NCBI GenBank assembly: GCA_963665295.1
Contig: OY762209.1
Coordinates: 2,432,001-2,496,000, forward strand
Length of the DNA stretch: 64,000 bases
DNA from: Syntrophorhabdaceae bacterium
Lineage (GTDB): Bacteria; Desulfobacterota; Syntrophorhabdia; Syntrophorhabdales; Syntrophorhabdaceae
Direction: 5' to 3'
A program made the translations under genes and the position numbers. Each line of letters begins with the position of its first letter. The stretch's first letter is position 1. Shown here one piece after another: positions 1-64,000 of the stretch. The notes below the pieces were generated by a model. The model was not told the DNA's origin, did not search any database, and worked only from the letters and a program-made list of their open reading frames with translations.

Positions 1-558
1 GACAACCGTAAGGGCCGTAAGGAGGACGAGGATCGTATTCATCGCCTTGACCTTGACGCCCGTCGCCCTGGCGGATTCCTCGTCGAGTGCCACGGAAAGC
101 ATGTCGTGATAAAAGAAGACCAACATGCCGATGAGGATCACGGAGAGGGCGATGGAAGATATTACCTCGGCGCAGCTTATGGCGAGGATGTTCCCGAAGA
201 GGTAGCTGAAGAGATCGACGTTGAAGCCCCCTGCCACGCTCGCGAGGAGAATGCCCCCGGATATGCCGAGGGAAGATACGATGGCGATGGCGGCGTCTCC
301 GTACATGCGCGCCTTGTCGGTGAGTTTCATTATGCCCAGGGAACTGAGCATCACCAGAGGGGCCGCCACCCATACGGGATAGACCCTGAGGAGGAGGCCG
401 ACCGCAACGCTGCCGAATGTCACGTGGGCAAGGCCGTCGCCGATAAGAGAGAGCCTTCTCAGAACAAGAAACACCCCCAGGGTGGAGCACAAGACGGCGA
501 TGAAGGAGCCCGCGATGAGCGCCCTTTGAACGAACCCGTGAGAGAGGAAATCGAGCAT
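1..558 (-). CDS. znuB: Zn/Mn ABC transporter permease (partial, runs off window start)
   Basis: Reverse frame from ATG at 558 (MLDFLSHGFVQRALIAGSF...) is hydrophobic and has the ABC-3 permease motif LIGDGLAHVTFGSVA; overlaps the znuC stop. Confidence 0.85.
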   Translation of the reverse strand, partial: MLDFLSHGFVQRALIAGSFIAVLCSTLGVFLVLRRLSLIGDGLAHVTFGSVAVGLLLRVYPVWVAAPLVMLSSLGIMKLTDKARMYGDAAIAIVSSLGISGGILLASVAGGFNVDLFSYLFGNILAISCAEVISSIALSVILIGMLVFFYHDMLSVALDEESARATGVKVKAMNTILVLLTALTVV

Positions 559-1334
559 CAGCCCCTTGCCCCCAATACCCCGTCGTGCCTGTGGCATATG
601 AGGTGCTGTGAGAATTCCCCGAAATAGGATGTCATCCCGCTCGACATGCAGAAGGCCTCGAAGGTGCCGCAGAAGACTACCGTCTTGTCGAGATAGAGCA
701 ATTTGGAGGCGTGCTCCCCGATAGTGCCGAGGTCATGGGTAATGATGACCACTGTTACCATTTTCTGCCTGTTCAGGTCCCTCAGGGTGCCGAAGAACCT
801 TTCCCGGGTTTCGGGGTCGAGGGCCGCCGTCGGCTCGTCGAGGATCAGGAACTCCGGTTCCCCCACCAGGGCCTTTGCGAGGAAGGCCCTCTGCTGCTGT
901 CCCCCGGACAACTCCCCGATCAGTTTGTCCCGGATGCTTCCGATGTCCATAAGGTCCAGCGCCCTGTCAACACGCTCCCTGTCCGAACGGTTCATCCGTT
1001 TTGGGAAGGTCTTCGTCGAGAGGAGTCCCAGGCCTACCACCTCCCGCACGGTTGCGGGAAAACGGGGGTTGAAGGAGGCCATCCTCTGGGGTAAATATCC
1101 CACCCGGCGCCATTCCCTGAACCCGGACGGGTCCTGTCCGAAAAGGCGGACGGTCCCCTCGGACGGTTTAAGAAACCCGAGGACCAGTCTTATGAGGGTC
1201 GTCTTTCCCGAGCCGTTAGGCCCCACGAGCCCGAGGTAATCGCCCTTTTCAAGGACAAAGGAGGCGTCGGTGAGCACGTCCGCAGAGTTATACCGGAAAC
1301 CGGCTTTTTCCACCGAGATCACGTCTACCGGCAT
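558..1334 (-). CDS. znuC: Metal ABC transporter ATP-binding protein
   Basis: Walker A GPNGSGKT, signature LSGGQQQR, Walker B ILDEP, C-terminal HLICHRH. Confidence 0.92.
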   Translation of the reverse strand: MPVDVISVEKAGFRYNSADVLTDASFVLEKGDYLGLVGPNGSGKTTLIRLVLGFLKPSEGTVRLFGQDPSGFREWRRVGYLPQRMASFNPRFPATVREVVGLGLLSTKTFPKRMNRSDRERVDRALDLMDIGSIRDKLIGELSGGQQQRAFLAKALVGEPEFLILDEPTAALDPETRERFFGTLRDLNRQKMVTVVIITHDLGTIGEHASKLLYLDKTVVFCGTFEAFCMSSGMTSYFGEFSQHLICHRHDGVLGARG

Positions 1335-2293
1335 TCGAGCCCCTTTTGCAGCATGATAAGGTTCGTCTCCATAAGGGAAATGAAGGTGGCCCCTTTCTCC
1401 AGGTCGTCCTTGCTTATGTTGTGGGCCCCGTGGAGGGGCAAAAGGGTGGTCTTTGTTTCTCTCGCCACTACCTCCGCCACCCGGGGCGTGATCAATTCCT
1501 CGTAATATATGTATTTAACGTGGTTATCCATCACCAGTTTTTTCAACTCCAGTATCTTCCTCGGAGTCGGTTCGGCGTTGGGAGACCCCTCGTACGCAGA
1601 GACATAGGTGAGGTCATAACGCTTCGCCATGTAGTTGAAGGCGAAATGTCCTCCATGGACAAAAAGGCGGTGCGTGCAGTTCGCGAGGCCGCGCCTGAAC
1701 CGCTCATCGAGGTCCGTAAGCCTCGCGTCGTATCCGGCCGCGTTTTTCGCATAAAATTCCTTTTGGGCCGGGTCCTTCGTCACGAAACCGTCCCGAATAT
1801 TGTCCACCATCTTCCGGGCCCTCTCGAAATCGAGCCAGATATGGGGGTCCAGTTTCCCCCCCGCATGATGGTCCAGTTCGCCCTTATCATGGCCGTGTTC
1901 GTCGGGACCGACACGGGCGAGGAGCTTTATGCCCCGGCTCGCGTCGACTACGACGAGGCCCTTGTTATCCGTTGCCTTGAGCAGGTTTTCCACCCATGGC
2001 TCCATGTTGCTGCCTGTATAGATGAAAACATCCGCCGAATCGATCTGCCGGATATCTCCCGGCTTCGGCTCAAAACTATGGGGCTCCACGCCGGGAGGGA
2101 CGAGGAGTGTCACGTACGCGTGGTCTCCCCCCACATTCCGCGCAAAATCAAAGAGGGGGAAAAGGGTCGTCACGACCTTGAGTTTGCCCTTGCCCGGGTT
2201 CTCCGTTTTTTGTCCGCACGAAAAGAGGCAACCCATGCCGAATACCACAAGGAGGGCGAGGACAAAAGGCGAAATCCTTAAAGAAGCCCTCAT
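1325..2293 (-). CDS. znuA: Zinc ABC transporter substrate-binding lipoprotein
   Basis: Lipobox-like LFSC, EPHSFEP, His-rich loop, DPHIWLD motifs; ATG at 2293 overlaps the zur stop (ATGA). Confidence 0.92.
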   Translation of the reverse strand: MRASLRISPFVLALLVVFGMGCLFSCGQKTENPGKGKLKVVTTLFPLFDFARNVGGDHAYVTLLVPPGVEPHSFEPKPGDIRQIDSADVFIYTGSNMEPWVENLLKATDNKGLVVVDASRGIKLLARVGPDEHGHDKGELDHHAGGKLDPHIWLDFERARKMVDNIRDGFVTKDPAQKEFYAKNAAGYDARLTDLDERFRRGLANCTHRLFVHGGHFAFNYMAKRYDLTYVSAYEGSPNAEPTPRKILELKKLVMDNHVKYIYYEELITPRVAEVVARETKTTLLPLHGAHNISKDDLEKGATFISLMETNLIMLQKGLECR

Positions 2294-2715
2294 ATGCCGC
2301 ACCGCTCGCAGATGCCGAACACCTGCAGGAGGTGGGTGACCACGGACCCTTTTAGATTGCTTTTCACTTCCCGCTCAATCTCATCGAGGCCGCAGAAATT
2401 CAGGTCCAGGACCCTCCGGCAGGAGATGCAGACGAAATGGTGGTGGTGACTGCCTTCCAGGTTATGACAAAAATAATAATAGAGCTTACGGTCCGGGTGG
2501 ACGATCTTTATGATGATTCCCCCTTCGGAAAGCTCCTCAAGATTGCGGTACACGGTGGAAAGGCCGATCTTCCCGAACCGCTCCTTCATCTTCTGCCAGA
2601 CCTTTTCAGGGCTCACATACCCGGGCTCACCGGCCAGTATATCAAGGATGGCGAGCCTTTTAGGCGTAACCTTGAGGTGGAGGCTTCTGATTGATGAGGG
2701 AAAGTCCGCGGTCAA
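2290..2715 (-). CDS. zur: Fur-family zinc uptake regulator
   Basis: STVYRNL helix, HHHHFVCISC and CERC motifs; first gene of a znu operon; TTG start. Confidence 0.85.
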   Translation of the reverse strand: MTADFPSSIRSLHLKVTPKRLAILDILAGEPGYVSPEKVWQKMKERFGKIGLSTVYRNLEELSEGGIIIKIVHPDRKLYYYFCHNLEGSHHHHFVCISCRRVLDLNFCGLDEIEREVKSNLKGSVVTHLLQVFGICERCGI

Positions 2716-2730
2716 AATGTCTCCCGGAGC

Positions 2731-2782
2731 TAAACGAAAATAATTTCTATTAGAGTATATGTACTAATCCCCGTGGCGTCAA
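2731..2782 (-). promoter_or_regulatory. Sigma70 promoter (TTGACG-17 bp-TATACT) with overlapping imperfect palindrome, probable Zur box
   Basis: -35 at 2782-2777, -10 at 2759-2754; TAAACGAAAATAATTTCTATTA at 2731-2752 is a 16/22 inverted repeat over the predicted transcription start. Confidence 0.65.
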
Positions 2783-3388
2783 GGGGTAAGGAAGTGTGGG
2801 GTTGATTAATGTCGGCGGGAGGGAAGGGAATAAGGCCGGAAACTTAGTTCACTTACTCATCGGGATCCGTTGTTTGGCGGGGCAGGGAGAACCCCTCTTT
2901 CACCCCCGCGCGCCGACGCTCCAGGCAGAGAAAACTTGGCGTGAAAATCCCCGGCGAATGCCACCCCCCATCCCCCTAGAATTCGAGGGGGCTCTCTACC
3001 TCGCCAGGGATTTTCGCTGAGTTTTCTTGACTGCCCTCCGCAATGCACGCAGGGGTGAAAGAGGGATTCTCCCTCATGAGGGTTTTCGAAGGTGCGGCAT
3101 GAAGCGGGGAGATCAAGAAGCAACAGCTGGACGGGATCAGCCTCCGAGGCGGTCGAGAATTCTTAAACTAATCTTCGCGAGACTGACATACTGTTGGCAG
3201 TAGGGCTGTGGTAAATCAACGTAAAGCGACGACATGCAGTACGGTTCGGTCCACTTTATGATTGAAATACCCGACAGAGGGGAGCAGAATTGAAGAAGAA
3301 GGGAACAGGCAAGTCAAACGGTTCAAATGAACGGGTTTTCTCCGGCCGGACTTTACCGGAGCGAGACCAAAGCCAACCGCCGCCACAA

Positions 3389-5959
3389 ATGGATGATATG
3401 ACTTACTTTTGGGCAAAAACCACATCAGACGGTAAACCAGGGATTTCAGTTTACAATCATATGTTGAATGTCGGGTACGTTGCCCGTTGTATTGCCGAAA
3501 TGTCTCCGAAGGTTCTCGAGAGATTCGGTTTGAGATCGGTCGAGGTCGGTGCTTTGGCTGCCCTCCACGATCTGGGCAAGATTTCCCCCGGTTTCCAACG
3601 AAAATGCGAAGTCTGGCTGGAGGAAAACGGTTTGGTGAAGGTCGCTCGCAACGGATGTTGGGACACTGGTATGGAACCTGATCATGGCAAGACTTCACAT
3701 TCCGCAGTGCAGGATTTTCTCATGGGTCGAGGTATTGCAAGGAATATTGCCATGTATTTGGCGGCCGTTCTCGGTGCACATCATGGAAGGATCAAGTTCC
3801 ATCCCAACCCTCGTGGAATAAGGCCGCCGATCATCAGACAGATTGCTGATAGCAACAGCGGCATCGATTGGGACAATGAGCGTCTCAAATGCGCGGAACG
3901 ACTCTGGGTTGATTTTAACGCTCAAACCTCTCTCCTTTCTCCGAAGCATGAAGTGTCTGCCCTCTGGTGGCTTGCCGGACTTACGTCGGTAGCAGACTGG
4001 ATCGGCTCCGACGAACGGTTCTTTCCCGCGGATAAACGCCCGGTTAACCTCCCGGCTAATGCGCTTCAGGCCCTCAATGCTATCGGATTCGGACAAACGG
4101 AATTTGTTGAAAATCTTTCATTTCATGATTTGTTCCATGATGAAGCAAAGCCCGATGTCCGGTGGATACCCAATGAGATGCAGGAAGCAACTCTCGCCGC
4201 AGTTCGCCGCCCCGGAATTTATGTTATCGAAGCCCCAATGGGTATGGGCAAGACTGAGGCAGCGTTATGGGCGGCATATCGGATGCTCGTGTCCGGAAAA
4301 GCGACGGGGATCTATTTTGCCCTTCCCACTCAAGCCACCAGTAATCGGATGCACGTGCGAATGAACGCATTTGTGCGGCGCATATCCCGCACTTACAGCG
4401 CGAGTCGCCTGATTCATGGTAATTCTTGGCTCATGGACCAAAAAGTCACATTATTGCCCGTTGGTACAACGCTTGGTTCATCAGTTGAAGATGCTCGAGC
4501 CGGACAAGACTGGTTTTCTTCAGCAAAACGGTCGCTGCTTGCCCCTTTCGGAGTTGGAACGGTTGACCAAGCCCTGCTCGGTGTGGCGGCCGCCAAGCAC
4601 TTTTTTGTCCGTCATTTTGCGCTTGCCGGAAAAGTGGTGATAATAGATGAGGTGCATTCCTACGACGTCTACACGGGACGGCTTATAGACACGCTCATGG
4701 AGGCACTTGAAGGGCTGGGATGCACGATCATTGTTCTGTCGGCAACACTTACGGGGAAACGGCGCAGACAGATCATCGCCTGCTCCGGCGACATGGCGGA
4801 TGACCCAGAGCAGCCGTATCCCCTCCTTACCGGCCAAGCAGAAGGAGAAACTCTCAAACCGGTTGCCTCGACGCCGCCTGATCCGCGTGTTATCAAAGTA
4901 GACTTCCTGTCAGAGGCGAAGGCAACCGAAGAGGCTATCAGGCTGGGCCAAAACGGAGGAGCAGTAATCTGGATTTGTAATACGGTTGAGGCGGCACAAA
5001 GGCAATACGAACGGCTAACGCAAATTGTCAGGAAAGAGTTCCCTGTAGGCCTTTTGCACGCGCGCTTTCCGTTTTGGCGGCGCGAAGAACTTGAGACGGA
5101 ATGGATGGGAAGGTTCGGCAAGGATGGGGCAACCCGATGCGGTTCGATTCTTGTGTCTACTCAAATAGTCGAACAGAGCGTTGACCTCGATGCGGACCTC
5201 TTGATTACGGAGTTGGCACCTACCGACATGTTGCTGCAGCGTCTCGGTCGCCTCTGGAGACACAACCGGCCGAATCGGCCGGTTGACAGTCCGCGTATCT
5301 GTATCGTCGATGAAGAGGCAGACCTTGAAGAACTACGGGTGATGGAGCCGAACACTATCGTCACGGCGCTCGGCAAGAAAGCAAAGGTATATGCGCCGTT
5401 CATCCTTCTTCGGTCGCTTGAGGTTTGGAAAGATTTGCCGCAGGAAGTGACGATCCCTTTACAGATTCGAAAATTGATCGAATCGACCTATGAGGATCGG
5501 GAAAATGAGCCGGACTCATGGTTGAAGCTTCGCAGTGAGTGGTTTGGAACTGATTCAGCAAAAAAAATGTTTGCGTTGCGAAATACCAACATCTGGCAGT
5601 TGGCGTTGGAAGATCAGGAAGGCATGCAGACCAGAACTAATGAGATGCCGACGGTTCCCATGGTGCTTTGCCGGAGCATGAGTAAGCAGGAAGCGTCGTT
5701 TATCGACGGTACATCAGAGAATTTGGGCGAAGATAAGTTCCGGCTCTCATTGGCACAGGCAATTCACAGGAATCTGGTGAGAATACCGGAATATTGCTTC
5801 GACCATGTTGAATTACACCTCCCGTTTGCCGACTATCTGCATGGCCCGCAGTGTGCCGGTATCGTTTCCGAGAATGGAGGTGTGAAAACGAATGGCCTGC
5901 AAAAAGGGGTTAGCCTCCACTATTCCGACGTGTTGGGCCTTGTTATTGATGAAATATAG
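3389..5959 (+). CDS. cas3: Type I-E Cas3 HD nuclease/helicase
   Basis: WAKT N-terminus, HDLGK, HHG, ADWIGS, APMGMGKT, DEVH, SAT, QRLGRLWRH. Start uncertain (TTG 3290, ATG 3389 or ATG 3398). Confidence 0.95.
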   Translation: MDDMTYFWAKTTSDGKPGISVYNHMLNVGYVARCIAEMSPKVLERFGLRSVEVGALAALHDLGKISPGFQRKCEVWLEENGLVKVARNGCWDTGMEPDHGKTSHSAVQDFLMGRGIARNIAMYLAAVLGAHHGRIKFHPNPRGIRPPIIRQIADSNSGIDWDNERLKCAERLWVDFNAQTSLLSPKHEVSALWWLAGLTSVADWIGSDERFFPADKRPVNLPANALQALNAIGFGQTEFVENLSFHDLFHDEAKPDVRWIPNEMQEATLAAVRRPGIYVIEAPMGMGKTEAALWAAYRMLVSGKATGIYFALPTQATSNRMHVRMNAFVRRISRTYSASRLIHGNSWLMDQKVTLLPVGTTLGSSVEDARAGQDWFSSAKRSLLAPFGVGTVDQALLGVAAAKHFFVRHFALAGKVVIIDEVHSYDVYTGRLIDTLMEALEGLGCTIIVLSATLTGKRRRQIIACSGDMADDPEQPYPLLTGQAEGETLKPVASTPPDPRVIKVDFLSEAKATEEAIRLGQNGGAVIWICNTVEAAQRQYERLTQIVRKEFPVGLLHARFPFWRREELETEWMGRFGKDGATRCGSILVSTQIVEQSVDLDADLLITELAPTDMLLQRLGRLWRHNRPNRPVDSPRICIVDEEADLEELRVMEPNTIVTALGKKAKVYAPFILLRSLEVWKDLPQEVTIPLQIRKLIESTYEDRENEPDSWLKLRSEWFGTDSAKKMFALRNTNIWQLALEDQEGMQTRTNEMPTVPMVLCRSMSKQEASFIDGTSENLGEDKFRLSLAQAIHRNLVRIPEYCFDHVELHLPFADYLHGPQCAGIVSENGGVKTNGLQKGVSLHYSDVLGLVIDEI

Positions 5960-5973
5960 GTGAAGGAGGGGAT

Positions 5974-7614
5974 ATGAATGTTGCCTTTGATGCATGGATA
6001 CCGGTTGTAATCACCGGAGGCAAACCGCACTTGGCAAGCCTTTGCAGTGTGTTCACCGAGGGAGATCAATACGCCGACCTCGCGGTGCGCCCCCACGAAA
6101 GAGTCGCCTTAATGCGACTCTTTCTCTGTGTCGCTCATGCCGCGCTCGAGGGGCCTAAGAATGACGAAGGATGGTGCGATGTCCCAAAAAGACTACCTGG
6201 AGCGGCGAGAGATTATCTTAAAACGTGGGAAGATTCTTTCGAGCTTTTCCATAAGACCAAGCCATGGTTGCAGGTGGCTGAATTAAAGGGGGTCGAAACG
6301 AGCGGTCCTGATTCCAGAAAGACCTCGCCGGTCGCACTTCTTGATTTTGAATTGGCAACAGGAAACAACTCGACTCTTTACGACCACGAAGGTTCCTTGA
6401 TCTCTCGTCACGTTGATCTCGAACGAGTCGCCCTGAATTTGCTGACGTTTCAGAACTTTTCCTCCGGGGGCGGTTCACCTGTTGCGCAGTGGAAAATGGT
6501 CGGCACCTCTCAGATAGGCAATCCGGACGCCCCTTGTCTGTCTCAATCCATGGCGCACTGTCTGTTACGCGGAAGATCGTTGGGAGACACTATATGGTTT
6601 AATCTGCCTTCATTCGAGACAATTAAGAGAACATACAGAATGCATTCGTCCGATAAGAAGAAGGGTGATACCTTTGCCGACGTCGCGCTAGGCAGGCCTG
6701 TATGGGAGTCTTTCCCTCAATGGCCCGAAAGCGAGTCGGACGACGCCATCAATGCCACAAGGACTTACCTTGGCCGGCTGGTGCCAATATCTCGATGGAT
6801 TCGTCTTATTCACGGTACGGATCAAATGTATTGCTGTAACGGGTTCAAATACATCACATTCAAAGGCGGGTTTGCTCCGGAGCCTACCTCGGCAAGCCGG
6901 TTGATTACGAAAAAGGATAAGAAAGGAATTGCGACCCAAGAGAGGAGGATTGTAAAGGTGGACCCGTCCAAGGCTTTGTGGCGGGAGTTGTCCTCCCTGC
7001 TCATAAAACGTTCCGCAGATGGAATGGGTGGACCGTTGGCGATGAACAACGCTCCATATGACACAGAGTTCGATTTCCAGGTGTGTGCAATCACACGAGA
7101 CCAAGCCTCTATGGATATTGCCTTGGAGTCCGTATTCAATATTACCCCGGCACTTCAGCGAAATTTATCTTCTTATCAGGCCGAGGTGGCCGGAGGTGAG
7201 AAAGTCATCGGGGCAGAAGGTTACGCTCGAAAACTCAGATGGGCGATAGAGGATTATCGCTCAGCAATTGACAGCGATTGGCAACCTCGTGTCAAGAGAA
7301 CCCAGCCGAAAGAGCGCGAGGCTTTGCGAGACAGGCTAGCGTCAACAGCCCTTATGTCGTATTGGACCACTGTAGAAAGGAATCTTCCGCTCCTTATGGC
7401 GCACATCGAAGCCATCGGCACCGATGCTGCCGTTCCCACCCGCGAAGCATGGCGAAAAACGCTCTTTCGCGCTGCCCATGACGCATATAGAATAGCCTGC
7501 GGACAGGAAACACCACGACAGATGAAAGCGTTTGTTAGAGGGCTACAAAAACTGCAAAAAGTAAAGGACGATACTAAACCAAATACCAACGGAGAAGAGG
7601 AGGAGAAAGAATGA
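5974..7614 (+). CDS. cas8e: Type I-E Cascade large subunit Cas8e (CasA/Cse1)
   Basis: AWIPV N-terminus, FELFH..PWLQ, ATGNNSTLYDH motif; operon position. Confidence 0.9.
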   Translation: MNVAFDAWIPVVITGGKPHLASLCSVFTEGDQYADLAVRPHERVALMRLFLCVAHAALEGPKNDEGWCDVPKRLPGAARDYLKTWEDSFELFHKTKPWLQVAELKGVETSGPDSRKTSPVALLDFELATGNNSTLYDHEGSLISRHVDLERVALNLLTFQNFSSGGGSPVAQWKMVGTSQIGNPDAPCLSQSMAHCLLRGRSLGDTIWFNLPSFETIKRTYRMHSSDKKKGDTFADVALGRPVWESFPQWPESESDDAINATRTYLGRLVPISRWIRLIHGTDQMYCCNGFKYITFKGGFAPEPTSASRLITKKDKKGIATQERRIVKVDPSKALWRELSSLLIKRSADGMGGPLAMNNAPYDTEFDFQVCAITRDQASMDIALESVFNITPALQRNLSSYQAEVAGGEKVIGAEGYARKLRWAIEDYRSAIDSDWQPRVKRTQPKEREALRDRLASTALMSYWTTVERNLPLLMAHIEAIGTDAAVPTREAWRKTLFRAAHDAYRIACGQETPRQMKAFVRGLQKLQKVKDDTKPNTNGEEEEKE

Positions 7615-8108
7615 GCCGACTTCTTGAAGAACTGCGCAAGTGCAAGGCGCAAGATGATCGGGGGATGATGGCTGATCTTCGATGTATACTTGTTGATAGT
7701 AAGAAACACCGCGCCTGGCCCGCATTAAACCGCCTGGGGGTGCCGATCAACGAAGAGGTCTCGTCGTTTATTGCCGGACTTTACGCTACCCATCCCGATG
7801 AAACGTCCAGCGGAAATTTCGGCACAACCTGTAGGGTGATTAAACAGAGGCGGGATGACAGTGGACGTGACGACAGCAAACTAACCCCAACTGAACGGCG
7901 ATTCCAGCACTTGCTGGCTGCTGAACGTGGCGGAGAACTGCACGCGCGAATTCTAAGGATGGTCCTGATCGCAAAAGCAGAGGGTGTTCCGGTTAACTAT
8001 GCCCGGCTGGAGACCGACCTCAGAAGAAATGATGATTGGAGAAAAACAGAATGGGCGACCTCTTTCTGGATGCAAGACAAAACGCCTGGGCCTGAGGGGG
8101 CTCTATGA
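7611..8108 (+). CDS. cas11: Type I-E Cascade small subunit Cas11 (CasB/Cse2)
   Basis: ADLR, GNFG, ERRFQHLL, VNYARL, WATSFW motifs. Confidence 0.9.
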   Translation: MSRLLEELRKCKAQDDRGMMADLRCILVDSKKHRAWPALNRLGVPINEEVSSFIAGLYATHPDETSSGNFGTTCRVIKQRRDDSGRDDSKLTPTERRFQHLLAAERGGELHARILRMVLIAKAEGVPVNYARLETDLRRNDDWRKTEWATSFWMQDKTPGPEGAL

Positions 8109-8824
8109 GTTGGCTCGCACGTTTGGAAGTTGATGCAAAGACAATTCGCAATCAAGGTATTTCGGATGACGTTTACACATGGCACAAGATGTTGTGGGAC
8201 TGTTACCCGAATTCACCGGACGCCGAGCGCGATTTCCTGACACGGATTGACCACCTTGAAGGAGCATACCGATTTTGGGTTATGGCCAAACGCAAGCCGG
8301 CTTGTCCCAAATGGTGCCCGGCTGATGGTTTTTCTCTCAATGAGATCAGGTCATCCTTCCTCAGTTATCGCTACTATGCCTTTGACGTGCGTGTCAATCC
8401 CACGAAATGCATAGCCCAAAAGGGTCCCGGCGGAGAAATCCTTTTTCAAAGGGACTCAAACGGAGAAATCCTACGCAATGCTGATGGAAGGCCAAAACGG
8501 AAACACGGAAAACGCGTGCCCTTGATGAAACCAGATGATTTGCGCGCATGGCTGATTCGCAAGGGGAGAGTACGCTGCACGAAAGATGGTAACGACACGC
8601 CGGGAGGATTCAGGGTCCTGGATGAAAAGCCGCTCGAAATCAGTCCCATGGTCGAGAATCATTTCCGCAAGAAAGGGCATACGGGTTATCACGGAGGAGT
8701 TCAGTTTCGCGGGGTTTTGGAAGTTACCGACCGCGAAAAGTTTGTTGAAACCTACGAATGCGGTCTGGGCAGCGCCAAAAGCTTCGGCTTTGGCCTGTTG
8801 CTTCTTGCACCGGTAAGCATATAA
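8105..8824 (+). CDS. cas6e: Cas6e crRNA endoribonuclease
   Basis: YTWHKMLW N-terminal His, RVNPT, Gly-rich GLGSAKSFGFGLL. Confidence 0.93.
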   Translation: MSWLARLEVDAKTIRNQGISDDVYTWHKMLWDCYPNSPDAERDFLTRIDHLEGAYRFWVMAKRKPACPKWCPADGFSLNEIRSSFLSYRYYAFDVRVNPTKCIAQKGPGGEILFQRDSNGEILRNADGRPKRKHGKRVPLMKPDDLRAWLIRKGRVRCTKDGNDTPGGFRVLDEKPLEISPMVENHFRKKGHTGYHGGVQFRGVLEVTDREKFVETYECGLGSAKSFGFGLLLLAPVSI

Positions 8825-8845
8825 AAGACGATAAGGAGAATTCAC

Positions 8846-10120
8846 ATGAAACATATGGAATTGCACATCATTCAGTCCGTTCCTGTAGCCTGTCTTAATC
8901 GTGACGATCTCAACTCGCCCAAAACGGCAGTTTTCGGGGGCGTTCAGCGGGCGCGCGTTTCCAGCCAATCCTGGAAGCGGGCTATTCGGGAGACGGCGGA
9001 AAAGGAAGTCGATGCCTCTGGTCAATTTCGGGGGAAGCGTAGCCGCCTGTTTATTGAGAAAATCTCTTCGGCGCTCCAGGCTTTGGGGGAGGGTGAAATC
9101 ACCGCTCGTGCCCTGGCTATTTGCGTCGGCCATTATCTCGCAAAACTCGATCCGAAACAGGAGGGAAAAGTAAAGACTCTCGTGTTTCTTTCACCGCTGG
9201 AATATCAAATACTTGCAAAGGCCCTTTTTGTTTTGGATGACGACGCAAAAAAGACTTTGGTATCGGCTGTCGGCTCTGTGGACATATCAAAATTGGCAAC
9301 CGATGATGACAATAAAGAAGAAGGCGAGGACGATAAAGCCGAGAAACCAAAAAAAGGTGAGAACAAACTGTCTGCCAAAAAGTTCACTCAGTTGGTAGCC
9401 AGAATCATGAAATCTCCGATAGAAAAGGCATTCAGGGGAGAAAAGAAAGAACTGAAAAGCCTTCCTAAAGATGCCGCCGACATTGCCCTTTTTGGCCGCA
9501 TGGTCGCCAACGATCATTCTTTGACGGTCGAAGCCGCTTCTATGTTTTCGCATGCGCTGTCAACGCACAAGGCAGATAATGAAATCGACTTCTTTGCCGC
9601 CGTGGATGACTTGCAGCCAAAAGATGAATCGGGAGCAGGTATGACCAGCACGTTAGAGTTCAATTCCGCCACATACTATCGTTTTGCCGCCCTCAATCTC
9701 GACATGCTTGCCGATGCAGATCACCTCAAGGATTTGACTTGGAAAGAGCGGCAAGAGGTGGTGCGCACCTTCGTGGAAGCAACCATAAAGGCGGTTCCCG
9801 GAGCTCGTATGAACACCATGAACAGCAATACGCTCCCTGCCTATGTGCTCGGCGTGGTGCGAGAAAAGGGCCATCCGATCCAATTGGTCAATGCCTTCGA
9901 AGCCGCAGTGCGCCCTTCGGTGAGAGGCTTCGTTGTTGACTCCGTAAACAGGATGAATATCGAGTATTCAGATCTTAAGGATACGTGGGGCATTGACTCC
10001 GTCTTTGCAAAGGCGGTCGCAAAGGGAAACCTGAAAAACGCCATTAAAGATGATCTTGGCGCCATCGAAACTTGTTCGCTGGACGATCTCATTAACGGGA
10101 TGGTGGCTCATGTCATCTGA
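8846..10120 (+). CDS. cas7: Cas7 backbone subunit (CasC)
   Basis: CLNRDD..SPKTA, RARVSSQSWKRAIR, ADIALFGRM, DFFAAVDD. Confidence 0.95.
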   Translation: MKHMELHIIQSVPVACLNRDDLNSPKTAVFGGVQRARVSSQSWKRAIRETAEKEVDASGQFRGKRSRLFIEKISSALQALGEGEITARALAICVGHYLAKLDPKQEGKVKTLVFLSPLEYQILAKALFVLDDDAKKTLVSAVGSVDISKLATDDDNKEEGEDDKAEKPKKGENKLSAKKFTQLVARIMKSPIEKAFRGEKKELKSLPKDAADIALFGRMVANDHSLTVEAASMFSHALSTHKADNEIDFFAAVDDLQPKDESGAGMTSTLEFNSATYYRFAALNLDMLADADHLKDLTWKERQEVVRTFVEATIKAVPGARMNTMNSNTLPAYVLGVVREKGHPIQLVNAFEAAVRPSVRGFVVDSVNRMNIEYSDLKDTWGIDSVFAKAVAKGNLKNAIKDDLGAIETCSLDDLINGMVAHVI

Positions 10121-10805
10121 CAAGTCTTTCCTGGCTCTTCGCTTGCAGGGTCCCCTTCAATCGTGGGGGTTTGACGGCCAGTACAGCCGCCGCAATACCG
10201 GTCTGATACCCACCAAAAGCGCCATCGGCGGGATGTGCTGCGCGGCGCTCGGTTGGTCGCGGGGCAGCAGAGAAGAGGAGAACTTTCTCGCATTATTCGG
10301 GGATATACGGATGACCGCCATCGTCATTCCAAGAATCAGGTCCGGGAGACAGATGCCGGTTCGTCGGCTGCAAGACTATCATACAGTACAGAATACTAGA
10401 ACCGCGGACGGCAAAACCAAAGATTGCCACATTACTCGTCGGCAATATCTCACAGACGCATGTTTCGGGATTCTTCTTGACGGCGACACAAGTCTGCTAA
10501 GCCGGATAGCCGCAGCTCTTGCCGACCCAATTTGGGGGATATGGCTTGGCCGCAAGGCATGCATCCCGTCGGCCCCGGTCCTTGCGGGATTGCGGAACAA
10601 TCGGGACGATGCGCTATGTCTCCTCATCGGCGATACGCCTGTCGAATCGTTTACACGGCAGGAAGAGGTCGAAGACTTCGCGGAGGGTCACGATTCCCTC
10701 CCGGATGCACCAGTTTCGTTTGCCGTGGGAAAAAGGTTGTTCTCGCCAAGAAGAGTGCGAACACTGCAAGGAGCAGCACGGCCACAGTATGACGGGAATC
10801 AGTAA
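10110..10805 (+). CDS. cas5: Cas5e (CasD)
   Basis: LQGPLQSWG, PTKSAIGG, DYHTV, RQYLTDA, LGRKAC.PS; ATG at 10110 overlaps the cas7 end. Confidence 0.93.
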   Translation: MSSDKSFLALRLQGPLQSWGFDGQYSRRNTGLIPTKSAIGGMCCAALGWSRGSREEENFLALFGDIRMTAIVIPRIRSGRQMPVRRLQDYHTVQNTRTADGKTKDCHITRRQYLTDACFGILLDGDTSLLSRIAAALADPIWGIWLGRKACIPSAPVLAGLRNNRDDALCLLIGDTPVESFTRQEEVEDFAEGHDSLPDAPVSFAVGKRLFSPRRVRTLQGAARPQYDGNQ

Positions 10806-10837
10806 GATGAAGAGTAACGGCTTCGAAGGGTGGTAGA

Positions 10838-11290
10838 ATGGAGTCTCACATAGCCGTTTTCAAAAGCAAGGAAATAGAAAGGACGATTCATAGGAACGAG
10901 TGGTGGATTGCTGTCCGGGAAGAGCTTACCGATGAGTGGAAGAAACGAGATGTGCGCCTGGAACAGGAGTACACAATTCTCACGGCGGAGATTGCAGGAG
11001 CGGCTTTAGGGGTTACTCCCGATGAGCATAGGGAGTTGAAGGGCCGGAAACGTCGGAACCTACGTGACCACGTGACCGATCTCGAACTGATCTTCTCCAT
11101 ATTAGGAGAACCAGCCACGACCAAGATAACAGGGATTGAAGATGCAAAGGGACTCTAAGGAAACGAACAGGCTGCTCGTAAAGGTGGAGAACCGGCAGGT
11201 GCGGCAAGAAGAGACCTCGAAGAAGAGACGGGCAAACCTGGTGTGGCGCCTGAGAATTACCTTCAGGGCCACAAGGATCGAAGAAGATAA
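10838..11290 (+). pseudogene. Decayed Bro-N/phage antirepressor-like gene
   Basis: IAVFKSKEIERTIHRNEWW joins directly to ELTDEWK...NLRDHVTDLELIFSILGE (middle missing); the C-terminal KGG..AGAARRDLEEETGK lies in another frame. Confidence 0.6.
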
Positions 11291-11305
11291 AAGGGAAGTG
11301 ATGCC

Positions 11306-12518
<1,213 letters not shown>

Positions 12519-12580
12519 AATTTGTTGGTAGAAGTTTGCTCTTTGACAATTGACCTTTATTTCCAGCGGTTGCAAGAAAT
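12519..12580 (+). promoter_or_regulatory. CRISPR leader
   Basis: AT-richer stretch between cas2 and repeat 1, with a GTTGGTAG motif and an IHF-like TTTCCAGCGGTTG near the first repeat. Confidence 0.7.
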
Positions 12581-14075
12581 ATGTTCCCCGCATACGCGGG
12601 GATGAACCGTACAGGTCACTTTCCAATAAGGGACCGCAGGGATGTTCCCCGCATACGCGGGGATGAACCGCCACCCGGCCCACCCGGCCACAGGGACCGA
12701 GGATGTTCCCCGCATACGCGGGGATGAACCGGTTGAGCACCAGGCCACATTATATAAGCTGACATGTTCCCCGCATACGCGGGGATGAACCGACAATCCG
12801 GGCGATTTACGCGCGCGTGGGCGGATGTTCCCCGCATACGCGGGGATGAACCGGTAGAAATCGGCATAGGGGCAGGGGTGACGACATGTTCCCCGCATAC
12901 GCGGGGATGAACCGGCTCCTGCCATTCGGGGCAAAAGCAATTCCGGATGTTCCCCGCATACGCGGGGATGAACCGTTTCATTTGAATTTGAGATAGATCA
13001 GGTCCCGATGTTCCCCGCATACGCGGGGATGAACCGGCATTCGGCTCCATGTCGGACGCCCTTTCTGAATGTTCCCCGCACACGCGGGGATGAACCGCCA
13101 AGGAAAACGGTCTTGTGGTGGTCTTTGGAATGTTCCCCGCACACGCGGGGATGAACCGGCAGCGTGCTGGGCCTGCATTTTGTTGAAGGAATGTTCCCCG
13201 CACACAAGGGGATGAACCGATGTGCTACAAGTAAGGGCATGGGGAAAGAGAATGTTCCCCGCACACGCGGGGATGAACCGTGAGCATACCCATTTATCAG
13301 GCACTCAATGAGATGTTCCCCGCACACGCGGGGATGAACCGGCGAGGGCGTAGGGCCATACTTTACGGGCAACATGTTCCCCGCACACGCGGGGATGAAC
13401 CGGGCCGGGAAATATTTATCAGCCTGCGGGACGTATGTTCCCCGCACACGCGGGGATGAACCGCCTCGACACCGCCTTTGACGGCACCAGTTCCACATGT
13501 TCCCCGCACACGCGGGGATGAACCGCCATCTTCGGGGTGGTCTTCTTCTCATGGCTCATGTTCCCCGCACACGCGGGGATGAACCGGCCATGGAAGGCGT
13601 GGGCTACGAACCGGGCATCATGTTCCCCGCACACGCGGGGATGAACCGATACTGGGGATTGTATGACGATGGACGTTCAGATGTTCCCTGCACACGCGGG
13701 GATGAACCGGTGTGGGCCGCGAAAATGGCGTGGGAATGCCGATGTTCCCCGCACACGCGGGGATGAACCGTTAAACACGGCGTACCCTATCTACGTTACA
13801 GAATGTTCCCCGCACACGCGGGGATGAACCGCGGCAGTAGTTGTAGGCGACCTGTGCTTTGTAATGTTCCCCGCACGCGCGGGGATGAACCGGACCCGTC
13901 AATTCCCAATGCTTACTACGTTCAATGTTCCCCGCACACGCGGGGATGAACCGTCACCAGGAATAAAACGGGTCGGGGCGGTTTCACGTTCCCCGCACAC
14001 GCGGGGATGAACCGATGTACGCCGGTCTCGACAGCGAGATCATCAAATGTTCCCCACACACGCGGGGATGAACCG
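12581..14075 (+). CRISPR. Type I-E CRISPR array, 25 repeats (29 bp ATGTTCCCCGCAYACGCGGGGATGAACCG), 24 spacers (32-33 bp)
   Basis: Counted repeats at 61-62 bp period from 12581 to 14047; variant repeats 11, 19, 22, 24, 25. Confidence 0.98.
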
Positions 14076-14569
14076 AGGTCCGCTCTGTTGAGGAGGGAAA
14101 GGGCATCCCTGATGCTGTTGCTGGATATGACGCGGTGTGGTGGGACACCGAAGACCCGCCCTCGTGTATGTGTCGGCAGGGCCGGAACGGACATCGAGAT
14201 TGTCGTTAGGGTAAGCTATAAAGTGAAAGGGCAGCAGGACCCTGTCAAGCTCTATACGACCGCGGGAAAGGTCCAGCGACAAGCCCTCGCAACTAAAAGA
14301 TATTAGCTTATAGGGGGAAAATCGTGATGGGGCTGGAGGGGCGCCACATCCCTCATAGGGCGGTTGGCTCTGACTTTGTCAAGGCCTCGTGTCCAACTGG
14401 CCACGGCGACTTTCCAGTTGTCAGCCTCATCACTGGAAATTATACCACAGCGAAAGGATGTGTCAAATGACCCTCCGGATAAGGGCTGAGATCAAGGACG
14501 AGGAGCTAAGAGATTTCCTCCGAAACCCGGAGGAAAGGGCCGCGAACCCTGCCCCGGCAATGAAAGAGG
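14076..14569 (+). pseudogene. Decayed Mu-like phage head-morphogenesis fragments (MuF C-terminus, then gpG-like N-terminus)
   Basis: Frameshifted reading AVWWDTEDP/ALVYV/IEIVVRVSYKVKG...TTAGKV, then MTLRIRAEIKDEELRDFLRNPEERAANPAPAMKE cut off by a repeat; family call by motif recall only. Confidence 0.5.
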
Positions 14570-14598
14570 ATGTTCCACGAGCACGCGGGAATGAACCG
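14570..14598 (+). repeat. Orphan degenerate CRISPR repeat
   Basis: ATGTTCCACGAGCACGCGGGAATGAACCG, 25/29 identical to the array repeat with an intact 3' handle. Confidence 0.85.
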
Positions 14599-15127
14599 CG
14601 ACTGGGCAACCGAGAAGTTGTAATCCTTGACCGCGCAACTCCTCCCCGTTGCCTTTTCCGAAAACTGTTCCATATTTCCGGGTCGGTGTCCCCTTATCCT
14701 TTTCGGAATGCCGGGCTGCGAAAAGGATCACAGAAGAGACACAAAGCAGGGCATCCCGGAGGTGACGCTCCTGACTGTAGACTATTTCATCTGGGACGAA
14801 TTACAGGTGGAGGACAACCTCAGGGAGATCTTCGCGAAAGGGAAAGAGGAAAAGAAGGCAGTGCCTCCCATAGAGGCCGTAGACAAGGAGACGTCGGATT
14901 TCATCCACAATGAAGTCAGGGACAAACCGGCGGATATCGGTACACGGCTCGGGTTCGCCGGCCGGACGGAGCGCAAGGTAGCCGAGGGCGTCGGCTTCCC
15001 ACCCGTCTGGTTCCAGGGGATGCAGGAGATCAGGGTTCTTTTAACATCGATTATCTGCTAGACTTCTATCGAAGGTTTGGTGAATATACTGCCACTGCTA
15101 TTGCAGAATAAACGGGAGGGGCTTTTT

Positions 15128-17122
15128 ATGGATTGGGGGGCTGCGAAGAGGTATTTTTTCCTAAGGGACGGATTCAGAACAGTTGTCCTGGGGGTCTTTG
15201 TCTGTTCGATTCTTATTCTTACCTCCGTCACGGCCTTTTCCGGGTCGGACGGGGGTTTGTCGGCGAGCGGGCCGCGTCGGCTTGTCTTTAGAGCGGACCC
15301 GAACCTGTCGAGTTCGACCGTGGAGCCGCCTGCGGGATTTCTTGAGGAGCGGGCGAGGGGCCTCAGGTTGTCAAGGACCCAGTTTGCGATAACCTATGCC
15401 GCCAAAGGCGCCAAGCACAGCGAGTACGAATGCGGGGAATGGCCCGCGCAGGCCAAGGAAGCCCTTAATTACGCCACGGACATATGGGCATACTATCTCC
15501 GCTCCACGCCGAAGATAAATATCGAGACATGCTGGGTTGTGAGCGGTATGGATGCCGATACTCTCGGAACTGCGGATGAACCCGATTTCCGTCACGATTT
15601 TGCAGGAGCCAAAAAGCAGAAGACCTGGTATACCATTGCCCTTGCGAACAGCCTTCACGGGTCTGATCTCCAGCCCGGCCACACGGACATGTACCTTTCC
15701 TACAACAGCAAATTTGGATGGTACTTCGGCACGGACGGCCAGGTGCCCGACGGCAAATACGACTTCGTGTCCGTGGTCCTCCATGAGATCACCCACGGTC
15801 TCGGCATGTTCGGTACCGCGAGTGTCGACGGGAAGACGTTGAATGGAAGCTGGGGGAAAAAGGACGGCACAAACAATTATCCCGATGCATGGGACGGCTT
15901 TATCGAAAACGGGAACAAGCAAAGTCTCGTCGATACTCAGGTATTTGCCAACCCTTCCGAGGCGCTTGCGAAAGAGCTTACGGGACAAAACCTTTTCTTC
16001 AACGGTCCGGGCGCGACACAGGCGAACGGCGACAAAACCGTCAAGATATATGCGCCTGCAGAGTGGAAAGACGGTTCGAGCTATTCGCACCTCGATGAAC
16101 AGACCTTCAAGGACTCGGAAGATTCCCTCATGATTCCTGCCATCGAACCGAAGAAGTACAAGCACTCCGCGGGTCCGGTGATCCTCGGTATCCTCAGCGA
16201 TATGGGTTGGACGGCTACCGCGTATACCCTTAATGTAGTCATGGCAGGCAACAAGAAAGGGTCCGTCAAGGCGACGGGCCTTACATGCGGGAGCAATTCC
16301 ACGTGCAAAGGAGGCTATCAGAAGGGGGAGACGGTGGACATCACCGCCACCGCTACCTCGGGCTCCGTCTTTTACGGCTGGACCGGGTGCACTTCCGTGA
16401 GCGGTTCCGTCTGCCGTGTGACGATGAACGGGTCTATGACCGTCACCGCCACATTCGATTCCCGGCCTGCGGCCTCGGTAAGTCCCGGGTCCATCAACTT
16501 CGGAGCAACCGACATTGCGGGTCCCTTCACCTCCAGGAAGATCACCGTCACGAATAAGGGCACCGCGACCCTCAACATCACTTCCGTGGCCGTTTCCGGA
16601 GCCTTTGAGGCCCGGAGTAACGGCTGCACCAGCCTCGCGGGGAATGAGACCTGTACGGTGGAGGTCGCCCCCAAGCCGGAGAGTGCAGACTCCTATGGCA
16701 CAAAAACAGGGAAGGTCGTGATGACGTCAAATGACCCCCATTCACCGGATACGGTAAAACTGTCGGTGAACTTTTCACCTCCCAATATCTCGGCGCCTTC
16801 GACAGTAAACTTCGGCACCGAACCCATCGGCGATTCCGATACGAAGACGATTACCGTAAAGAATACGGGTGTATCCACCCTTACACTCACCAACATAAGC
16901 CTCAGGAATTCGAGTTCGGCCCTTACGCTGCATTCCAGCGGGTGCGCGGACCTTACGAAGAACGCGCACTGCAACATGTCGGTTGAATTCACCCCCGAAG
17001 ATACGACCCAGGTGACCGACTATATCGACATCACCTCGAATGATCCGGACTACAGCGGAAAAGTGAAGACTATTACCGTCACCGGCAGGGGAGTGGAGGC
17101 AAAGAGAAAGACAGGGAAGTGA
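15128..17122 (+). CDS. Secreted zinc metalloprotease with InlB-like repeat and Ig-like (choice-of-anchor D type) domains
   Basis: Signal/TM segment, HEITHGLG (HExxH), YAP.EWKDGSSYSHLD, FYGWTGC repeat, two NFG...ITVxNxG Ig modules. Confidence 0.75.
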   Translation: MDWGAAKRYFFLRDGFRTVVLGVFVCSILILTSVTAFSGSDGGLSASGPRRLVFRADPNLSSSTVEPPAGFLEERARGLRLSRTQFAITYAAKGAKHSEYECGEWPAQAKEALNYATDIWAYYLRSTPKINIETCWVVSGMDADTLGTADEPDFRHDFAGAKKQKTWYTIALANSLHGSDLQPGHTDMYLSYNSKFGWYFGTDGQVPDGKYDFVSVVLHEITHGLGMFGTASVDGKTLNGSWGKKDGTNNYPDAWDGFIENGNKQSLVDTQVFANPSEALAKELTGQNLFFNGPGATQANGDKTVKIYAPAEWKDGSSYSHLDEQTFKDSEDSLMIPAIEPKKYKHSAGPVILGILSDMGWTATAYTLNVVMAGNKKGSVKATGLTCGSNSTCKGGYQKGETVDITATATSGSVFYGWTGCTSVSGSVCRVTMNGSMTVTATFDSRPAASVSPGSINFGATDIAGPFTSRKITVTNKGTATLNITSVAVSGAFEARSNGCTSLAGNETCTVEVAPKPESADSYGTKTGKVVMTSNDPHSPDTVKLSVNFSPPNISAPSTVNFGTEPIGDSDTKTITVKNTGVSTLTLTNISLRNSSSALTLHSSGCADLTKNAHCNMSVEFTPEDTTQVTDYIDITSNDPDYSGKVKTITVTGRGVEAKRKTGK

Positions 17123-17214
17123 AGGTGACTGAATGCAGCAAGGAGGAAGGCCTCCCTTGAACCGACGTGAGCCGGTCTCACGAGAGGCCTTCCCTGAACA
17201 GAAAAAAACTGTCC

Positions 17215-18321
17215 TTATTTTTTGAAGACCAGCATCGTTGAAGTCTGGTTGATGTGCCCGAGGTAGGCTTCACCATAGGTGCTGAACCCTATTGTCGGTA
17301 TGTTGTCGAAGATCGCCCCATACGCTTTGCACCGGTCTTTCTGCGTAAGCTCAAGAGTTCTGAGGATGCAGTGGAAATTGATGATGCCTTCCACGTCTCC
17401 GAGGGCCTTCAACTTCTCTTCAACGGCCTGTTTTGTGTCATTCACAATATCGGTGGATTCCAGGACCTTCAGTTCCATTCCTTCCTTGATGTTGCAGTAG
17501 AAGACCATGCCGGATCCCTGCGTTTGCTGGGGGCTTCGCACATATGGTTCATCGCCGACCATAAGCCCCACAGGATTAGTCATGAAATAGTCCGCCGCCT
17601 CACCGGGTTTCGCGCCGAGGGCCAATTCGTAAGCTTCTGTCGCGGGCACGTTATTGAAGGATATTACCTTCCTGCTCGCCTCATCTACTTCTGTTGCAGT
17701 GAGTGTTTTATCGAGGACGCGAAAACTCTGCGTCTTGATCACGTCGAAGCCGTTGGGGACTTGAAGCAGGGCTACGACCGCCGCGTTTGAATAGGCTTTT
17801 CCGTCAGCAAAGACATGCGTTTTTTTAAACGCGAGGTCATCGCCTGCCGAACCGCCGATGAAAGTCACATCCGTGAGGTCTCCTATTTTATCCATAAGTT
17901 TTTCCTCGGCAGCCGTAAGCCCGTCCGCGAGGATGATGCCCACAAATCTTTCGATATCCAGGGAAGCCATGGGTGTCTTGTGGTGCTCTTCAAACTTTTG
18001 AAACGCAAGGGGGATACGGTTTTCCGTGATGATGTTTTCGACGACCTCGATTGCCGCGTCCGCGACTGTTTCGTTATCGAGGGCCATGGCCACAACCGAG
18101 TTCTTCAGCATCTGCCCCGATATAATCTCTCCGGCCGTGGAGCATCCGAAAACGGAGGCGCCTTGAAAAACAGCGTGCATGTCGCTGCTCAGCCTGTCGG
18201 GATCGTGCATTGAAGAGGCGAAGTAAAGGACCATGGTTGCCTCGAAATTGCCCAGTTGTCCTCTCAGGTCTTTTGCGACATGGTCGATACCTTTCGTGGA
18301 ATGAACTGTTTTGATTGACAT
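17215..18321 (-). CDS. FIST N/C domain signal-transduction protein
   Basis: GCSTAGEI, GGSAGD, CILR, GFSTYGE..HINQT. Confidence 0.88.
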   Translation of the reverse strand: MSIKTVHSTKGIDHVAKDLRGQLGNFEATMVLYFASSMHDPDRLSSDMHAVFQGASVFGCSTAGEIISGQMLKNSVVAMALDNETVADAAIEVVENIITENRIPLAFQKFEEHHKTPMASLDIERFVGIILADGLTAAEEKLMDKIGDLTDVTFIGGSAGDDLAFKKTHVFADGKAYSNAAVVALLQVPNGFDVIKTQSFRVLDKTLTATEVDEASRKVISFNNVPATEAYELALGAKPGEAADYFMTNPVGLMVGDEPYVRSPQQTQGSGMVFYCNIKEGMELKVLESTDIVNDTKQAVEEKLKALGDVEGIINFHCILRTLELTQKDRCKAYGAIFDNIPTIGFSTYGEAYLGHINQTSTMLVFKK

Positions 18322-18333
18322 AGGTCTACCTCC

Positions 18334-18534
18334 TTAGGTTCTCACGCCGAGTTCGACGGCGATTTGTTTTACTTTTGCGACCACAGCGGGGTCGTCCTGC
18401 GACGCCGACGTATAACTATCGACATTAATCCCCTTGAGGATGATCTTTGTCTTTGTCGTTGCTATGATTGCCGAATTACCTTTGGAACGTTCATCGATGA
18501 TCTTGTCCAAGAGCCTTTTGATTTCACCTGCCAT
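18334..18534 (-). CDS. Small hypothetical protein co-transcribed with the FIST gene
   Basis: GGAGG RBS, 66 aa, 12 bp gap to the FIST gene. Confidence 0.7.
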   Translation of the reverse strand: MAGEIKRLLDKIIDERSKGNSAIIATTKTKIILKGINVDSYTSASQDDPAVVAKVKQIAVELGVRT

Positions 18535-18905
18535 GCAATACCTCCCTTGTCCTGGATTGATTGGGTTTGTAGAGACTATGAAAAATGGACGAATTCAAAT
18601 TCCTGCTAGTCTTTCGGCACGATCCTGAAAAACTTAACCGGCCATTTGATCAAGGGTGCGAAGGTTTCCTTTTCGGCGAGGAGTTCGCAATTTGTCCGGA
18701 AGTTCCCACAAACGAGGGCGATAGTCGGCCGATCCTGGGCAGCTTTTTGGGTTTTTTTGACTACAACCACAAAAAGACCTTGACATTACTGTGACTTATG
18801 CTAATAATTGACGCAGACGACCGTTTCTACGGTATTCTTCACAACAGGCACGGCATACTTGCCTGATAATTATAGATACATTCCCTATACACCAAGGAGG
18901 TCGAA

Positions 18906-19247
18906 ATGACCAAGGCAGAAATCATCGCAAAGGTGGCAGAAGAGGCTAAAATTACCAAGGCAGTTGCAGGCACGGCGTTCGAGGCAGTCATTACATCAAT
19001 ACGGGAATCGCTCAAGAAGGGTGAGAAGACGACAATCGTAGGATTCGGGACGTTTTCTGTCGCAGAGAGAAAAGCAAGAACCGGAAGGAACCCCCGAACC
19101 GGAAAAGAAGTGAAGATCGCCGCAAAGAAAGCCCCCAAGTTCTCGGCGGGAGCGCCTCTAAAGGCGGCAGTCAATGAAGTTTTGAAACCGGCAAAAAAAG
19201 CAGCCAAGAAGGCTCCCGCAAAACCGGCGGCGAAGGCCAAGAAGTAG
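18906..19247 (+). CDS. hup: HU family DNA-binding protein with Lys/Ala-rich tail
   Basis: MTKAEII, GFGTF, GRNPRTG, PKFSAG; PAKK-type C-terminal extension. Confidence 0.93.
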   Translation: MTKAEIIAKVAEEAKITKAVAGTAFEAVITSIRESLKKGEKTTIVGFGTFSVAERKARTGRNPRTGKEVKIAAKKAPKFSAGAPLKAAVNEVLKPAKKAAKKAPAKPAAKAKK

Positions 19248-19872
19248 ATGACTATGGGCGGACCTCCGGGTCCGCCTTCTTTAACCTCATGGGAGGCGTG
19301 GAGGGAAGAAGTACCCTCATCGGAATGTCACTCCCGTGGTAATATCCCCCTTTCTATGAGAGCGAACACAGCCCGCCGCCGGTACCGGTTCTCGTCAGGC
19401 TGCCCCCGTTACGACAGGTTTCTGCCCGGAATATAGGATTATGAGTGATAATAAGGAGTTCCGTGGGCCTGTGTTGATTGATGGCCCCGGTGAACGCGTG
19501 GGCAGGTATTTTTCTTCTTGACAAACAGGCGTGGTTGGCAGTAAGTCATGATAGGGGAAGTGTCTCCCACACCACGTTACGTAATGCCCATCCCCGTAAG
19601 AACTCCGTTGTGTTGTGCTGTAACAAACCTTCAGAAAGAAGGGGGCTATGAAGGTGAGAAAGCTCATCCGTCACCATTACTTTCGTTTTTTCTACCATGT
19701 GCGACAGTTCAGGCGGGCAAGAAGCGGGTCAGCCCGGAATCGGATAAAAGATGACATTGATCATTTACTTTATCGGTGCCATGACGTAATACCCTGACAG
19801 AATACCTGGTATATGGCCGGCGCGGGGCTTCACAAATATCGCAGTTCAAACAATTAAGGGAGGGACACCAAT

Positions 19873-21615
19873 ATGAAACGATTTATGATCTAAGGTTTAT
19901 TTGCTCTTTTCTTGCTGCTCGGCAGCATCGGACAGGCTCTGGCCTTCACCACCATCGATACGACGCCTTATTGGAATGGAACCGCGTATATCTCGTCCTT
20001 CGGCTACCCGGATACCGCAACCTATGGACAGGTGATCACCACGCCCACGAACACGGATGTGGTGCTTCGAAGTTTCTCCTTCCACATGAAGCTGCCTGAG
20101 ACCTGCACTTTCAGGGGCTATGTCTACGCCTGGGATGGAACGAAGGCCACGGGGACGGCCTTGTACAGAAGTTCAACCATGGCGACACTCGGTTCCGGTA
20201 CTTTTGAAGAGGTTGACTTCAAAACAGAGGGAATCACGCTGGCTGCGGGTACCCAGTATGTGCTTTTCGCCAGCGTTTCCGAAGAGACCGGTTCAGGCTA
20301 CGGTAACTGGGGGTCTACCGCGGAGACCGCGTATCCCGGCAGCGGGAACAGCTTCGTATACATCAACAACGGCACCGATACGACACAATGGACAACGACC
20401 AACTGGTCGAATATTGGGATGGACCTCGCATTTAAAGCCACTTTTGTGACCCCAACCCGAAAGGTCCTCTACTGGAATGACGGCGCCGTCGGAACGGATT
20501 ACCTGAAGCAGGCTCTTGTCAATGTTGCAAACACCTATTCCACATCTACGACGATTGCCGCGGATTTGGCCGATTTCGAAACCAAAGTTGCTGCAGGCGG
20601 ATGGGATCTTGTTGCCCTTATGATCCAGGTAAACCCTCATTCCACACCGAATTTCAATAGCTATGTCTCCGCGGGTGGAAGGGCCGTTCTTGCAGATTAC
20701 AGCAAGGATGCCGAAAGGGGAGCGCTTTTCGGAGTGACCTATACGGGGAGCGATAATCAGGATGTTGTCAGGATTACCGATGATTTCCTCTCTGACGGCG
20801 TGGTTGAGCTTATGTCTTTAACCAATCCCGGCTATGGTATTTTCAGTATGGGGATGGCCGCGACGAGTGGAGCCGGAAGCGGGCCTGTTCCGAACGGAGA
20901 TGCCGCCATTGTCGTGGGAGCCAACGAAAAAACTATTGTGAACGGTTTTCTCGCAGATACCCCCACGTCCGCTGATGACGGCGTTACTTTCTTCGAAAAC
21001 CAACTTCTGATGATCTTGCCGTTTATCGTAGCCAGTCCGAACGGAGGAGAAAGAGTGCCCGCGGGCGGCGTTTTTTACTTAGCCTGGATACCTGAATCCG
21101 CAGCGAGCTTTAATGTCGATATTTCAACAAATAAGGGTTCTTCATGGAAACCCCTTGTACAACAGTACGGAGGCAGTGTCTTTGAATGGCGGGTACCCCT
21201 TCAGAAGGACAACATGCCGAACGGTAAAATCAGAGTAACCGCTTTTAATGAAAACGGCGTGAAGATCGCTCAGGATGTATCGGACAGTCCGTTCACCATC
21301 GAAGTGGTGAGGCTGATATCGCCCAACGGCGGAGAGACGCTTACATCGAACACCGCGAACACGATCATGTGGACAACGAATAAAACCATGGGCGATGTGG
21401 TAAGCACACAGCTGTTCTACACGTTAAATGGAAAGAAATGGTTTCCCATGACCATTCTCGGCGGTAATCCGGGCACCTATTCCTGGACCACGCCGACTGT
21501 AACGGCCGCCACTGCAACGTGCAAGGTAAAGGTTCTGCTTAAGAGTGCGGCTGCCGCCAAGGGCAAGACTCTCGGCACTGCCATCAGCGAGGCTTCTTTC
21601 ACAATCCAGCCGTAA
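19873..21615 (+). pseudogene. Secreted beta-rich protein with C-terminal SPNGGE Ig-like modules; in-frame TAA at codon 7
   Basis: RBS + ATG 19873 is in frame with the 567-aa ORF but TAA at 19891-19893 interrupts the signal peptide. Confidence 0.65.
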
Positions 21616-21896
21616 AAAGCTGACAGAGAGGATTGACGACGGGGTCGGGGGACAAACTCCCGGCCCCGTCGTTTCTTCTGCACGAAAAGCCCCGAGGGTC
21701 GATCTGATACCGCCCATGGCGGGGAATGTAAACTGCAACGAGACCGTGCAGTACGAAAGGGGGCCCATCGCCGTCACGCTCAACCGTTGGCAGCAAAAGC
21801 CGGCAGGGACGTTGCGGGCCCGCAACAAAGTATTCTTCCGGACAATCATTGTCAAGAAGGGGAATGCCCTGATTCCGTCTTGAAAAGAGGAACGGA

Positions 21897-22739
21897 ATGG
21901 TGTATAGAAAACACGCAATGAAGATCGATTTCCATACCCACGTTTATCCTGATCGCGTTGCCCCCGGAACAGTCCGGGCGGTTTGTCAACGATCCGGGAT
22001 CGATGCCTATACGGACGGCACCCTGGAGGGACTGAAAAGGTCCATGTCGGCCGCAGGGATCGATCTTTCCGTGGTGGCGGCTGTCGCGACAAAGCCGGAA
22101 CAGGTTGCATCCATTCAACGATGGTTGACAGCGATCCGGCAACCGGGCATCGAAGTGCTGGCGGCCATGCACCCTGCCGATCCCTTGAGCCCCGGGCAGA
22201 TGAAAATATTGAGGCGGGAAGGGTTCCGGGGTTTCAAGCTCCACCCGGATTATCAGGACTTCTTTGTTGATGATCCCCACATGTATCCCCTCTACGAAGC
22301 GGTGGCGGCGGAAGGCATGTTCATTCTCTTTCATGCGGGAATGGACCGGGGGCTTCCCTACCCGGTCCACGCGACTCCGAAGCGTCTGGCCGCGGTGCAC
22401 AAGGCCGTTCCGGAGCTTTGCATAATCGCCGCCCATCTGGGAGGGGAAGAAGCTTACGAGGAAACAGCGGTACATTTACTGGGGCAAGACCTCTATCTGG
22501 ACACGTCCTTTGTGCTGCGCAAGATACCGGAGATATTCCGGGAACGCTTCCTTAAAGAACATCCGGCGGATCGTCTGATATTCGCGTCGGACAGCCCATG
22601 GACAGACCAGGGGGAGGAGCTTCGGTTTTTCCTGCAACTCCCTTTTCTCACGGAAAGCGACAAGGAAAAAATCTGCTACTCCAATGCGGCGCGGCTTTTG
22701 GGATTGGAGCAGAGGACGGTCGAGGGGGTCGGTCCCTGA
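21897..22739 (+). CDS. Amidohydrolase_2 family TIM-barrel metal-dependent hydrolase
   Basis: IDFHTH, GFKLHPDYQ, FHAG, AHLGG, FASDSPW. Confidence 0.88.
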   Translation: MVYRKHAMKIDFHTHVYPDRVAPGTVRAVCQRSGIDAYTDGTLEGLKRSMSAAGIDLSVVAAVATKPEQVASIQRWLTAIRQPGIEVLAAMHPADPLSPGQMKILRREGFRGFKLHPDYQDFFVDDPHMYPLYEAVAAEGMFILFHAGMDRGLPYPVHATPKRLAAVHKAVPELCIIAAHLGGEEAYEETAVHLLGQDLYLDTSFVLRKIPEIFRERFLKEHPADRLIFASDSPWTDQGEELRFFLQLPFLTESDKEKICYSNAARLLGLEQRTVEGVGP

Positions 22740-23264
22740 AGACCGGGACACCGGTATAAGGGCTACCCGAGGGGTGACCCGACCGAACCTCAAGGCTCAA
22801 GGGTTGACTGCTTTTGACAAGGAGTAATGTTCTTCACCCCGCGCCCCAATGCTTTGTCCGGACCGTCCCTCTCAAAACCCTTGCGCGCATTGCTTATCCT
22901 CCTTTTGCATTATGTATTTATATGGAATCGCCTATTGCACGGAGGTCGCATCTTTTTTATCCGTAGGAAGGCCCGGGGCTGAAATGGAAGAAGACGTGGA
23001 GCAGGACAAGAGACGGCAGAGCCGCGAGGGATGCGGCCTTTGTATATCTCAAGTGCGGCGAGGGCTTTCCTCGATTTCATTCAGACTCCCGGAAGGAAAT
23101 GGAAAATGTCGTAGAAAGAGGGTTCAAATCAAGGAACCGCAGGGAAAGGCAAAGGCCGGCCCCGGGCCCCTCCTCCTTTGTGGCCGTGGAACACGGGTGT
23201 GTATCCCGCATCCCATCGACTGCCGTGGAACCCCGGGCCTGACGGCTGCCCGCTACGAGGGGGG

Positions 23265-23831
23265 CTATCCGGGCCGGGCGATCCGTTGCGTAGGCCCCTC
23301 CGAAGGGAACCGGGCCTCGTAGACCTTACCGCCTGTGGACACATACTCGATGGAAACCGATATACGCCTGAGGAGGGAACCGAAGGATTCGAGATTAGGG
23401 ATTTGGTCCTTTATGCCTCCAAACAGGAGGATTTCCTGCCCCGCGCCAAGGGTTGTTCCCTGTAGAGCGGGTATCGTGAGCAGTTCGAACCCGATCGGCT
23501 CACCCGGGAAGCCGATCCTGGAAATCAGACTCCACGCCTCGCTTGGGTTGCCGATCCGTTTCCGGTCAAAATGGATACGGATACCGGTGATCTTTGCCGG
23601 GCGCATTCCGTGGTTGCGAATGAAGAGGCCGAAGTGTGAAGCTTGCGGCCGGGAGTCTCCCACTTCTACGTCCAACAACGGCCGGAACGCATCCTCAGAC
23701 CTCCACCCGGCATTGACCAGGGCAAAGATGGAAACGAGAAGGGTTATGGACGCTATTACGAACTTCGGGTCCCAGAGGCCCTGCACCATAGTAACCTTCC
23801 AGTCTCCTCTCTTGTCATCCGGTGCATTCAT
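23265..23831 (-). CDS. Membrane-anchored hypothetical protein
   Basis: Single N-terminal TM followed by FRPLL...IRNHGMRPA; last gene of an operon. Confidence 0.65.
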   Translation of the reverse strand: MNAPDDKRGDWKVTMVQGLWDPKFVIASITLLVSIFALVNAGWRSEDAFRPLLDVEVGDSRPQASHFGLFIRNHGMRPAKITGIRIHFDRKRIGNPSEAWSLISRIGFPGEPIGFELLTIPALQGTTLGAGQEILLFGGIKDQIPNLESFGSLLRRISVSIEYVSTGGKVYEARFPSEGPTQRIARPG

Positions 23832-23838
23832 ACGAACC

Positions 23839-24381
23839 TCACTCGAATTTGATGAAGTTTACATATATCTTGCACGCTGAATTGCGGCGAAAGACAAACT
23901 CTGTAATTACATGGAGTTTCTGCAGGTCCGCTGTGACAAAGTCCCGTAAGGTGAAACGGTATGGTGAATACTCTCGCGTCAAGGTCACCGTCTTTTTCGT
24001 CTCCGACCCGTCATCAGGATCGGTGCGGTCTTTTATGCCTATATCGACCCGCTCTCCGCCCCGCGCCCCCCTCATTGATATGACGAGGGTATCGAAGTTC
24101 GAGAAATTCTTCGATTGCCGTTCTCCGGGGGAGGGACGGGGCTGTCCGACCGTGACAAGGACCGCGCCCCAGGTTTGTCCTCTCGGGTAAGCCATGACGA
24201 ACTCGTTCCCCCTGTCCTTCAGCCAATTATGCACGCCGCGGGACGAGTTGACCCCCATGCCATAGCCTTGCCTGAGGTCTCTCCCGTCATATATCACGTA
24301 CTCCCGCGGTGATTGCCCGAAAGAGACGGCAGGCATGACCAAGAACAAAGCGAGTATGAATAAGCTCCCGGACCTTTTCAT
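23839..24381 (-). CDS. Secreted galactose-binding-like (CBM11/CIA30-type) domain protein
   Basis: Signal peptide; NFSNFDTLVISMRG..GGE, LTREY..YRF.L.DF, IYVNFIKFE pattern. Confidence 0.55.
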   Translation of the reverse strand: MKRSGSLFILALFLVMPAVSFGQSPREYVIYDGRDLRQGYGMGVNSSRGVHNWLKDRGNEFVMAYPRGQTWGAVLVTVGQPRPSPGERQSKNFSNFDTLVISMRGARGGERVDIGIKDRTDPDDGSETKKTVTLTREYSPYRFTLRDFVTADLQKLHVITEFVFRRNSACKIYVNFIKFE

Positions 24382-25277
24382 TGAGACACCTCCTTGACCG
24401 GGACCGTTACGGGGCTTTGTTCTGCCCTGTTCCCGGCGTCGCCTTCATATCTCATGGTAAGGTTGTAGGGCCGCCCGCCGCGAGCGGCTTCCTTGGCTTT
24501 CGGCTGCGTTTCAGGCCTGCCTTTCGGGCCGCCCGACAATATTTCCGCGATGATCCCACAAAACCCGGCCTCAACATCGGCCCACGGGACGGCCCTAAGG
24601 ATACTCTCTTTCGTCTCCTCATACTTCTCGGACCGGCTTGGAGACTGTCGCAACGTTTGCCCGGACGGCACGAGAAGAACAAGCAACCTGGGACCGTTGT
24701 GTCCCCTGGAGACTGATCGACGAGACCTGTCGCAGGTTTCCATACCGTCGCTGACGACGATGTGGAAACCTTCCCCGGCCGCGCTCACCGAGATACGCCT
24801 GAAGACATCATTCATGGCTGTACAGGAAGACGAGGCCTTGGGGCGCAAGAGGAGCGCCTTCTTTAAAGACTCACAGACGTTGAGAAGCTTACCGTCCACT
24901 TCACGTTGCCTGGAAGCCTCTCTCCGGCGGCACTCGCTTTCGCCGTAATCCTTGATCGCCCTGAATACGCGAGCTTCGTTACGCCGGTTCAAATCGCGGC
25001 AAAGGTTCGCCCTATCCGGGACCTGTTCGATAGGGAAGGTTTGGGGTCCGGTAGTCCACCCGTCGCTGCCGAAGTGGTACACTCTTACCCTGTCGATACG
25101 AAGGCGGTTTATCACCTCGGGCAACTGTTCGGTCAAATTCCTGATTGCCTCGTGCATTCCGTCCCAATTCGTGCTTTTGGTATCGTCAATCCAGATCGCC
25201 AACTCGGCCGCGTGAAGGACCGTCGAAAAGAACAGCATAGCAGTGACGAAGGCAATGTTACGCAATATCGGTTTCAT
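24378..25277 (-). CDS. Secreted vWA-like domain protein
   Basis: Signal peptide, IWIDDTKS (MIDAS-like), conserved T, IVVSDG. Confidence 0.55.
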   Translation of the reverse strand: MKPILRNIAFVTAMLFFSTVLHAAELAIWIDDTKSTNWDGMHEAIRNLTEQLPEVINRLRIDRVRVYHFGSDGWTTGPQTFPIEQVPDRANLCRDLNRRNEARVFRAIKDYGESECRRREASRQREVDGKLLNVCESLKKALLLRPKASSSCTAMNDVFRRISVSAAGEGFHIVVSDGMETCDRSRRSVSRGHNGPRLLVLLVPSGQTLRQSPSRSEKYEETKESILRAVPWADVEAGFCGIIAEILSGGPKGRPETQPKAKEAARGGRPYNLTMRYEGDAGNRAEQSPVTVPVKEVSQ

Positions 25278-26028
25278 GTGCGCCTCCTCTTTCATCAAGG
25301 TCGAAGACTGCATGGATCCAGTCCAATACCCCTTCAAACTCGCTGCGCGCGATCACCAGGTCGGCATAGGCCTTCGCATAGCGGGACGACCACGCGAAAT
25401 GCTGATGGGCTGCCAGGAGGGTGCCGGAAATAAAAGGCAAGATGAGGCCGACACCGCCCAGACAGGGACCGACCAGAGCGGACAGGAGGCGGAGCAACCC
25501 TTCGGAAGGGCTACGGGTCATCAGGATTACCGCCATCAGCAAAATGAACACGGCCAGACTCCAGAAGGCGATGCGCCGTAGCGCGCGAGCGGTCTTTCGT
25601 GGCTGACGGCCCGTGGTTACATAGGATATTGCCCCTTCGAAAAGAAATGAAAGGAGGGCGGCCACAGCCACCCCTATCGCGGCGGCCCCTGCAGGCGGCA
25701 CGTCAAGCCATGATTGTGAGAGTAATCCCGCGACCGCAACCTCCAGGGTCAACGCAGAATACGCTCCTGTCGCCGCCCAGCGGGAAAGGGCCATGTCGGA
25801 CCGAATAATCGCGGGCTCTGGAGAGACCGGGTCTTCCCCGGTCCTTAACCTGTATTCACCGGCGTACTCATCCCGAAAGGATTTTGCCTGCAGATCCAAC
25901 GTTGATACTTTGGCTTTCGCCACCGGGCGCAGTTCTAACGCTTTGTTTTTTTGGCTTAAATGGTCTCCTGAATCTTGAATTAACCTTGAAAAGCTGCGGG
26001 CCGAATACTTGCTGTCCTTTCCCACCAT
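25258..26028 (-). CDS. Four-TM membrane protein with helical termini
   Basis: GGAGG RBS, four hydrophobic segments; overlaps the vWA gene. Confidence 0.7.
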   Translation of the reverse strand: MVGKDSKYSARSFSRLIQDSGDHLSQKNKALELRPVAKAKVSTLDLQAKSFRDEYAGEYRLRTGEDPVSPEPAIIRSDMALSRWAATGAYSALTLEVAVAGLLSQSWLDVPPAGAAAIGVAVAALLSFLFEGAISYVTTGRQPRKTARALRRIAFWSLAVFILLMAVILMTRSPSEGLLRLLSALVGPCLGGVGLILPFISGTLLAAHQHFAWSSRYAKAYADLVIARSEFEGVLDWIHAVFDLDERGGAHETDIA

Positions 26029-26458
26029 AGCCACCTCCTGAGCTTTTTGTGGTAAGTAAACAATGAACCTGTTCGCGCCGGCGCTCTTTATGTCTTATTA
26101 TTGTGTACCACGCTTGTGAAAAGCTTGTCAAGTGAAATAGAAACAAATTTGAGACAACTATATAAACGTGAAAGCAAAACAATATGAGAGCTAGATAGAA
26201 TCAAATACAACTAAAGAGAGAACATATATAAACTATTACAAAATGTAAAATGACAAAGTGAAACTCAGTACAAACTAATATTGGTCGCGGTAGAGACACG
26301 TTTTCATTGCACAAGGAGGCTGAAACAGTGTATGGAGCGAGGAAGATACAAGGGATATTCAGTAGTTTGCGGGGAGCTTGCAAGATTTATGTAGAAGTAT
26401 TAAACTTAATGTCAAGCACCGTATGCCGATAACATGAGAAAACAGGAGATTGAGGTAC

Positions 26459-27313
26459 ATGAAACGAACGAGTCTGAACGCCAAACAAAAACAGTTTCTC
26501 TCCAAACTCGTCGAGCACGGCGAGGCGGACATAGGTGAGCTTAAAGACGAACTTGGCCTCACAAGACAGAGCATTTACAATTATTTCGAGGAGATAAAGA
26601 ATCTGCTCACAATCGAAAGGCAAAAGGGGAAGCTCTATCTCTACCTTAAAGACGAAGCGGGGTCTGATACCTTTGTGAACAGACTGCTGCGAAATCAGGA
26701 CTTGAAGAAAAAGATAGCCGATTATGTGGTTGACAGATACATCGAGCCTGGAGATGCGGTTTTCATGGACTGCGGCTCAACAGTCTCGGTCCTGGCCGAC
26801 ACCGTCAAAGAGAGAGAGGTGGACGACTTGACCGTTTATACGGTTAATCCCTATGTTCTCACTTTACAATCCTACAAAAAACTCAGGAGACTCGCGGTGT
26901 TCGGAGGGACTCTGAACGGCGATGCGGGATCAATTGCGGGCCCGTGGGTAATGACCCTGCTGGAAGAGTTGAAATCGAAACTTACGTTCAGGCGTGCATT
27001 TCTCGGCGTCGATGGGTTGAGTCTGGTGGAGTCTTCAAGGGAGATCCGCATGACTTTGAGCAATGATAGCGAAATCGAGCAAAAGTTGAAAATTATGGAG
27101 ATGTCGGAGGAGGTATATGTCTTGCTCGATTCCTCAAAGATCGGGGCTGGAGGTGTGACCCTTCAAACGTACAATGAGAACAACCGGGTTCCGGGCCACG
27201 TCAAATTCGTACTGGGCCTCAGAAAGGCGGATCAGGAGAAGGCTGAAAAGATCAGGAGTCTCAAGGATATCCTCGGCGACAAACTCGAGCTTGTGGAAGT
27301 GGATGCTCAATAG
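26459..27313 (+). CDS. DeoR/GlpR family transcriptional regulator
   Basis: N-terminal wHTH; KKKIA, FMDCGSTV, AFLGVDG, LLDSSKIG sensor-domain motifs. Confidence 0.85.
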   Translation: MKRTSLNAKQKQFLSKLVEHGEADIGELKDELGLTRQSIYNYFEEIKNLLTIERQKGKLYLYLKDEAGSDTFVNRLLRNQDLKKKIADYVVDRYIEPGDAVFMDCGSTVSVLADTVKEREVDDLTVYTVNPYVLTLQSYKKLRRLAVFGGTLNGDAGSIAGPWVMTLLEELKSKLTFRRAFLGVDGLSLVESSREIRMTLSNDSEIEQKLKIMEMSEEVYVLLDSSKIGAGGVTLQTYNENNRVPGHVKFVLGLRKADQEKAEKIRSLKDILGDKLELVEVDAQ

Positions 27314-27460
27314 ATGGGCGGCTTGAGAGCCGGCTGGAATTCATGGGAATCGACCATAGGGGCGGCACGGTGATTTAACTGTTCCCCGATGACGATGTCC
27401 CGCACGGAGTCCATTCCGTCAATTTCACGTTAAAAATGGGGATGTCCGCTTCGTCCCCCT

Positions 27461-30265
27461 TTATTCCCCTCCTTTCAGCCGCGCCGCGGGGTCGCCGAAA
27501 AGGGTGTAGGTCCGGAGCATGTTCTCCGACCCTCCTTTTGAGAAAGCCTCGATCTTGGCGCCCGTGGTAACCTTGCCGATCACCCGTTCCCCTGCTTCAA
27601 AGAGGAAGGAGAAGACGGCGTTTCCGAGTACCGAAAAATCAGAATAAAGGCCGAAACCGCTCGGTGAAAAGGCCGCTATGGCGGCGGTCTTCTTGGGGAC
27701 CACGAAGGACTCACCCATGGAGTAGGACAAGGGGAAACCGAAGAATCCGTTCATGCAATCGAAGGTAAGCACGAAGGTAAGCTTGCCCGAGTTGGAGATG
27801 CTCGCGATATTTTTTGTCTCGAATAAAGGCGCAAAAGACCATTGCGAGTATGCCCCGTGACCCACGTAGGTGGTAAGGAGCATGCCCTGCTTGATGGTGG
27901 AGGTGATATCCTTTGTGGCCTGAGGCCACTTTTTTTGCGGATATGTCGAGAGGTAGACCTTCTTGGCGGTCATCCCGCTCGGCAGATATGAAATATAACT
28001 CTCGCTCATTGTCTCAAAAATAGGCTCTCCCCAGTCGGCCGCGAAGAGGGATGCCGCGGGGTTGTAAGTGGAGAGACTCTCGTAGGCCAGGACCTTTTTC
28101 ACCATGTCCGAGACCGCGGCGGCGCTCGCGGCAGGTATCCGCCCGATGATCATTTCGGGGAGCGCGTCCTCTCCCTCCACCGCGACATACCAGTTGTCGT
28201 CCGGCAGATGTTCAAGACCGTTATTGTTTACGAAAGACAGGTGGGCGGGCACCCGGTTCTTCTTTTTCGTGTTATAGTAGTTCCTGTAATCCCAGTTTGC
28301 GTCCCCCATAAGGAGCACGTAGGTCGGCGCGGGTTTCTGCCAGCTTGCATAGGCATAAGTGAGGAAATCCTTGATGGCCTGGGGGTCGGGAGACCCAAAG
28401 GCGAATTCATCGTAAATGTCCTCAACTGCGACCGCCATCACTCTGAGGCCCTGCTTCTGCCGGGCGGCGACGAGGGCGGTGACGGAAGGAAGGAACTCTT
28501 TCGCGGTGATGATGATGTAGTCCGCCCCATTGGACTCGTCTTTCAGACCCGCGGGACTCCATGCGGCGAAGGAGGCAGGAGGTTTCACCGTTTGAGTTGT
28601 CACGAGATAGGATTTCCGACCTGAAATCGTGTCCTCAAAGGTGAGTGTTCCACGGGTGAGAGTCCAGTTGACGACAGTGCCTGCGTTTGCCGGGTCGGTA
28701 ACATCCAGGACCTGCACTTTCGGGGTGCCCACTTTGGTGATGCCCATCTTCTTTCTGCCTTCTCCCTGAACGGTGAAGGCGAGCTGGTTGGCCGCGGCCT
28801 CAAACCGTCTCCAGTAGGAGACTTCGATCCAGTTGAGATAGAGGCTGTCCAGAGATGCTTCCGTGTCTCCGGGTAATTCTATGGTAACGGTATTCTTCCC
28901 TTCCTTGAGAAGGCTCATGGGTATCGTGGCTTCCTGAATAAACTCGATGGTCCCATCCCAGTGCTCATCCGATACGGGCGTGCCGTTCAACGATATCTTC
29001 GTATGATGGTCCGGATCCGGTGTGACGGAGGAGATACCTCTGAATTTCACCCGTATCGTTCCCGTTCCCGTGGTGGCTCCTATGGCGGGTATGGTTACGG
29101 TATAGCTCTTCTTGTCGGGTGCGGTGAACTTGTCCCAGAACCAGATGTCCGCGTCGGCTTCGGGCACTTCCAGCCAGTATTGGGTGTTCTGCTCGGTGTG
29201 CACGGTGCTGAGGAAAGAGCTTTGCGCTTCTCCCTGACCGGTGACGGTCCCGTCAACGGTGGTCATTCTTTTCCCTGAGTCGCCTCCCCACACGAGGTAA
29301 TAGACATTCGTATCGGTAAATGTGGTGTTGAGGCCCTCTGCATAGAAATCCATATAACTGCCCTTCGCAAAGCTGTCCGGCGAGACGACCCTGATTGCCA
29401 TCTCCTCTTCTCCATTAAGAAGGCGCATGGTATTCGCGGTTATCGTTTCCCCGACTATGCCTATCTTTTTGAGGTCATTGTAAGTGATGCGGTAGAACCC
29501 GTCGTGGTTCACCATGATCTTGACGCCCGTAGGTGATGCAACAGCCAGGGAACGGGGGCGGCCGGACCCCGCGGTTTCATTACCATAGGCGGGAGTGTGG
29601 TTGATGAGGGTATTTTGAAACAGTTGACCGTACGCGTTATGGGCGGAGGAGACTGATGGGCGCTGCTCCGGAGCAAGGGGGTTTTCGAAAAAAACCTTTA
29701 CAGTAATCTTTTGCCGGCACAACAGGTCCCTTGTGGAGGGGTTCCATTGAAATGGATGGAATATGACCCTCGCCACAGCGGTCCCCCGCATGGTCCCGAC
29801 GCGTTCCACCTTTGCAGTGTCAAAAGGAAGAGGCGCGGAGGAAGCATATACGGATTCGTTGATAACGTGCCGGGTGGTATTGAGGTCTTCTCCGGAACGT
29901 TCCAATGTAGGAACAGGAAGCACAAGAAGGCCGGGAATCGTAGAGGGGGTGTCCCCGGTGACGGCAACCGTGATATTGCCGGTAGGGGGCACTTCGATGA
30001 GAACAGCGGCGACGGGCAGTTCCGGATGGCCGGAGAGGACTGTTGTGGCCCATTTCGGCACCCGCACCCGTGAGTAGGAAACCCCCTCCGCATAAACCTG
30101 TTCTATGATGGGGGAAGGGGTGGTAAGTTCAAGGGTGAGTCCCCCGGCATCGGCAGCGATAAGTTTGACATCCGGAGTCCCCCCGTGAACCGGGAAGGCG
30201 GCGAATAACAGGGTCAGGGTCAGGATCATGCCGGAGGCAAGGACTGCTGATAGTGAACGGGACAT
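27461..30265 (-). CDS. C25 family (gingipain/PorU-like) cysteine peptidase with propeptide
   Basis: Signal peptide, G.PELP propeptide, ADYIIIT, EDIYDEF, YVLLMGDA, IGRIP, GHG and FDC catalytic dyad, LFGDP. Confidence 0.88.
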   Translation of the reverse strand: MSRSLSAVLASGMILTLTLLFAAFPVHGGTPDVKLIAADAGGLTLELTTPSPIIEQVYAEGVSYSRVRVPKWATTVLSGHPELPVAAVLIEVPPTGNITVAVTGDTPSTIPGLLVLPVPTLERSGEDLNTTRHVINESVYASSAPLPFDTAKVERVGTMRGTAVARVIFHPFQWNPSTRDLLCRQKITVKVFFENPLAPEQRPSVSSAHNAYGQLFQNTLINHTPAYGNETAGSGRPRSLAVASPTGVKIMVNHDGFYRITYNDLKKIGIVGETITANTMRLLNGEEEMAIRVVSPDSFAKGSYMDFYAEGLNTTFTDTNVYYLVWGGDSGKRMTTVDGTVTGQGEAQSSFLSTVHTEQNTQYWLEVPEADADIWFWDKFTAPDKKSYTVTIPAIGATTGTGTIRVKFRGISSVTPDPDHHTKISLNGTPVSDEHWDGTIEFIQEATIPMSLLKEGKNTVTIELPGDTEASLDSLYLNWIEVSYWRRFEAAANQLAFTVQGEGRKKMGITKVGTPKVQVLDVTDPANAGTVVNWTLTRGTLTFEDTISGRKSYLVTTQTVKPPASFAAWSPAGLKDESNGADYIIITAKEFLPSVTALVAARQKQGLRVMAVAVEDIYDEFAFGSPDPQAIKDFLTYAYASWQKPAPTYVLLMGDANWDYRNYYNTKKKNRVPAHLSFVNNNGLEHLPDDNWYVAVEGEDALPEMIIGRIPAASAAAVSDMVKKVLAYESLSTYNPAASLFAADWGEPIFETMSESYISYLPSGMTAKKVYLSTYPQKKWPQATKDITSTIKQGMLLTTYVGHGAYSQWSFAPLFETKNIASISNSGKLTFVLTFDCMNGFFGFPLSYSMGESFVVPKKTAAIAAFSPSGFGLYSDFSVLGNAVFSFLFEAGERVIGKVTTGAKIEAFSKGGSENMLRTYTLFGDPAARLKGGE

Positions 30266-30357
30266 ATGATGGCTCCTTCAAATTACGGCAGATCGTTGCG
30301 TCTTCTACGCCGGGCGGGGCGCGATGCGTCGGCCCGGCTGAAGAAAGACGGATGTCA

Positions 30358-32040
30358 CTATTTGATCTGCACCGGTACGGGACCGTGGAGAGCGCTTTTG
30401 CCGTGGGTATCGATATCTTCAAGCTGATAATAATACGTTTTTTTCCGCTGCACACCCTTGTCGGTATAGGTATACGAGGCTCCTTTGACGACGGTTCCCT
30501 TTGCGGGGATGATCCGCGCATTGACCCGTTCGTATCCGCCGTTTGCGCTTACCGACCTTACGAGGTAGAAACCTGCATTCTCGAATTCCGAGGCAGTCTT
30601 CCACTGAAGGGTGACCTTTCCTCCGCTGTATTTCGCGGTGAAGCTTTTGAGGGTGATGAGTGTGTACTGAACCTTGAAATTGGCCGTTATTGATTTGCTT
30701 GCCGTCATGGTGACCGTGCAGGTTCCCGTGCCCGAGCATCCTCCGGACCAGCCGGTAAAAGTCGAACCGGCGGCAGGGGTAGCAGTGAGGGTGACCACGG
30801 CATCCGTCAGGAAGCCGGCGGAACAGACGGCTCCGCAGTTGATGCCGGCGGGAGAACTCGTGACCGAGCCTGAACCTGTGCCCGACTTGGAAACGGAAAG
30901 AGAGAAGCCATTGTCCGTGCAAACCGGCCACACGTGGAGAGGGAAGCCGGTTTTGGGGGGACTGGCTGTGCCGCCTCCCTGCATCTCGATGACCCATACG
31001 GTGGTCGAGTCCAGCAGACGCGTGGTGGATGACCACGATCTTTCCGAATGGGTACCCGTAAAGGGGTTGCCCGCGGGGAGGGGAGGGTCATATTTGGAGC
31101 GGTCAAAAAGGCTCAGGAGTTCCTTCCTGTTCGGAAGACGCCAGCAGGAGAGACCTGCGTAATTCTGGGCATTCAGGCAATCCACGTAGTCGAGAGCCTC
31201 GCGCCAGATCTTGTTCACGGCCGGGGCACATGCCGCCGGTCCCGGTGTATTCATATCTTTCGTCCACATGAGACCTGTAAGGTTATCGGTGACCGTTTCG
31301 TTGGCGTGTTCGGTAAACCGTGGGGACGGCCATGCCACCCCGGCCTGAATCTCCCCGTCCTGACCGGTACCCGCACAGGCAATCACGCTGCCTGTCGCAT
31401 TATAACACACGGTCTGTCCTGTCTTCGGAAGGGACCCGCTGTTGCCGCGCACGGGCCACACGTAGCAGGCGCTGCCCTTGGTGCTGACAGTCACCCCGCC
31501 TCCGTTCGATGTGCTGAGGGTCCAGTCGTAATCATGGGCACCGGACCTCGCTAATGTCGTGGATGAGCAGTATAAGCCCGTTTTTACATCGGTAAACCCT
31601 TCCGAGGGCGACATCAACCATGCGGTAATGTCCGCCTCGCCCGCATCTACGAGGCTTTCCAATTCGCTGATGTTCGGGAGTCTCCAGTCGGTATAGCCGC
31701 AAAGACTGAGGGCATTGGCATAGCTGAGGGCGGCGTTCCAGGTCATTGTAGTACCCGCGAGATTCGCGCTCTTCGGCCACATGAGGCCCGTAAGGTTGTC
31801 CGTTATACAGTCTGTTTCCGTACCGGTTCCTGCAATGAAACGTGGGGAAGGCCATACCGTCCCTGCCTGAATGTCCCCGTCCTGGCCGGTATCCGTGCAT
31901 GATATCGGGTCGGCGCAACTGCACGTTTCGCTATAGCACGTTGTCTGGCCTGTCTTGGGTAAGGCGACTGTTCCGGCGGCGTGACCGAGCGAAACCACAC
32001 AAAAGAAAGCGATCAATGCAAGAACGGGTAATTGCTTCAT
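30358..32040 (-). CDS. Secreted DUF1566 (Lcl C-terminal) double-domain protein with InlB-like repeat and shared C-terminal domain
   Basis: Two LPKTGQT...GQDG...DNLTGLMW...WRLPN units; FTGWSGGC repeat; LITLKSFTA C-terminal domain. Confidence 0.85.
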   Translation of the reverse strand: MKQLPVLALIAFFCVVSLGHAAGTVALPKTGQTTCYSETCSCADPISCTDTGQDGDIQAGTVWPSPRFIAGTGTETDCITDNLTGLMWPKSANLAGTTMTWNAALSYANALSLCGYTDWRLPNISELESLVDAGEADITAWLMSPSEGFTDVKTGLYCSSTTLARSGAHDYDWTLSTSNGGGVTVSTKGSACYVWPVRGNSGSLPKTGQTVCYNATGSVIACAGTGQDGEIQAGVAWPSPRFTEHANETVTDNLTGLMWTKDMNTPGPAACAPAVNKIWREALDYVDCLNAQNYAGLSCWRLPNRKELLSLFDRSKYDPPLPAGNPFTGTHSERSWSSTTRLLDSTTVWVIEMQGGGTASPPKTGFPLHVWPVCTDNGFSLSVSKSGTGSGSVTSSPAGINCGAVCSAGFLTDAVVTLTATPAAGSTFTGWSGGCSGTGTCTVTMTASKSITANFKVQYTLITLKSFTAKYSGGKVTLQWKTASEFENAGFYLVRSVSANGGYERVNARIIPAKGTVVKGASYTYTDKGVQRKKTYYYQLEDIDTHGKSALHGPVPVQIK

Positions 32041-32132
32041 GAAGCCCCCTTACGGTATGAATATGGATTATAATACATGCATCTACCTGAAATGTCAAGG
32101 TTTTGGTTTGTGTGCCCCATCGCGGGGGCATC

Positions 32133-32351
32133 TCATATCATGACGGAATTCCGTGGTCGGGGAAAGAACCTTTCCACGGGAAGCCTGAGTGCGTCAGCCA
32201 ATTTGAGGAACTCCTCCACTCGCACCCCTTTGTGTCCGTTCTCTATGTCCGTAAGCCACGGTTCGGTCTGACCCACCTTGCACGCGAGTTCCTGGCGGGT
32301 TATTCCCTGTTTTGACCTTTCTTGCTTGATTACATTTCCCAACATTGGCAT
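32133..32351 (-). CDS. XRE family HTH regulator
   Basis: IKQER...ITRQELA...IENG...LADAL. Confidence 0.8.
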   Translation of the reverse strand: MPMLGNVIKQERSKQGITRQELACKVGQTEPWLTDIENGHKGVRVEEFLKLADALRLPVERFFPRPRNSVMI

Positions 32352-32425
32352 CTTCCACCTCCGGGGTTTTGCTGCCGGGCCTCCCGTGCGTCACATGCGG
32401 GGCGCACGGGAGGCTTTGGAAACCT

Positions 32426-33262
32426 TTATTTCACGATTACCTGTACGGGACCATGGAAGGTGCTCGTCCCGTGAATGTCCACATCTTCCAGTTTATAATA
32501 GTAGGTCTTCTTATGTTTAATGTCTTTATCGGCATAGGAGTAAGAGGATCCCTTGACCACGGTTCCTTTTGCGGGGACGATGCGCGGGTTGATCCGTTCG
32601 TATTCGCCCGTCTTGCCGTCAAACTTCACTATGTAGAACCCCGCATTCTCGAACTCCGAGGCGGTCGCCCACTTAAGCGTCACCTTTCCGCCGGAATATG
32701 TCGCGGTGAAGGTTTTCAATGTGATGAGGCTGTACTGGGCCTCGCAGGATATCGCATAGTCTCCGTAGAACCACCACCGGGGTCCGTCGCCCTCGATGTC
32801 GCCGCCGAAGGCGGTTTCAAGCTCCATCTTGCCGTCGCCGTTACTGTCCATATTCACCTCGGCGTGGGTTACCACGTAGACCGCCTTGCCGCAGGCCTGG
32901 CTCTCCTCGGCGATGCCGAGGGAGGAGAGGGGGATGGCGAGGGTGGAGGTGGTAAGGCCGGTGGCATCCACTTTCCAGGGGAACTGACCCGGCACGGGGA
33001 TGCCCTGCTTATTGGCGGGCACCATGGCGATGTCCGTTCCCGCCCACATGTGGAGGGTCCCGAAAGTGGCCCCCTTGAAGGTCAATGCATAAGTGACATA
33101 GAGGTTCGAGCCGTCGTTACTCACCGTGACCGTTCCTGCTTTGATGGTCTTTCCTGCCGTCAGGTCCCAGGTGACGGCGGAGACGGTTGCCTGGGCCCGT
33201 GCCGACATGATGAGCACAAAGCCGATGGCGACGAGTCCTATTACCATGAGTGTCTTTTTCAT
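32426..33262 (-). CDS. Secreted protein with shared LITLKxFTA C-terminal domain
   Basis: Signal peptide, GTVTV.ND/PGQFP/HAEV domain; C-terminal 102 aa about 70% identical to the end of the 30358 gene. Confidence 0.8.
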   Translation of the reverse strand: MKKTLMVIGLVAIGFVLIMSARAQATVSAVTWDLTAGKTIKAGTVTVSNDGSNLYVTYALTFKGATFGTLHMWAGTDIAMVPANKQGIPVPGQFPWKVDATGLTTSTLAIPLSSLGIAEESQACGKAVYVVTHAEVNMDSNGDGKMELETAFGGDIEGDGPRWWFYGDYAISCEAQYSLITLKTFTATYSGGKVTLKWATASEFENAGFYIVKFDGKTGEYERINPRIVPAKGTVVKGSSYSYADKDIKHKKTYYYKLEDVDIHGTSTFHGPVQVIVK

Positions 33263-33343
33263 TGTCTGTTTCTCCTTTCCTTTGAATACTAGGTTCATCT
33301 TGATAGTCCTCACTGTTTCCCGGTGGAACGGCGGCATTTACGT

Positions 33344-33637
33344 TTACGCCAGGAACCTCAATCCTGCTTTATAAGACCCCTCGAAGGGCTGCACCCACAT
33401 CACTTCCGCGAAAACCGGCACGGCCACATTCAAGCCACTGAGGGGGATCAGAAGTTTCAGGATTTCTCCTTGTTTCGCCATGTAGGGAGCTACAAGTCCC
33501 AAACCTCCGTTGCTGATGTCCGTAGAGGAGCCGTTCAAGCAAACCACGCCTGTACGATTTTCTCCTGTAAGCATCGATTCAAAAGAAATCTCCTCTGAAA
33601 AACCTTTTCTCGTAATCTTTCTGCTATCCTGGTCCAT
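33344..33637 (-). CDS. PilZ domain protein
   Basis: RxxxR and DISNGG motifs, AEVMW, GLRF. Confidence 0.82.
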   Translation of the reverse strand: MDQDSRKITRKGFSEEISFESMLTGENRTGVVCLNGSSTDISNGGLGLVAPYMAKQGEILKLLIPLSGLNVAVPVFAEVMWVQPFEGSYKAGLRFLA

Positions 33638-33777
33638 CCTTCTCTCCGTCTTTCTTTTTATACATATAGTGTAGACCGGCGGCCGCGCCCCAACAATCCC
33701 ACGAAAGTAGGATTTTCATCCATGGAAGCAGGATTCTTGACTTTTTCCCTGACTTAGACGATAAGTATAATCAGATC

Positions 33778-34308
33778 ATGGACGATATCGCCGATATAAT
33801 TATGCGCCGTTCGGCGCCGGGTATACTGATCTTCGACCAGACCGGTGTGCTCCTTTTTACGAACGCTGAAGCCTCGGAACTGGTCTCGGCACACCCCTCC
33901 CTTGTGGGGGAGAGCCGGACCCTCTGCGCTCGCGTGAAGGCTGCCTCGGACGCCTGTCCCGAGGAAAGGGATATTAAGTTGGCGGCTGTGGGCGGGGACG
34001 GGCCCGGTCCTCAATACGCCTTGAGGGCCTTCATAGTAGGGGAGGAAGGGGGCAACCAGAGGCACATTATCGTCTTGATCGAAAAGGTGGTGGGGAAACG
34101 CAATCTCGACCTTGAAGGCGCGAAAAAGAGGTTCAACCTGTCGAAACGGGAACTGGAAGTGACGACCCTCATACACGAGGGGCTCACCAACAAGGCCATA
34201 TCCGACCGGCTTTTCATAAGCGAACAGACCGTGAAGGACCACATCAGGCATATCATGGGAAAGGTGGGCGTCAGTTCCCGTGGAGCCCTGCTCGCCGCCT
34301 TGCAGTGA
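33778..34308 (+). CDS. LuxR-type HTH regulator with N-terminal PAS-like segment
   Basis: LSKRELEV..GLTNKAIS.RLFISEQTVKDHI. Confidence 0.88.
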   Translation: MDDIADIIMRRSAPGILIFDQTGVLLFTNAEASELVSAHPSLVGESRTLCARVKAASDACPEERDIKLAAVGGDGPGPQYALRAFIVGEEGGNQRHIIVLIEKVVGKRNLDLEGAKKRFNLSKRELEVTTLIHEGLTNKAISDRLFISEQTVKDHIRHIMGKVGVSSRGALLAALQ

Positions 34309-34360
34309 GTTTTAGGGTGATTGTCCGAGCGGGTCCAGCGGCCGATGTAAAAGGGGAACG

Positions 34361-34810
34361 CTACTTTTCTATTTCATATCCTTTGCTTCGCCACTCGGGA
34401 TAGCCACCCATGAAGGTGAAGACGTTCTTGTAGCCGGCCCTTTTTGCTGCGACCGCAGCGGTGACCGAGGGCATTCAGCCCGCCCCCCTGCAATAGAATA
34501 CAATGACCGCATCCTTATCCCCGGGGAGAAACCTGTCTGCGATTTCCACTTTTTCCTGTGATATGAGGATGGCCCCAGGCACGTGTCCCTGGAGATACTC
34601 GGCTTCGCTCCTGGTGTCAACCACGACAGGCTTTGTATCCGCGGCAAGCATCTTCTTCAGTTGTTCGGCGTGGAGGTTTGCGACATCGTCGGGACTGCAC
34701 GCGAAAGTGGAGAGGGCGAGCAGGATGAGGAGGACGACACCCGCGGCGAAGGGTCTCCCGGCGGACGATGTCCGACCTTTTCTGTCTTCGGGGCCTCTAT
34801 ATCTTTTCAC
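34361..34810 (-). CDS. Rhodanese-like selenoprotein (in-frame UGA at 34475-34477)
   Basis: VDTR..EY..GHVPGA...FYCRGAG-UGA-MPSVTAA..GYKNV..MGGYPEW..GY continues in frame to TAG 34361; SECIS-like hairpin follows the UGA; start uncertain. Confidence 0.8.
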
Positions 34811-36260
34811 GAAAAATCCGGGCAATGGTTTCCGCAGCCTCCCTCAACTGTTCACGGCTCAATTTCAAGCCCTGGGATGTGGTGTCCGGCGCGGCTTCGA
34901 TGCGAAAGATCCGCTCCTCCATCTCAGCCTGTTTCTTCATTCCCGGAGGTGGTTCGGGAGTGACGCCTATGGCCTTTTCCACGTCTTCCGGGAATTTGCC
35001 CGGATCGGCGGTTTCGTAAATTACCGCGGGTTGACCGTGGCGTCCGTTGAGGTATTCATCAAGGGTCCGCCAGCCCACGGCCCCATGGGGATCGAGGATA
35101 ATCCCGTATTTGTCGAAAACCTCTTTTATGGTCGCGTAGTGCTCCGGGTTGGTAACGGGCATGGAAAAGATATCCTGTCTCATGGCCTCCATATCGGGCA
35201 TCCTGTCTATTATACCCGGCTTTACCACCTTTCCTGTGGCGGGGTCCATCTCATCGTACATGTGGCCTCCATAAAAATCCACAAGCCGGGCAAGGTTGCT
35301 GGGATGGGAGACGATCATGGCGGAGGATGGCGATTTTACGGAAGGTCTTACCTCGTACGTGCCGGTGGAGAGGAAATCGGGGAACTCCGTGTTCTCGTTG
35401 ACCCCGCAAATTATCCTTGATATGGGAAGCCCCATCTGTTTTGCAATGACCGTACCCATCATGTCTCCGAAGTTCCCCGAGGGCACGCTTGCGATCATAG
35501 GTTCGCCGTTACGGGCGACCCTTGAATAGGCGAAGAAGGGATAAACCGCCTGAGGCAGGAGCCTTCCCAGGCTTATGGAGTTTGCCGAGGTGAGCCTTCC
35601 CTCGTCGCCGAAGGCTTCTTTCGCAAAGGCCTTGTCGCTGAGAAGGTTCTTTGCGAGGGCCTGGCACACATCGAAGTCTCCGTTCACCTCGAAGGCATAG
35701 ACGTTGCCGCCGAGGGTGGTCATCTGACGCCTCTGGCCCGCGCTTATGGATCCCTTCGGAAAGAAGACGATATTATCCACGTTTCCGAGACCGTACAGGG
35801 CATCCGCAACGGCCCCTCCGGTATCGCCGCTGGTGGCAACGACGACCACCTTTCTCGATCCCATCTGTCCGAGGAAATAGTTGAGCATCCTCGCGAAAAA
35901 CCGGGCGGCATAGTCCTTGAAAGAGTACGTGGGGCCCTTGGTGAGCCACATTATATAGGTCTTCCCTGTCACGTGCATGACTTCGGTGGGAATCTTATCT
36001 TCCCTGTACGCGTCCTGAAGGAGGTCCCTGAGGGCCTCTTCCGGGATCTCGGTCCCGAGAAACGGGTTGAGGACTTCAAAGGCGATCCGGGCATAAGACA
36101 TGGAGGCCATGGAGGCGAGACACTCCTCTTCAATCCTGGGGATATCGTCCCTTGCGATCATATACAGGCCGTAATCAGAGCCCAGTCCATTGAGCAGGGC
36201 GGTTCTGAAATTGACCCGCTCCGCCCTGTTGTTGGTGCTGTAAAAAGTTATAGGTCTCAC
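34797..36260 (-). CDS. thrC: Threonine synthase
   Basis: GPTYSFKD PLP lysine, ATSGDTGGAV, SANSI, VPSGNFGD, DPHGAV. Confidence 0.92.
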   Translation of the reverse strand: MRPITFYSTNNRAERVNFRTALLNGLGSDYGLYMIARDDIPRIEEECLASMASMSYARIAFEVLNPFLGTEIPEEALRDLLQDAYREDKIPTEVMHVTGKTYIMWLTKGPTYSFKDYAARFFARMLNYFLGQMGSRKVVVVATSGDTGGAVADALYGLGNVDNIVFFPKGSISAGQRRQMTTLGGNVYAFEVNGDFDVCQALAKNLLSDKAFAKEAFGDEGRLTSANSISLGRLLPQAVYPFFAYSRVARNGEPMIASVPSGNFGDMMGTVIAKQMGLPISRIICGVNENTEFPDFLSTGTYEVRPSVKSPSSAMIVSHPSNLARLVDFYGGHMYDEMDPATGKVVKPGIIDRMPDMEAMRQDIFSMPVTNPEHYATIKEVFDKYGIILDPHGAVGWRTLDEYLNGRHGQPAVIYETADPGKFPEDVEKAIGVTPEPPPGMKKQAEMEERIFRIEAAPDTTSQGLKLSREQLREAAETIARIFREKI

Positions 36261-36472
36261 CGTGCGGTACCCCTTGTTTCCATTGTTTATTTTAGTAGTG
36301 TCGTCCCGTTTAGCATACAGGATGTGGGCGCCTTTTTCAACTCATTGCAGCCCCTTTTCCGGGTCGTTTACCGCGGGTTTTGCTTTTTCCAAGGAGAGTA
36401 TGTTACATTAGTGAAGAGCCCCGGTATCTTAAGAGGGGGAAGAAAGCTGCGGGCGGACAATGGAGGTGAACC

Positions 36473-37048
36473 CTGAAAAGGTTAATATTATTCCTGTCCT
36501 GCGGTTATTTTTTACTCTCCTTTTTTATATGCCCCGGTTTCGCCCAGGATACGGCGGAAGGGCGACATCAGGAAGGGGCAGGGGAGACAAGGCAAAACGG
36601 GAAAGACACTTCCCTCCATGCGTACTATCAGCAGTATCTCAATCCTTACTTGGCTACATCCCGGACAAAGTCGGGCGATAAGTACGGCGCCGGCGGGGAT
36701 AAAGTCGTCCCCGGCACCACACCACCCGGAAGCCTTCTTTCTACCGACTTTTCGACGGGCAGTACGGGGAGTACCCAGACCGGGTCTGCCCAGGGAGCCA
36801 AAAAGGAAGTGGGGGGAAGGACATACTTCAGCCTGAGCAGAGTCGACAGCATCGGCTTGAGCGAGATGAACAAGAGTTTCCCCCAGCTCTACAAGAAGGA
36901 ATACATAGCGGAACTGGCCCTCGGCATCAAGTTGAGCCCCCTTCTCGACCTTTCTCTCGGCAAGGTCCAGAAATTCGAGCGGCCCGAAGGGTCCCCCTGG
37001 GAGGCCCATGATGACGGCTGGAGGATACGGCTGAAGAAGGACTTCTAG
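36473..37048 (+). CDS. Exported hypothetical protein, probable CTG start
   Basis: Frame of the 132-aa ORF is open back to CTG 36473, which follows GGAGGT at 5 nt and gives a signal peptide; ends in Phe. Confidence 0.6.
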   Translation: MKRLILFLSCGYFLLSFFICPGFAQDTAEGRHQEGAGETRQNGKDTSLHAYYQQYLNPYLATSRTKSGDKYGAGGDKVVPGTTPPGSLLSTDFSTGSTGSTQTGSAQGAKKEVGGRTYFSLSRVDSIGLSEMNKSFPQLYKKEYIAELALGIKLSPLLDLSLGKVQKFERPEGSPWEAHDDGWRIRLKKDF

Positions 37049-38415
37049 GACCGGCTTGTCGCCTGAGGCCCGGCGGCGCTCCATCCCAGCCACTTTGCCG
37101 CGAGGTATCTTCTCGTCATGAGAAGGGCCATGACGAATTGCGACAGGTTCATGACCCACCACACCGAGAGGGCGCCCATGCCCAAACTTACCACGAAGAT
37201 GTAGCACAGCGGCACTCTCACGAGCCACACCGAGAGGGCCACGATGACCATTACGCCCTTGGTGTCTCCCGCGCCGTTCAGACCTCCCCCGAGGATGATG
37301 CCCCATGCCATGAAGGGCTCACTTATCATGGCGATATAGATGTATTTGACGCTTTCGGCAATGACGATGTTGTTGTCGGAGAGCATGGACACGATCCATC
37401 GGGCATTCACGATCACCGCAAGGGTGAGGATGGAGACGGTAATGACCCCCATTACGGCGGTGACGATGCCGCCGTGAAAGGCGTCGGTCTTTCTCTGACC
37501 TCCCACGAGGTTCCCCACGATAACCGCATTTGCCATATTGAAGGCAAAAGCAGGGAGATAGATGGCGGATTCTATGCGAAGACCGGTGGACAGGGCGGCG
37601 AGGATTTCCACGCTGTGCCGGGGCAGGGTGCTCAGTATGAGGAATATGGCCATGGCGTTGAGCTGCCAGAGCACCTGGAGCAACCCCGAAGGCCAGCCGA
37701 TGGAGATGATCTTGCTCGTGACAGGGAGGGAAAAGCGTTTCGTGCCGGGGGCCAATACCCATAGGCGCCTGAGGTTCACCATGCTCCCCACGAACATGGC
37801 GATTGCCGTTGCGAGGGCGATCCCGCGGTAGCCCAGAGAGGTGTGGAATACGAAGACGAAGATGAGAACCACGTTCGTGACGCACACGAGGGCCTGCGTT
37901 TTCAACGAGACTTTCACCTGTTTGCACGCCCTCAGAATACCGTTGCTGTTGATGAGGATATAGCTGAAGAGGACTCCCGCCGCGTATATCCGGGCGAGTT
38001 CTTTCGCATAGGGTTTCAGGGCCTGAGGTATGTTGACCAGGTCGATCAGGGCAGGGGAGAAGATGACGCCCGCAAGACCGAACACCAAACCCGCGATCAC
38101 GGTGGTCACGAGTGTGGAGTAAACGGCGTCCGACAACTCGTTCTTTTTGCCTGACGCGAAGAGTTGTGAAATGACCGCCACGGTCCCCACGGTGAGGGCG
38201 TTCCCGATGATAATGAAGACAAAATAAAGCTGGATTACGAACCCGTATGTGGCCTGGATTTCCTTGCCGATCTTTCCCGCCGCGTAGATGTCGGTGATGC
38301 CGACAAGAAAATCGAAGAACATGATCAGTGTCATGGGCCAGCACTGTGCCCAACTCTCGGACGCAAAGGACCTGATGTCCTTCCGCGTGAGCAGACCTTT
38401 AAGATTCAAAACCAT
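37045..38415 (-). CDS. MATE family efflux transporter
   Basis: About 12 TM segments, GIALAT, IGWPS, LNGAGDT. Confidence 0.9.
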   Translation of the reverse strand: MVLNLKGLLTRKDIRSFASESWAQCWPMTLIMFFDFLVGITDIYAAGKIGKEIQATYGFVIQLYFVFIIIGNALTVGTVAVISQLFASGKKNELSDAVYSTLVTTVIAGLVFGLAGVIFSPALIDLVNIPQALKPYAKELARIYAAGVLFSYILINSNGILRACKQVKVSLKTQALVCVTNVVLIFVFVFHTSLGYRGIALATAIAMFVGSMVNLRRLWVLAPGTKRFSLPVTSKIISIGWPSGLLQVLWQLNAMAIFLILSTLPRHSVEILAALSTGLRIESAIYLPAFAFNMANAVIVGNLVGGQRKTDAFHGGIVTAVMGVITVSILTLAVIVNARWIVSMLSDNNIVIAESVKYIYIAMISEPFMAWGIILGGGLNGAGDTKGVMVIVALSVWLVRVPLCYIFVVSLGMGALSVWWVMNLSQFVMALLMTRRYLAAKWLGWSAAGPQATSRS

Positions 38416-38495
38416 ATATAGCCTTCAAAGGCGGTCGTCCGCCTGCATGTGCCCCGGCGCCGCCTTTCATTCTGGATCGCTACGGGAGATGGTAA

Positions 38496-39008
38496 TCAAC
38501 CCGCGTCTTCGTTGCCCCTTTCCTTTACATAAAGCCAGCCCACGGGGTCGGTAAGGTATTCTATGCCGTCGAGGATGCGGAGATAGTGCCCCCTTTCTTC
38601 GTAGGAGAGGGTCAGGTAAAACCTCTTCTCAAAAGGGTTCCCTGTCTCGCGGGCCAGGGCCTCATAATAGGTGATGCTTTTTTCCTCCCTGTCGAGCCCG
38701 AAGCGGAGTGCCTCGAGATCGCCTTCGGAAGCCCTGGCTTTCTCTATGAGAGACTCCTTGAAAACCTTTTCGAGGTTATTCGGTGCGTGGGTCGAGGTGA
38801 TCCATTCCTTCAGAGACTTGTTCTCGCTCAAATCCTTATATATCCTTCTTATCATGACAATGTGGTAATCCTCCTCGAGGGCAAGTTCCTCGAATATCTT
38901 CTTTGCAAGAATGCTCTTTACCTTTTCCATGGATTGAAGATAGAACCGTTTTCCCTCTTCTTCCATCTCGATGGCCTGCTTTAATGCGGTCACGCTGTCC
39001 AATGCCAT
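38496..39008 (-). CDS. Rubrerythrin/ferritin-like protein
   Basis: Two E..G..FY...EE..H diiron motifs. Confidence 0.85.
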   Translation of the reverse strand: MALDSVTALKQAIEMEEEGKRFYLQSMEKVKSILAKKIFEELALEEDYHIVMIRRIYKDLSENKSLKEWITSTHAPNNLEKVFKESLIEKARASEGDLEALRFGLDREEKSITYYEALARETGNPFEKRFYLTLSYEERGHYLRILDGIEYLTDPVGWLYVKERGNEDAG

Positions 39009-39021
39009 TTTGAGTCCTCCT

Positions 39022-40395
39022 TTACCCGCCTTTTTTTATTTGGTTTGCCGCCACATGAGCGGCGATGAGAATAGGGTCCCACACTGTTGCAAAGGGAGGA
39101 GCGTAGGCGAGGTCAAGCCTCGATACGTCCTCCACGGTCATCCTCGCATGGAGGCAGGCGGCAAGGGTGTCGATCCTGTGCGCCACGCCTTCTTTTCCTA
39201 CCATCTGCGCCCCGAGAAGCCTCCCTGTTCCCTGTTCCACGATGTAGGAGACTATGATCGGCTTTCCCGCCGGATACGCGCTGCTCCTCGAACGGCCCTG
39301 GATAGTCGAGGTGAAGTGGGCCAAGCCCTCCCTCTCCGCCTCCATGGCCGAGAGTCCCGTTCTCGCCACCTCCAGGTCGAAAACCTTGGTTACCGCAGTC
39401 CCCACGATGCCGTCGAAGACCTTGCCGGCTCCCGCCGCATTCTCGCCCGCGACGCGACCCTGCTTGTTCGCCGTGGTGCCGAGGGGCACATATACCTTCT
39501 TCCCCGTCACCAGGTGGATCGCCTCCGCACAATCACCTGCCGCGTAAATGTCCGGAACGCTCGTCTTCATAAATTCGTCCACCCTGATCGCCCCGCTCAC
39601 GCCTAGTTCCAGGCCCGCGTCCTTTGCGAGAAGCGAATTGGGCCGCGCTCCCACGCAGAGGAGGGCGAGGTCCGCTTCGAATTCCCCTTTATCCGTCACG
39701 ACGCCCGTTACGGTTCCGTTCTTTCCATTAAACCCCAGGACGGAAGTCTCCCTATGAAATATCACGCCTTTTGCCGCTATCTCTTTCTCTACGACTTCCG
39801 CTATCTCGGAATTCATGGTGCCCAGGACGCGATCGGTTCTTTCGATGACCGTTACGTCGAGCCCTCTCTTGCGGAATGACTCGCACATCTCCATGCCGAT
39901 ATATCCTCCGCCCACGATGACGGCCCTGGAGGGTCCCTGCCTGTCGATATACTTTTTGATGTTTATCCCATCGTCGAGGGTCCTTATAGTGAAGACATGG
40001 TCCAGGTCTATCCCGGGCAGAGGGGGCTTTACGGGCAGACCGCCCGTTGCGATCACCAGTTTGTCAAACCTTATGGGCAACTCTTCGCCTGAAGCCCTGC
40101 TTTTGACGAGGACCGACTTTTCCTTCACATCGATCTTCAATACCTCGTGACAGGTGAAGACCCGGATTCCCCGCTCTATTTCCGCCTCTTCAGGGGTCAA
40201 AGAGATGAGGTCCTTGAATTCCTTCACGTCATCGGAGATAAAATAGGGGACGCTGCATAGCCCGTAAGAAATGTAAGAGTCCTTCTCGAAGACCAGAACT
40301 TCCATCCCCGGTTTCACCCGTTTGGCGCCGCTCGCAGCGCTCATGCCTGCCGCAACACCCCCGATTACCACCAACTGTTCCTTTGGACTCATCAT
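39022..40395 (-). CDS. cdr: CoA-disulfide reductase / NADH oxidase family flavoprotein
   Basis: GGVAAGMSAA, SYGLC, ATGG, GGGYIG, AAGD, LGTTANKQG, DLAYAPPF. Confidence 0.85.
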   Translation of the reverse strand: MMSPKEQLVVIGGVAAGMSAASGAKRVKPGMEVLVFEKDSYISYGLCSVPYFISDDVKEFKDLISLTPEEAEIERGIRVFTCHEVLKIDVKEKSVLVKSRASGEELPIRFDKLVIATGGLPVKPPLPGIDLDHVFTIRTLDDGINIKKYIDRQGPSRAVIVGGGYIGMEMCESFRKRGLDVTVIERTDRVLGTMNSEIAEVVEKEIAAKGVIFHRETSVLGFNGKNGTVTGVVTDKGEFEADLALLCVGARPNSLLAKDAGLELGVSGAIRVDEFMKTSVPDIYAAGDCAEAIHLVTGKKVYVPLGTTANKQGRVAGENAAGAGKVFDGIVGTAVTKVFDLEVARTGLSAMEAEREGLAHFTSTIQGRSRSSAYPAGKPIIVSYIVEQGTGRLLGAQMVGKEGVAHRIDTLAACLHARMTVEDVSRLDLAYAPPFATVWDPILIAAHVAANQIKKGG

Positions 40396-40639
40396 TCGCC
40401 TCCAACGATCAATGGGACTCCATGAAGCTGTCGCGCCTCGCAGCCCCTCCCACGAGAGAAACCGCACCTGCCGGAAGGTGTCCGGCCCGTACGGGGGCCG
40501 TCGGCGATGCCCCCTTTTTAACGGAGCTTGCTAGAATATAGGCAGTTTTAAGGAGAAAAACCAGTAGAAGACCCGTCGCTTTGCCGCATTTTTCCCGTTT
40601 TTTTATGTCCGGATATGGTATAATGGACATCTTGAAGAT

Positions 40640-40713
40640 GCGCCCGTAGCTCAGTTGGATAGAGTGTTGGCCTCCGAAGCCAAAGGTCGTGCGTTCAAAT
40701 CGCACCGGGCGCG
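40640..40713 (+). tRNA. tRNA-Arg(CCG)
   Basis: Acceptor stem GCGCCCG/CGGGCGC, D arm GCTC..GAGT, anticodon stem TTGGC-CTCCGAA-GCCAA, T loop GTTCAAATC; CCA not encoded. Confidence 0.95.
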
Positions 40714-40752
40714 CTTAATATCATTAGGTTTTATGAAATGGTTTTTATCATC

Positions 40753-40774
40753 TTTGTGACTGGTTTGTGACTGG
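40753..40774. repeat. Tandem 11-bp repeat TTTGTGACTGG x2, probable integrase arm-type sites
   Basis: Perfect direct repeat 40 bp from the tRNA 3' end, after an AT-rich IHF-like stretch. Confidence 0.6.
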
Positions 40775-40842
40775 TCGTGTCCGGTAGTGGGGGGACGGAG
40801 TTGGTGGAGACGCTGGGGAGCGTCCCCACTGATAGTTTTAAT

Positions 40843-41238
40843 TTACTCCCACATAACCGCTTCGGCGTTCACTGGGTGCGTATCTTTCCAAGGGATTAAG
40901 GGGATCGGCTCCTCTATCACCTGTATCGAGGGAGCGCCATCCACCTCTATTTGTCGAATATTCTTGCATCCCGCCGCAATCCACCGGGTCCAGGCTTCAA
41001 GCTCGGACTCGCCGGGCTCCGGTAAGATCGCCGCCTCCACGTACATTTTGCGGTGGATGCCGCACAGATACTCCTCGGCGTGGGCCGTGAGGTAGTCCGC
41101 AAGGGCCTGCCCCTCCAGCCTCGGGGTGTTCCCGTGCCATTTATAGGCTACGCCGCCCACAGTAAGAGTGAAGAACGTGACCTGTTCATTGCCGTCGATG
41201 ATTCTGTATCCATTGGGGGTAACTGTTATCGTATCCAT
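40843..41238 (-). CDS. Phage hypothetical protein (last late gene)
   Basis: GGAGG RBS, follows the fibre gene. Confidence 0.65.
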   Translation of the reverse strand: MDTITVTPNGYRIIDGNEQVTFFTLTVGGVAYKWHGNTPRLEGQALADYLTAHAEEYLCGIHRKMYVEAAILPEPGESELEAWTRWIAAGCKNIRQIEVDGAPSIQVIEEPIPLIPWKDTHPVNAEAVMWE

Positions 41239-41247
41239 AATTCCTCC

Positions 41248-42690
41248 TTAATATTCCACTCCGAGATACCTAAACGAGAGGATGCTCAATGTCCCTGACC
41301 CGGATGCTCCGAGATTGTATGAGAGATTCCCTGTATCGTCGAGGGGCTGCTCACCGAAAAGCCACCTATTTTTACCATTGGTAATCCCGGTTATATCGTT
41401 GATGTAGCACGCTTGTGCAACCTGCTTCCCGGTCAGCCATATTCCCGTTGGTCCCGACGCCGAGGCAGATGCTGAATCTGCTACTATGACTAACACCTTT
41501 ATCAGTTTAGCTCCAGCTCCAATCTTCCCCAAAGAATCCACTTGGATATCCAGGGGGAGGTTCCCGGTAGTAGACCAGCCAGAGGTATTGTTGAATATGC
41601 TACTCTCGATAAAAGCGTCGAGCCATATAACCTGGTTTGGCTTGGGGCTGTAGTTCCCCTCTCCAATCGAACTGCCGAAGACGAGCATGGGTTGGCTGAA
41701 ATATGCCGTTGTGCTCGTGCCGGACAGGAGATACACCATGTATTCGCCTGCCGTCGTTGACATGTCCTTTGTAACTTCCAGCCACTCGAAAGTTCCCCCG
41801 CCTGTATGATACGCCGAGTAAGACGTATTGTTCCCGTCCGAAATAGCCAGTCGGGCCTTGTTCGCGGATGAGCATTTTACCCATGCCCCTAGACTCACGG
41901 GGCGCCCGGCAAACGTGGCGACATGCTCGGGATTCACGGAGCCCTGGGATACATAACCGTTTGATGCCCCTCCCGTCATTTTAAGTCCGTAGAAACTCCC
42001 CGATTTTGTATTATCCCCTTTGTATTCCCGGTAAAGGAGCGTATCAGTTGATTTCTTCCATTCATCAGGTCCCTTCGTGTCCGCCCCCACGCAGCCGGGG
42101 GTGACTTCGTAGAGAGCTACGGAGTCGAAGAGCATGGTGCCGGAGGTGGACGTATTCTTGAAAAGCATTATCATATGGTTCGTAATTGTGGCTTTAAATG
42201 TAAGCGTCATGGCTACCCATGAAGATGAGGTCGTTATGGAGGAAGAGTATAGTATGTTCCCCCCCTCGTCGCCTATCGCAATGGTGCATGATTCATTGCC
42301 GCTGGTCCCCGACTTCACGTAGGCGACAAGCCTGTAGAGTTTGCCAATAGTTAGTCCTGTCAGGCTCTGTTTTGCGCCCTGGCCTATCCACCCGGTCCTG
42401 GTCATCTCAAGGCAATTACCTGACTGGCCTCCTGCTATACTCGCAACGGAACACTGATCTGTTGTCCATCCTGTTGTATCGCTGTCGAATCCGCCGTTCG
42501 TTGCAAGATTACCCCCCACGTTCTCAAGTGTTGAGTTGCTCCAACTTTCCCAACCCGTGTTGGTTAGCAGATTCTGAAGCACGAGGTCATTTACCGCGTT
42601 TTCAATGGCGGTTGCGTTGGCGTCATGATCCGTATCGGTCAGGGGCGCCCCTTTTTCACTTCTTCTGAGCAAATCCAGTCGATTTGTCAT
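41248..42690 (-). CDS. Phage fibre/receptor-binding protein with carbohydrate-binding (CBM4/9-like) modules
   Basis: KGAPLT..DHDAN N-terminus, NLATNGGFD..GW and F.FDSVALYE jelly-roll motifs; lower GC than neighbours. Confidence 0.65.
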   Translation of the reverse strand: MTNRLDLLRRSEKGAPLTDTDHDANATAIENAVNDLVLQNLLTNTGWESWSNSTLENVGGNLATNGGFDSDTTGWTTDQCSVASIAGGQSGNCLEMTRTGWIGQGAKQSLTGLTIGKLYRLVAYVKSGTSGNESCTIAIGDEGGNILYSSSITTSSSWVAMTLTFKATITNHMIMLFKNTSTSGTMLFDSVALYEVTPGCVGADTKGPDEWKKSTDTLLYREYKGDNTKSGSFYGLKMTGGASNGYVSQGSVNPEHVATFAGRPVSLGAWVKCSSANKARLAISDGNNTSYSAYHTGGGTFEWLEVTKDMSTTAGEYMVYLLSGTSTTAYFSQPMLVFGSSIGEGNYSPKPNQVIWLDAFIESSIFNNTSGWSTTGNLPLDIQVDSLGKIGAGAKLIKVLVIVADSASASASGPTGIWLTGKQVAQACYINDITGITNGKNRWLFGEQPLDDTGNLSYNLGASGSGTLSILSFRYLGVEY

Positions 42691-42691
42691 T

Positions 42692-45600
42692 TTATAACCT
42701 CCAGCCTATTAGAATGATGGATGAGTTTGCGGATGATACCTGGTAGTAAACGTCGCCCGTGGAATTTATCATTTCCCCGGTGACCCAGTTGTACCTGTTC
42801 GTGGGGAATATCCCGAAGGACAACCCCCCTGACGAGGCTGCGGAAAACCTGCCGTAAAAGCCACCGAACCCGTCGGAGTCCGAGGCCATGCCCACGGTGT
42901 TCCCGTTGGTGCCGACGACGTATTTCATCCGCGTCCCGAGGATCGGTGGAATCATCCTCGACGGTAAGGCCGTCCAGGCGTCCGCAGTGAGGCTGCCATC
43001 CACGTAAAACGCCGAATAGATGCTCATGTAGGCCGCCAACTCGTTCCCGATCTGCCGCGCGTAGCACAGGTGAGATGAGTCATGGCAGTAATTGAGACCC
43101 AATCGGGCATAATAGGTGTATCCGCTCGGCAAGGTGGGAGACGTCGCACTCAGAGACAGGAGAAGCCTGCTCGCCTCAGTGGTGGGGTTGTAGAGCAAGT
43201 AGAGATACCACCAGTTTACGGCGAGACTCCCGGTGTCCACAATGGCGGTGTAGCTGACCCCCGAGATGCTCACGGAGGTCAGCTTCTTCGGGGCACCGGA
43301 GGAAGTCTGAAGGATTACCTCGTCGGCGGTCAGGGACAGGGAGCCCGAATACGTTATCTGGAGGCCGCGCGTGATACCCATGACCCCGAGGGAATCGCCC
43401 ATCACGCCCTGAGATCCCGTAGGTCCCTGCGAGCCCTGCGCGCCCGAAGCTCCTTGGGAGCCTTGAGCGCCCTCTGCACCGGTCGTCCCCTGTGCTCCCT
43501 GCGGACCTGTTGCGCCCGTTGGGCCTTGCGCCCCGGTAGGCCCGGTTGTTCCCTGCTGGCCCTGGGGACCGGTTGCTCCGATCAAGCCTTGAGGGCCTTG
43601 AGAGCCGGTGGAACCGGCGGGGCCTTGCGTTCCCTGGATACCCTGCGCCCCGGTAGGGCCTTGTACCCCCTGGGTTCCTTCGGGGCCCTGCGTGCCTTGA
43701 GGGCCGTCTGCTCCGGTGGCTCCCTGAGAACCCGTGGAACCGGTTGCGCCTTGGTTGCCCTGAGGGCCGGTCGCTCCTGTGAGGCCTTGTGCCCCCTGCG
43801 GACCCGTGGAACCTGACGGGCCTTGCGTGCCCTGGACTCCCTGGGCTCCGGATGTTCCCTGTGTTCCCTGTGTACCGGTCGTCCCCTGCACTCCCTGCGG
43901 GCCTTGTGCCCCGGCCACTCCCTGAGAGCCGGTCGGCCCCGTGGGGCCCTGCGTTCCCTGGGCTCCCATCGATCCCTGGGGACCGGTGAGGTATATCTGC
44001 CGGGCCTTCGCCGTCAGTTCGGAGGTTGTGAGGACGCGGCTGTAGACGGCAAGCTCCGTCACATACCCGTCGAGGTAATGGAGGGAGTTGTACACATTTT
44101 CGACATACACTCCCGGCGTGTAGACCGCTGCATTGACAGGGACGGGAATACCTGCATCGACGATGGTGGAGGAAAATGAGACGCCGTCGATCTTGAGAAC
44201 GGCTGTCTCGCAGTTGCCGTTGAAGGTGAAGGAGCAGAAGTGTTCCGCTCCGGATGCGAGGGCGGAGCCCACATTGAAATAGTTGTTCGTGCCGGCGATC
44301 ACCACATGGTTGGCGGCACTTTCCTGGTAGAGGAAGGCATTGAGGGAGACGTTCGAACCTTTAGTGACCGCGTCCGTGTCGAGGAATATTCTCCACAGGA
44401 CGGTTCCGGGGCCTCCCGCCGACATGGCGAGGTCGGCCCAGGCGATATAATCGGCGGCGCCGTCCTGGTTGTAGACGATCCTCCCGAACATATCGAGGCG
44501 GGTGCCGTGGGTGAGTGACGACTCGACGGTGAGATTGCTTCCCGAGACGTCCAGGACGCCGGTGGATTGGAGAAGGGGGGCATAGAGGAGGCACCCGCTT
44601 TCCATCTGCGCGTTGCCGTAGCCTATATCACCTGTCGCTCCCTGATTGCCCTGCGCGCCTGTCGGGCCTTGAGCGCCCTGCGGCCCCTCGGCTCCTGACG
44701 GGCCTTGAGAACCGGTGGAACCGGTTGTTCCCTGGTTGCCCTGAGGACCGGTTGCGCCCGCCGCGCCTTGTGAACCCTGCGCGCCCGCTGCGCCTTGAGC
44801 GCCGGTCACACCCGCCGCTCCCTGGACGCCTTGATTGCCCTGGGCCCCGGTGGGGCCTTGCGTTCCCTGGACGCCTGCCGCGCCTGCGGGGCCCTGCTGG
44901 CCCTGGGGACCGGTTGCGCCCGTTGACCCCGTAGCCCCTTCCACTCCCTGGGCTCCCTGCAAGCCCGAGGGACCGGTTTCTCCCATGGGGCCTTGAGCGC
45001 CGGTCACTCCCTGCGCTCCCTGCACTCCCTGCGCTCCGGCAGAACCTGTCGGGCCTTGCGGGCCTTGAGAACCTTGAGCACCGGCAGTTCCCTGGGCTCC
45101 GGTCGGTCCTTGATCACCCTGGTGACCCTGGCTTCCCTGGGCTCCGGTTGATCCTTGCACGCCTGTCGCGCCTTGATCGCCCTGGTGGCCTTGCGGACCC
45201 TGAGAACCTGTGAGGCCCTGAGGACCGGTTGCACCCTGGGCTCCGGTCTCCCCGGATGGGCCTTGAGAACCTTGAGCGCCTGCGGCTCCCTGTGCTCCCT
45301 GCGGGCCTTGTGCCCCGGCCACTCCCTGAGAGCCGGTGACGCCGACGGCCCCCTGGCTTCCTTGAGCGCCTTGCGTGCCCGACGGGCCTTGCGTGCCCTG
45401 GACGCCTTGAGAGCCCGTGAGTCCCTGAGCCCCTTGGGCTCCTGTCGCGCCTTGATCACCCTGGTGGCCCTGGCTCCCCTGGGCTCCGGTTGATCCTTGG
45501 GGACCGGTTGCGCCTTGATCACCCTGGTGGCCTTGCGGACCCTGAGAACCGGTGAGGCCCTGAGAACCGGTTGCGCCGGCGGGGCCCTGCGCGCCCTGAA

Positions 45601-45958
45601 CGCCCTGAGAACCGGATGGGCCTTGAGAACCCTGAGCGCCCACAGGGCCTTGATCACCCTGGTGGCCCTGGCTCCCCTGGGCTCCGGTTGATCCTTGGGG
45701 ACCGGTTGATCCTTGATCGCCCTGGTGGCCTTGAGAACCGGTTGCTCCCGTGGGACCTTGTGAACCGGTTGTGCCTGAGGGGCCTTGCGATCCCTGGGTA
45801 CCTTGCGGCCCTGATGGACCCTGGGATCCTTGCGGGCCGTCAGGGCCTTGAGGGCCTGTCGCTCCCGTGGGACCTTGCGGACCCTGGGGGCCGGTGATCT
45901 CCGCGACAAGACGCTGCTTTGAAAGTGAGCCGTCGGCACGCTCGACGATAGTGGGCAC
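42692..45958 (-). CDS. Collagen-like phage tail fibre with internal LamG-like domain
   Basis: Two long Gly-X-Y tracts ([12 protein letters not shown]) flanking a domain ending [17 protein letters not shown]-terminal [10 protein letters not shown] domain. Confidence 0.85.
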
Positions 45959-45961
45959 GGG

Positions 45962-47269
45962 TTATACCTCCAAAGCTCCGTGATACTTTCTCTTCAACGA
46001 TTTCACCGCGAAGAGATGCGCCTCCACATAAGGAATGAGGTTATCCGCGCAAAATCCCGGCGGTGTCCAGGTGACGATCTTCATGGCCTGGAACCGGCAT
46101 TTTGCCTTACCGTGGAGGTATTTCTGATGCGATGCCTTCGTGTAGTACCAGAAGCTGTTCTGGTTCCAGAAACTCACATGAGTCGGGTCCTGGAAGGCTC
46201 CGCGGCCGTCCGTGGAAGGGACGGAGATGAGGAAGAACCCACCGTCGGCGAGAACCCGGTATGCCTCGTTCATGGTGTGGATGGGGTCGCGCAGGTGCTC
46301 GATCGCGTCGGAGGCGCGGATGACGCCCACCGAGTTGTCCGCGAGCGGCCAGGGACCGTTAAGGTCGGCGTTTATGTCCCCGCCGGCGAGGTCGATGGAA
46401 GTGAAGCCCAGGGCCTTGTCCACCCCTCCGCAAAGGTCGATCTTGTCAAGGCCGTTGATATCAGCCCACCTTTCCGCGAGACGGAAGATGTATTTGTTGT
46501 AATTGGCCCACATACCGTCCTGGACTGCCTGGTTGTTTTCGAGCCAGGTGTTCGACTTGTCGTTGTGGACCCGGTACACGTAGAGGCATTTGTCGATGTG
46601 GACCATTTCCCTGTGGAGGTAGAAACGGCAAATAAGGTCATGGTCGTCGGCCACTTTGAGGGCGGGGTCGTGGCCGCCTACCTCCCAATAGTCTTTCGCG
46701 CGCCAAGCGCGGACGTGGTCCGGGGCGAACCAGATGCGGCTCAGATTCTGAGGCTCCGGGGCGGGCGCGATCGTCTCGAGGAGGGTCCTTTTCCGGAATA
46801 CGAACTTCCTCGTCTCCCACCCGAAGTCCGCGCCCCACTGAAGGGGCTTCCAGTCGTCGTCCACCAGGGCGGTATTGGAATAGACGAAGCAGGCATCGGG
46901 GTGAGACTCAAAGGCCTTGAGGATCTCCGCGAGGGCGTTGGGGGTGAGGAGATCGTCGTGATCCACCTCGACAATTATTTCGCCTGTCGCGTGCTCGCAG
47001 GCGACGCGCTTGAGAGCGCCCACGCCGGGAGGCTCTACACCTTCTTTTGGCGGGGGAGTCTCCACGAGCCTGATCGGCCGGGGATCGTCGTCCACATAGC
47101 AGGCGGCGTTGAAATCCTCCGGAGTTACTCCTCCGTTCAAGACGACCACCCATTCCCATGCCGTGTGGCTCTGGGCCGTGAGGGATTGGTACAGGTCCTT
47201 GATGTATTTGAGGTTGTGGGTCGGGGTAATGACCGAAATGGTGGGACCCTGATCACGTACTGGTTTCAT
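45962..47269 (-). CDS. GT2 glycosyltransferase fused to a SAM-dependent methyltransferase-like domain
   Basis: ISVITPT, EVDHDD (DxD), ADDHDL; then IDLCGG, EHL, YRVLADGG, DPTH. ATG overlaps the tail-tip stop (TAATG). Confidence 0.85.
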   Translation of the reverse strand: MKPVRDQGPTISVITPTHNLKYIKDLYQSLTAQSHTAWEWVVVLNGGVTPEDFNAACYVDDDPRPIRLVETPPPKEGVEPPGVGALKRVACEHATGEIIVEVDHDDLLTPNALAEILKAFESHPDACFVYSNTALVDDDWKPLQWGADFGWETRKFVFRKRTLLETIAPAPEPQNLSRIWFAPDHVRAWRAKDYWEVGGHDPALKVADDHDLICRFYLHREMVHIDKCLYVYRVHNDKSNTWLENNQAVQDGMWANYNKYIFRLAERWADINGLDKIDLCGGVDKALGFTSIDLAGGDINADLNGPWPLADNSVGVIRASDAIEHLRDPIHTMNEAYRVLADGGFFLISVPSTDGRGAFQDPTHVSFWNQNSFWYYTKASHQKYLHGKAKCRFQAMKIVTWTPPGFCADNLIPYVEAHLFAVKSLKRKYHGALEV

Positions 47270-50200
47270 TAATATCTCCATGGGCTGGGGTCGGTGCAGA
47301 CGAGGTAGTCCCTCACCACCGGACCCTTGCCGTTTTCGTCGTTGGTGAGGGCAAACCTCACCGCGTAGTCCGTGCCGGGATGCGCGATCGCCACCGTGCC
47401 GCCCGTGCTGTTTATTCCATGCTCCGTGTCGAGTACCGTTTGCCAGTTCGCGGCACCGTCGAAGGTTACTTCCATTTTGAGGAATCCGAAGCCGCCGCCC
47501 TGGATGGAGTCTTCCCACGCGCAGAAGGCAATCATGTAGGCCGGGTTGTCGTCTTTCAGGGAATAGGCCCCGCTTGCGGGGGTCCCGCTCACGGCGATGG
47601 TATTCGGCGTGTTGCCCATCACATTGAAGGCTGTCCCGGTTGCGTCCAGGAGGGTGAGGTTCTTGCACTGGTCCGTGTACCAGGTCTTGTCCACGTCGAT
47701 GAGGTGTCCCGCGCCGGCCTCGCCTATTCCCGTCTCGATGGTGGTCATGGACGGGTAGTCGGCGGACACGAAACCCGAGACGGTGCCGGGGTTGCTGTTT
47801 GCCTGGATCACCGCGCCGTTGGCGATCACCGCGGGGTTGGTCGAAGGGTCTGGGTCGGCGCGCTTGCTCTTGTCGGCGAACCCGTCGAAGATGGCGAATT
47901 GAGCCCACGACGCGTACTGGAAATTGAGTTTCATGATGTCCAGTTCCAGGTCGGTGTCGGCTTCGGTGGAAGACCCCGCCGTCGAGATCAATTTCGTCTC
48001 CGCGGCGGGAGAGGAGGCGGGGACCTGATCCGTGGTCACGCACACTTCATAGGTGCTGCTCGCGTCCACGGCGGGGATAGTGTACCTCGTGATCGTGGTG
48101 GAGCCGGAGAGCGTCCAGTCGCCCGTGCTTCCGTCGTCCTCTACCTTCCGGTAATAGACGTTCGCCTGGGCGAGGGTCGTGTCGGCGGGAACGGAATAGG
48201 TCACGGCGATATTCTGCACCGTGGTCCCCTCCTCGTCCTCGTAGGCCTCGATGGAGAGAGCAAGGTCCTCGACGTAGGAGGTGGGCCGGGAAAAGATGGG
48301 GATTTGCTTGTCCGGGGGACCGTCGGCGAGGGCGGCGGCTACGTAGTTCTTGAGCTCGAAGGCTACCCGCATGTCCTCCGTCATGTCGAGCGACTTTATG
48401 GTGTACACCTGCTCGGGGCATTTTCCGAGGATAAAGGGGTCGAAACGGGACGGGGCGGAGCTGAAGGCGGGGGAGACCGTCACGGTGCGGTGCGTGCCGG
48501 GGGCGCTCGTCACGGGGCGAAGCTCGATCTTTCTCCCGAGGGCGGGGTCGGTGATTCGCACCTTGATCCACCACGTTTCTCCGGAGGCGACGGTCACATC
48601 CTCGTCAAGCTCCACCGCTGTGGTCGTGGCGGAGACCACCGCGCCGTTGATTCCCCAGTCGGGGTGGTTGGGCTGCCACGTGATCCGGTCGCCGATCGTC
48701 AGGCCCGTGGAGGAGAGGTCCGATACGAGGTCCACCGATTCGTCTTCCAGCTCGTCCTTCTTGAGCTGGTAATACCCGTGTCTCGTTGACTCGGTCTGCG
48801 ACGTGCAGCCGATGAGATCGATGCTCGCCGTCCTTGTCCTTCCCGCCTGGGAATCATTCACGACCCTGATCGGGGTCTGGGCGTAATCGTTGTCACGGTC
48901 GAGGATCGTCCCCTCCAGGGAGGCAAACTTTTCACGGGCGGGCGCAAAGACCGTGTGGGCCGCGCCTTTTTCCATGTCCCTTACCGTGATCACGTCCACC
49001 GGGTCGCCCGGTTTGTCGATGGCGAGGGTAACCTCCGTGCCGAGCCAGACGTGGGTAAAATGGCCTATCTTCTCCACCGCCTGCGCCGCCTCGTGCACGG
49101 AGAGATCGCTGTCGAAGGTGCCGTTGAAGGTATGACGCGGCTCGGTTCCGCCCGCGCCGTCGTCCACCGCGCCGGCGTTGTACTCCTCAAGGTCCACGTA
49201 CTTTTCGAGGTCGAGCTTCGCCGGGTCTATTTCCCCGTCGTACCGCACCACGTTGAGATCGTTGTCGAGAACGGGGCGGGTGAGGACGTCCCAATCGACC
49301 CACGCGGGCCGGTCGGAGTGCTGGACGGTCCAGGTCTCCGTAGCCGCGTCGTAGGTCTTCACGAGGGATGCCTTCATCACCACCCTGACCTTGATGCTCG
49401 ACAAGCCTTCCACGGCGAGGGCCTTGATCCCGAGGAGGACGTGGCGGGGATATTCGAACCTATCGCTCACCACGGTCCGGAGGGCCGTGAGGGTCGTCTC
49501 GTTCATCGAGGACGAGGCGTTCGACTTCTCGTTGGTGAGCTTGGTGAGGCGATACCGGTACTTGATCCCGTTGGTGGTCTCGTCGGCCCTCACCGTGCGC
49601 CGGACCACACTCGCCCCGCTCCCGTTGATCTTGAGGGTATTCTCGAAGGCGGTGCCCACGCGCGCCGAACCGGTGAACCAATGCCAGAAGTCACGGCGAT
49701 ACCCGTAGGTGAATCCATCCTCATCGGCGGCATAGTCGTGCGCGTACTCGTCGCCCTCGTGATGCGCCGTGGAGGTCGTGGTGCCGGCGGCCACTTCTTC
49801 CCAGACCTGCTTGCCGTCCGCCTGCTCGATCCAGTGGCCCGCGCTCCATTTGCCGTTGAAATTCACCGTGTGGTCGGAGGTTGCCCGGCGGGTGATTGTC
49901 TTCCAGTTTTCAGTGCCTTCCTCGGCGATCTCCAAACGCATCACCACCGAGCTGGAGACGATCCCTCCCGAGACGGAATAACACCCCTTGAGGCACGAGA
50001 TGTCGAATTCGAGACCCGTGAAATTGTCCGCTTCCGTAGTCTCGACGTAGGGGTAGAGGCCCGCCTCCACCCACCGGACGCCTTTCGCCTTGACGAGGGA
50101 ATTCGGGACGTCCGCCCACGGAACGCCGTCGGTTCCGCCCGTGATCCAGTATTGGGTCCAGTTGACCCCCGTCCCGGGAAGGTTGTTGTTGCCCTTGGTG

Positions 50201-51267
50201 CCGTTTTTGATGCAGGTGTAGTTCACCCCGTTCACCAGGGCCTGCGTCGCGGGAGTGCCGTCGAAAACCGACTGGCGGTCTCCTGTCGGAAATACGGGCT
50301 GGGTCGCTCCCGTATTCGCGTAAGCGGGGGCGTGGTCGCCTTCGACGCTCGCCACCATGTAGAGGTGGCCGTTTTCGGGAGACGGGACGCACGTGGAGGC
50401 GGAGCGGGTTGAACTCTCCGCGTAGACCTTCAGGTTGTTGTCCCAGGGGTCTGTCTTCACGATTCGCTTGGAGAAGGGCGTCTCCACCTTGGTGTCGCCG
50501 AAATTTGAGATGTGACTCTGGTTAAGATGACCGAGGCGCGTCTCGAGGATGAGGCCCGGGTAGTAGCCCGTGGACTGGTCGTTGATCTCTATCTTCTCGA
50601 AGGAGTCGATGGGACCGAGGCCGAAATCGACGAGGAGGTTCATGTACTGCTTCGTGCCCCTGTTCTCCCGGAACCACGAGATCACCGTGCCGTGATGAGG
50701 GACCGTGCCATAGCTTTTGGACACGTAACCGCCCTGCTGCTGCACGGTCTGAGGTTGCCAGGAATAAGTCTGGGAGCTTCTGCCGGACGTGAGGGGCGAA
50801 GCGGAAGTGGCTTCAACCTGGGGACCTCCCAAGATGTTCGAGAGGAGGCCTCCGGTGGCTACCGCCGTGCCGATGGATGCGAAGGAAGCGAGGAAGCCGC
50901 CCATGGAACTGATCACGTCACCGGGATCGCGAACGACAGGAACGAAGCTCACCAGGTCAAAGGGCCTGGGGAACGTCGAATCGAGGAGGGCGTCGGAAAC
51001 GGGGCGATTGTTGAGGCCCGTGGCGAACCGGCGGTCCCGGGGTACGTGACGCGCCTTCAGGGCGGCGAGGTCCTCCCCCGTGTAGGGGACGAAGGAAACC
51101 TCACGGCCGTTTGCGCGATTGACGGGGTCCGTGACCACGATAACCGTGATCGTCTCCGGCTCCGGGGCTACGGAAAAAGGAAGGGAACGGTCGCGGACCC
51201 GTTTTTGGGCGGCCCTATGCTGTCGCCATACCTTCTGTGCGGCCCTTGAGCGGGTTATCCGATCCAT
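47269..51267 (-). CDS. Tail tip / host specificity protein (lambda gpJ-like)
   Basis: VSKSYG, GLGPID, GHLNQ, YP..LLGIKALA, PAWVDWDVLT, FnIII-like segment. Confidence 0.8.
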   Translation of the reverse strand: MDRITRSRAAQKVWRQHRAAQKRVRDRSLPFSVAPEPETITVIVVTDPVNRANGREVSFVPYTGEDLAALKARHVPRDRRFATGLNNRPVSDALLDSTFPRPFDLVSFVPVVRDPGDVISSMGGFLASFASIGTAVATGGLLSNILGGPQVEATSASPLTSGRSSQTYSWQPQTVQQQGGYVSKSYGTVPHHGTVISWFRENRGTKQYMNLLVDFGLGPIDSFEKIEINDQSTGYYPGLILETRLGHLNQSHISNFGDTKVETPFSKRIVKTDPWDNNLKVYAESSTRSASTCVPSPENGHLYMVASVEGDHAPAYANTGATQPVFPTGDRQSVFDGTPATQALVNGVNYTCIKNGTKGNNNLPGTGVNWTQYWITGGTDGVPWADVPNSLVKAKGVRWVEAGLYPYVETTEADNFTGLEFDISCLKGCYSVSGGIVSSSVVMRLEIAEEGTENWKTITRRATSDHTVNFNGKWSAGHWIEQADGKQVWEEVAAGTTTSTAHHEGDEYAHDYAADEDGFTYGYRRDFWHWFTGSARVGTAFENTLKINGSGASVVRRTVRADETTNGIKYRYRLTKLTNEKSNASSSMNETTLTALRTVVSDRFEYPRHVLLGIKALAVEGLSSIKVRVVMKASLVKTYDAATETWTVQHSDRPAWVDWDVLTRPVLDNDLNVVRYDGEIDPAKLDLEKYVDLEEYNAGAVDDGAGGTEPRHTFNGTFDSDLSVHEAAQAVEKIGHFTHVWLGTEVTLAIDKPGDPVDVITVRDMEKGAAHTVFAPAREKFASLEGTILDRDNDYAQTPIRVVNDSQAGRTRTASIDLIGCTSQTESTRHGYYQLKKDELEDESVDLVSDLSSTGLTIGDRITWQPNHPDWGINGAVVSATTTAVELDEDVTVASGETWWIKVRITDPALGRKIELRPVTSAPGTHRTVTVSPAFSSAPSRFDPFILGKCPEQVYTIKSLDMTEDMRVAFELKNYVAAALADGPPDKQIPIFSRPTSYVEDLALSIEAYEDEEGTTVQNIAVTYSVPADTTLAQANVYYRKVEDDGSTGDWTLSGSTTITRYTIPAVDASSTYEVCVTTDQVPASSPAAETKLISTAGSSTEADTDLELDIMKLNFQYASWAQFAIFDGFADKSKRADPDPSTNPAVIANGAVIQANSNPGTVSGFVSADYPSMTTIETGIGEAGAGHLIDVDKTWYTDQCKNLTLLDATGTAFNVMGNTPNTIAVSGTPASGAYSLKDDNPAYMIAFCAWEDSIQGGGFGFLKMEVTFDGAANWQTVLDTEHGINSTGGTVAIAHPGTDYAVRFALTNDENGKGPVVRDYLVCTDPSPWRY

Positions 51268-51641
51268 CGGTAGAACCCCCTGATCCTGCCCCACCGGAGG
51301 CGGGTGATGCGGTCCGTGGTGACGCCCCGGTTATCGAACTCGATGGCATGAATGAAACGGCGACAACCGGGAAGAACCGCGCCGACGTGAGTGACGAACT
51401 TTGAGCCCAGGAGGCTCACGCTCACGATCGCCCACGGCTCAGGCCGGGCGAGGATGTCGCTCGACTCGGCGAGCCGGGTGATAATGAGTTCATTCCGTCC
51501 TTCCGGAGAGTCGGGGTCTTCCACTTCCGGAAGAATGACGCCGCCACGGGCGTAGAGCAGCCGGAGGAGGCCGTAACATCTGCCCACCGATTCCCAGGAA
51601 TGGCCGAGAAGGTCGAGATACCGGATGTTCGCGGGCATCAT
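51255..51641 (-). CDS. NlpC/P60-like tail assembly protein (gpK-like)
   Basis: GRCYGL, THVG, FIHA, GFYRW. Confidence 0.78.
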   Translation of the reverse strand: MMPANIRYLDLLGHSWESVGRCYGLLRLLYARGGVILPEVEDPDSPEGRNELIITRLAESSDILARPEPWAIVSVSLLGSKFVTHVGAVLPGCRRFIHAIEFDNRGVTTDRITRLRWGRIRGFYRWIG

Positions 51642-52426
51642 ACGATCTGCACCTTCGTGTCGGAAAGGCCCACGTAACCCCCGTACCGGCGGGAGACGCC
51701 ATACACCCGGCATTCTTCGAGGGTGTGGCCGCAGGTGGCCGTGCCCGGAGTGTAGAGCGTGTCCGGAAGCCAGGAATTGACTCCTCCCGAGGCGATCTTG
51801 CGCCAGTAGTTCACCCAGAGGGCCGAGGTACCCGTTACCGGGCGGGTGCGGACGGATGACGTGTGAGGGATGAGGCACAGGTAAGTCGCTGCGTCTTCTC
51901 CGATCACCTTGCTCGCCGTGGGGTCGATGACCGTGCATTCCACGCCGCGGAAGGGGTGTCCGCAGCGGGCGGCGAAGTACCTCTGCAAGAGGAACCGCTC
52001 CTCGAAGATATTCGGGGCGCCGAGGTTGAAGATCACGATTTGCGACCTGTCGTCGATCTCGGCATTCTGCATCTCGTAGACGACCTCGAAGTCGGCGGCG
52101 GCGAGATTGACCGTGTTGACCCCGTAAATCGTCACCACGGACCCGGAAGCGCCCCTCAGGCGGCGTACGTACCCGGAAATCCCGAGGTCCGTGTCATCCA
52201 GCGAGATCGCGAGGAGAGGCATCTCGCCCTGGCTTCCCGCGCGGATAATGCTCCCCCTGAGATCACAGGGCTCGTAATTCTCGCCGAGAAAGGGGATCGA
52301 GGACGTGGCGTTACAAAGACGCTTCACGTTCCCGTCCGTGAACTCGGCCCGGATCAGGACGAACTCATCATGCCCGGAGGCCATCTTGTCATTTTCGAGG
52401 ATTATGGCGAGGGGCCGGGTGCGCAT
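51638..52426 (-). CDS. Minor tail protein (gpL-like, Cys motifs)
   Basis: C.H.FRG.EC and C.HTLEEC..YGGY motifs; position. Confidence 0.75.
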   Translation of the reverse strand: MRTRPLAIILENDKMASGHDEFVLIRAEFTDGNVKRLCNATSSIPFLGENYEPCDLRGSIIRAGSQGEMPLLAISLDDTDLGISGYVRRLRGASGSVVTIYGVNTVNLAAADFEVVYEMQNAEIDDRSQIVIFNLGAPNIFEERFLLQRYFAARCGHPFRGVECTVIDPTASKVIGEDAATYLCLIPHTSSVRTRPVTGTSALWVNYWRKIASGGVNSWLPDTLYTPGTATCGHTLEECRVYGVSRRYGGYVGLSDTKVQIV

Positions 52427-52966
52427 TTACATTTCCTCCAGAGGAACGGAGGCCTTGAACTTCTGATGGTTTATCCGGGTAAACTTCACGCCGCCTTCCC
52501 TCACCCGGACGAGGTAGGTGTTTTCCTTCCACGTGACGGTGGTGGGGGTTTCCCCGTCGGTCACTGTGGCGTTCTTGGTGGCGGGGAAAGTCGGGGCTGT
52601 CGCTCCGGAGGTGCCCCCCACGGTGCAGATGTAGGAATGGCCGTTCGGGGTCACGGGATGAATGATATCGTCCGCGGTGTACACGTGGTTCGCCTGCCAG
52701 GTATTATCACCGTAGGACTCGTCCCTGTTTCTCCAGTAAAAGGGGACTGAACCCACCTTGCGGGCCTTGAGGAACTTCTCGAAGGTAATTTTCTCCGTGG
52801 GGGTAAGCTCCGTGTCGAAGTCGAACACCTTGGTATCGCGGAACGCGCCCGCCCGGGTCTTCACGTACCCCTTACCCATGGTGGTGCGGCGCGTGGGGTC
52901 GATCAATTGGTCCGAGTTGCCGAAGAACTGGGCCGCGTCGGGAAGGGGATAATCCTCGTAACTCAT
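52427..52966 (-). CDS. Distal tail protein (gpM-like) with inserted small carbohydrate-binding-like module
   Basis: GYVKTR...PFYW...LEEM frame with a WQANHVY...SYICTVGGTSG insert; follows the tape measure. Confidence 0.65.
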   Translation of the reverse strand: MSYEDYPLPDAAQFFGNSDQLIDPTRRTTMGKGYVKTRAGAFRDTKVFDFDTELTPTEKITFEKFLKARKVGSVPFYWRNRDESYGDNTWQANHVYTADDIIHPVTPNGHSYICTVGGTSGATAPTFPATKNATVTDGETPTTVTWKENTYLVRVREGGVKFTRINHQKFKASVPLEEM

Positions 52967-55900
52967 CAGTAGCCCCGTCTGGTCTGGAGGCGTTTGGACA
53001 ACTTGCCGCCCCTGCCTGAATTCTTGAGCACGAATTTAACGACCATCTTTTCCGCCTCGCTGTCCCAACGAGGTTCGTCCTGGGTCATCTCTACATCCTT
53101 GAGCGCCCCCGAATGGTCTTCGAAGACCACGTGGACCGACGGCGTCGCGCCCAGCTTGTCGAGGTTGGGGATAACCCGGCCGCCCGTGTTGGGGATCATC
53201 AGTTCGGGACGGTTCTCGCCCACGATCATGGGCATGCCCGCTTCGTAGATCCCGCCGGCGTCGAAGTGAAACCAATCCCATACGTCACCGAAGGGGTCCC
53301 ACCCGTTCGTGCCGGAGAAATAGCCCAGGGGGAAGCCGAATTGACTCCACCAGCCGAGGCGGCTGATGTCCTCGAAATTGCCGCTTGTGGCGCTCCCGAA
53401 GGTATCCCCAAGGCCCGACCAATCGTCGTGAATGGAGCCGGATAGTATCCCCGCTCCTTTATCTCCCAGGTATTCACGACCAAGGACCCCGGCAAGGACC
53501 GATCCACCGGTAATCCCTGCGCCGCCGCCCAATCCTCCGAGGAACCCTTCACCGCCGCCTCCCCCGCCGAAAAGGCTTGACAACCACGACCACATCCCGC
53601 CGCCGTCAGTGCCGCCCATGCCCGTTTCCCATGTGCCGTAGTTGGCGGGATCAGAGAAGGCGGCTTCATATCCGGTAGGCACTCCCGCGGCCCATTCGCC
53701 GTAATTGGCGGGGTTGTTGAACGTACCTTCCCAACCGGTAGCCCCTTCCGAGGTGGGCCATGTGCCGTAATTGTACTCGCTGTAGAATTCGGGGCCCACT
53801 TTCGAGGAGGGGCCGAACATCTGATTGTAAAGGTTGTACAGACTCTTCCCGTTCTTGTAGAGCTTGTGCAACTGCTGGACGGAGGCCAGGGGGTTGTTGC
53901 CGGCGTCGTTACCGCCCAGGGACGAGAGGCCCGAGCCGATACCCATGAGGGAGGAAAGCCACCCGCCGCCTGAACCTCCGCCTCCGAACCAACTGCTGAA
54001 CCAACTCGAAGATCCTTCTTCGCCTGAAGGCCAGGTGCCATAGTTCCCGGCGGCGTCGAACCTGCCCCAGTCCCGGTCACCGTTGCCCGTTGAGCCCGGC
54101 TTGAGGGAGTCAGACAAGTCCTTGATGCTGCCGGACAGACCTTCCGTGGACTGGTCCGTAATCGACCTGTCCGAGGAGCCGACGAGGGCGGTGGTGAGAT
54201 TCCGGAGGGCCTCGGTATTCTCTTTCGTGGCGAGGAACGCCTCCGCGTCACGGGCGGTGGTCGGTTGGGCGGGTGATTTCATGCCGAGGAGGCTGTAAAG
54301 GGTGTCCTTCGCCTGTCCCACGATAAGCTCGGCTCCCGCCTTTGCGAAAAGACGCCTGAAGGCGTTGTTGAGGCTCTCGATCTTGTACTCCGAAGGGGAA
54401 TAGAGATAGTCTTCAAGGTTCTTCTCAATCGACTGAGCCATGCCCTTGGAAAGTTCCTCGGCCGTCTGGAATGTGGATCTCATTTCGTAGACGTAGTCAC
54501 GGAGACCGCGTGAAAGGCCGTCGCCAAATGAACCCGTCTGCTCCTTGAGGGAGAGTTGGAGGTCCATGATCTGTTTTTCCGTGTTCGCGATCTTGTCAAG
54601 GAGGGTGATCTTGGCGATGTCATTCCCCGAATCCATGGCCGCCTGGAGGCTTGACCGGTAGGTGTCGAGGAGGCGCTGCTCGGCGGCGATCTTTTCCGAG
54701 TAGATGGCGGCCTTAGGGACGGTCCGGTCCTTCTCCATGATGTCGAGGGAGGCGAGGCGGCGGCGTGTCTCGGATTCGAGGACGTTCCGATCGTTCTCCT
54801 GCAGGATACGGGCCTTATTCGCGGCGGCGATCTTACGGAACCTCGACAGCTCCTCCTCCGCCTCTTCCTCTGTTTTCACATATTTCATGGCCTGGCGGCG
54901 CATCTCTTCGACCCACTTGTCCTCAAGGACGAGGCGCTTGTTGATCTCCGAGGCCTGCTTCTCGGTGACGCTCTCCTGGGTCTTGCGCCATGCTTCTTCA
55001 CTGTCCCTGCGGAGCTTTTGTTCTTTTTCGTACATTTCGATCCGCGCTGAATCTTCGATGTAGGCGTTTGCCGTGGCCACGACCGAGTTGACCTTTCCCT
55101 TATCCATCCCGCTTTCTATCAGCTTCTGAGCCTGGCGGTCGATCTCGTTCATTTTCTTCGCCTGCTCGGTAAGGGCGGGGTTAAGGTTTTCGATCTGGAC
55201 AAGCCAGTTTTTGTACGTTTCCGCGAGTTGTTCTATCTTCCCCTTGCTCTTCTCCGCGTCGATGCGGGCCTTGAGGGCGGCGTTTTCCTCCTCGCGCTGC
55301 GTCGTGAGGTAGGCGGCATAGGCTTTCTTGTCGTCTTCGGTGATGCCCGGTTCGTAGCCCACGCCTTCCATGGCCTTGCGGGCGTCCGAGTCGTCCTGTC
55401 GCCTGCCGTAGGGGGTCACGCCGTAAGTGCCGGCGGGGCGGGTGATCCTTCCTCTACCCTCCGCCGTGTCCATTGCCGCCGCGAAGTCCCTGATGGCGCC
55501 GATGCCTCCACCTACGATGGTGACAATGAGCTTGCCTATCTCTTCCCGGGTCTGGGAGATGTGGGCCCGGTGCCGCTGAAGCACTTCGGAGACGGAATCG
55601 GTCTGCACCCCCATCTCGGCGCTGGCGATCTGAGCGTTACGGTACGCCATCTGAAGGAGATTGACATCGTCTATTCCGAGTTGTGTCGCCTTGTTGAGAA
55701 GGCCCATTTCCTCACGGGTAATGAGGCCGAAGCGGCGCATCGCACGAGGAATGTCGTTCGCGATGGAATCGGCGATCGATTCATAGGCGTCCTTTACATC
55801 GACTCCCTGACGGCGCGCGGCTGTCCGGGCCATCTCGCCGATCTGGACCATACCCGCCGGGTCGATATCCTGAGTGACGCCCTTGAGGGCCTTTTGCATG

Positions 55901-56382
55901 AGGTCGCTGTCGTCGATGGTCCCCGCCGTGGCCCGCTTCATGGCTGCCACGATGGCGTCCGCCGAGAAATCCATGGACCGGGCCGCGTGGCCGAAGGCCT
56001 CCTCTACCTGGAGCGCCTTTGCGCCTATTTCCGTGAATTCCTTTCCCTTGTTCACCGCCACCATGGCGGAGGCGATCCCTGCGGAAAGGGCCAGCCAGTG
56101 CGACTTGATCTGGGAGATGATGCCCGTCTGGTTGCCGAGCAGTTCCTGGTTGAGCCGGGCTATTTCCTTGTTTTTCGCCAGTTCCGCCTGTCTTATTTCC
56201 GCGGCGGAGGCGAGGCCCGAAGCCTTGATGGTATCGTAGGCGGCGGTGACGTTGCCTTTCTGGGCGTTGATGTCGGCGACGGTGGACGTGTTGAGGGTTT
56301 TGTAGGCGGACCCAACCTCTTTCGTGACAGCGATCGCCCGGGAACCGTCGGCGCTGATGATGAGTTTTACTTCATTTGCCAT
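52966..56382 (-). CDS. Tail tape measure protein
   Basis: 1138 aa, helical/coiled-coil, MANEVKLIISA start, C-terminal GG...VGENRPEL..P...G. Confidence 0.9.
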   Translation of the reverse strand: MANEVKLIISADGSRAIAVTKEVGSAYKTLNTSTVADINAQKGNVTAAYDTIKASGLASAAEIRQAELAKNKEIARLNQELLGNQTGIISQIKSHWLALSAGIASAMVAVNKGKEFTEIGAKALQVEEAFGHAARSMDFSADAIVAAMKRATAGTIDDSDLMQKALKGVTQDIDPAGMVQIGEMARTAARRQGVDVKDAYESIADSIANDIPRAMRRFGLITREEMGLLNKATQLGIDDVNLLQMAYRNAQIASAEMGVQTDSVSEVLQRHRAHISQTREEIGKLIVTIVGGGIGAIRDFAAAMDTAEGRGRITRPAGTYGVTPYGRRQDDSDARKAMEGVGYEPGITEDDKKAYAAYLTTQREEENAALKARIDAEKSKGKIEQLAETYKNWLVQIENLNPALTEQAKKMNEIDRQAQKLIESGMDKGKVNSVVATANAYIEDSARIEMYEKEQKLRRDSEEAWRKTQESVTEKQASEINKRLVLEDKWVEEMRRQAMKYVKTEEEAEEELSRFRKIAAANKARILQENDRNVLESETRRRLASLDIMEKDRTVPKAAIYSEKIAAEQRLLDTYRSSLQAAMDSGNDIAKITLLDKIANTEKQIMDLQLSLKEQTGSFGDGLSRGLRDYVYEMRSTFQTAEELSKGMAQSIEKNLEDYLYSPSEYKIESLNNAFRRLFAKAGAELIVGQAKDTLYSLLGMKSPAQPTTARDAEAFLATKENTEALRNLTTALVGSSDRSITDQSTEGLSGSIKDLSDSLKPGSTGNGDRDWGRFDAAGNYGTWPSGEEGSSSWFSSWFGGGGSGGGWLSSLMGIGSGLSSLGGNDAGNNPLASVQQLHKLYKNGKSLYNLYNQMFGPSSKVGPEFYSEYNYGTWPTSEGATGWEGTFNNPANYGEWAAGVPTGYEAAFSDPANYGTWETGMGGTDGGGMWSWLSSLFGGGGGGEGFLGGLGGGAGITGGSVLAGVLGREYLGDKGAGILSGSIHDDWSGLGDTFGSATSGNFEDISRLGWWSQFGFPLGYFSGTNGWDPFGDVWDWFHFDAGGIYEAGMPMIVGENRPELMIPNTGGRVIPNLDKLGATPSVHVVFEDHSGALKDVEMTQDEPRWDSEAEKMVVKFVLKNSGRGGKLSKRLQTRRGY

Positions 56383-57180
56383 CTCTTACCCCTGCCTTGT
56401 TCTCTGGACACTTTTTGCACGTCCACTCAAAATACCGGCCGTACATCTCCCGGCACGCCGCTTCTTTATCCGCAGTACAGCGGGTAGAGCCTCCGGCGGC
56501 GAGGGCAGCGAGGACCTCCCGCTCAAAGAAGTGAACCTTTTCAAAGAAAGTCCGGTCCGTGGCGATGGAAAGCCTGTCGGCAACCAGGACAAGGGACGGG
56601 TAATTGAGGCCGCATGGACGGGCAGAGATGAACCCCTGGGAAATCCCTGCGGCGGCGATGAAATTTCCGTAGGGCTCCTTCTTCCACTGGGTCGATGTGA
56701 GAAACAACAGGTTCCAGAGATCAACATTTCCCGGCCGTACCTCTTTCGGAATCTCGCCGCTTACGAAACAGTCGGCGAGTTCCCTGAGTTTTTTAGTTCC
56801 GCCTCCTCGATGGAGAAGGCGAGAGAGTTGGAAATGTCGGACACCTGCTGGAAGACGCTGGGATCAGCGGAAGGCATGGTGAGAAAGAGGAGTTTCTTCT
56901 TGTTTTCGAGGGTGACTTCCCACGCTACGGGCTGTCCGTCGGGTCCGTGTTCGCCCACGCCCCTGAATTCCTCCACTACGAAATCGTAGGTGTCATCCAG
57001 CGCTTTTGCGGCACGCTTCTTTTCATCCCGGATGTCCTTCACCTTTTCCCGGATCGCGGTCTTGACGGCGTTCGTGAGAGGGCGAATCTTGACACCCACT
57101 TGTGCCCCCCATATGTTCAGATCAAACCACTGACCGGACCTTAATGCCTCTTCATACCCGGTATTTTTAACGATGAGCAT
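56372..57180 (-). CDS. Tail assembly chaperone G (56761-57180) and G-T fusion via -1 frameshift
   Basis: A AAA AAC slippery heptamer at 56794-56788; the -1 frame is open into the 56372-56707 ORF. Confidence 0.8.
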
Positions 57181-57270
57181 GTGGCCTCCTTGCTGGCATG
57201 TGATAGGGATTACTTATCATCCGGGGGTGAAATGGTCTGGCAGAGTGTTGCAAAATTTTTTAGAGGGGAG

Positions 57271-57300
57271 AAAAGAAAAAGCCGCAGGGGATGCCTGCGG
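57271..57300 (-). terminator. Intrinsic terminator after the moron
   Basis: CCGCAGG-catcc-CCTGCGG hairpin followed by a T-rich tract on the minus strand. Confidence 0.6.
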
Positions 57301-57340
57301 CCCGATATCGATAGAAGCTGCTATATCATGTCATTTTCGT

Positions 57341-57973
57341 TTACTGCGCTACAATCTGGTTATCTGATGGAGATTTCTTCAAGAAGAGTTTATCCAATAT
57401 TGCCGAGGTCGCGGTTGTGACGTTTTCCCTCCCCGGTTGGCTCTTGTCAAAATAGAAAAACCCTTTCTCTCGATTACTTTCCATCTCCACGCCTTCCTCA
57501 TCAAACACCTTTAGGGCCACATCGTAATGCAGAGCCGGGCGGAAATGCGTCTCCGTTTTCCACTCAATCAAAGTGAAATAGTAGACGACGTTGTCCGTCC
57601 GTGCCTCCAGCACATTCTTTCGGAATTGGGCAAATGACCATGAACACGGGACGATCTGCTGGACAGAGGATATCTGTTTTGACTTCAACCCGCTTACAAT
57701 GGAGAACCCCAGATCATCGGCGAAGGGCTTTCCTGACTTCGTATTAACGTCAAAAGGGATACCATATATGGACTTTTGAATCCCCACGAACGTGGATGGT
57801 TTCTTGCCCGTCTGCACATAGGGCCTGAGATCATGCACCGCCACAATAACGGACTTGCCGTTGGAATCGACGGCTAAATTGAGGGGCGCCTGATAGGATA
57901 TCTTCCGACCGAAGGCGCAGCTGGTGAGGGCAATAATAAGACAAAATAGAAACAGTTTTTTCGATATAGCCAT
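57341..57973 (-). CDS. Moron lipoprotein (YajG-like), AT-rich
   Basis: Lipobox LTSC, V.V.DLRP motif; own TTGACA-17-TAATAT promoter and downstream terminator. Confidence 0.7.
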   Translation of the reverse strand: MAISKKLFLFCLIIALTSCAFGRKISYQAPLNLAVDSNGKSVIVAVHDLRPYVQTGKKPSTFVGIQKSIYGIPFDVNTKSGKPFADDLGFSIVSGLKSKQISSVQQIVPCSWSFAQFRKNVLEARTDNVVYYFTLIEWKTETHFRPALHYDVALKVFDEEGVEMESNREKGFFYFDKSQPGRENVTTATSAILDKLFLKKSPSDNQIVAQ

Positions 57974-58039
57974 TAACCCCCACCTTTTCTGTTCTTTCGA
58001 TATTACGAAAAGTGCGATGCGATGTCAACTTATTTCCCC

Positions 58040-58079
58040 AAAAAAAACAGGCAAGGGAGCCGAAAGACCGGCCCCCTTG
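58040..58079 (-). terminator. Intrinsic terminator after the tail tube gene
   Basis: CAAGGGGGCCG..CGGCTCCCTTG hairpin then a T run on the minus strand. Confidence 0.6.
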
Positions 58080-58092
58080 AAATCATATTTGC

Positions 58093-59361
58093 TTACTGGG
58101 CGTAACCGGCTACTTTATTCGCCACGGTCCAGATACACGAGCCGTACGTGTCGTCCTGCAGTATCTGGATGTCTCCGGCTTCGGCGATCTGCTTGCCGTT
58201 TATCTTGAAATCGTCCGTGAGGACGTTGCACCTCGGAAAGATACCTTCCACATAGTAGTTCTTCCCGGTCTCAAACTCCGCTCCGGTGGCCTTCACGTAG
58301 GCCCCGAAATATTCGTTGTTCTTCATGAGCTGCTGAAGAATCGTGTCCCGGCTCTGGCGGTCGAGTTTGAGGAACTGCCGCCTGCCGTCGCGCTGCGCGT
58401 AATTGGCGTAGGTTCCCGTGCCTCCGGGGCGGAACTCCACTTTCATCTGGTTGTCGAGGCTGTATTCCACGGACTCTATTTCCGCGTCGATGGTGTGGCC
58501 TCCGAGGAAGGATGTGCCATTCCATTTGCCGCCGAGCTTCATGACCAGGTCGGACACCCTGAGGGGCGATTCCGTTACCCGGGCGGGGAATGTCATCCAG
58601 CCGCTTTCCGTGGGCACGTAGGTGATCTTGAAATTGCACGCGGTGTGCGTGCCGCCCGGAGCGGTCATGGTGATCACGGCGGGGGAGGCGTCCGAGGCGG
58701 CGCTGAACACCACGTCCTTCCATTCCAGGGTGCTCGGCACCTGAACCCTGATCTGGTGGATGCTGTCCAGTCTCGCCGTCGCTGTGGCGCCCTGAACTCC
58801 GTTCGCGGCAAGGGTAAGGGATGTAGCGTCGTAGAACCCGCTCACCGTCTCCTCGATCACGTTGTCCGTATACTTGCCGGTACCCACAATGGAAGCGGAG
58901 AGCTTCGCCCACGAGTCCTTTGCAAAGGTCATGGTGACTTTATCCACGAGACAGGAAGCGAGCCTCCTTTTAAGGATGGTCGCCCCGAGGCGCTGGGCGG
59001 CGGTAAAAAATGGATTATTCATGTCCGTCGTGGGGGTGATGACATGCTTGTAGCCCGTCCCCCAGGCGGCCGGGGTGTCAATGCCAAGGGCATAGGCGAG
59101 GATGAAACCCGCGTGCTGGGCCTGCATCTTTTCAAAGGAAAATGTTCCTTCCACAGTGGCCCCGAGGTCGTAGAGCATGTCTGCTTCTTCCATGCCATTG
59201 GCCTCGTTGGAATTGTCCTCCCGGCGCGTCTTGAGCTTCAGGATACTTGATATCTCCATGAGCATGGCCGTGTCGAGGGTCTGCTCCGTGTTGATGGCTG
59301 CCTCCCTGAGCAACGCGGAGACTGCGAAAAGGATATTGTTCGCAAGGTAGTTTCTACTCAT
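58093..59361 (-). CDS. Major tail tube protein
   Basis: 422-aa beta-rich protein with GYKHVITP motif, upstream of chaperones and tape measure. Confidence 0.7.
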   Translation of the reverse strand: MSRNYLANNILFAVSALLREAAINTEQTLDTAMLMEISSILKLKTRREDNSNEANGMEEADMLYDLGATVEGTFSFEKMQAQHAGFILAYALGIDTPAAWGTGYKHVITPTTDMNNPFFTAAQRLGATILKRRLASCLVDKVTMTFAKDSWAKLSASIVGTGKYTDNVIEETVSGFYDATSLTLAANGVQGATATARLDSIHQIRVQVPSTLEWKDVVFSAASDASPAVITMTAPGGTHTACNFKITYVPTESGWMTFPARVTESPLRVSDLVMKLGGKWNGTSFLGGHTIDAEIESVEYSLDNQMKVEFRPGGTGTYANYAQRDGRRQFLKLDRQSRDTILQQLMKNNEYFGAYVKATGAEFETGKNYYVEGIFPRCNVLTDDFKINGKQIAEAGDIQILQDDTYGSCIWTVANKVAGYAQ

Positions 59362-59621
59362 CAGCTTTCCTCCTCCGGGGATGTAGTAGGTGCTCCCGCT
59401 TCATCACCGGGGGCCTGATCGAGTGGTTGCGCGGCGGGAGATAGACGGGACGGGGCGGCAGGGCCAGGGGCGGCGTCCGGTTCCTCGGGGATCGCCTCGA
59501 ATTTCGCCTCTTCCTCCGGGGGCACTTGGGCGTAGCGGTAGCCTGACGCGAACTTGCGGCCCGCGAAGGGGCCATCCGTGCATTCGAAATCGGGGATGGT
59601 GGGCTTCAGTGTGTAATACAT
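59361..59621 (-). CDS. Phage hypothetical protein
   Basis: GGAGG RBS, coupled to the tail tube start; Pro/Ala/Glu-rich C-terminus. Confidence 0.6.
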   Translation of the reverse strand: MYYTLKPTIPDFECTDGPFAGRKFASGYRYAQVPPEEEAKFEAIPEEPDAAPGPAAPSRLSPAAQPLDQAPGDEAGAPTTSPEEES

Positions 59622-59622
59622 G

Positions 59623-60111
59623 TTAACCTCCAATGGTTCGGACGAAATCGATCTCGACCCTCATCACCCCGAAATAGGTGGGGTGATAATGGCCTTCGTC
59701 GTTCGCCGATTCTTTTGTCTCGATGTCGTTGCATCCGGCGGGGAGGCCGATGCCCCCCAGTTCTCCCTCGGGTCGGTATTTCAGGAAATCGTCTTCGATA
59801 GCTTCCTCGAAGGCTACCGCCTGCTTCCCCGCGAGGGAAAGGTCGTTCTGCATAAAACCGAAATAGACTCGAAGGTCCTGTTTGTAGGACCGCTCGGAGA
59901 CGGCCCGGGCGCCTTTTTCCACGACCGGACGGGTAATCATGATGAGGGGAAGCTCATCCTGGGTGATCTTTACCCTGGGTTTGAAAAAGGTTTTGACCGA
60001 GAGGGTCCTGCCGGGCCACCTGGCGGCGGCGTAAGCGGCGGCAGCCCCTTTGCCGAGGTCCTCGGCGATCTTCTCCATGACGGAGACGAAGCTGGTGGAG
60101 GTGTCGGCCAT
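59623..60111 (-). CDS. Tail terminator-like protein
   Basis: ELPLIMI motif, size and position. Confidence 0.55.
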   Translation of the reverse strand: MADTSTSFVSVMEKIAEDLGKGAAAAYAAARWPGRTLSVKTFFKPRVKITQDELPLIMITRPVVEKGARAVSERSYKQDLRVYFGFMQNDLSLAGKQAVAFEEAIEDDFLKYRPEGELGGIGLPAGCNDIETKESANDEGHYHPTYFGVMRVEIDFVRTIGG

Positions 60112-60413
60112 TATTCCGCGCCTCCCTTTCCGGGCTCGGAACCTTTGAGGTTTGTGAGGATGCTTTTCATTTCGTCCATGTAACCGCGTGTCAATTCATG
60201 GTTCTTCAGCAGGTTTCTCGCTCCTTCGGCATCGGTGTAGTACTTGCCCGTTTCCACTCCGAATTCAACCGGGTAGTAGTCAGGTTCCGGCGGAAGGGAC
60301 GGGACCTGCTGCCGGATGTATTCCGTTCTCACCACCTGCGCCGTCGGCGGGGTACATGCGGTTAAGCCAGTCAAGAAGCTCGTCGCCAGTAGAATTATTG
60401 CCGTTCTTTTCAT
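60111..60413 (-). CDS. Outer-membrane spanin-like lipoprotein (Rz1-like)
   Basis: Lipobox LTAC, Pro-rich, overlaps the upstream coiled-coil gene out of frame. Confidence 0.65.
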   Translation of the reverse strand: MKRTAIILLATSFLTGLTACTPPTAQVVRTEYIRQQVPSLPPEPDYYPVEFGVETGKYYTDAEGARNLLKNHELTRGYMDEMKSILTNLKGSEPGKGGAE

Positions 60414-60753
60414 TGGTCCCCTCCGGGGTTATCTTGATCGCGCCGGGCTTGACGTCCTTCGTGCCCGTCTTGAGGGTGTCTATTTTCTTGTTCTTCGATA
60501 ATGTCCGGTCCTTAATTTTAAGCCGGTCGTCACAGCCTTTCAGGGCGTCCTTCACTTCCTGTCGGAGACTTCCGATCGTGGCCTCCTGAGAGGCGTTCGC
60601 GTCCTGGCAGGTTTTGAGGTCCGAACGGGCGACTTTGATGTCGGCCTGATACCCTTTTATCCTCATTTGCTGGACGTAAGCGGCAATGAGGACGCCCGCC
60701 ACAAAGGCGAGGGCGTAGGGCAAGACCTTGCGGGCAACGGTTATCCAGTCCAT
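60280..60753 (-). CDS. Inner-membrane spanin-like protein (Rz-like)
   Basis: N-terminal TM plus coiled coil, adjacent to the endolysin block. Confidence 0.65.
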   Translation of the reverse strand: MDWITVARKVLPYALAFVAGVLIAAYVQQMRIKGYQADIKVARSDLKTCQDANASQEATIGSLRQEVKDALKGCDDRLKIKDRTLSKNKKIDTLKTGTKDVKPGAIKITPEGTNEKNGNNSTGDELLDWLNRMYPADGAGGENGIHPAAGPVPSAGT

Positions 60754-61049
60754 TAGTCCATCTCCTTCAACACGTGAAAATTACGGATTACCACGTAAAG
60801 GTACCCGGACAGGAAGAGAGCCAGGATTACCGGGCCGATAACGGGTAGGACGGTCCTGAGCCAGAAGAAGAAAAGAGCGCCAAAAAGAGCCTGAGCGGCT
60901 TTTGCTTGCAAAAGCCATCCGCGCCTGACGAACCACGAGATCAGGGGGTTCATTTCCCGGCCACCTCGGGCGAGGATCTTACTCGTCACGTCGTAATCGA
61001 GGACGGTGAGCACGATGAAAACGCAAATCAAAACTATTGTGAAGATCAT
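60753..61049 (-). CDS. Small membrane protein (D..T...G.E.NP motif, DUF5658-like)
   Basis: Three hydrophobic segments; LDYDVT...GGREMNP. Confidence 0.6.
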   Translation of the reverse strand: MIFTIVLICVFIVLTVLDYDVTSKILARGGREMNPLISWFVRRGWLLQAKAAQALFGALFFFWLRTVLPVIGPVILALFLSGYLYVVIRNFHVLKEMD

Positions 61050-61663
61050 TTGTATTTTTCCCCCTTTCGGTCTATTTCGGACGGGTACCCGACATTGACC
61101 GTGCACATGTCAAGGAGCTTGCCCGATTTGAGACGGATCACCTTTCTCCGGCACTGCTTTTCAACAAGAAGGTATTCGCATGATGCGGCGCGCCTTATCT
61201 CCTTGTTGAGGGCTCCCGCGCCGCCATTGTAGGCCCGGAAGGAGAAGTACCACCCCTTGCACGCGACAATGCCGTACAGGTAATCGTCGTAAAGGATGAG
61301 CGCCCGTATTGCCCACTTCGGGTCATACGGGGCCGCGCTCTCGGAGATTTCTTTCAGGGCCGGTTCCCGGGATTGCATCCAGTCCGCCGTGGCGGGCATG
61401 AACTGACCTAACCCCATGCCGCCGTCAAAGGCAGTGACGCCTTGGTCGCAACGCGATTCCTGCTCAATCTGGCCCATGAAGAGATGGGTGGGCGCTTCCG
61501 GTCCCACCTGGTAGTGGGCCTCACGGACGACCTGAGGCAAATAGCGCTTGCACCGGTCGATTGTCCAGGTACCGCGCCCTTCAGATACCCCAGGCAACAC
61601 CAAGGATAACAGCAAGGTAAAAAGCAGCGCGGAAAGTAAGGATCGCCCTTCTTTCATCTCCAT
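61046..61663 (-). CDS. Lytic transglycosylase (SLT) endolysin with signal/anchor
   Basis: QIEQES, GMGLGQFMPATA, AYNGG. Confidence 0.88.
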   Translation of the reverse strand: MEMKEGRSLLSALLFTLLLSLVLPGVSEGRGTWTIDRCKRYLPQVVREAHYQVGPEAPTHLFMGQIEQESRCDQGVTAFDGGMGLGQFMPATADWMQSREPALKEISESAAPYDPKWAIRALILYDDYLYGIVACKGWYFSFRAYNGGAGALNKEIRRAASCEYLLVEKQCRRKVIRLKSGKLLDMCTVNVGYPSEIDRKGEKYK

Positions 61664-62042
61664 TCATGGCCTCCGTTTTGCCGAATACCAGTTTGTAAAG
61701 GACCGCCCAGAGAAACTCGGCGAGTCCAACCGCCGCCGTGACGATCACGATCTTGTAGCAAAGGTTCTTTACCGCCTGAGGTCCCATGAGACGCCAGACG
61801 AGAGGAAGCACAACCGCAAGGATTACACCGAAACGCAGAACGTACTTGCCCGTTTCAGTGAGACCTTTGACGGTCATTGAGAGCTGTGTGCAGAGATTAT
61901 CCAGATCATCCCCCAGTCGGGCAGATGCGGGAGGAGCGAGAAGAATCTCCGTGAAGAAGACAGCGATCACCCTTTTCCTCACTGCGGGAATAAACATCAA
62001 CCCTGCAATCGCGATGCACGCTATTACGATGAATACCATCAT
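61581..62042 (-). CDS. Holin-like membrane protein
   Basis: Multiple TM segments, overlaps the endolysin 5' end. Confidence 0.55.
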   Translation of the reverse strand: MMVFIVIACIAIAGLMFIPAVRKRVIAVFFTEILLAPPASARLGDDLDNLCTQLSMTVKGLTETGKYVLRFGVILAVVLPLVWRLMGPQAVKNLCYKIVIVTAAVGLAEFLWAVLYKLVFGKTEAMNGDERRAILTFRAAFYLAVILGVAWGI

Positions 62043-62219
62043 GACTTACTCCTTTTCCTCGCTCCGGCCTTCCGGAGCTTTCTTTTTACCGAGGGCAATG
62101 AGCATCTGCTCTATCGGTCCACGGTAGAGGCAGCAAAGGAGAGTGACGAACTCTCCGCGCTCCTTTGCCGTGGAATCCTTCCACGCCTGGTCTAGTTTGC
62201 TGCGTCGCGCTTCCCCATG

Positions 62220-62462
62220 TCAGCCTCCTTTGACCATTCCTCCTGGATTGGGAATGACCACGTTTCCCCCTCCGTTATGCCAGTGATGATTGACCCGGTC
62301 CCAGATATCCTGATGTTCCTCTTTGTTGTCCTTGCAGAATTGCGCGATATTTTCCCTGATCTCTTTTTTCCACACCCTCAGCGAGACGATAAGAGTAGTG
62401 AGGAGGGCCACCGCGGCGGCCACAAGGATCGATAGCACGCACATCCATGCCTGTTCACTCAT
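62220..62462 (-). CDS. Small single-TM phage protein
   Basis: TM followed by EEHQDIWDRVNHH. Confidence 0.55.
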   Translation of the reverse strand: MSEQAWMCVLSILVAAAVALLTTLIVSLRVWKKEIRENIAQFCKDNKEEHQDIWDRVNHHWHNGGGNVVIPNPGGMVKGG

Positions 62463-62989
62463 CGAGGTATCTCCTTGCCTATTTCTTCTTCCACGATCCG
62501 GACGGCGCGGGCTCCGGTGTTGAACTTCTCGAAGCCGTCGGTGAGGTAATCGCGGGGGCCGTATTTGGAGGATGAACCCGTGCCTTCACGGATTACCCGG
62601 GCGTATTCCGCCGAGTCGTAGATTACCGCTTCGTCGGGACCGGCGGTGAAGGTAAGGGCCTTCCCAGCCGTTTTGGATTGGCCGGGGAATAGAAAGTCGA
62701 GGGAGTCGCGGAGAAGTCCGGACCTTACCGGTACAGGGTAACCGCCTGCTCCTTCGAAGCTCCGGAATATCACATCTTCGCCGGATTTCTTTGTGAAGCC
62801 CACATAATCACGGCGCACCTCCTTGCCTGCCCCTCCGGGGCCGGAGAGGAGGGCGTGGGACTCGCGGTGGGAACCGGTGGCGATACGGGTAAGGGCCCGC
62901 TTTATTGCCGTGGGGATCATGACGGCTAAGCGGTCGAGGCCCTCGATGACGATCTTGTCGCCGTCTACGGTAATCTGCAGGTCGAGCAT
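62459..62989 (-). CDS. Tail completion / HK97 gp10-like protein
   Basis: PVRSGLLRDS, AEYA...EGT, PRDYL motifs. Confidence 0.7.
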   Translation of the reverse strand: MLDLQITVDGDKIVIEGLDRLAVMIPTAIKRALTRIATGSHRESHALLSGPGGAGKEVRRDYVGFTKKSGEDVIFRSFEGAGGYPVPVRSGLLRDSLDFLFPGQSKTAGKALTFTAGPDEAVIYDSAEYARVIREGTGSSSKYGPRDYLTDGFEKFNTGARAVRIVEEEIGKEIPR

Positions 62990-63411
62990 TGGTCGCCTCG
63001 CTGATGGGGTTTGTGACGGCCGCTTGTCGCGACCGAGCCGGAATAGTCGTCGGCGCCGGTTTTGGCGATGAGGCGCTCCGCTTCGTCGAGGTAGGCTCTT
63101 TTCTGAGCCCCCTCGTGGGAGATGTCTATTTCGTTGCCCGCGCCTATTGAATTGCCGAGGATGATATTAATCCTCCGCTGGACCAGCTCGGCGGCGACGA
63201 GGCATTTTTCCGCGCGCTTGACGTAGGTCGCGGTGGGGGCTGACGTGGAGGCGTACACATCCGTGCCCACTCTGCTCTCGAGGATCTCCGACTGCTCGGT
63301 GATGATCTCCTGGATGAGGGTGGCAAAATCCTCTTCCGTCTCGCAGAGGGACGGGAAGAGGGCCTGCGAAAAACCGAGAAACGCGATGTCGGATGGGGTG
63401 ACCTTTACCAT
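62965..63411 (-). CDS. Head-tail adaptor-like protein
   Basis: Size and position right after the capsid gene. Confidence 0.5.
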   Translation of the reverse strand: MVKVTPSDIAFLGFSQALFPSLCETEEDFATLIQEIITEQSEILESRVGTDVYASTSAPTATYVKRAEKCLVAAELVQRRINIILGNSIGAGNEIDISHEGAQKRAYLDEAERLIAKTGADDYSGSVATSGRHKPHQRGDQCSTCRLP

Positions 63412-63483
63412 TTCAGTCCTTTAATCCGGGTCGTCCAGGGAAGGCGGCTAAGCCTTTCGGGACGACCCGGAGGTTGATCGTGG

Positions 63484-64000
63484 TTACGACAGGGCGCAAC
63501 GCTTATGCTGTTTCGCCTCGCCGATGACGGGGTTGTAGGCCCCGGTCCAGACGTGATCCGCGCCGAGGGCAAGTTCGTTCCTCTGCGGGGGTCTCAGGTT
63601 GAAGTCTTCCCATTCGCCGCGCATGTTCTTGCCGCCGGGGAGGCTCACATAGTAGCTCGTATTCACGATCTTCGAAGTGGCAATGACGTTCCTGATGTTC
63701 CAGATGATCTTCTTGTTGTTCGTGTTCGGGTTGAGGTAACCCGCGTAAAGGGCCATGAGAATGCGCTCCTTTATCGTGGGGTTGACGGTGATGTCAAACT
63801 GCGAATTCTCATCCACCGCGTAACCCGCGTCGGTAAGGTCCTGAAGTATGCCCGCGCAGGCCGCGTTGATGGTCGAAATGTCGTCGGTGACGAAAGCCTG
63901 GTTGACGGCGGAACTCAAGGCGGTAAGAAGCCCGTAGTGAATGGTGGCCTTTTTGTCGAACCAGTTTCGGGTGGTGTCCGCGAAAAGCTGATCGATCAGG
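63484..64000 (-). CDS. Major capsid protein, C-terminal part (partial)
   Basis: Open frame running off the window end, followed by a hairpin and connector genes; call is mostly positional. Confidence 0.55.
   Translation of the reverse strand, partial: LIDQLFADTTRNWFDKKATIHYGLLTALSSAVNQAFVTDDISTINAACAGILQDLTDAGYAVDENSQFDITVNPTIKERILMALYAGYLNPNTNNKKIIWNIRNVIATSKIVNTSYYVSLPGGKNMRGEWEDFNLRPPQRNELALGADHVWTGAYNPVIGEAKQHKRCALS

Follow-up and report, generated by a model that had tools for sequence, protein, structure and literature searches.

Perfect spacers of two type I CRISPR systems target one resident prophage in a Syntrophorhabdaceae genome, possibly tolerated through an unrecognised anti-CRISPR function

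The window analysed here, a stretch of 64,000 nucleotides corresponding to bases 2432001-2496000 of the single 5,508,164-base contig of a Syntrophorhabdaceae bacterium, brings together a type I-E CRISPR-Cas locus and the left part of a prophage that several of its spacers match. The CRISPR-Cas locus comprises the following features:

3290..5959, + strand: cas3 (type I-E), HD nuclease and helicase (NCBIfam cas3_core 206.6 bits, cas3_HD 75.1 bits)
5974..7614, + strand: cse1/cas8e (TIGR02547, 104.1 bits, cut-off 70)
7611..8108, + strand: cse2/cas11 (TIGR02548, 64.3 bits)
8105..8824, + strand: cas6e (TIGR01907, 97.5 bits)
8846..10120, + strand: cas7e (TIGR01869, 241.4 bits)
10050..10805, + strand: cas5e (TIGR01868, 120.6 bits)
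10838..11158, + strand: 106-aa ORF of no known family
11306..12229, + strand: cas1e (TIGR03638, 376.4 bits)
12204..12518, + strand: cas2e (TIGR01873, 128.8 bits)
12519-12580: leader, adjoining cas2
12581..14075, + strand: type I-E CRISPR array, 25 repeats of 29 nt and 24 spacers of 32-33 nt

With Cas3, the Cascade genes, cas1e/cas2e, the repeats, a leader and an AAG PAM, the locus is by its sequence a type I-E system. The original prediction had described eight uninterrupted cas genes and a Cas3 with its HD, Walker A, DEVH and motif VI signatures, and all of these are found. Specifically, all eight reading frames are open and exceed their NCBIfam cut-offs, and Cas3, whose true start probably lies near residue 34, carries HD (93), Walker A (315-322), DEVH (453), SAT (484) and motif VI QRLGR (650) and aligns with the solved Cas3 4q2c (E 3.9e-85) over its HD and helicase cores. 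The gene order, in contrast to that in E. coli, is cas3, cse1, cse2, cas6e, cas7, cas5, 106-aa ORF, cas1, cas2, which corrects the earlier description in two places, since cas6e lies between cse2 and cas7 and the 106-aa ORF between cas5 and cas1. This ORF has no NCBIfam or Pfam match and falls only into unnamed clusters in the Atlas. In the DNA runs X1 and X2, a 9721-base contig is identical over 2949-12669, which confirms the cas operon in both. No other array carrying the I-E repeat occurs elsewhere in the genome, and three same-genus genomes gave no match to the present locus.

The array also retains a record of its own growth. As the leader adjoins cas2, spacer 1 is the newest. One loop base reads T in repeats 1-8 and C in repeats 9-25, and in type I-E adaptation each new repeat is a copy of the leader-proximal one, so that about eight spacers were gained after this base changed, at a time when spacers 13, 17 and 24 were already present.

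The prophage lies downstream of the array and is bounded as follows:

40640..40714, + strand: tRNA-Arg(CCG) (ARAGORN; Rfam 69.5 bits)
40672-40714: attL, the last 43 nt of tRNA-Arg(CCG)
40715 to window-equivalent 104930: 64.2-kb prophage, of which the left 23 kb (40715..64000, - strand) lies in the window
52966..56382, - strand: tail tape-measure gene, 1138 aa (from homologues and synteny)
58093..59361, - strand: tail-tube gene (PF18906, 26.9 bits), holding a diverged spacer-10-like site
window-equivalent 104888-104930: attR, direct repeat of attL at an offset of 64216

A gene map drawn from PHROGs, Pfam, NCBIfam and codon usage places nearly all prophage genes on the minus strand. The left 23 kb holds tail fibres, a J-like fibre, the tape measure, the tube, and lysis and head genes, and the element also encodes a portal, terminase, three ParB-like genes, a clamp, methylases and a primase. 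Towards the right end, a CII/YmfL-like gene and the only plus-strand operon diverge from an AT-rich switch. The operon runs through a cI-like repressor, orf80, orf105, a secreted nuclease and the integrase to attR; the early and lysogeny genes thus sit beyond position 64000, where they had been expected. Judged by these att repeats, the integrase, the repressor switch and the packaging, head and tail genes, the element is an integrated temperate tailed phage, and it looks complete. The integrase has no relative in the searched genome contigs. Two further prophages, one myovirus-like and one Mu-like, reside in the same genome, and an Rfam scan returned tRNA only.

The spacer that first drew attention to the locus, and its target, are:

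13587..13619, + strand: spacer 17, 33 nt, 33/33 match to the prophage tape-measure gene, AAG PAM
55374-55342, - strand: protospacer of spacer 17, with the AAG PAM at 55377-55375 directly 5' on the protospacer strand

Each element of the match that had been claimed from the letters alone stands. With up to three mismatches allowed, spacer 17 occurs in the whole window only as itself and on the minus strand of 55342-55374, the latter without a mismatch, whereas 100 shuffles yielded no match; the AAG PAM is in place, and the flanking repeats (13558 and 13620) equal the consensus 29-mer. The match is in frame with residues 337-347 (AMEGVGYEPGI) of the 1138-aa ORF. This ORF has no Pfam, PHROG or NCBIfam match of its own, and the assignment as a tape measure, likewise part of the original prediction, draws on its relatives and its neighbours. 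The best outside homologue aligns at 36% identity over 58% of the query (E 4.7e-98), the best homologue is a named lambda-family tail tape measure protein carrying PF09718, a domain present in 5 of the 19 homologues, and the ORF follows the tail-tube gene and two small ORFs and precedes the J-like central fibre gene. A comparison with the PDB gave a single, chance-level row. Neither JGI metagenome contigs nor IMG/VR contain the exact 33-mer.

Spacer 17 is a genuine self-match, but it is only part of a larger pattern, the rest of which had gone unremarked: there are at least five strong self-matches, and they come from two CRISPR systems. A BLAST comparison of all 24 I-E spacers with the genome adds two from the same array:

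13342..13373, + strand: spacer 13, 28/32 match to the prophage, AAG PAM
60707-60738, + strand: protospacer of spacer 13 in a 157-aa lysis-region ORF, AAG PAM at 60704-60706
14015..14046, + strand: spacer 24, 30/32 match to a prophage ParB-like gene, AAG PAM
window-equivalent 80974-81005, - strand: protospacer of spacer 24 in the ParB-like gene beyond the window

The AAG PAM thus accompanies all three strong I-E self-matches. The mismatches of spacer 13 fall at positions 16, 18, 21 and 24, three of them third codon positions; spacer 24 differs from its target at positions 9 and 12, each of them the third base of a codon. In E. coli Cascade, positions 1-5 and 7-8 form the seed, and positions 12, 18 and 24 are among those left unpaired. 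With five of six mismatches at wobble positions and both seed and PAM spared, these differences look like drift between related phages rather than escape, which suggests that the phage needed no escape mutations.

The second system is of type I-C and lies 1.27 Mb from the I-E locus:

genome 1161672-1167845: I-C array, 94 repeats and 93 spacers

The operon beside it is complete and encodes cas3, cas5c, cas8c, cas7, a four-helix-bundle ORF, cas4, cas1c and cas2. All seven I-C cas frames are open, which together with the I-E set brings the recognised open cas genes to 15. Cas3 aligns with the solved I-C Cas3 structures 8zns and 8g9u over the HD and helicase cores and keeps HD and DEVQ, the latter aligned with DEAQ in both structures; Cas8c scores 134 bits, below its family cut-off of 219, at E 5e-39. 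Repeat variants are confined to the low-coordinate end of the array, which marks that end as the trailer. Two adjacent spacers, B9 and B10 (numbers 85 and 84 of 93 from the leader), match the same prophage as spacer 17 at 34/34 each, with protospacers 350 bases apart in its DAM-like/GNAT gene. Both of these perfect I-C self-matches lie beside TTC, the I-C consensus PAM (consistent with PMC7708048). Among 400 other genomes of the phylum, 6 encode relatives of the DAM-like/GNAT protein, all partial matches at no more than 45% identity, and the B9 34-mer has no exact match in JGI metagenome contigs.

Other I-C spacers point to the remaining prophages. Spacer B3 matches a baseplate gene of the myovirus-like prophage at 33/34, with the one mismatch at position 2 and a TGC PAM. 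The site looks, from its sequence, like an escape from a once-active I-C system, and the chance of both changes falling in PAM and seed was estimated at ~0.02-0.08. Against the Mu-like prophage, B42 has 30 identities in a 32-nt BLAST match (31/36 over its full length) and B20 matches at 25/28. As a null, ten sets of 117 shuffled spacers gave no match with 28 or more identities and one with 25.

Taken together, one prophage is hit by five strong self-matches, three of them perfect and PAM-flanked (17, B9 and B10) and two near-perfect (13 and 24). With perfect matches, consensus PAMs, intact-looking cas genes and a place on the same replicon in the assembly, spacers 17, B9 and B10 would count as self-targeting on sequence grounds. 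All of these spacers are leader-distal, being numbers 13, 17 and 24 of 24 and 84-85 of 93, and none at the leader end of either array matches the prophage, which argues against primed uptake after integration. The phage therefore probably entered an already immune lineage, in which neither interference nor primed uptake seems to have followed.

The explanation tentatively put forward here is that self-targeting is tolerated through one or more unrecognised anti-CRISPR functions encoded by the prophage or another mobile element. Specifically, a temperate phage would have entered a host whose I-E and I-C arrays already contained old spacers against it and inserted at tRNA-Arg, and the lysogen would survive by a block on interference by both type I systems. 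The block would most likely be due to at least one anti-CRISPR protein outside the described families, expressed in the lysogen and encoded either on the tRNA-Arg prophage or on another resident mobile element. The escape-like B3 site, which suggests an active I-C system, the intact-looking cas genes and the precedent of a published two-system case speak for this explanation; on the other side stand the lack of a classical operon in which a small ORF precedes an HTH gene, the orphan status of orf80, and the need for either two inhibitors or a single broad one.

The search for such an inhibitor agrees with the original prediction that no known acr/aca pair is recognisable. None of the 64 prophage proteins matched a known anti-CRISPR model in NCBIfam and none appeared in the Pfam and PHROGs scans, the searched libraries holding fewer than all Acr families. 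KlcA/ArdB and ArdA models (PF03230, PF07275) were not found in the genome, while controls rang. The prediction had also proposed looking in the rest of the prophage for small ORFs next to Aca-like genes and for solitary repeats. There are HTH genes (the cI-like repressor, the CII/YmfL-like gene and a 94-aa XRE protein after the primase), but no small ORF lies directly upstream of a small HTH gene anywhere in the prophage. Likewise, no sequence resembling the I-E repeat (up to 7 substitutions) or the I-C repeat (up to 8) occurs in any of the three prophages, which disfavours the RNA mimic that had been offered next to a protein inhibitor. At that threshold the only further sequences resembling the I-E repeat are a decayed copy next to the array, at 14570, and a 7-mismatch site at genome position 4186548, outside the prophages. 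To our knowledge, no characterised Acr comes from the phylum of the present host.

Candidates can be ranked by position only. Expression in a lysogen is expected of the cI operon alone, and two of its members, translationally packed behind the cI-like repressor, are the best placed:

window-equivalent 102468-102710, + strand: orf80, pI 4.6, behind the cI-like repressor
window-equivalent 102694-103011, + strand: orf105, a membrane protein

The first, orf80, overlaps the cI stop by four bases and is a candidate by position and charge alone. Among 5.8 billion clustered proteins it found only itself; it is present in none of 400 other genomes of the phylum and has neither an Atlas match nor a PDB relative, and its single-sequence model is too poor (pLDDT 54) for a structure search. 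Next in line by position come small ORFs of the early region (91062-91845) and a cluster (78442-79766) that surrounds a DUF6573 gene in a ParB/methylase-rich stretch. The DUF6573 protein has a confident model (pLDDT 91.5) with no clear fold match (best Foldseek E 0.085, best VIA Z 4.7), and its name was not found in the full-text literature. In all, the four candidate proteins tried had no relative among solved structures in the PDB.

Published cases provide a framework in which these observations can be placed. According to the cited part of the survey by Nobrega et al. 2020 (PMC7708048), one in five genomes with CRISPR carries self-targeting spacers, most of which are aimed at prophages. The self-targets have a consensus PAM in 37% of I-E and 44.7% of I-C cases, and just 10.9% of self-targeting genomes encode a known Acr. 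The present genome shares with the cases described there a 100% spacer, a consensus PAM, a type I system, a prophage target and intact cas genes; relative to that part of the survey it differs in nothing of kind and stands at the strong end, with two subtypes aimed at one prophage. The closest parallel is Xanthomonas albilineans, in which, as described in the portion of Wimmer et al. (PMC10810201) drawn on here, I-C and I-F1 systems with 24 self-targets are checked by AcrIC11 and AcrIF12Xal. Both organisms have two intact type I systems, perfect PAM-flanked self-targets concentrated in one prophage, self-targeting spacers at old array ends and no previously known inhibitor. In contrast to the X. 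albilineans case as set out in those sections (PMC10810201), the systems here are I-E and I-C, there are 5 strong self-targets rather than 24, the case is known from sequence alone, no KlcA-like or AcrIF12-like gene is present and the host is an anaerobe.

A need for two inhibitors would fall away if one protein acted on both subtypes, and single Acrs that block I-C and I-E, many of them acidic, do exist. Leon et al. 2021 (PMC7913775) describe, in the passages used here, AcrIC7*, AcrIC8* and AcrIC6* from Pseudomonas mobile elements, and dual I-C/I-E inhibitors also feature in the part of PMC10799925 consulted. These proteins show that one small and often acidic product can block both subtypes present here, whereas, measured against the same passages (PMC7913775), the prophage has no homologue recognised by family models and no aca1/aca4-type neighbour. 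A literature search on self-targeting and prophage CRISPR in syntrophs found nothing on the present organism. The pattern of self-matches is real and stronger than first noted; it is of a known, published kind and is not in itself surprising.

The main alternative, also among the options of the original prediction but rather doubtful, is that neither cas operon is expressed, or expressed strongly enough, in the organism's growth conditions, so that self-targeting does no harm. It draws mainly on a repeated element upstream of the I-E locus:

2868..3095, + strand: MITE-like palindromic element of 224-228 nt (blastn, nhmmer; terminal inverted repeats aligned)

The element is an imperfect palindrome with a predicted hairpin of -107.9 kcal/mol, and both search methods find exactly four copies in the 5.5-Mb genome. 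Sequence downstream of it shows no stronger predicted folding than its shuffled versions. One copy precedes I-E cas3 by 195 nt and another precedes I-C cas3 by 629 nt, both in the same orientation relative to cas3, a placement very unlikely to have arisen by chance (roughly estimated at <1e-6, given ~5000 intergenic regions). As a common handle, it may be a regulator site, an RNA hairpin that blocks read-through or an insertion selected for lower cas expression, and one mechanism would then cover the tolerance of both systems. The poor host codon usage of both cas loci and the low GC of the I-E locus fit imported and possibly poorly expressed genes. A precedent of a kind is E. coli K-12, whose type I-E system is silenced by H-NS; the present case would be alike if its operons were untranscribed, with the difference that the candidate handle here is an element shared by two unrelated cas operons.

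Several observations weigh against silencing. Between the element and I-E cas3 there is a promoter-like site (3262-3290), so that the I-E promoter need not be interrupted. Of the remaining two copies, one precedes an ABC transporter and the other lies between argJ and a parDE pair, and two relatives carry the element away from their cas3 contigs (2 copies scored per genome), which together suggest that it may only mark the edges of acquired islands. The escape pattern at B3 and the eight spacers added after the repeat mutation, furthermore, argue for past activity.

It is improbable, in turn, that spacers and prophage belong to different cells, with the contig a mosaic of an immune non-lysogen and a lysogen without these spacers. 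No RNA run turned up among those containing the cas and array stretch; contigs of four DNA runs were compared over window positions 1-20000. Each of these large, mixed samples comprises between 1.3 and 11.8 million contigs, and low-depth array variants in them carry other spacers between the same repeats. No single contig or read was seen to join the array to the protospacer 41 kb away, a distance the contigs compared cannot span. Against a mosaic stands the genome itself, assembled into one 5.5-Mb contig with an estimated completeness of 98.1% and contamination of 2.4%. A mosaic would also require that the immune strain supplied both arrays, with 1.27 Mb between them, and the other strain nothing but the prophage. 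In X1, moreover, the main array contigs reach ~31x as opposed to ~2x for the variants.

Within the anti-CRISPR explanation, a quite improbable sub-case, the third option of the original prediction, is that the inhibitor blocks Cas3 while Cascade still binds, and that the self-targeting crRNAs thereby repress prophage genes. The targets here do lie in late and early prophage genes, and in the part of the X. albilineans study cited above (PMC10810201) the Acrs block Cas3 rather than Cascade binding and targeted prophage genes show lowered expression; here, however, all targets are inside ORFs, far from promoters, and the sequence gives no sign of binding or repression. Least probable of all are point mutations that inactivate both systems invisibly at the motif level, for while the cas check covered ORF integrity and core motifs and Cas8c does fall below its family cut-off, such mutations would have to strike two systems independently, and cas decay is rare in self-targeting genomes as far as the cited part of PMC7708048 reports.

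The anti-CRISPR explanation and silencing meet in a further, rather unlikely proposal, namely that a single new switch disables both type I systems. This might be a broad inhibitor of a new family, or a host or prophage factor that acts through the shared element to silence both operons. In the former case, the source would be a phage lineage common in anaerobic communities and absent from phage collections: the tail-tube protein has 552 homologues, which indicates hundreds of uncultured relatives, yet the tape-measure protein has no match in IMG/VR or among GenBank phages.

Self-targeting lysogens are a classical starting point for anti-CRISPR discovery. Three perfect PAM-flanked targets of two subtypes, in one prophage without a recognisable inhibitor, make the present genome a good lead in this respect, and a set of ~60 small ORFs could yield new inhibitors of I-E, I-C or both. 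Additionally, the shared element before both cas operons offers a testable lead on the co-regulation of two CRISPR systems.

One further I-E spacer touches the prophage:

13159..13190, + strand: spacer 10, diverged relative of a site at ~59112-59140 in the tail-tube gene

The two agree at 25/29, and an AAA in place of the PAM together with seed mismatches at positions 1 and 3 means that spacer 10 should be harmless and not interference-competent. The flanks of the tube-gene site resemble the I-E repeat on both sides, to a degree reached by 1 in 20000 random flank pairs. A captured repeat-spacer unit or an array recombination was considered as the origin of this site and rejected, as this stretch of coding sequence is conserved throughout the protein family.

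Targeting of resident prophages extends to the type I-C array of the same chromosome. Specifically, two neighbouring trailer-side spacers of this array match the tRNA-Arg prophage at 34 of 34 positions, and each target adjoins TTC. The locus and a Mu-like prophage that it also targets lie as follows:

G000:C1 (the genome contig) 1161672-1176922 (L008:1030-9923): complete type I-C CRISPR-Cas locus whose array has 93 spacers
L021 (genome about 5434000-5449000): Mu-like transposable prophage with transposase, MuB-like, Gam-like and terminase genes

The Mu-like prophage, a possible inhibitor carrier as well, is matched by I-C spacers B42 and B20, at 30/32 (extent of the BLAST match) and 25/28 respectively. 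Additionally, I-C spacer B3 matches a second prophage, which is myovirus-like, in a baseplate gene (L020:9464-10201) at 33 of 34 positions (genome 3737606-3737639). The sole mismatch falls in the seed, at position 2, and the target has a TGC PAM, a pattern like that of escape. The I-C operon itself holds a four-helix-bundle protein (TIGR02436 plus a 4helix_suffix domain) between cas7 and cas4 (L008:2997-3575).

Two genes of the tRNA-Arg prophage lie as follows:

L001:15278-15766: DUF6573 protein gene
L010:4016-4642: secreted staphylococcal-nuclease-like gene, in the same direction as the repressor and integrase

The family of the DUF6573 protein is large, with 3794 representatives at E<=0.001, and the confident model of the protein (pLDDT 91.5) has no clear match among solved folds. 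Because the nuclease-like gene shares the orientation of the repressor and integrase, the lysogen probably expresses it. At its end, the ParB-like gene targeted by I-E spacer 24 has a 36-nt AT-rich direct repeat in two copies 122 nt apart (L001:16505-16540 and 16627-16662), which border an 886-nt stretch that holds no convincing ORF. Two more tyrosine recombinase genes within this prophage (L002:327-1484 and L002:15541-16275) enclose 16 kb that carry a separate primase, XRE regulator and C5 methylase and may constitute a nested element. In the tube gene, both flanks of the site resembling I-E spacer 10 (window 59090-59150) are repeat-like, to a degree equalled by 1 of 20000 random flank pairs; since this segment is coding sequence conserved across the family, the likeness is read as coincidence.

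The I-E array is variable across natural populations: at window 12640-14050, contigs from DNA runs X1, X2, X4 and X5 join identical repeats around different spacers. The depth of these contigs is low in X1 and X2 and 2-20x in X4 and X5. Contigs of X2 also diverge at window 14365-14432. About 500 bases beyond the final repeat, a decayed I-E repeat with 4 mismatches (window 14570-14598) sits within an unassigned 174-aa ORF. Two further features lie as follows:

Window 10838-11158: I-E operon ORF of 106 aa that belongs to no known family, located between cas5 and cas1
Window 2868-3095; L008:10552-10761; L045 (genome 5026224-5026450); L046 (genome 2345541-2345764): palindromic element copies

The 106-aa ORF is followed by a 147-nt gap and in the Atlas lies near unnamed clusters only. 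The palindromic element, 224 nt long and MITE-like, has exactly four copies in the genome; each of the two cas3 genes has one of them upstream, and these two copies share an orientation.
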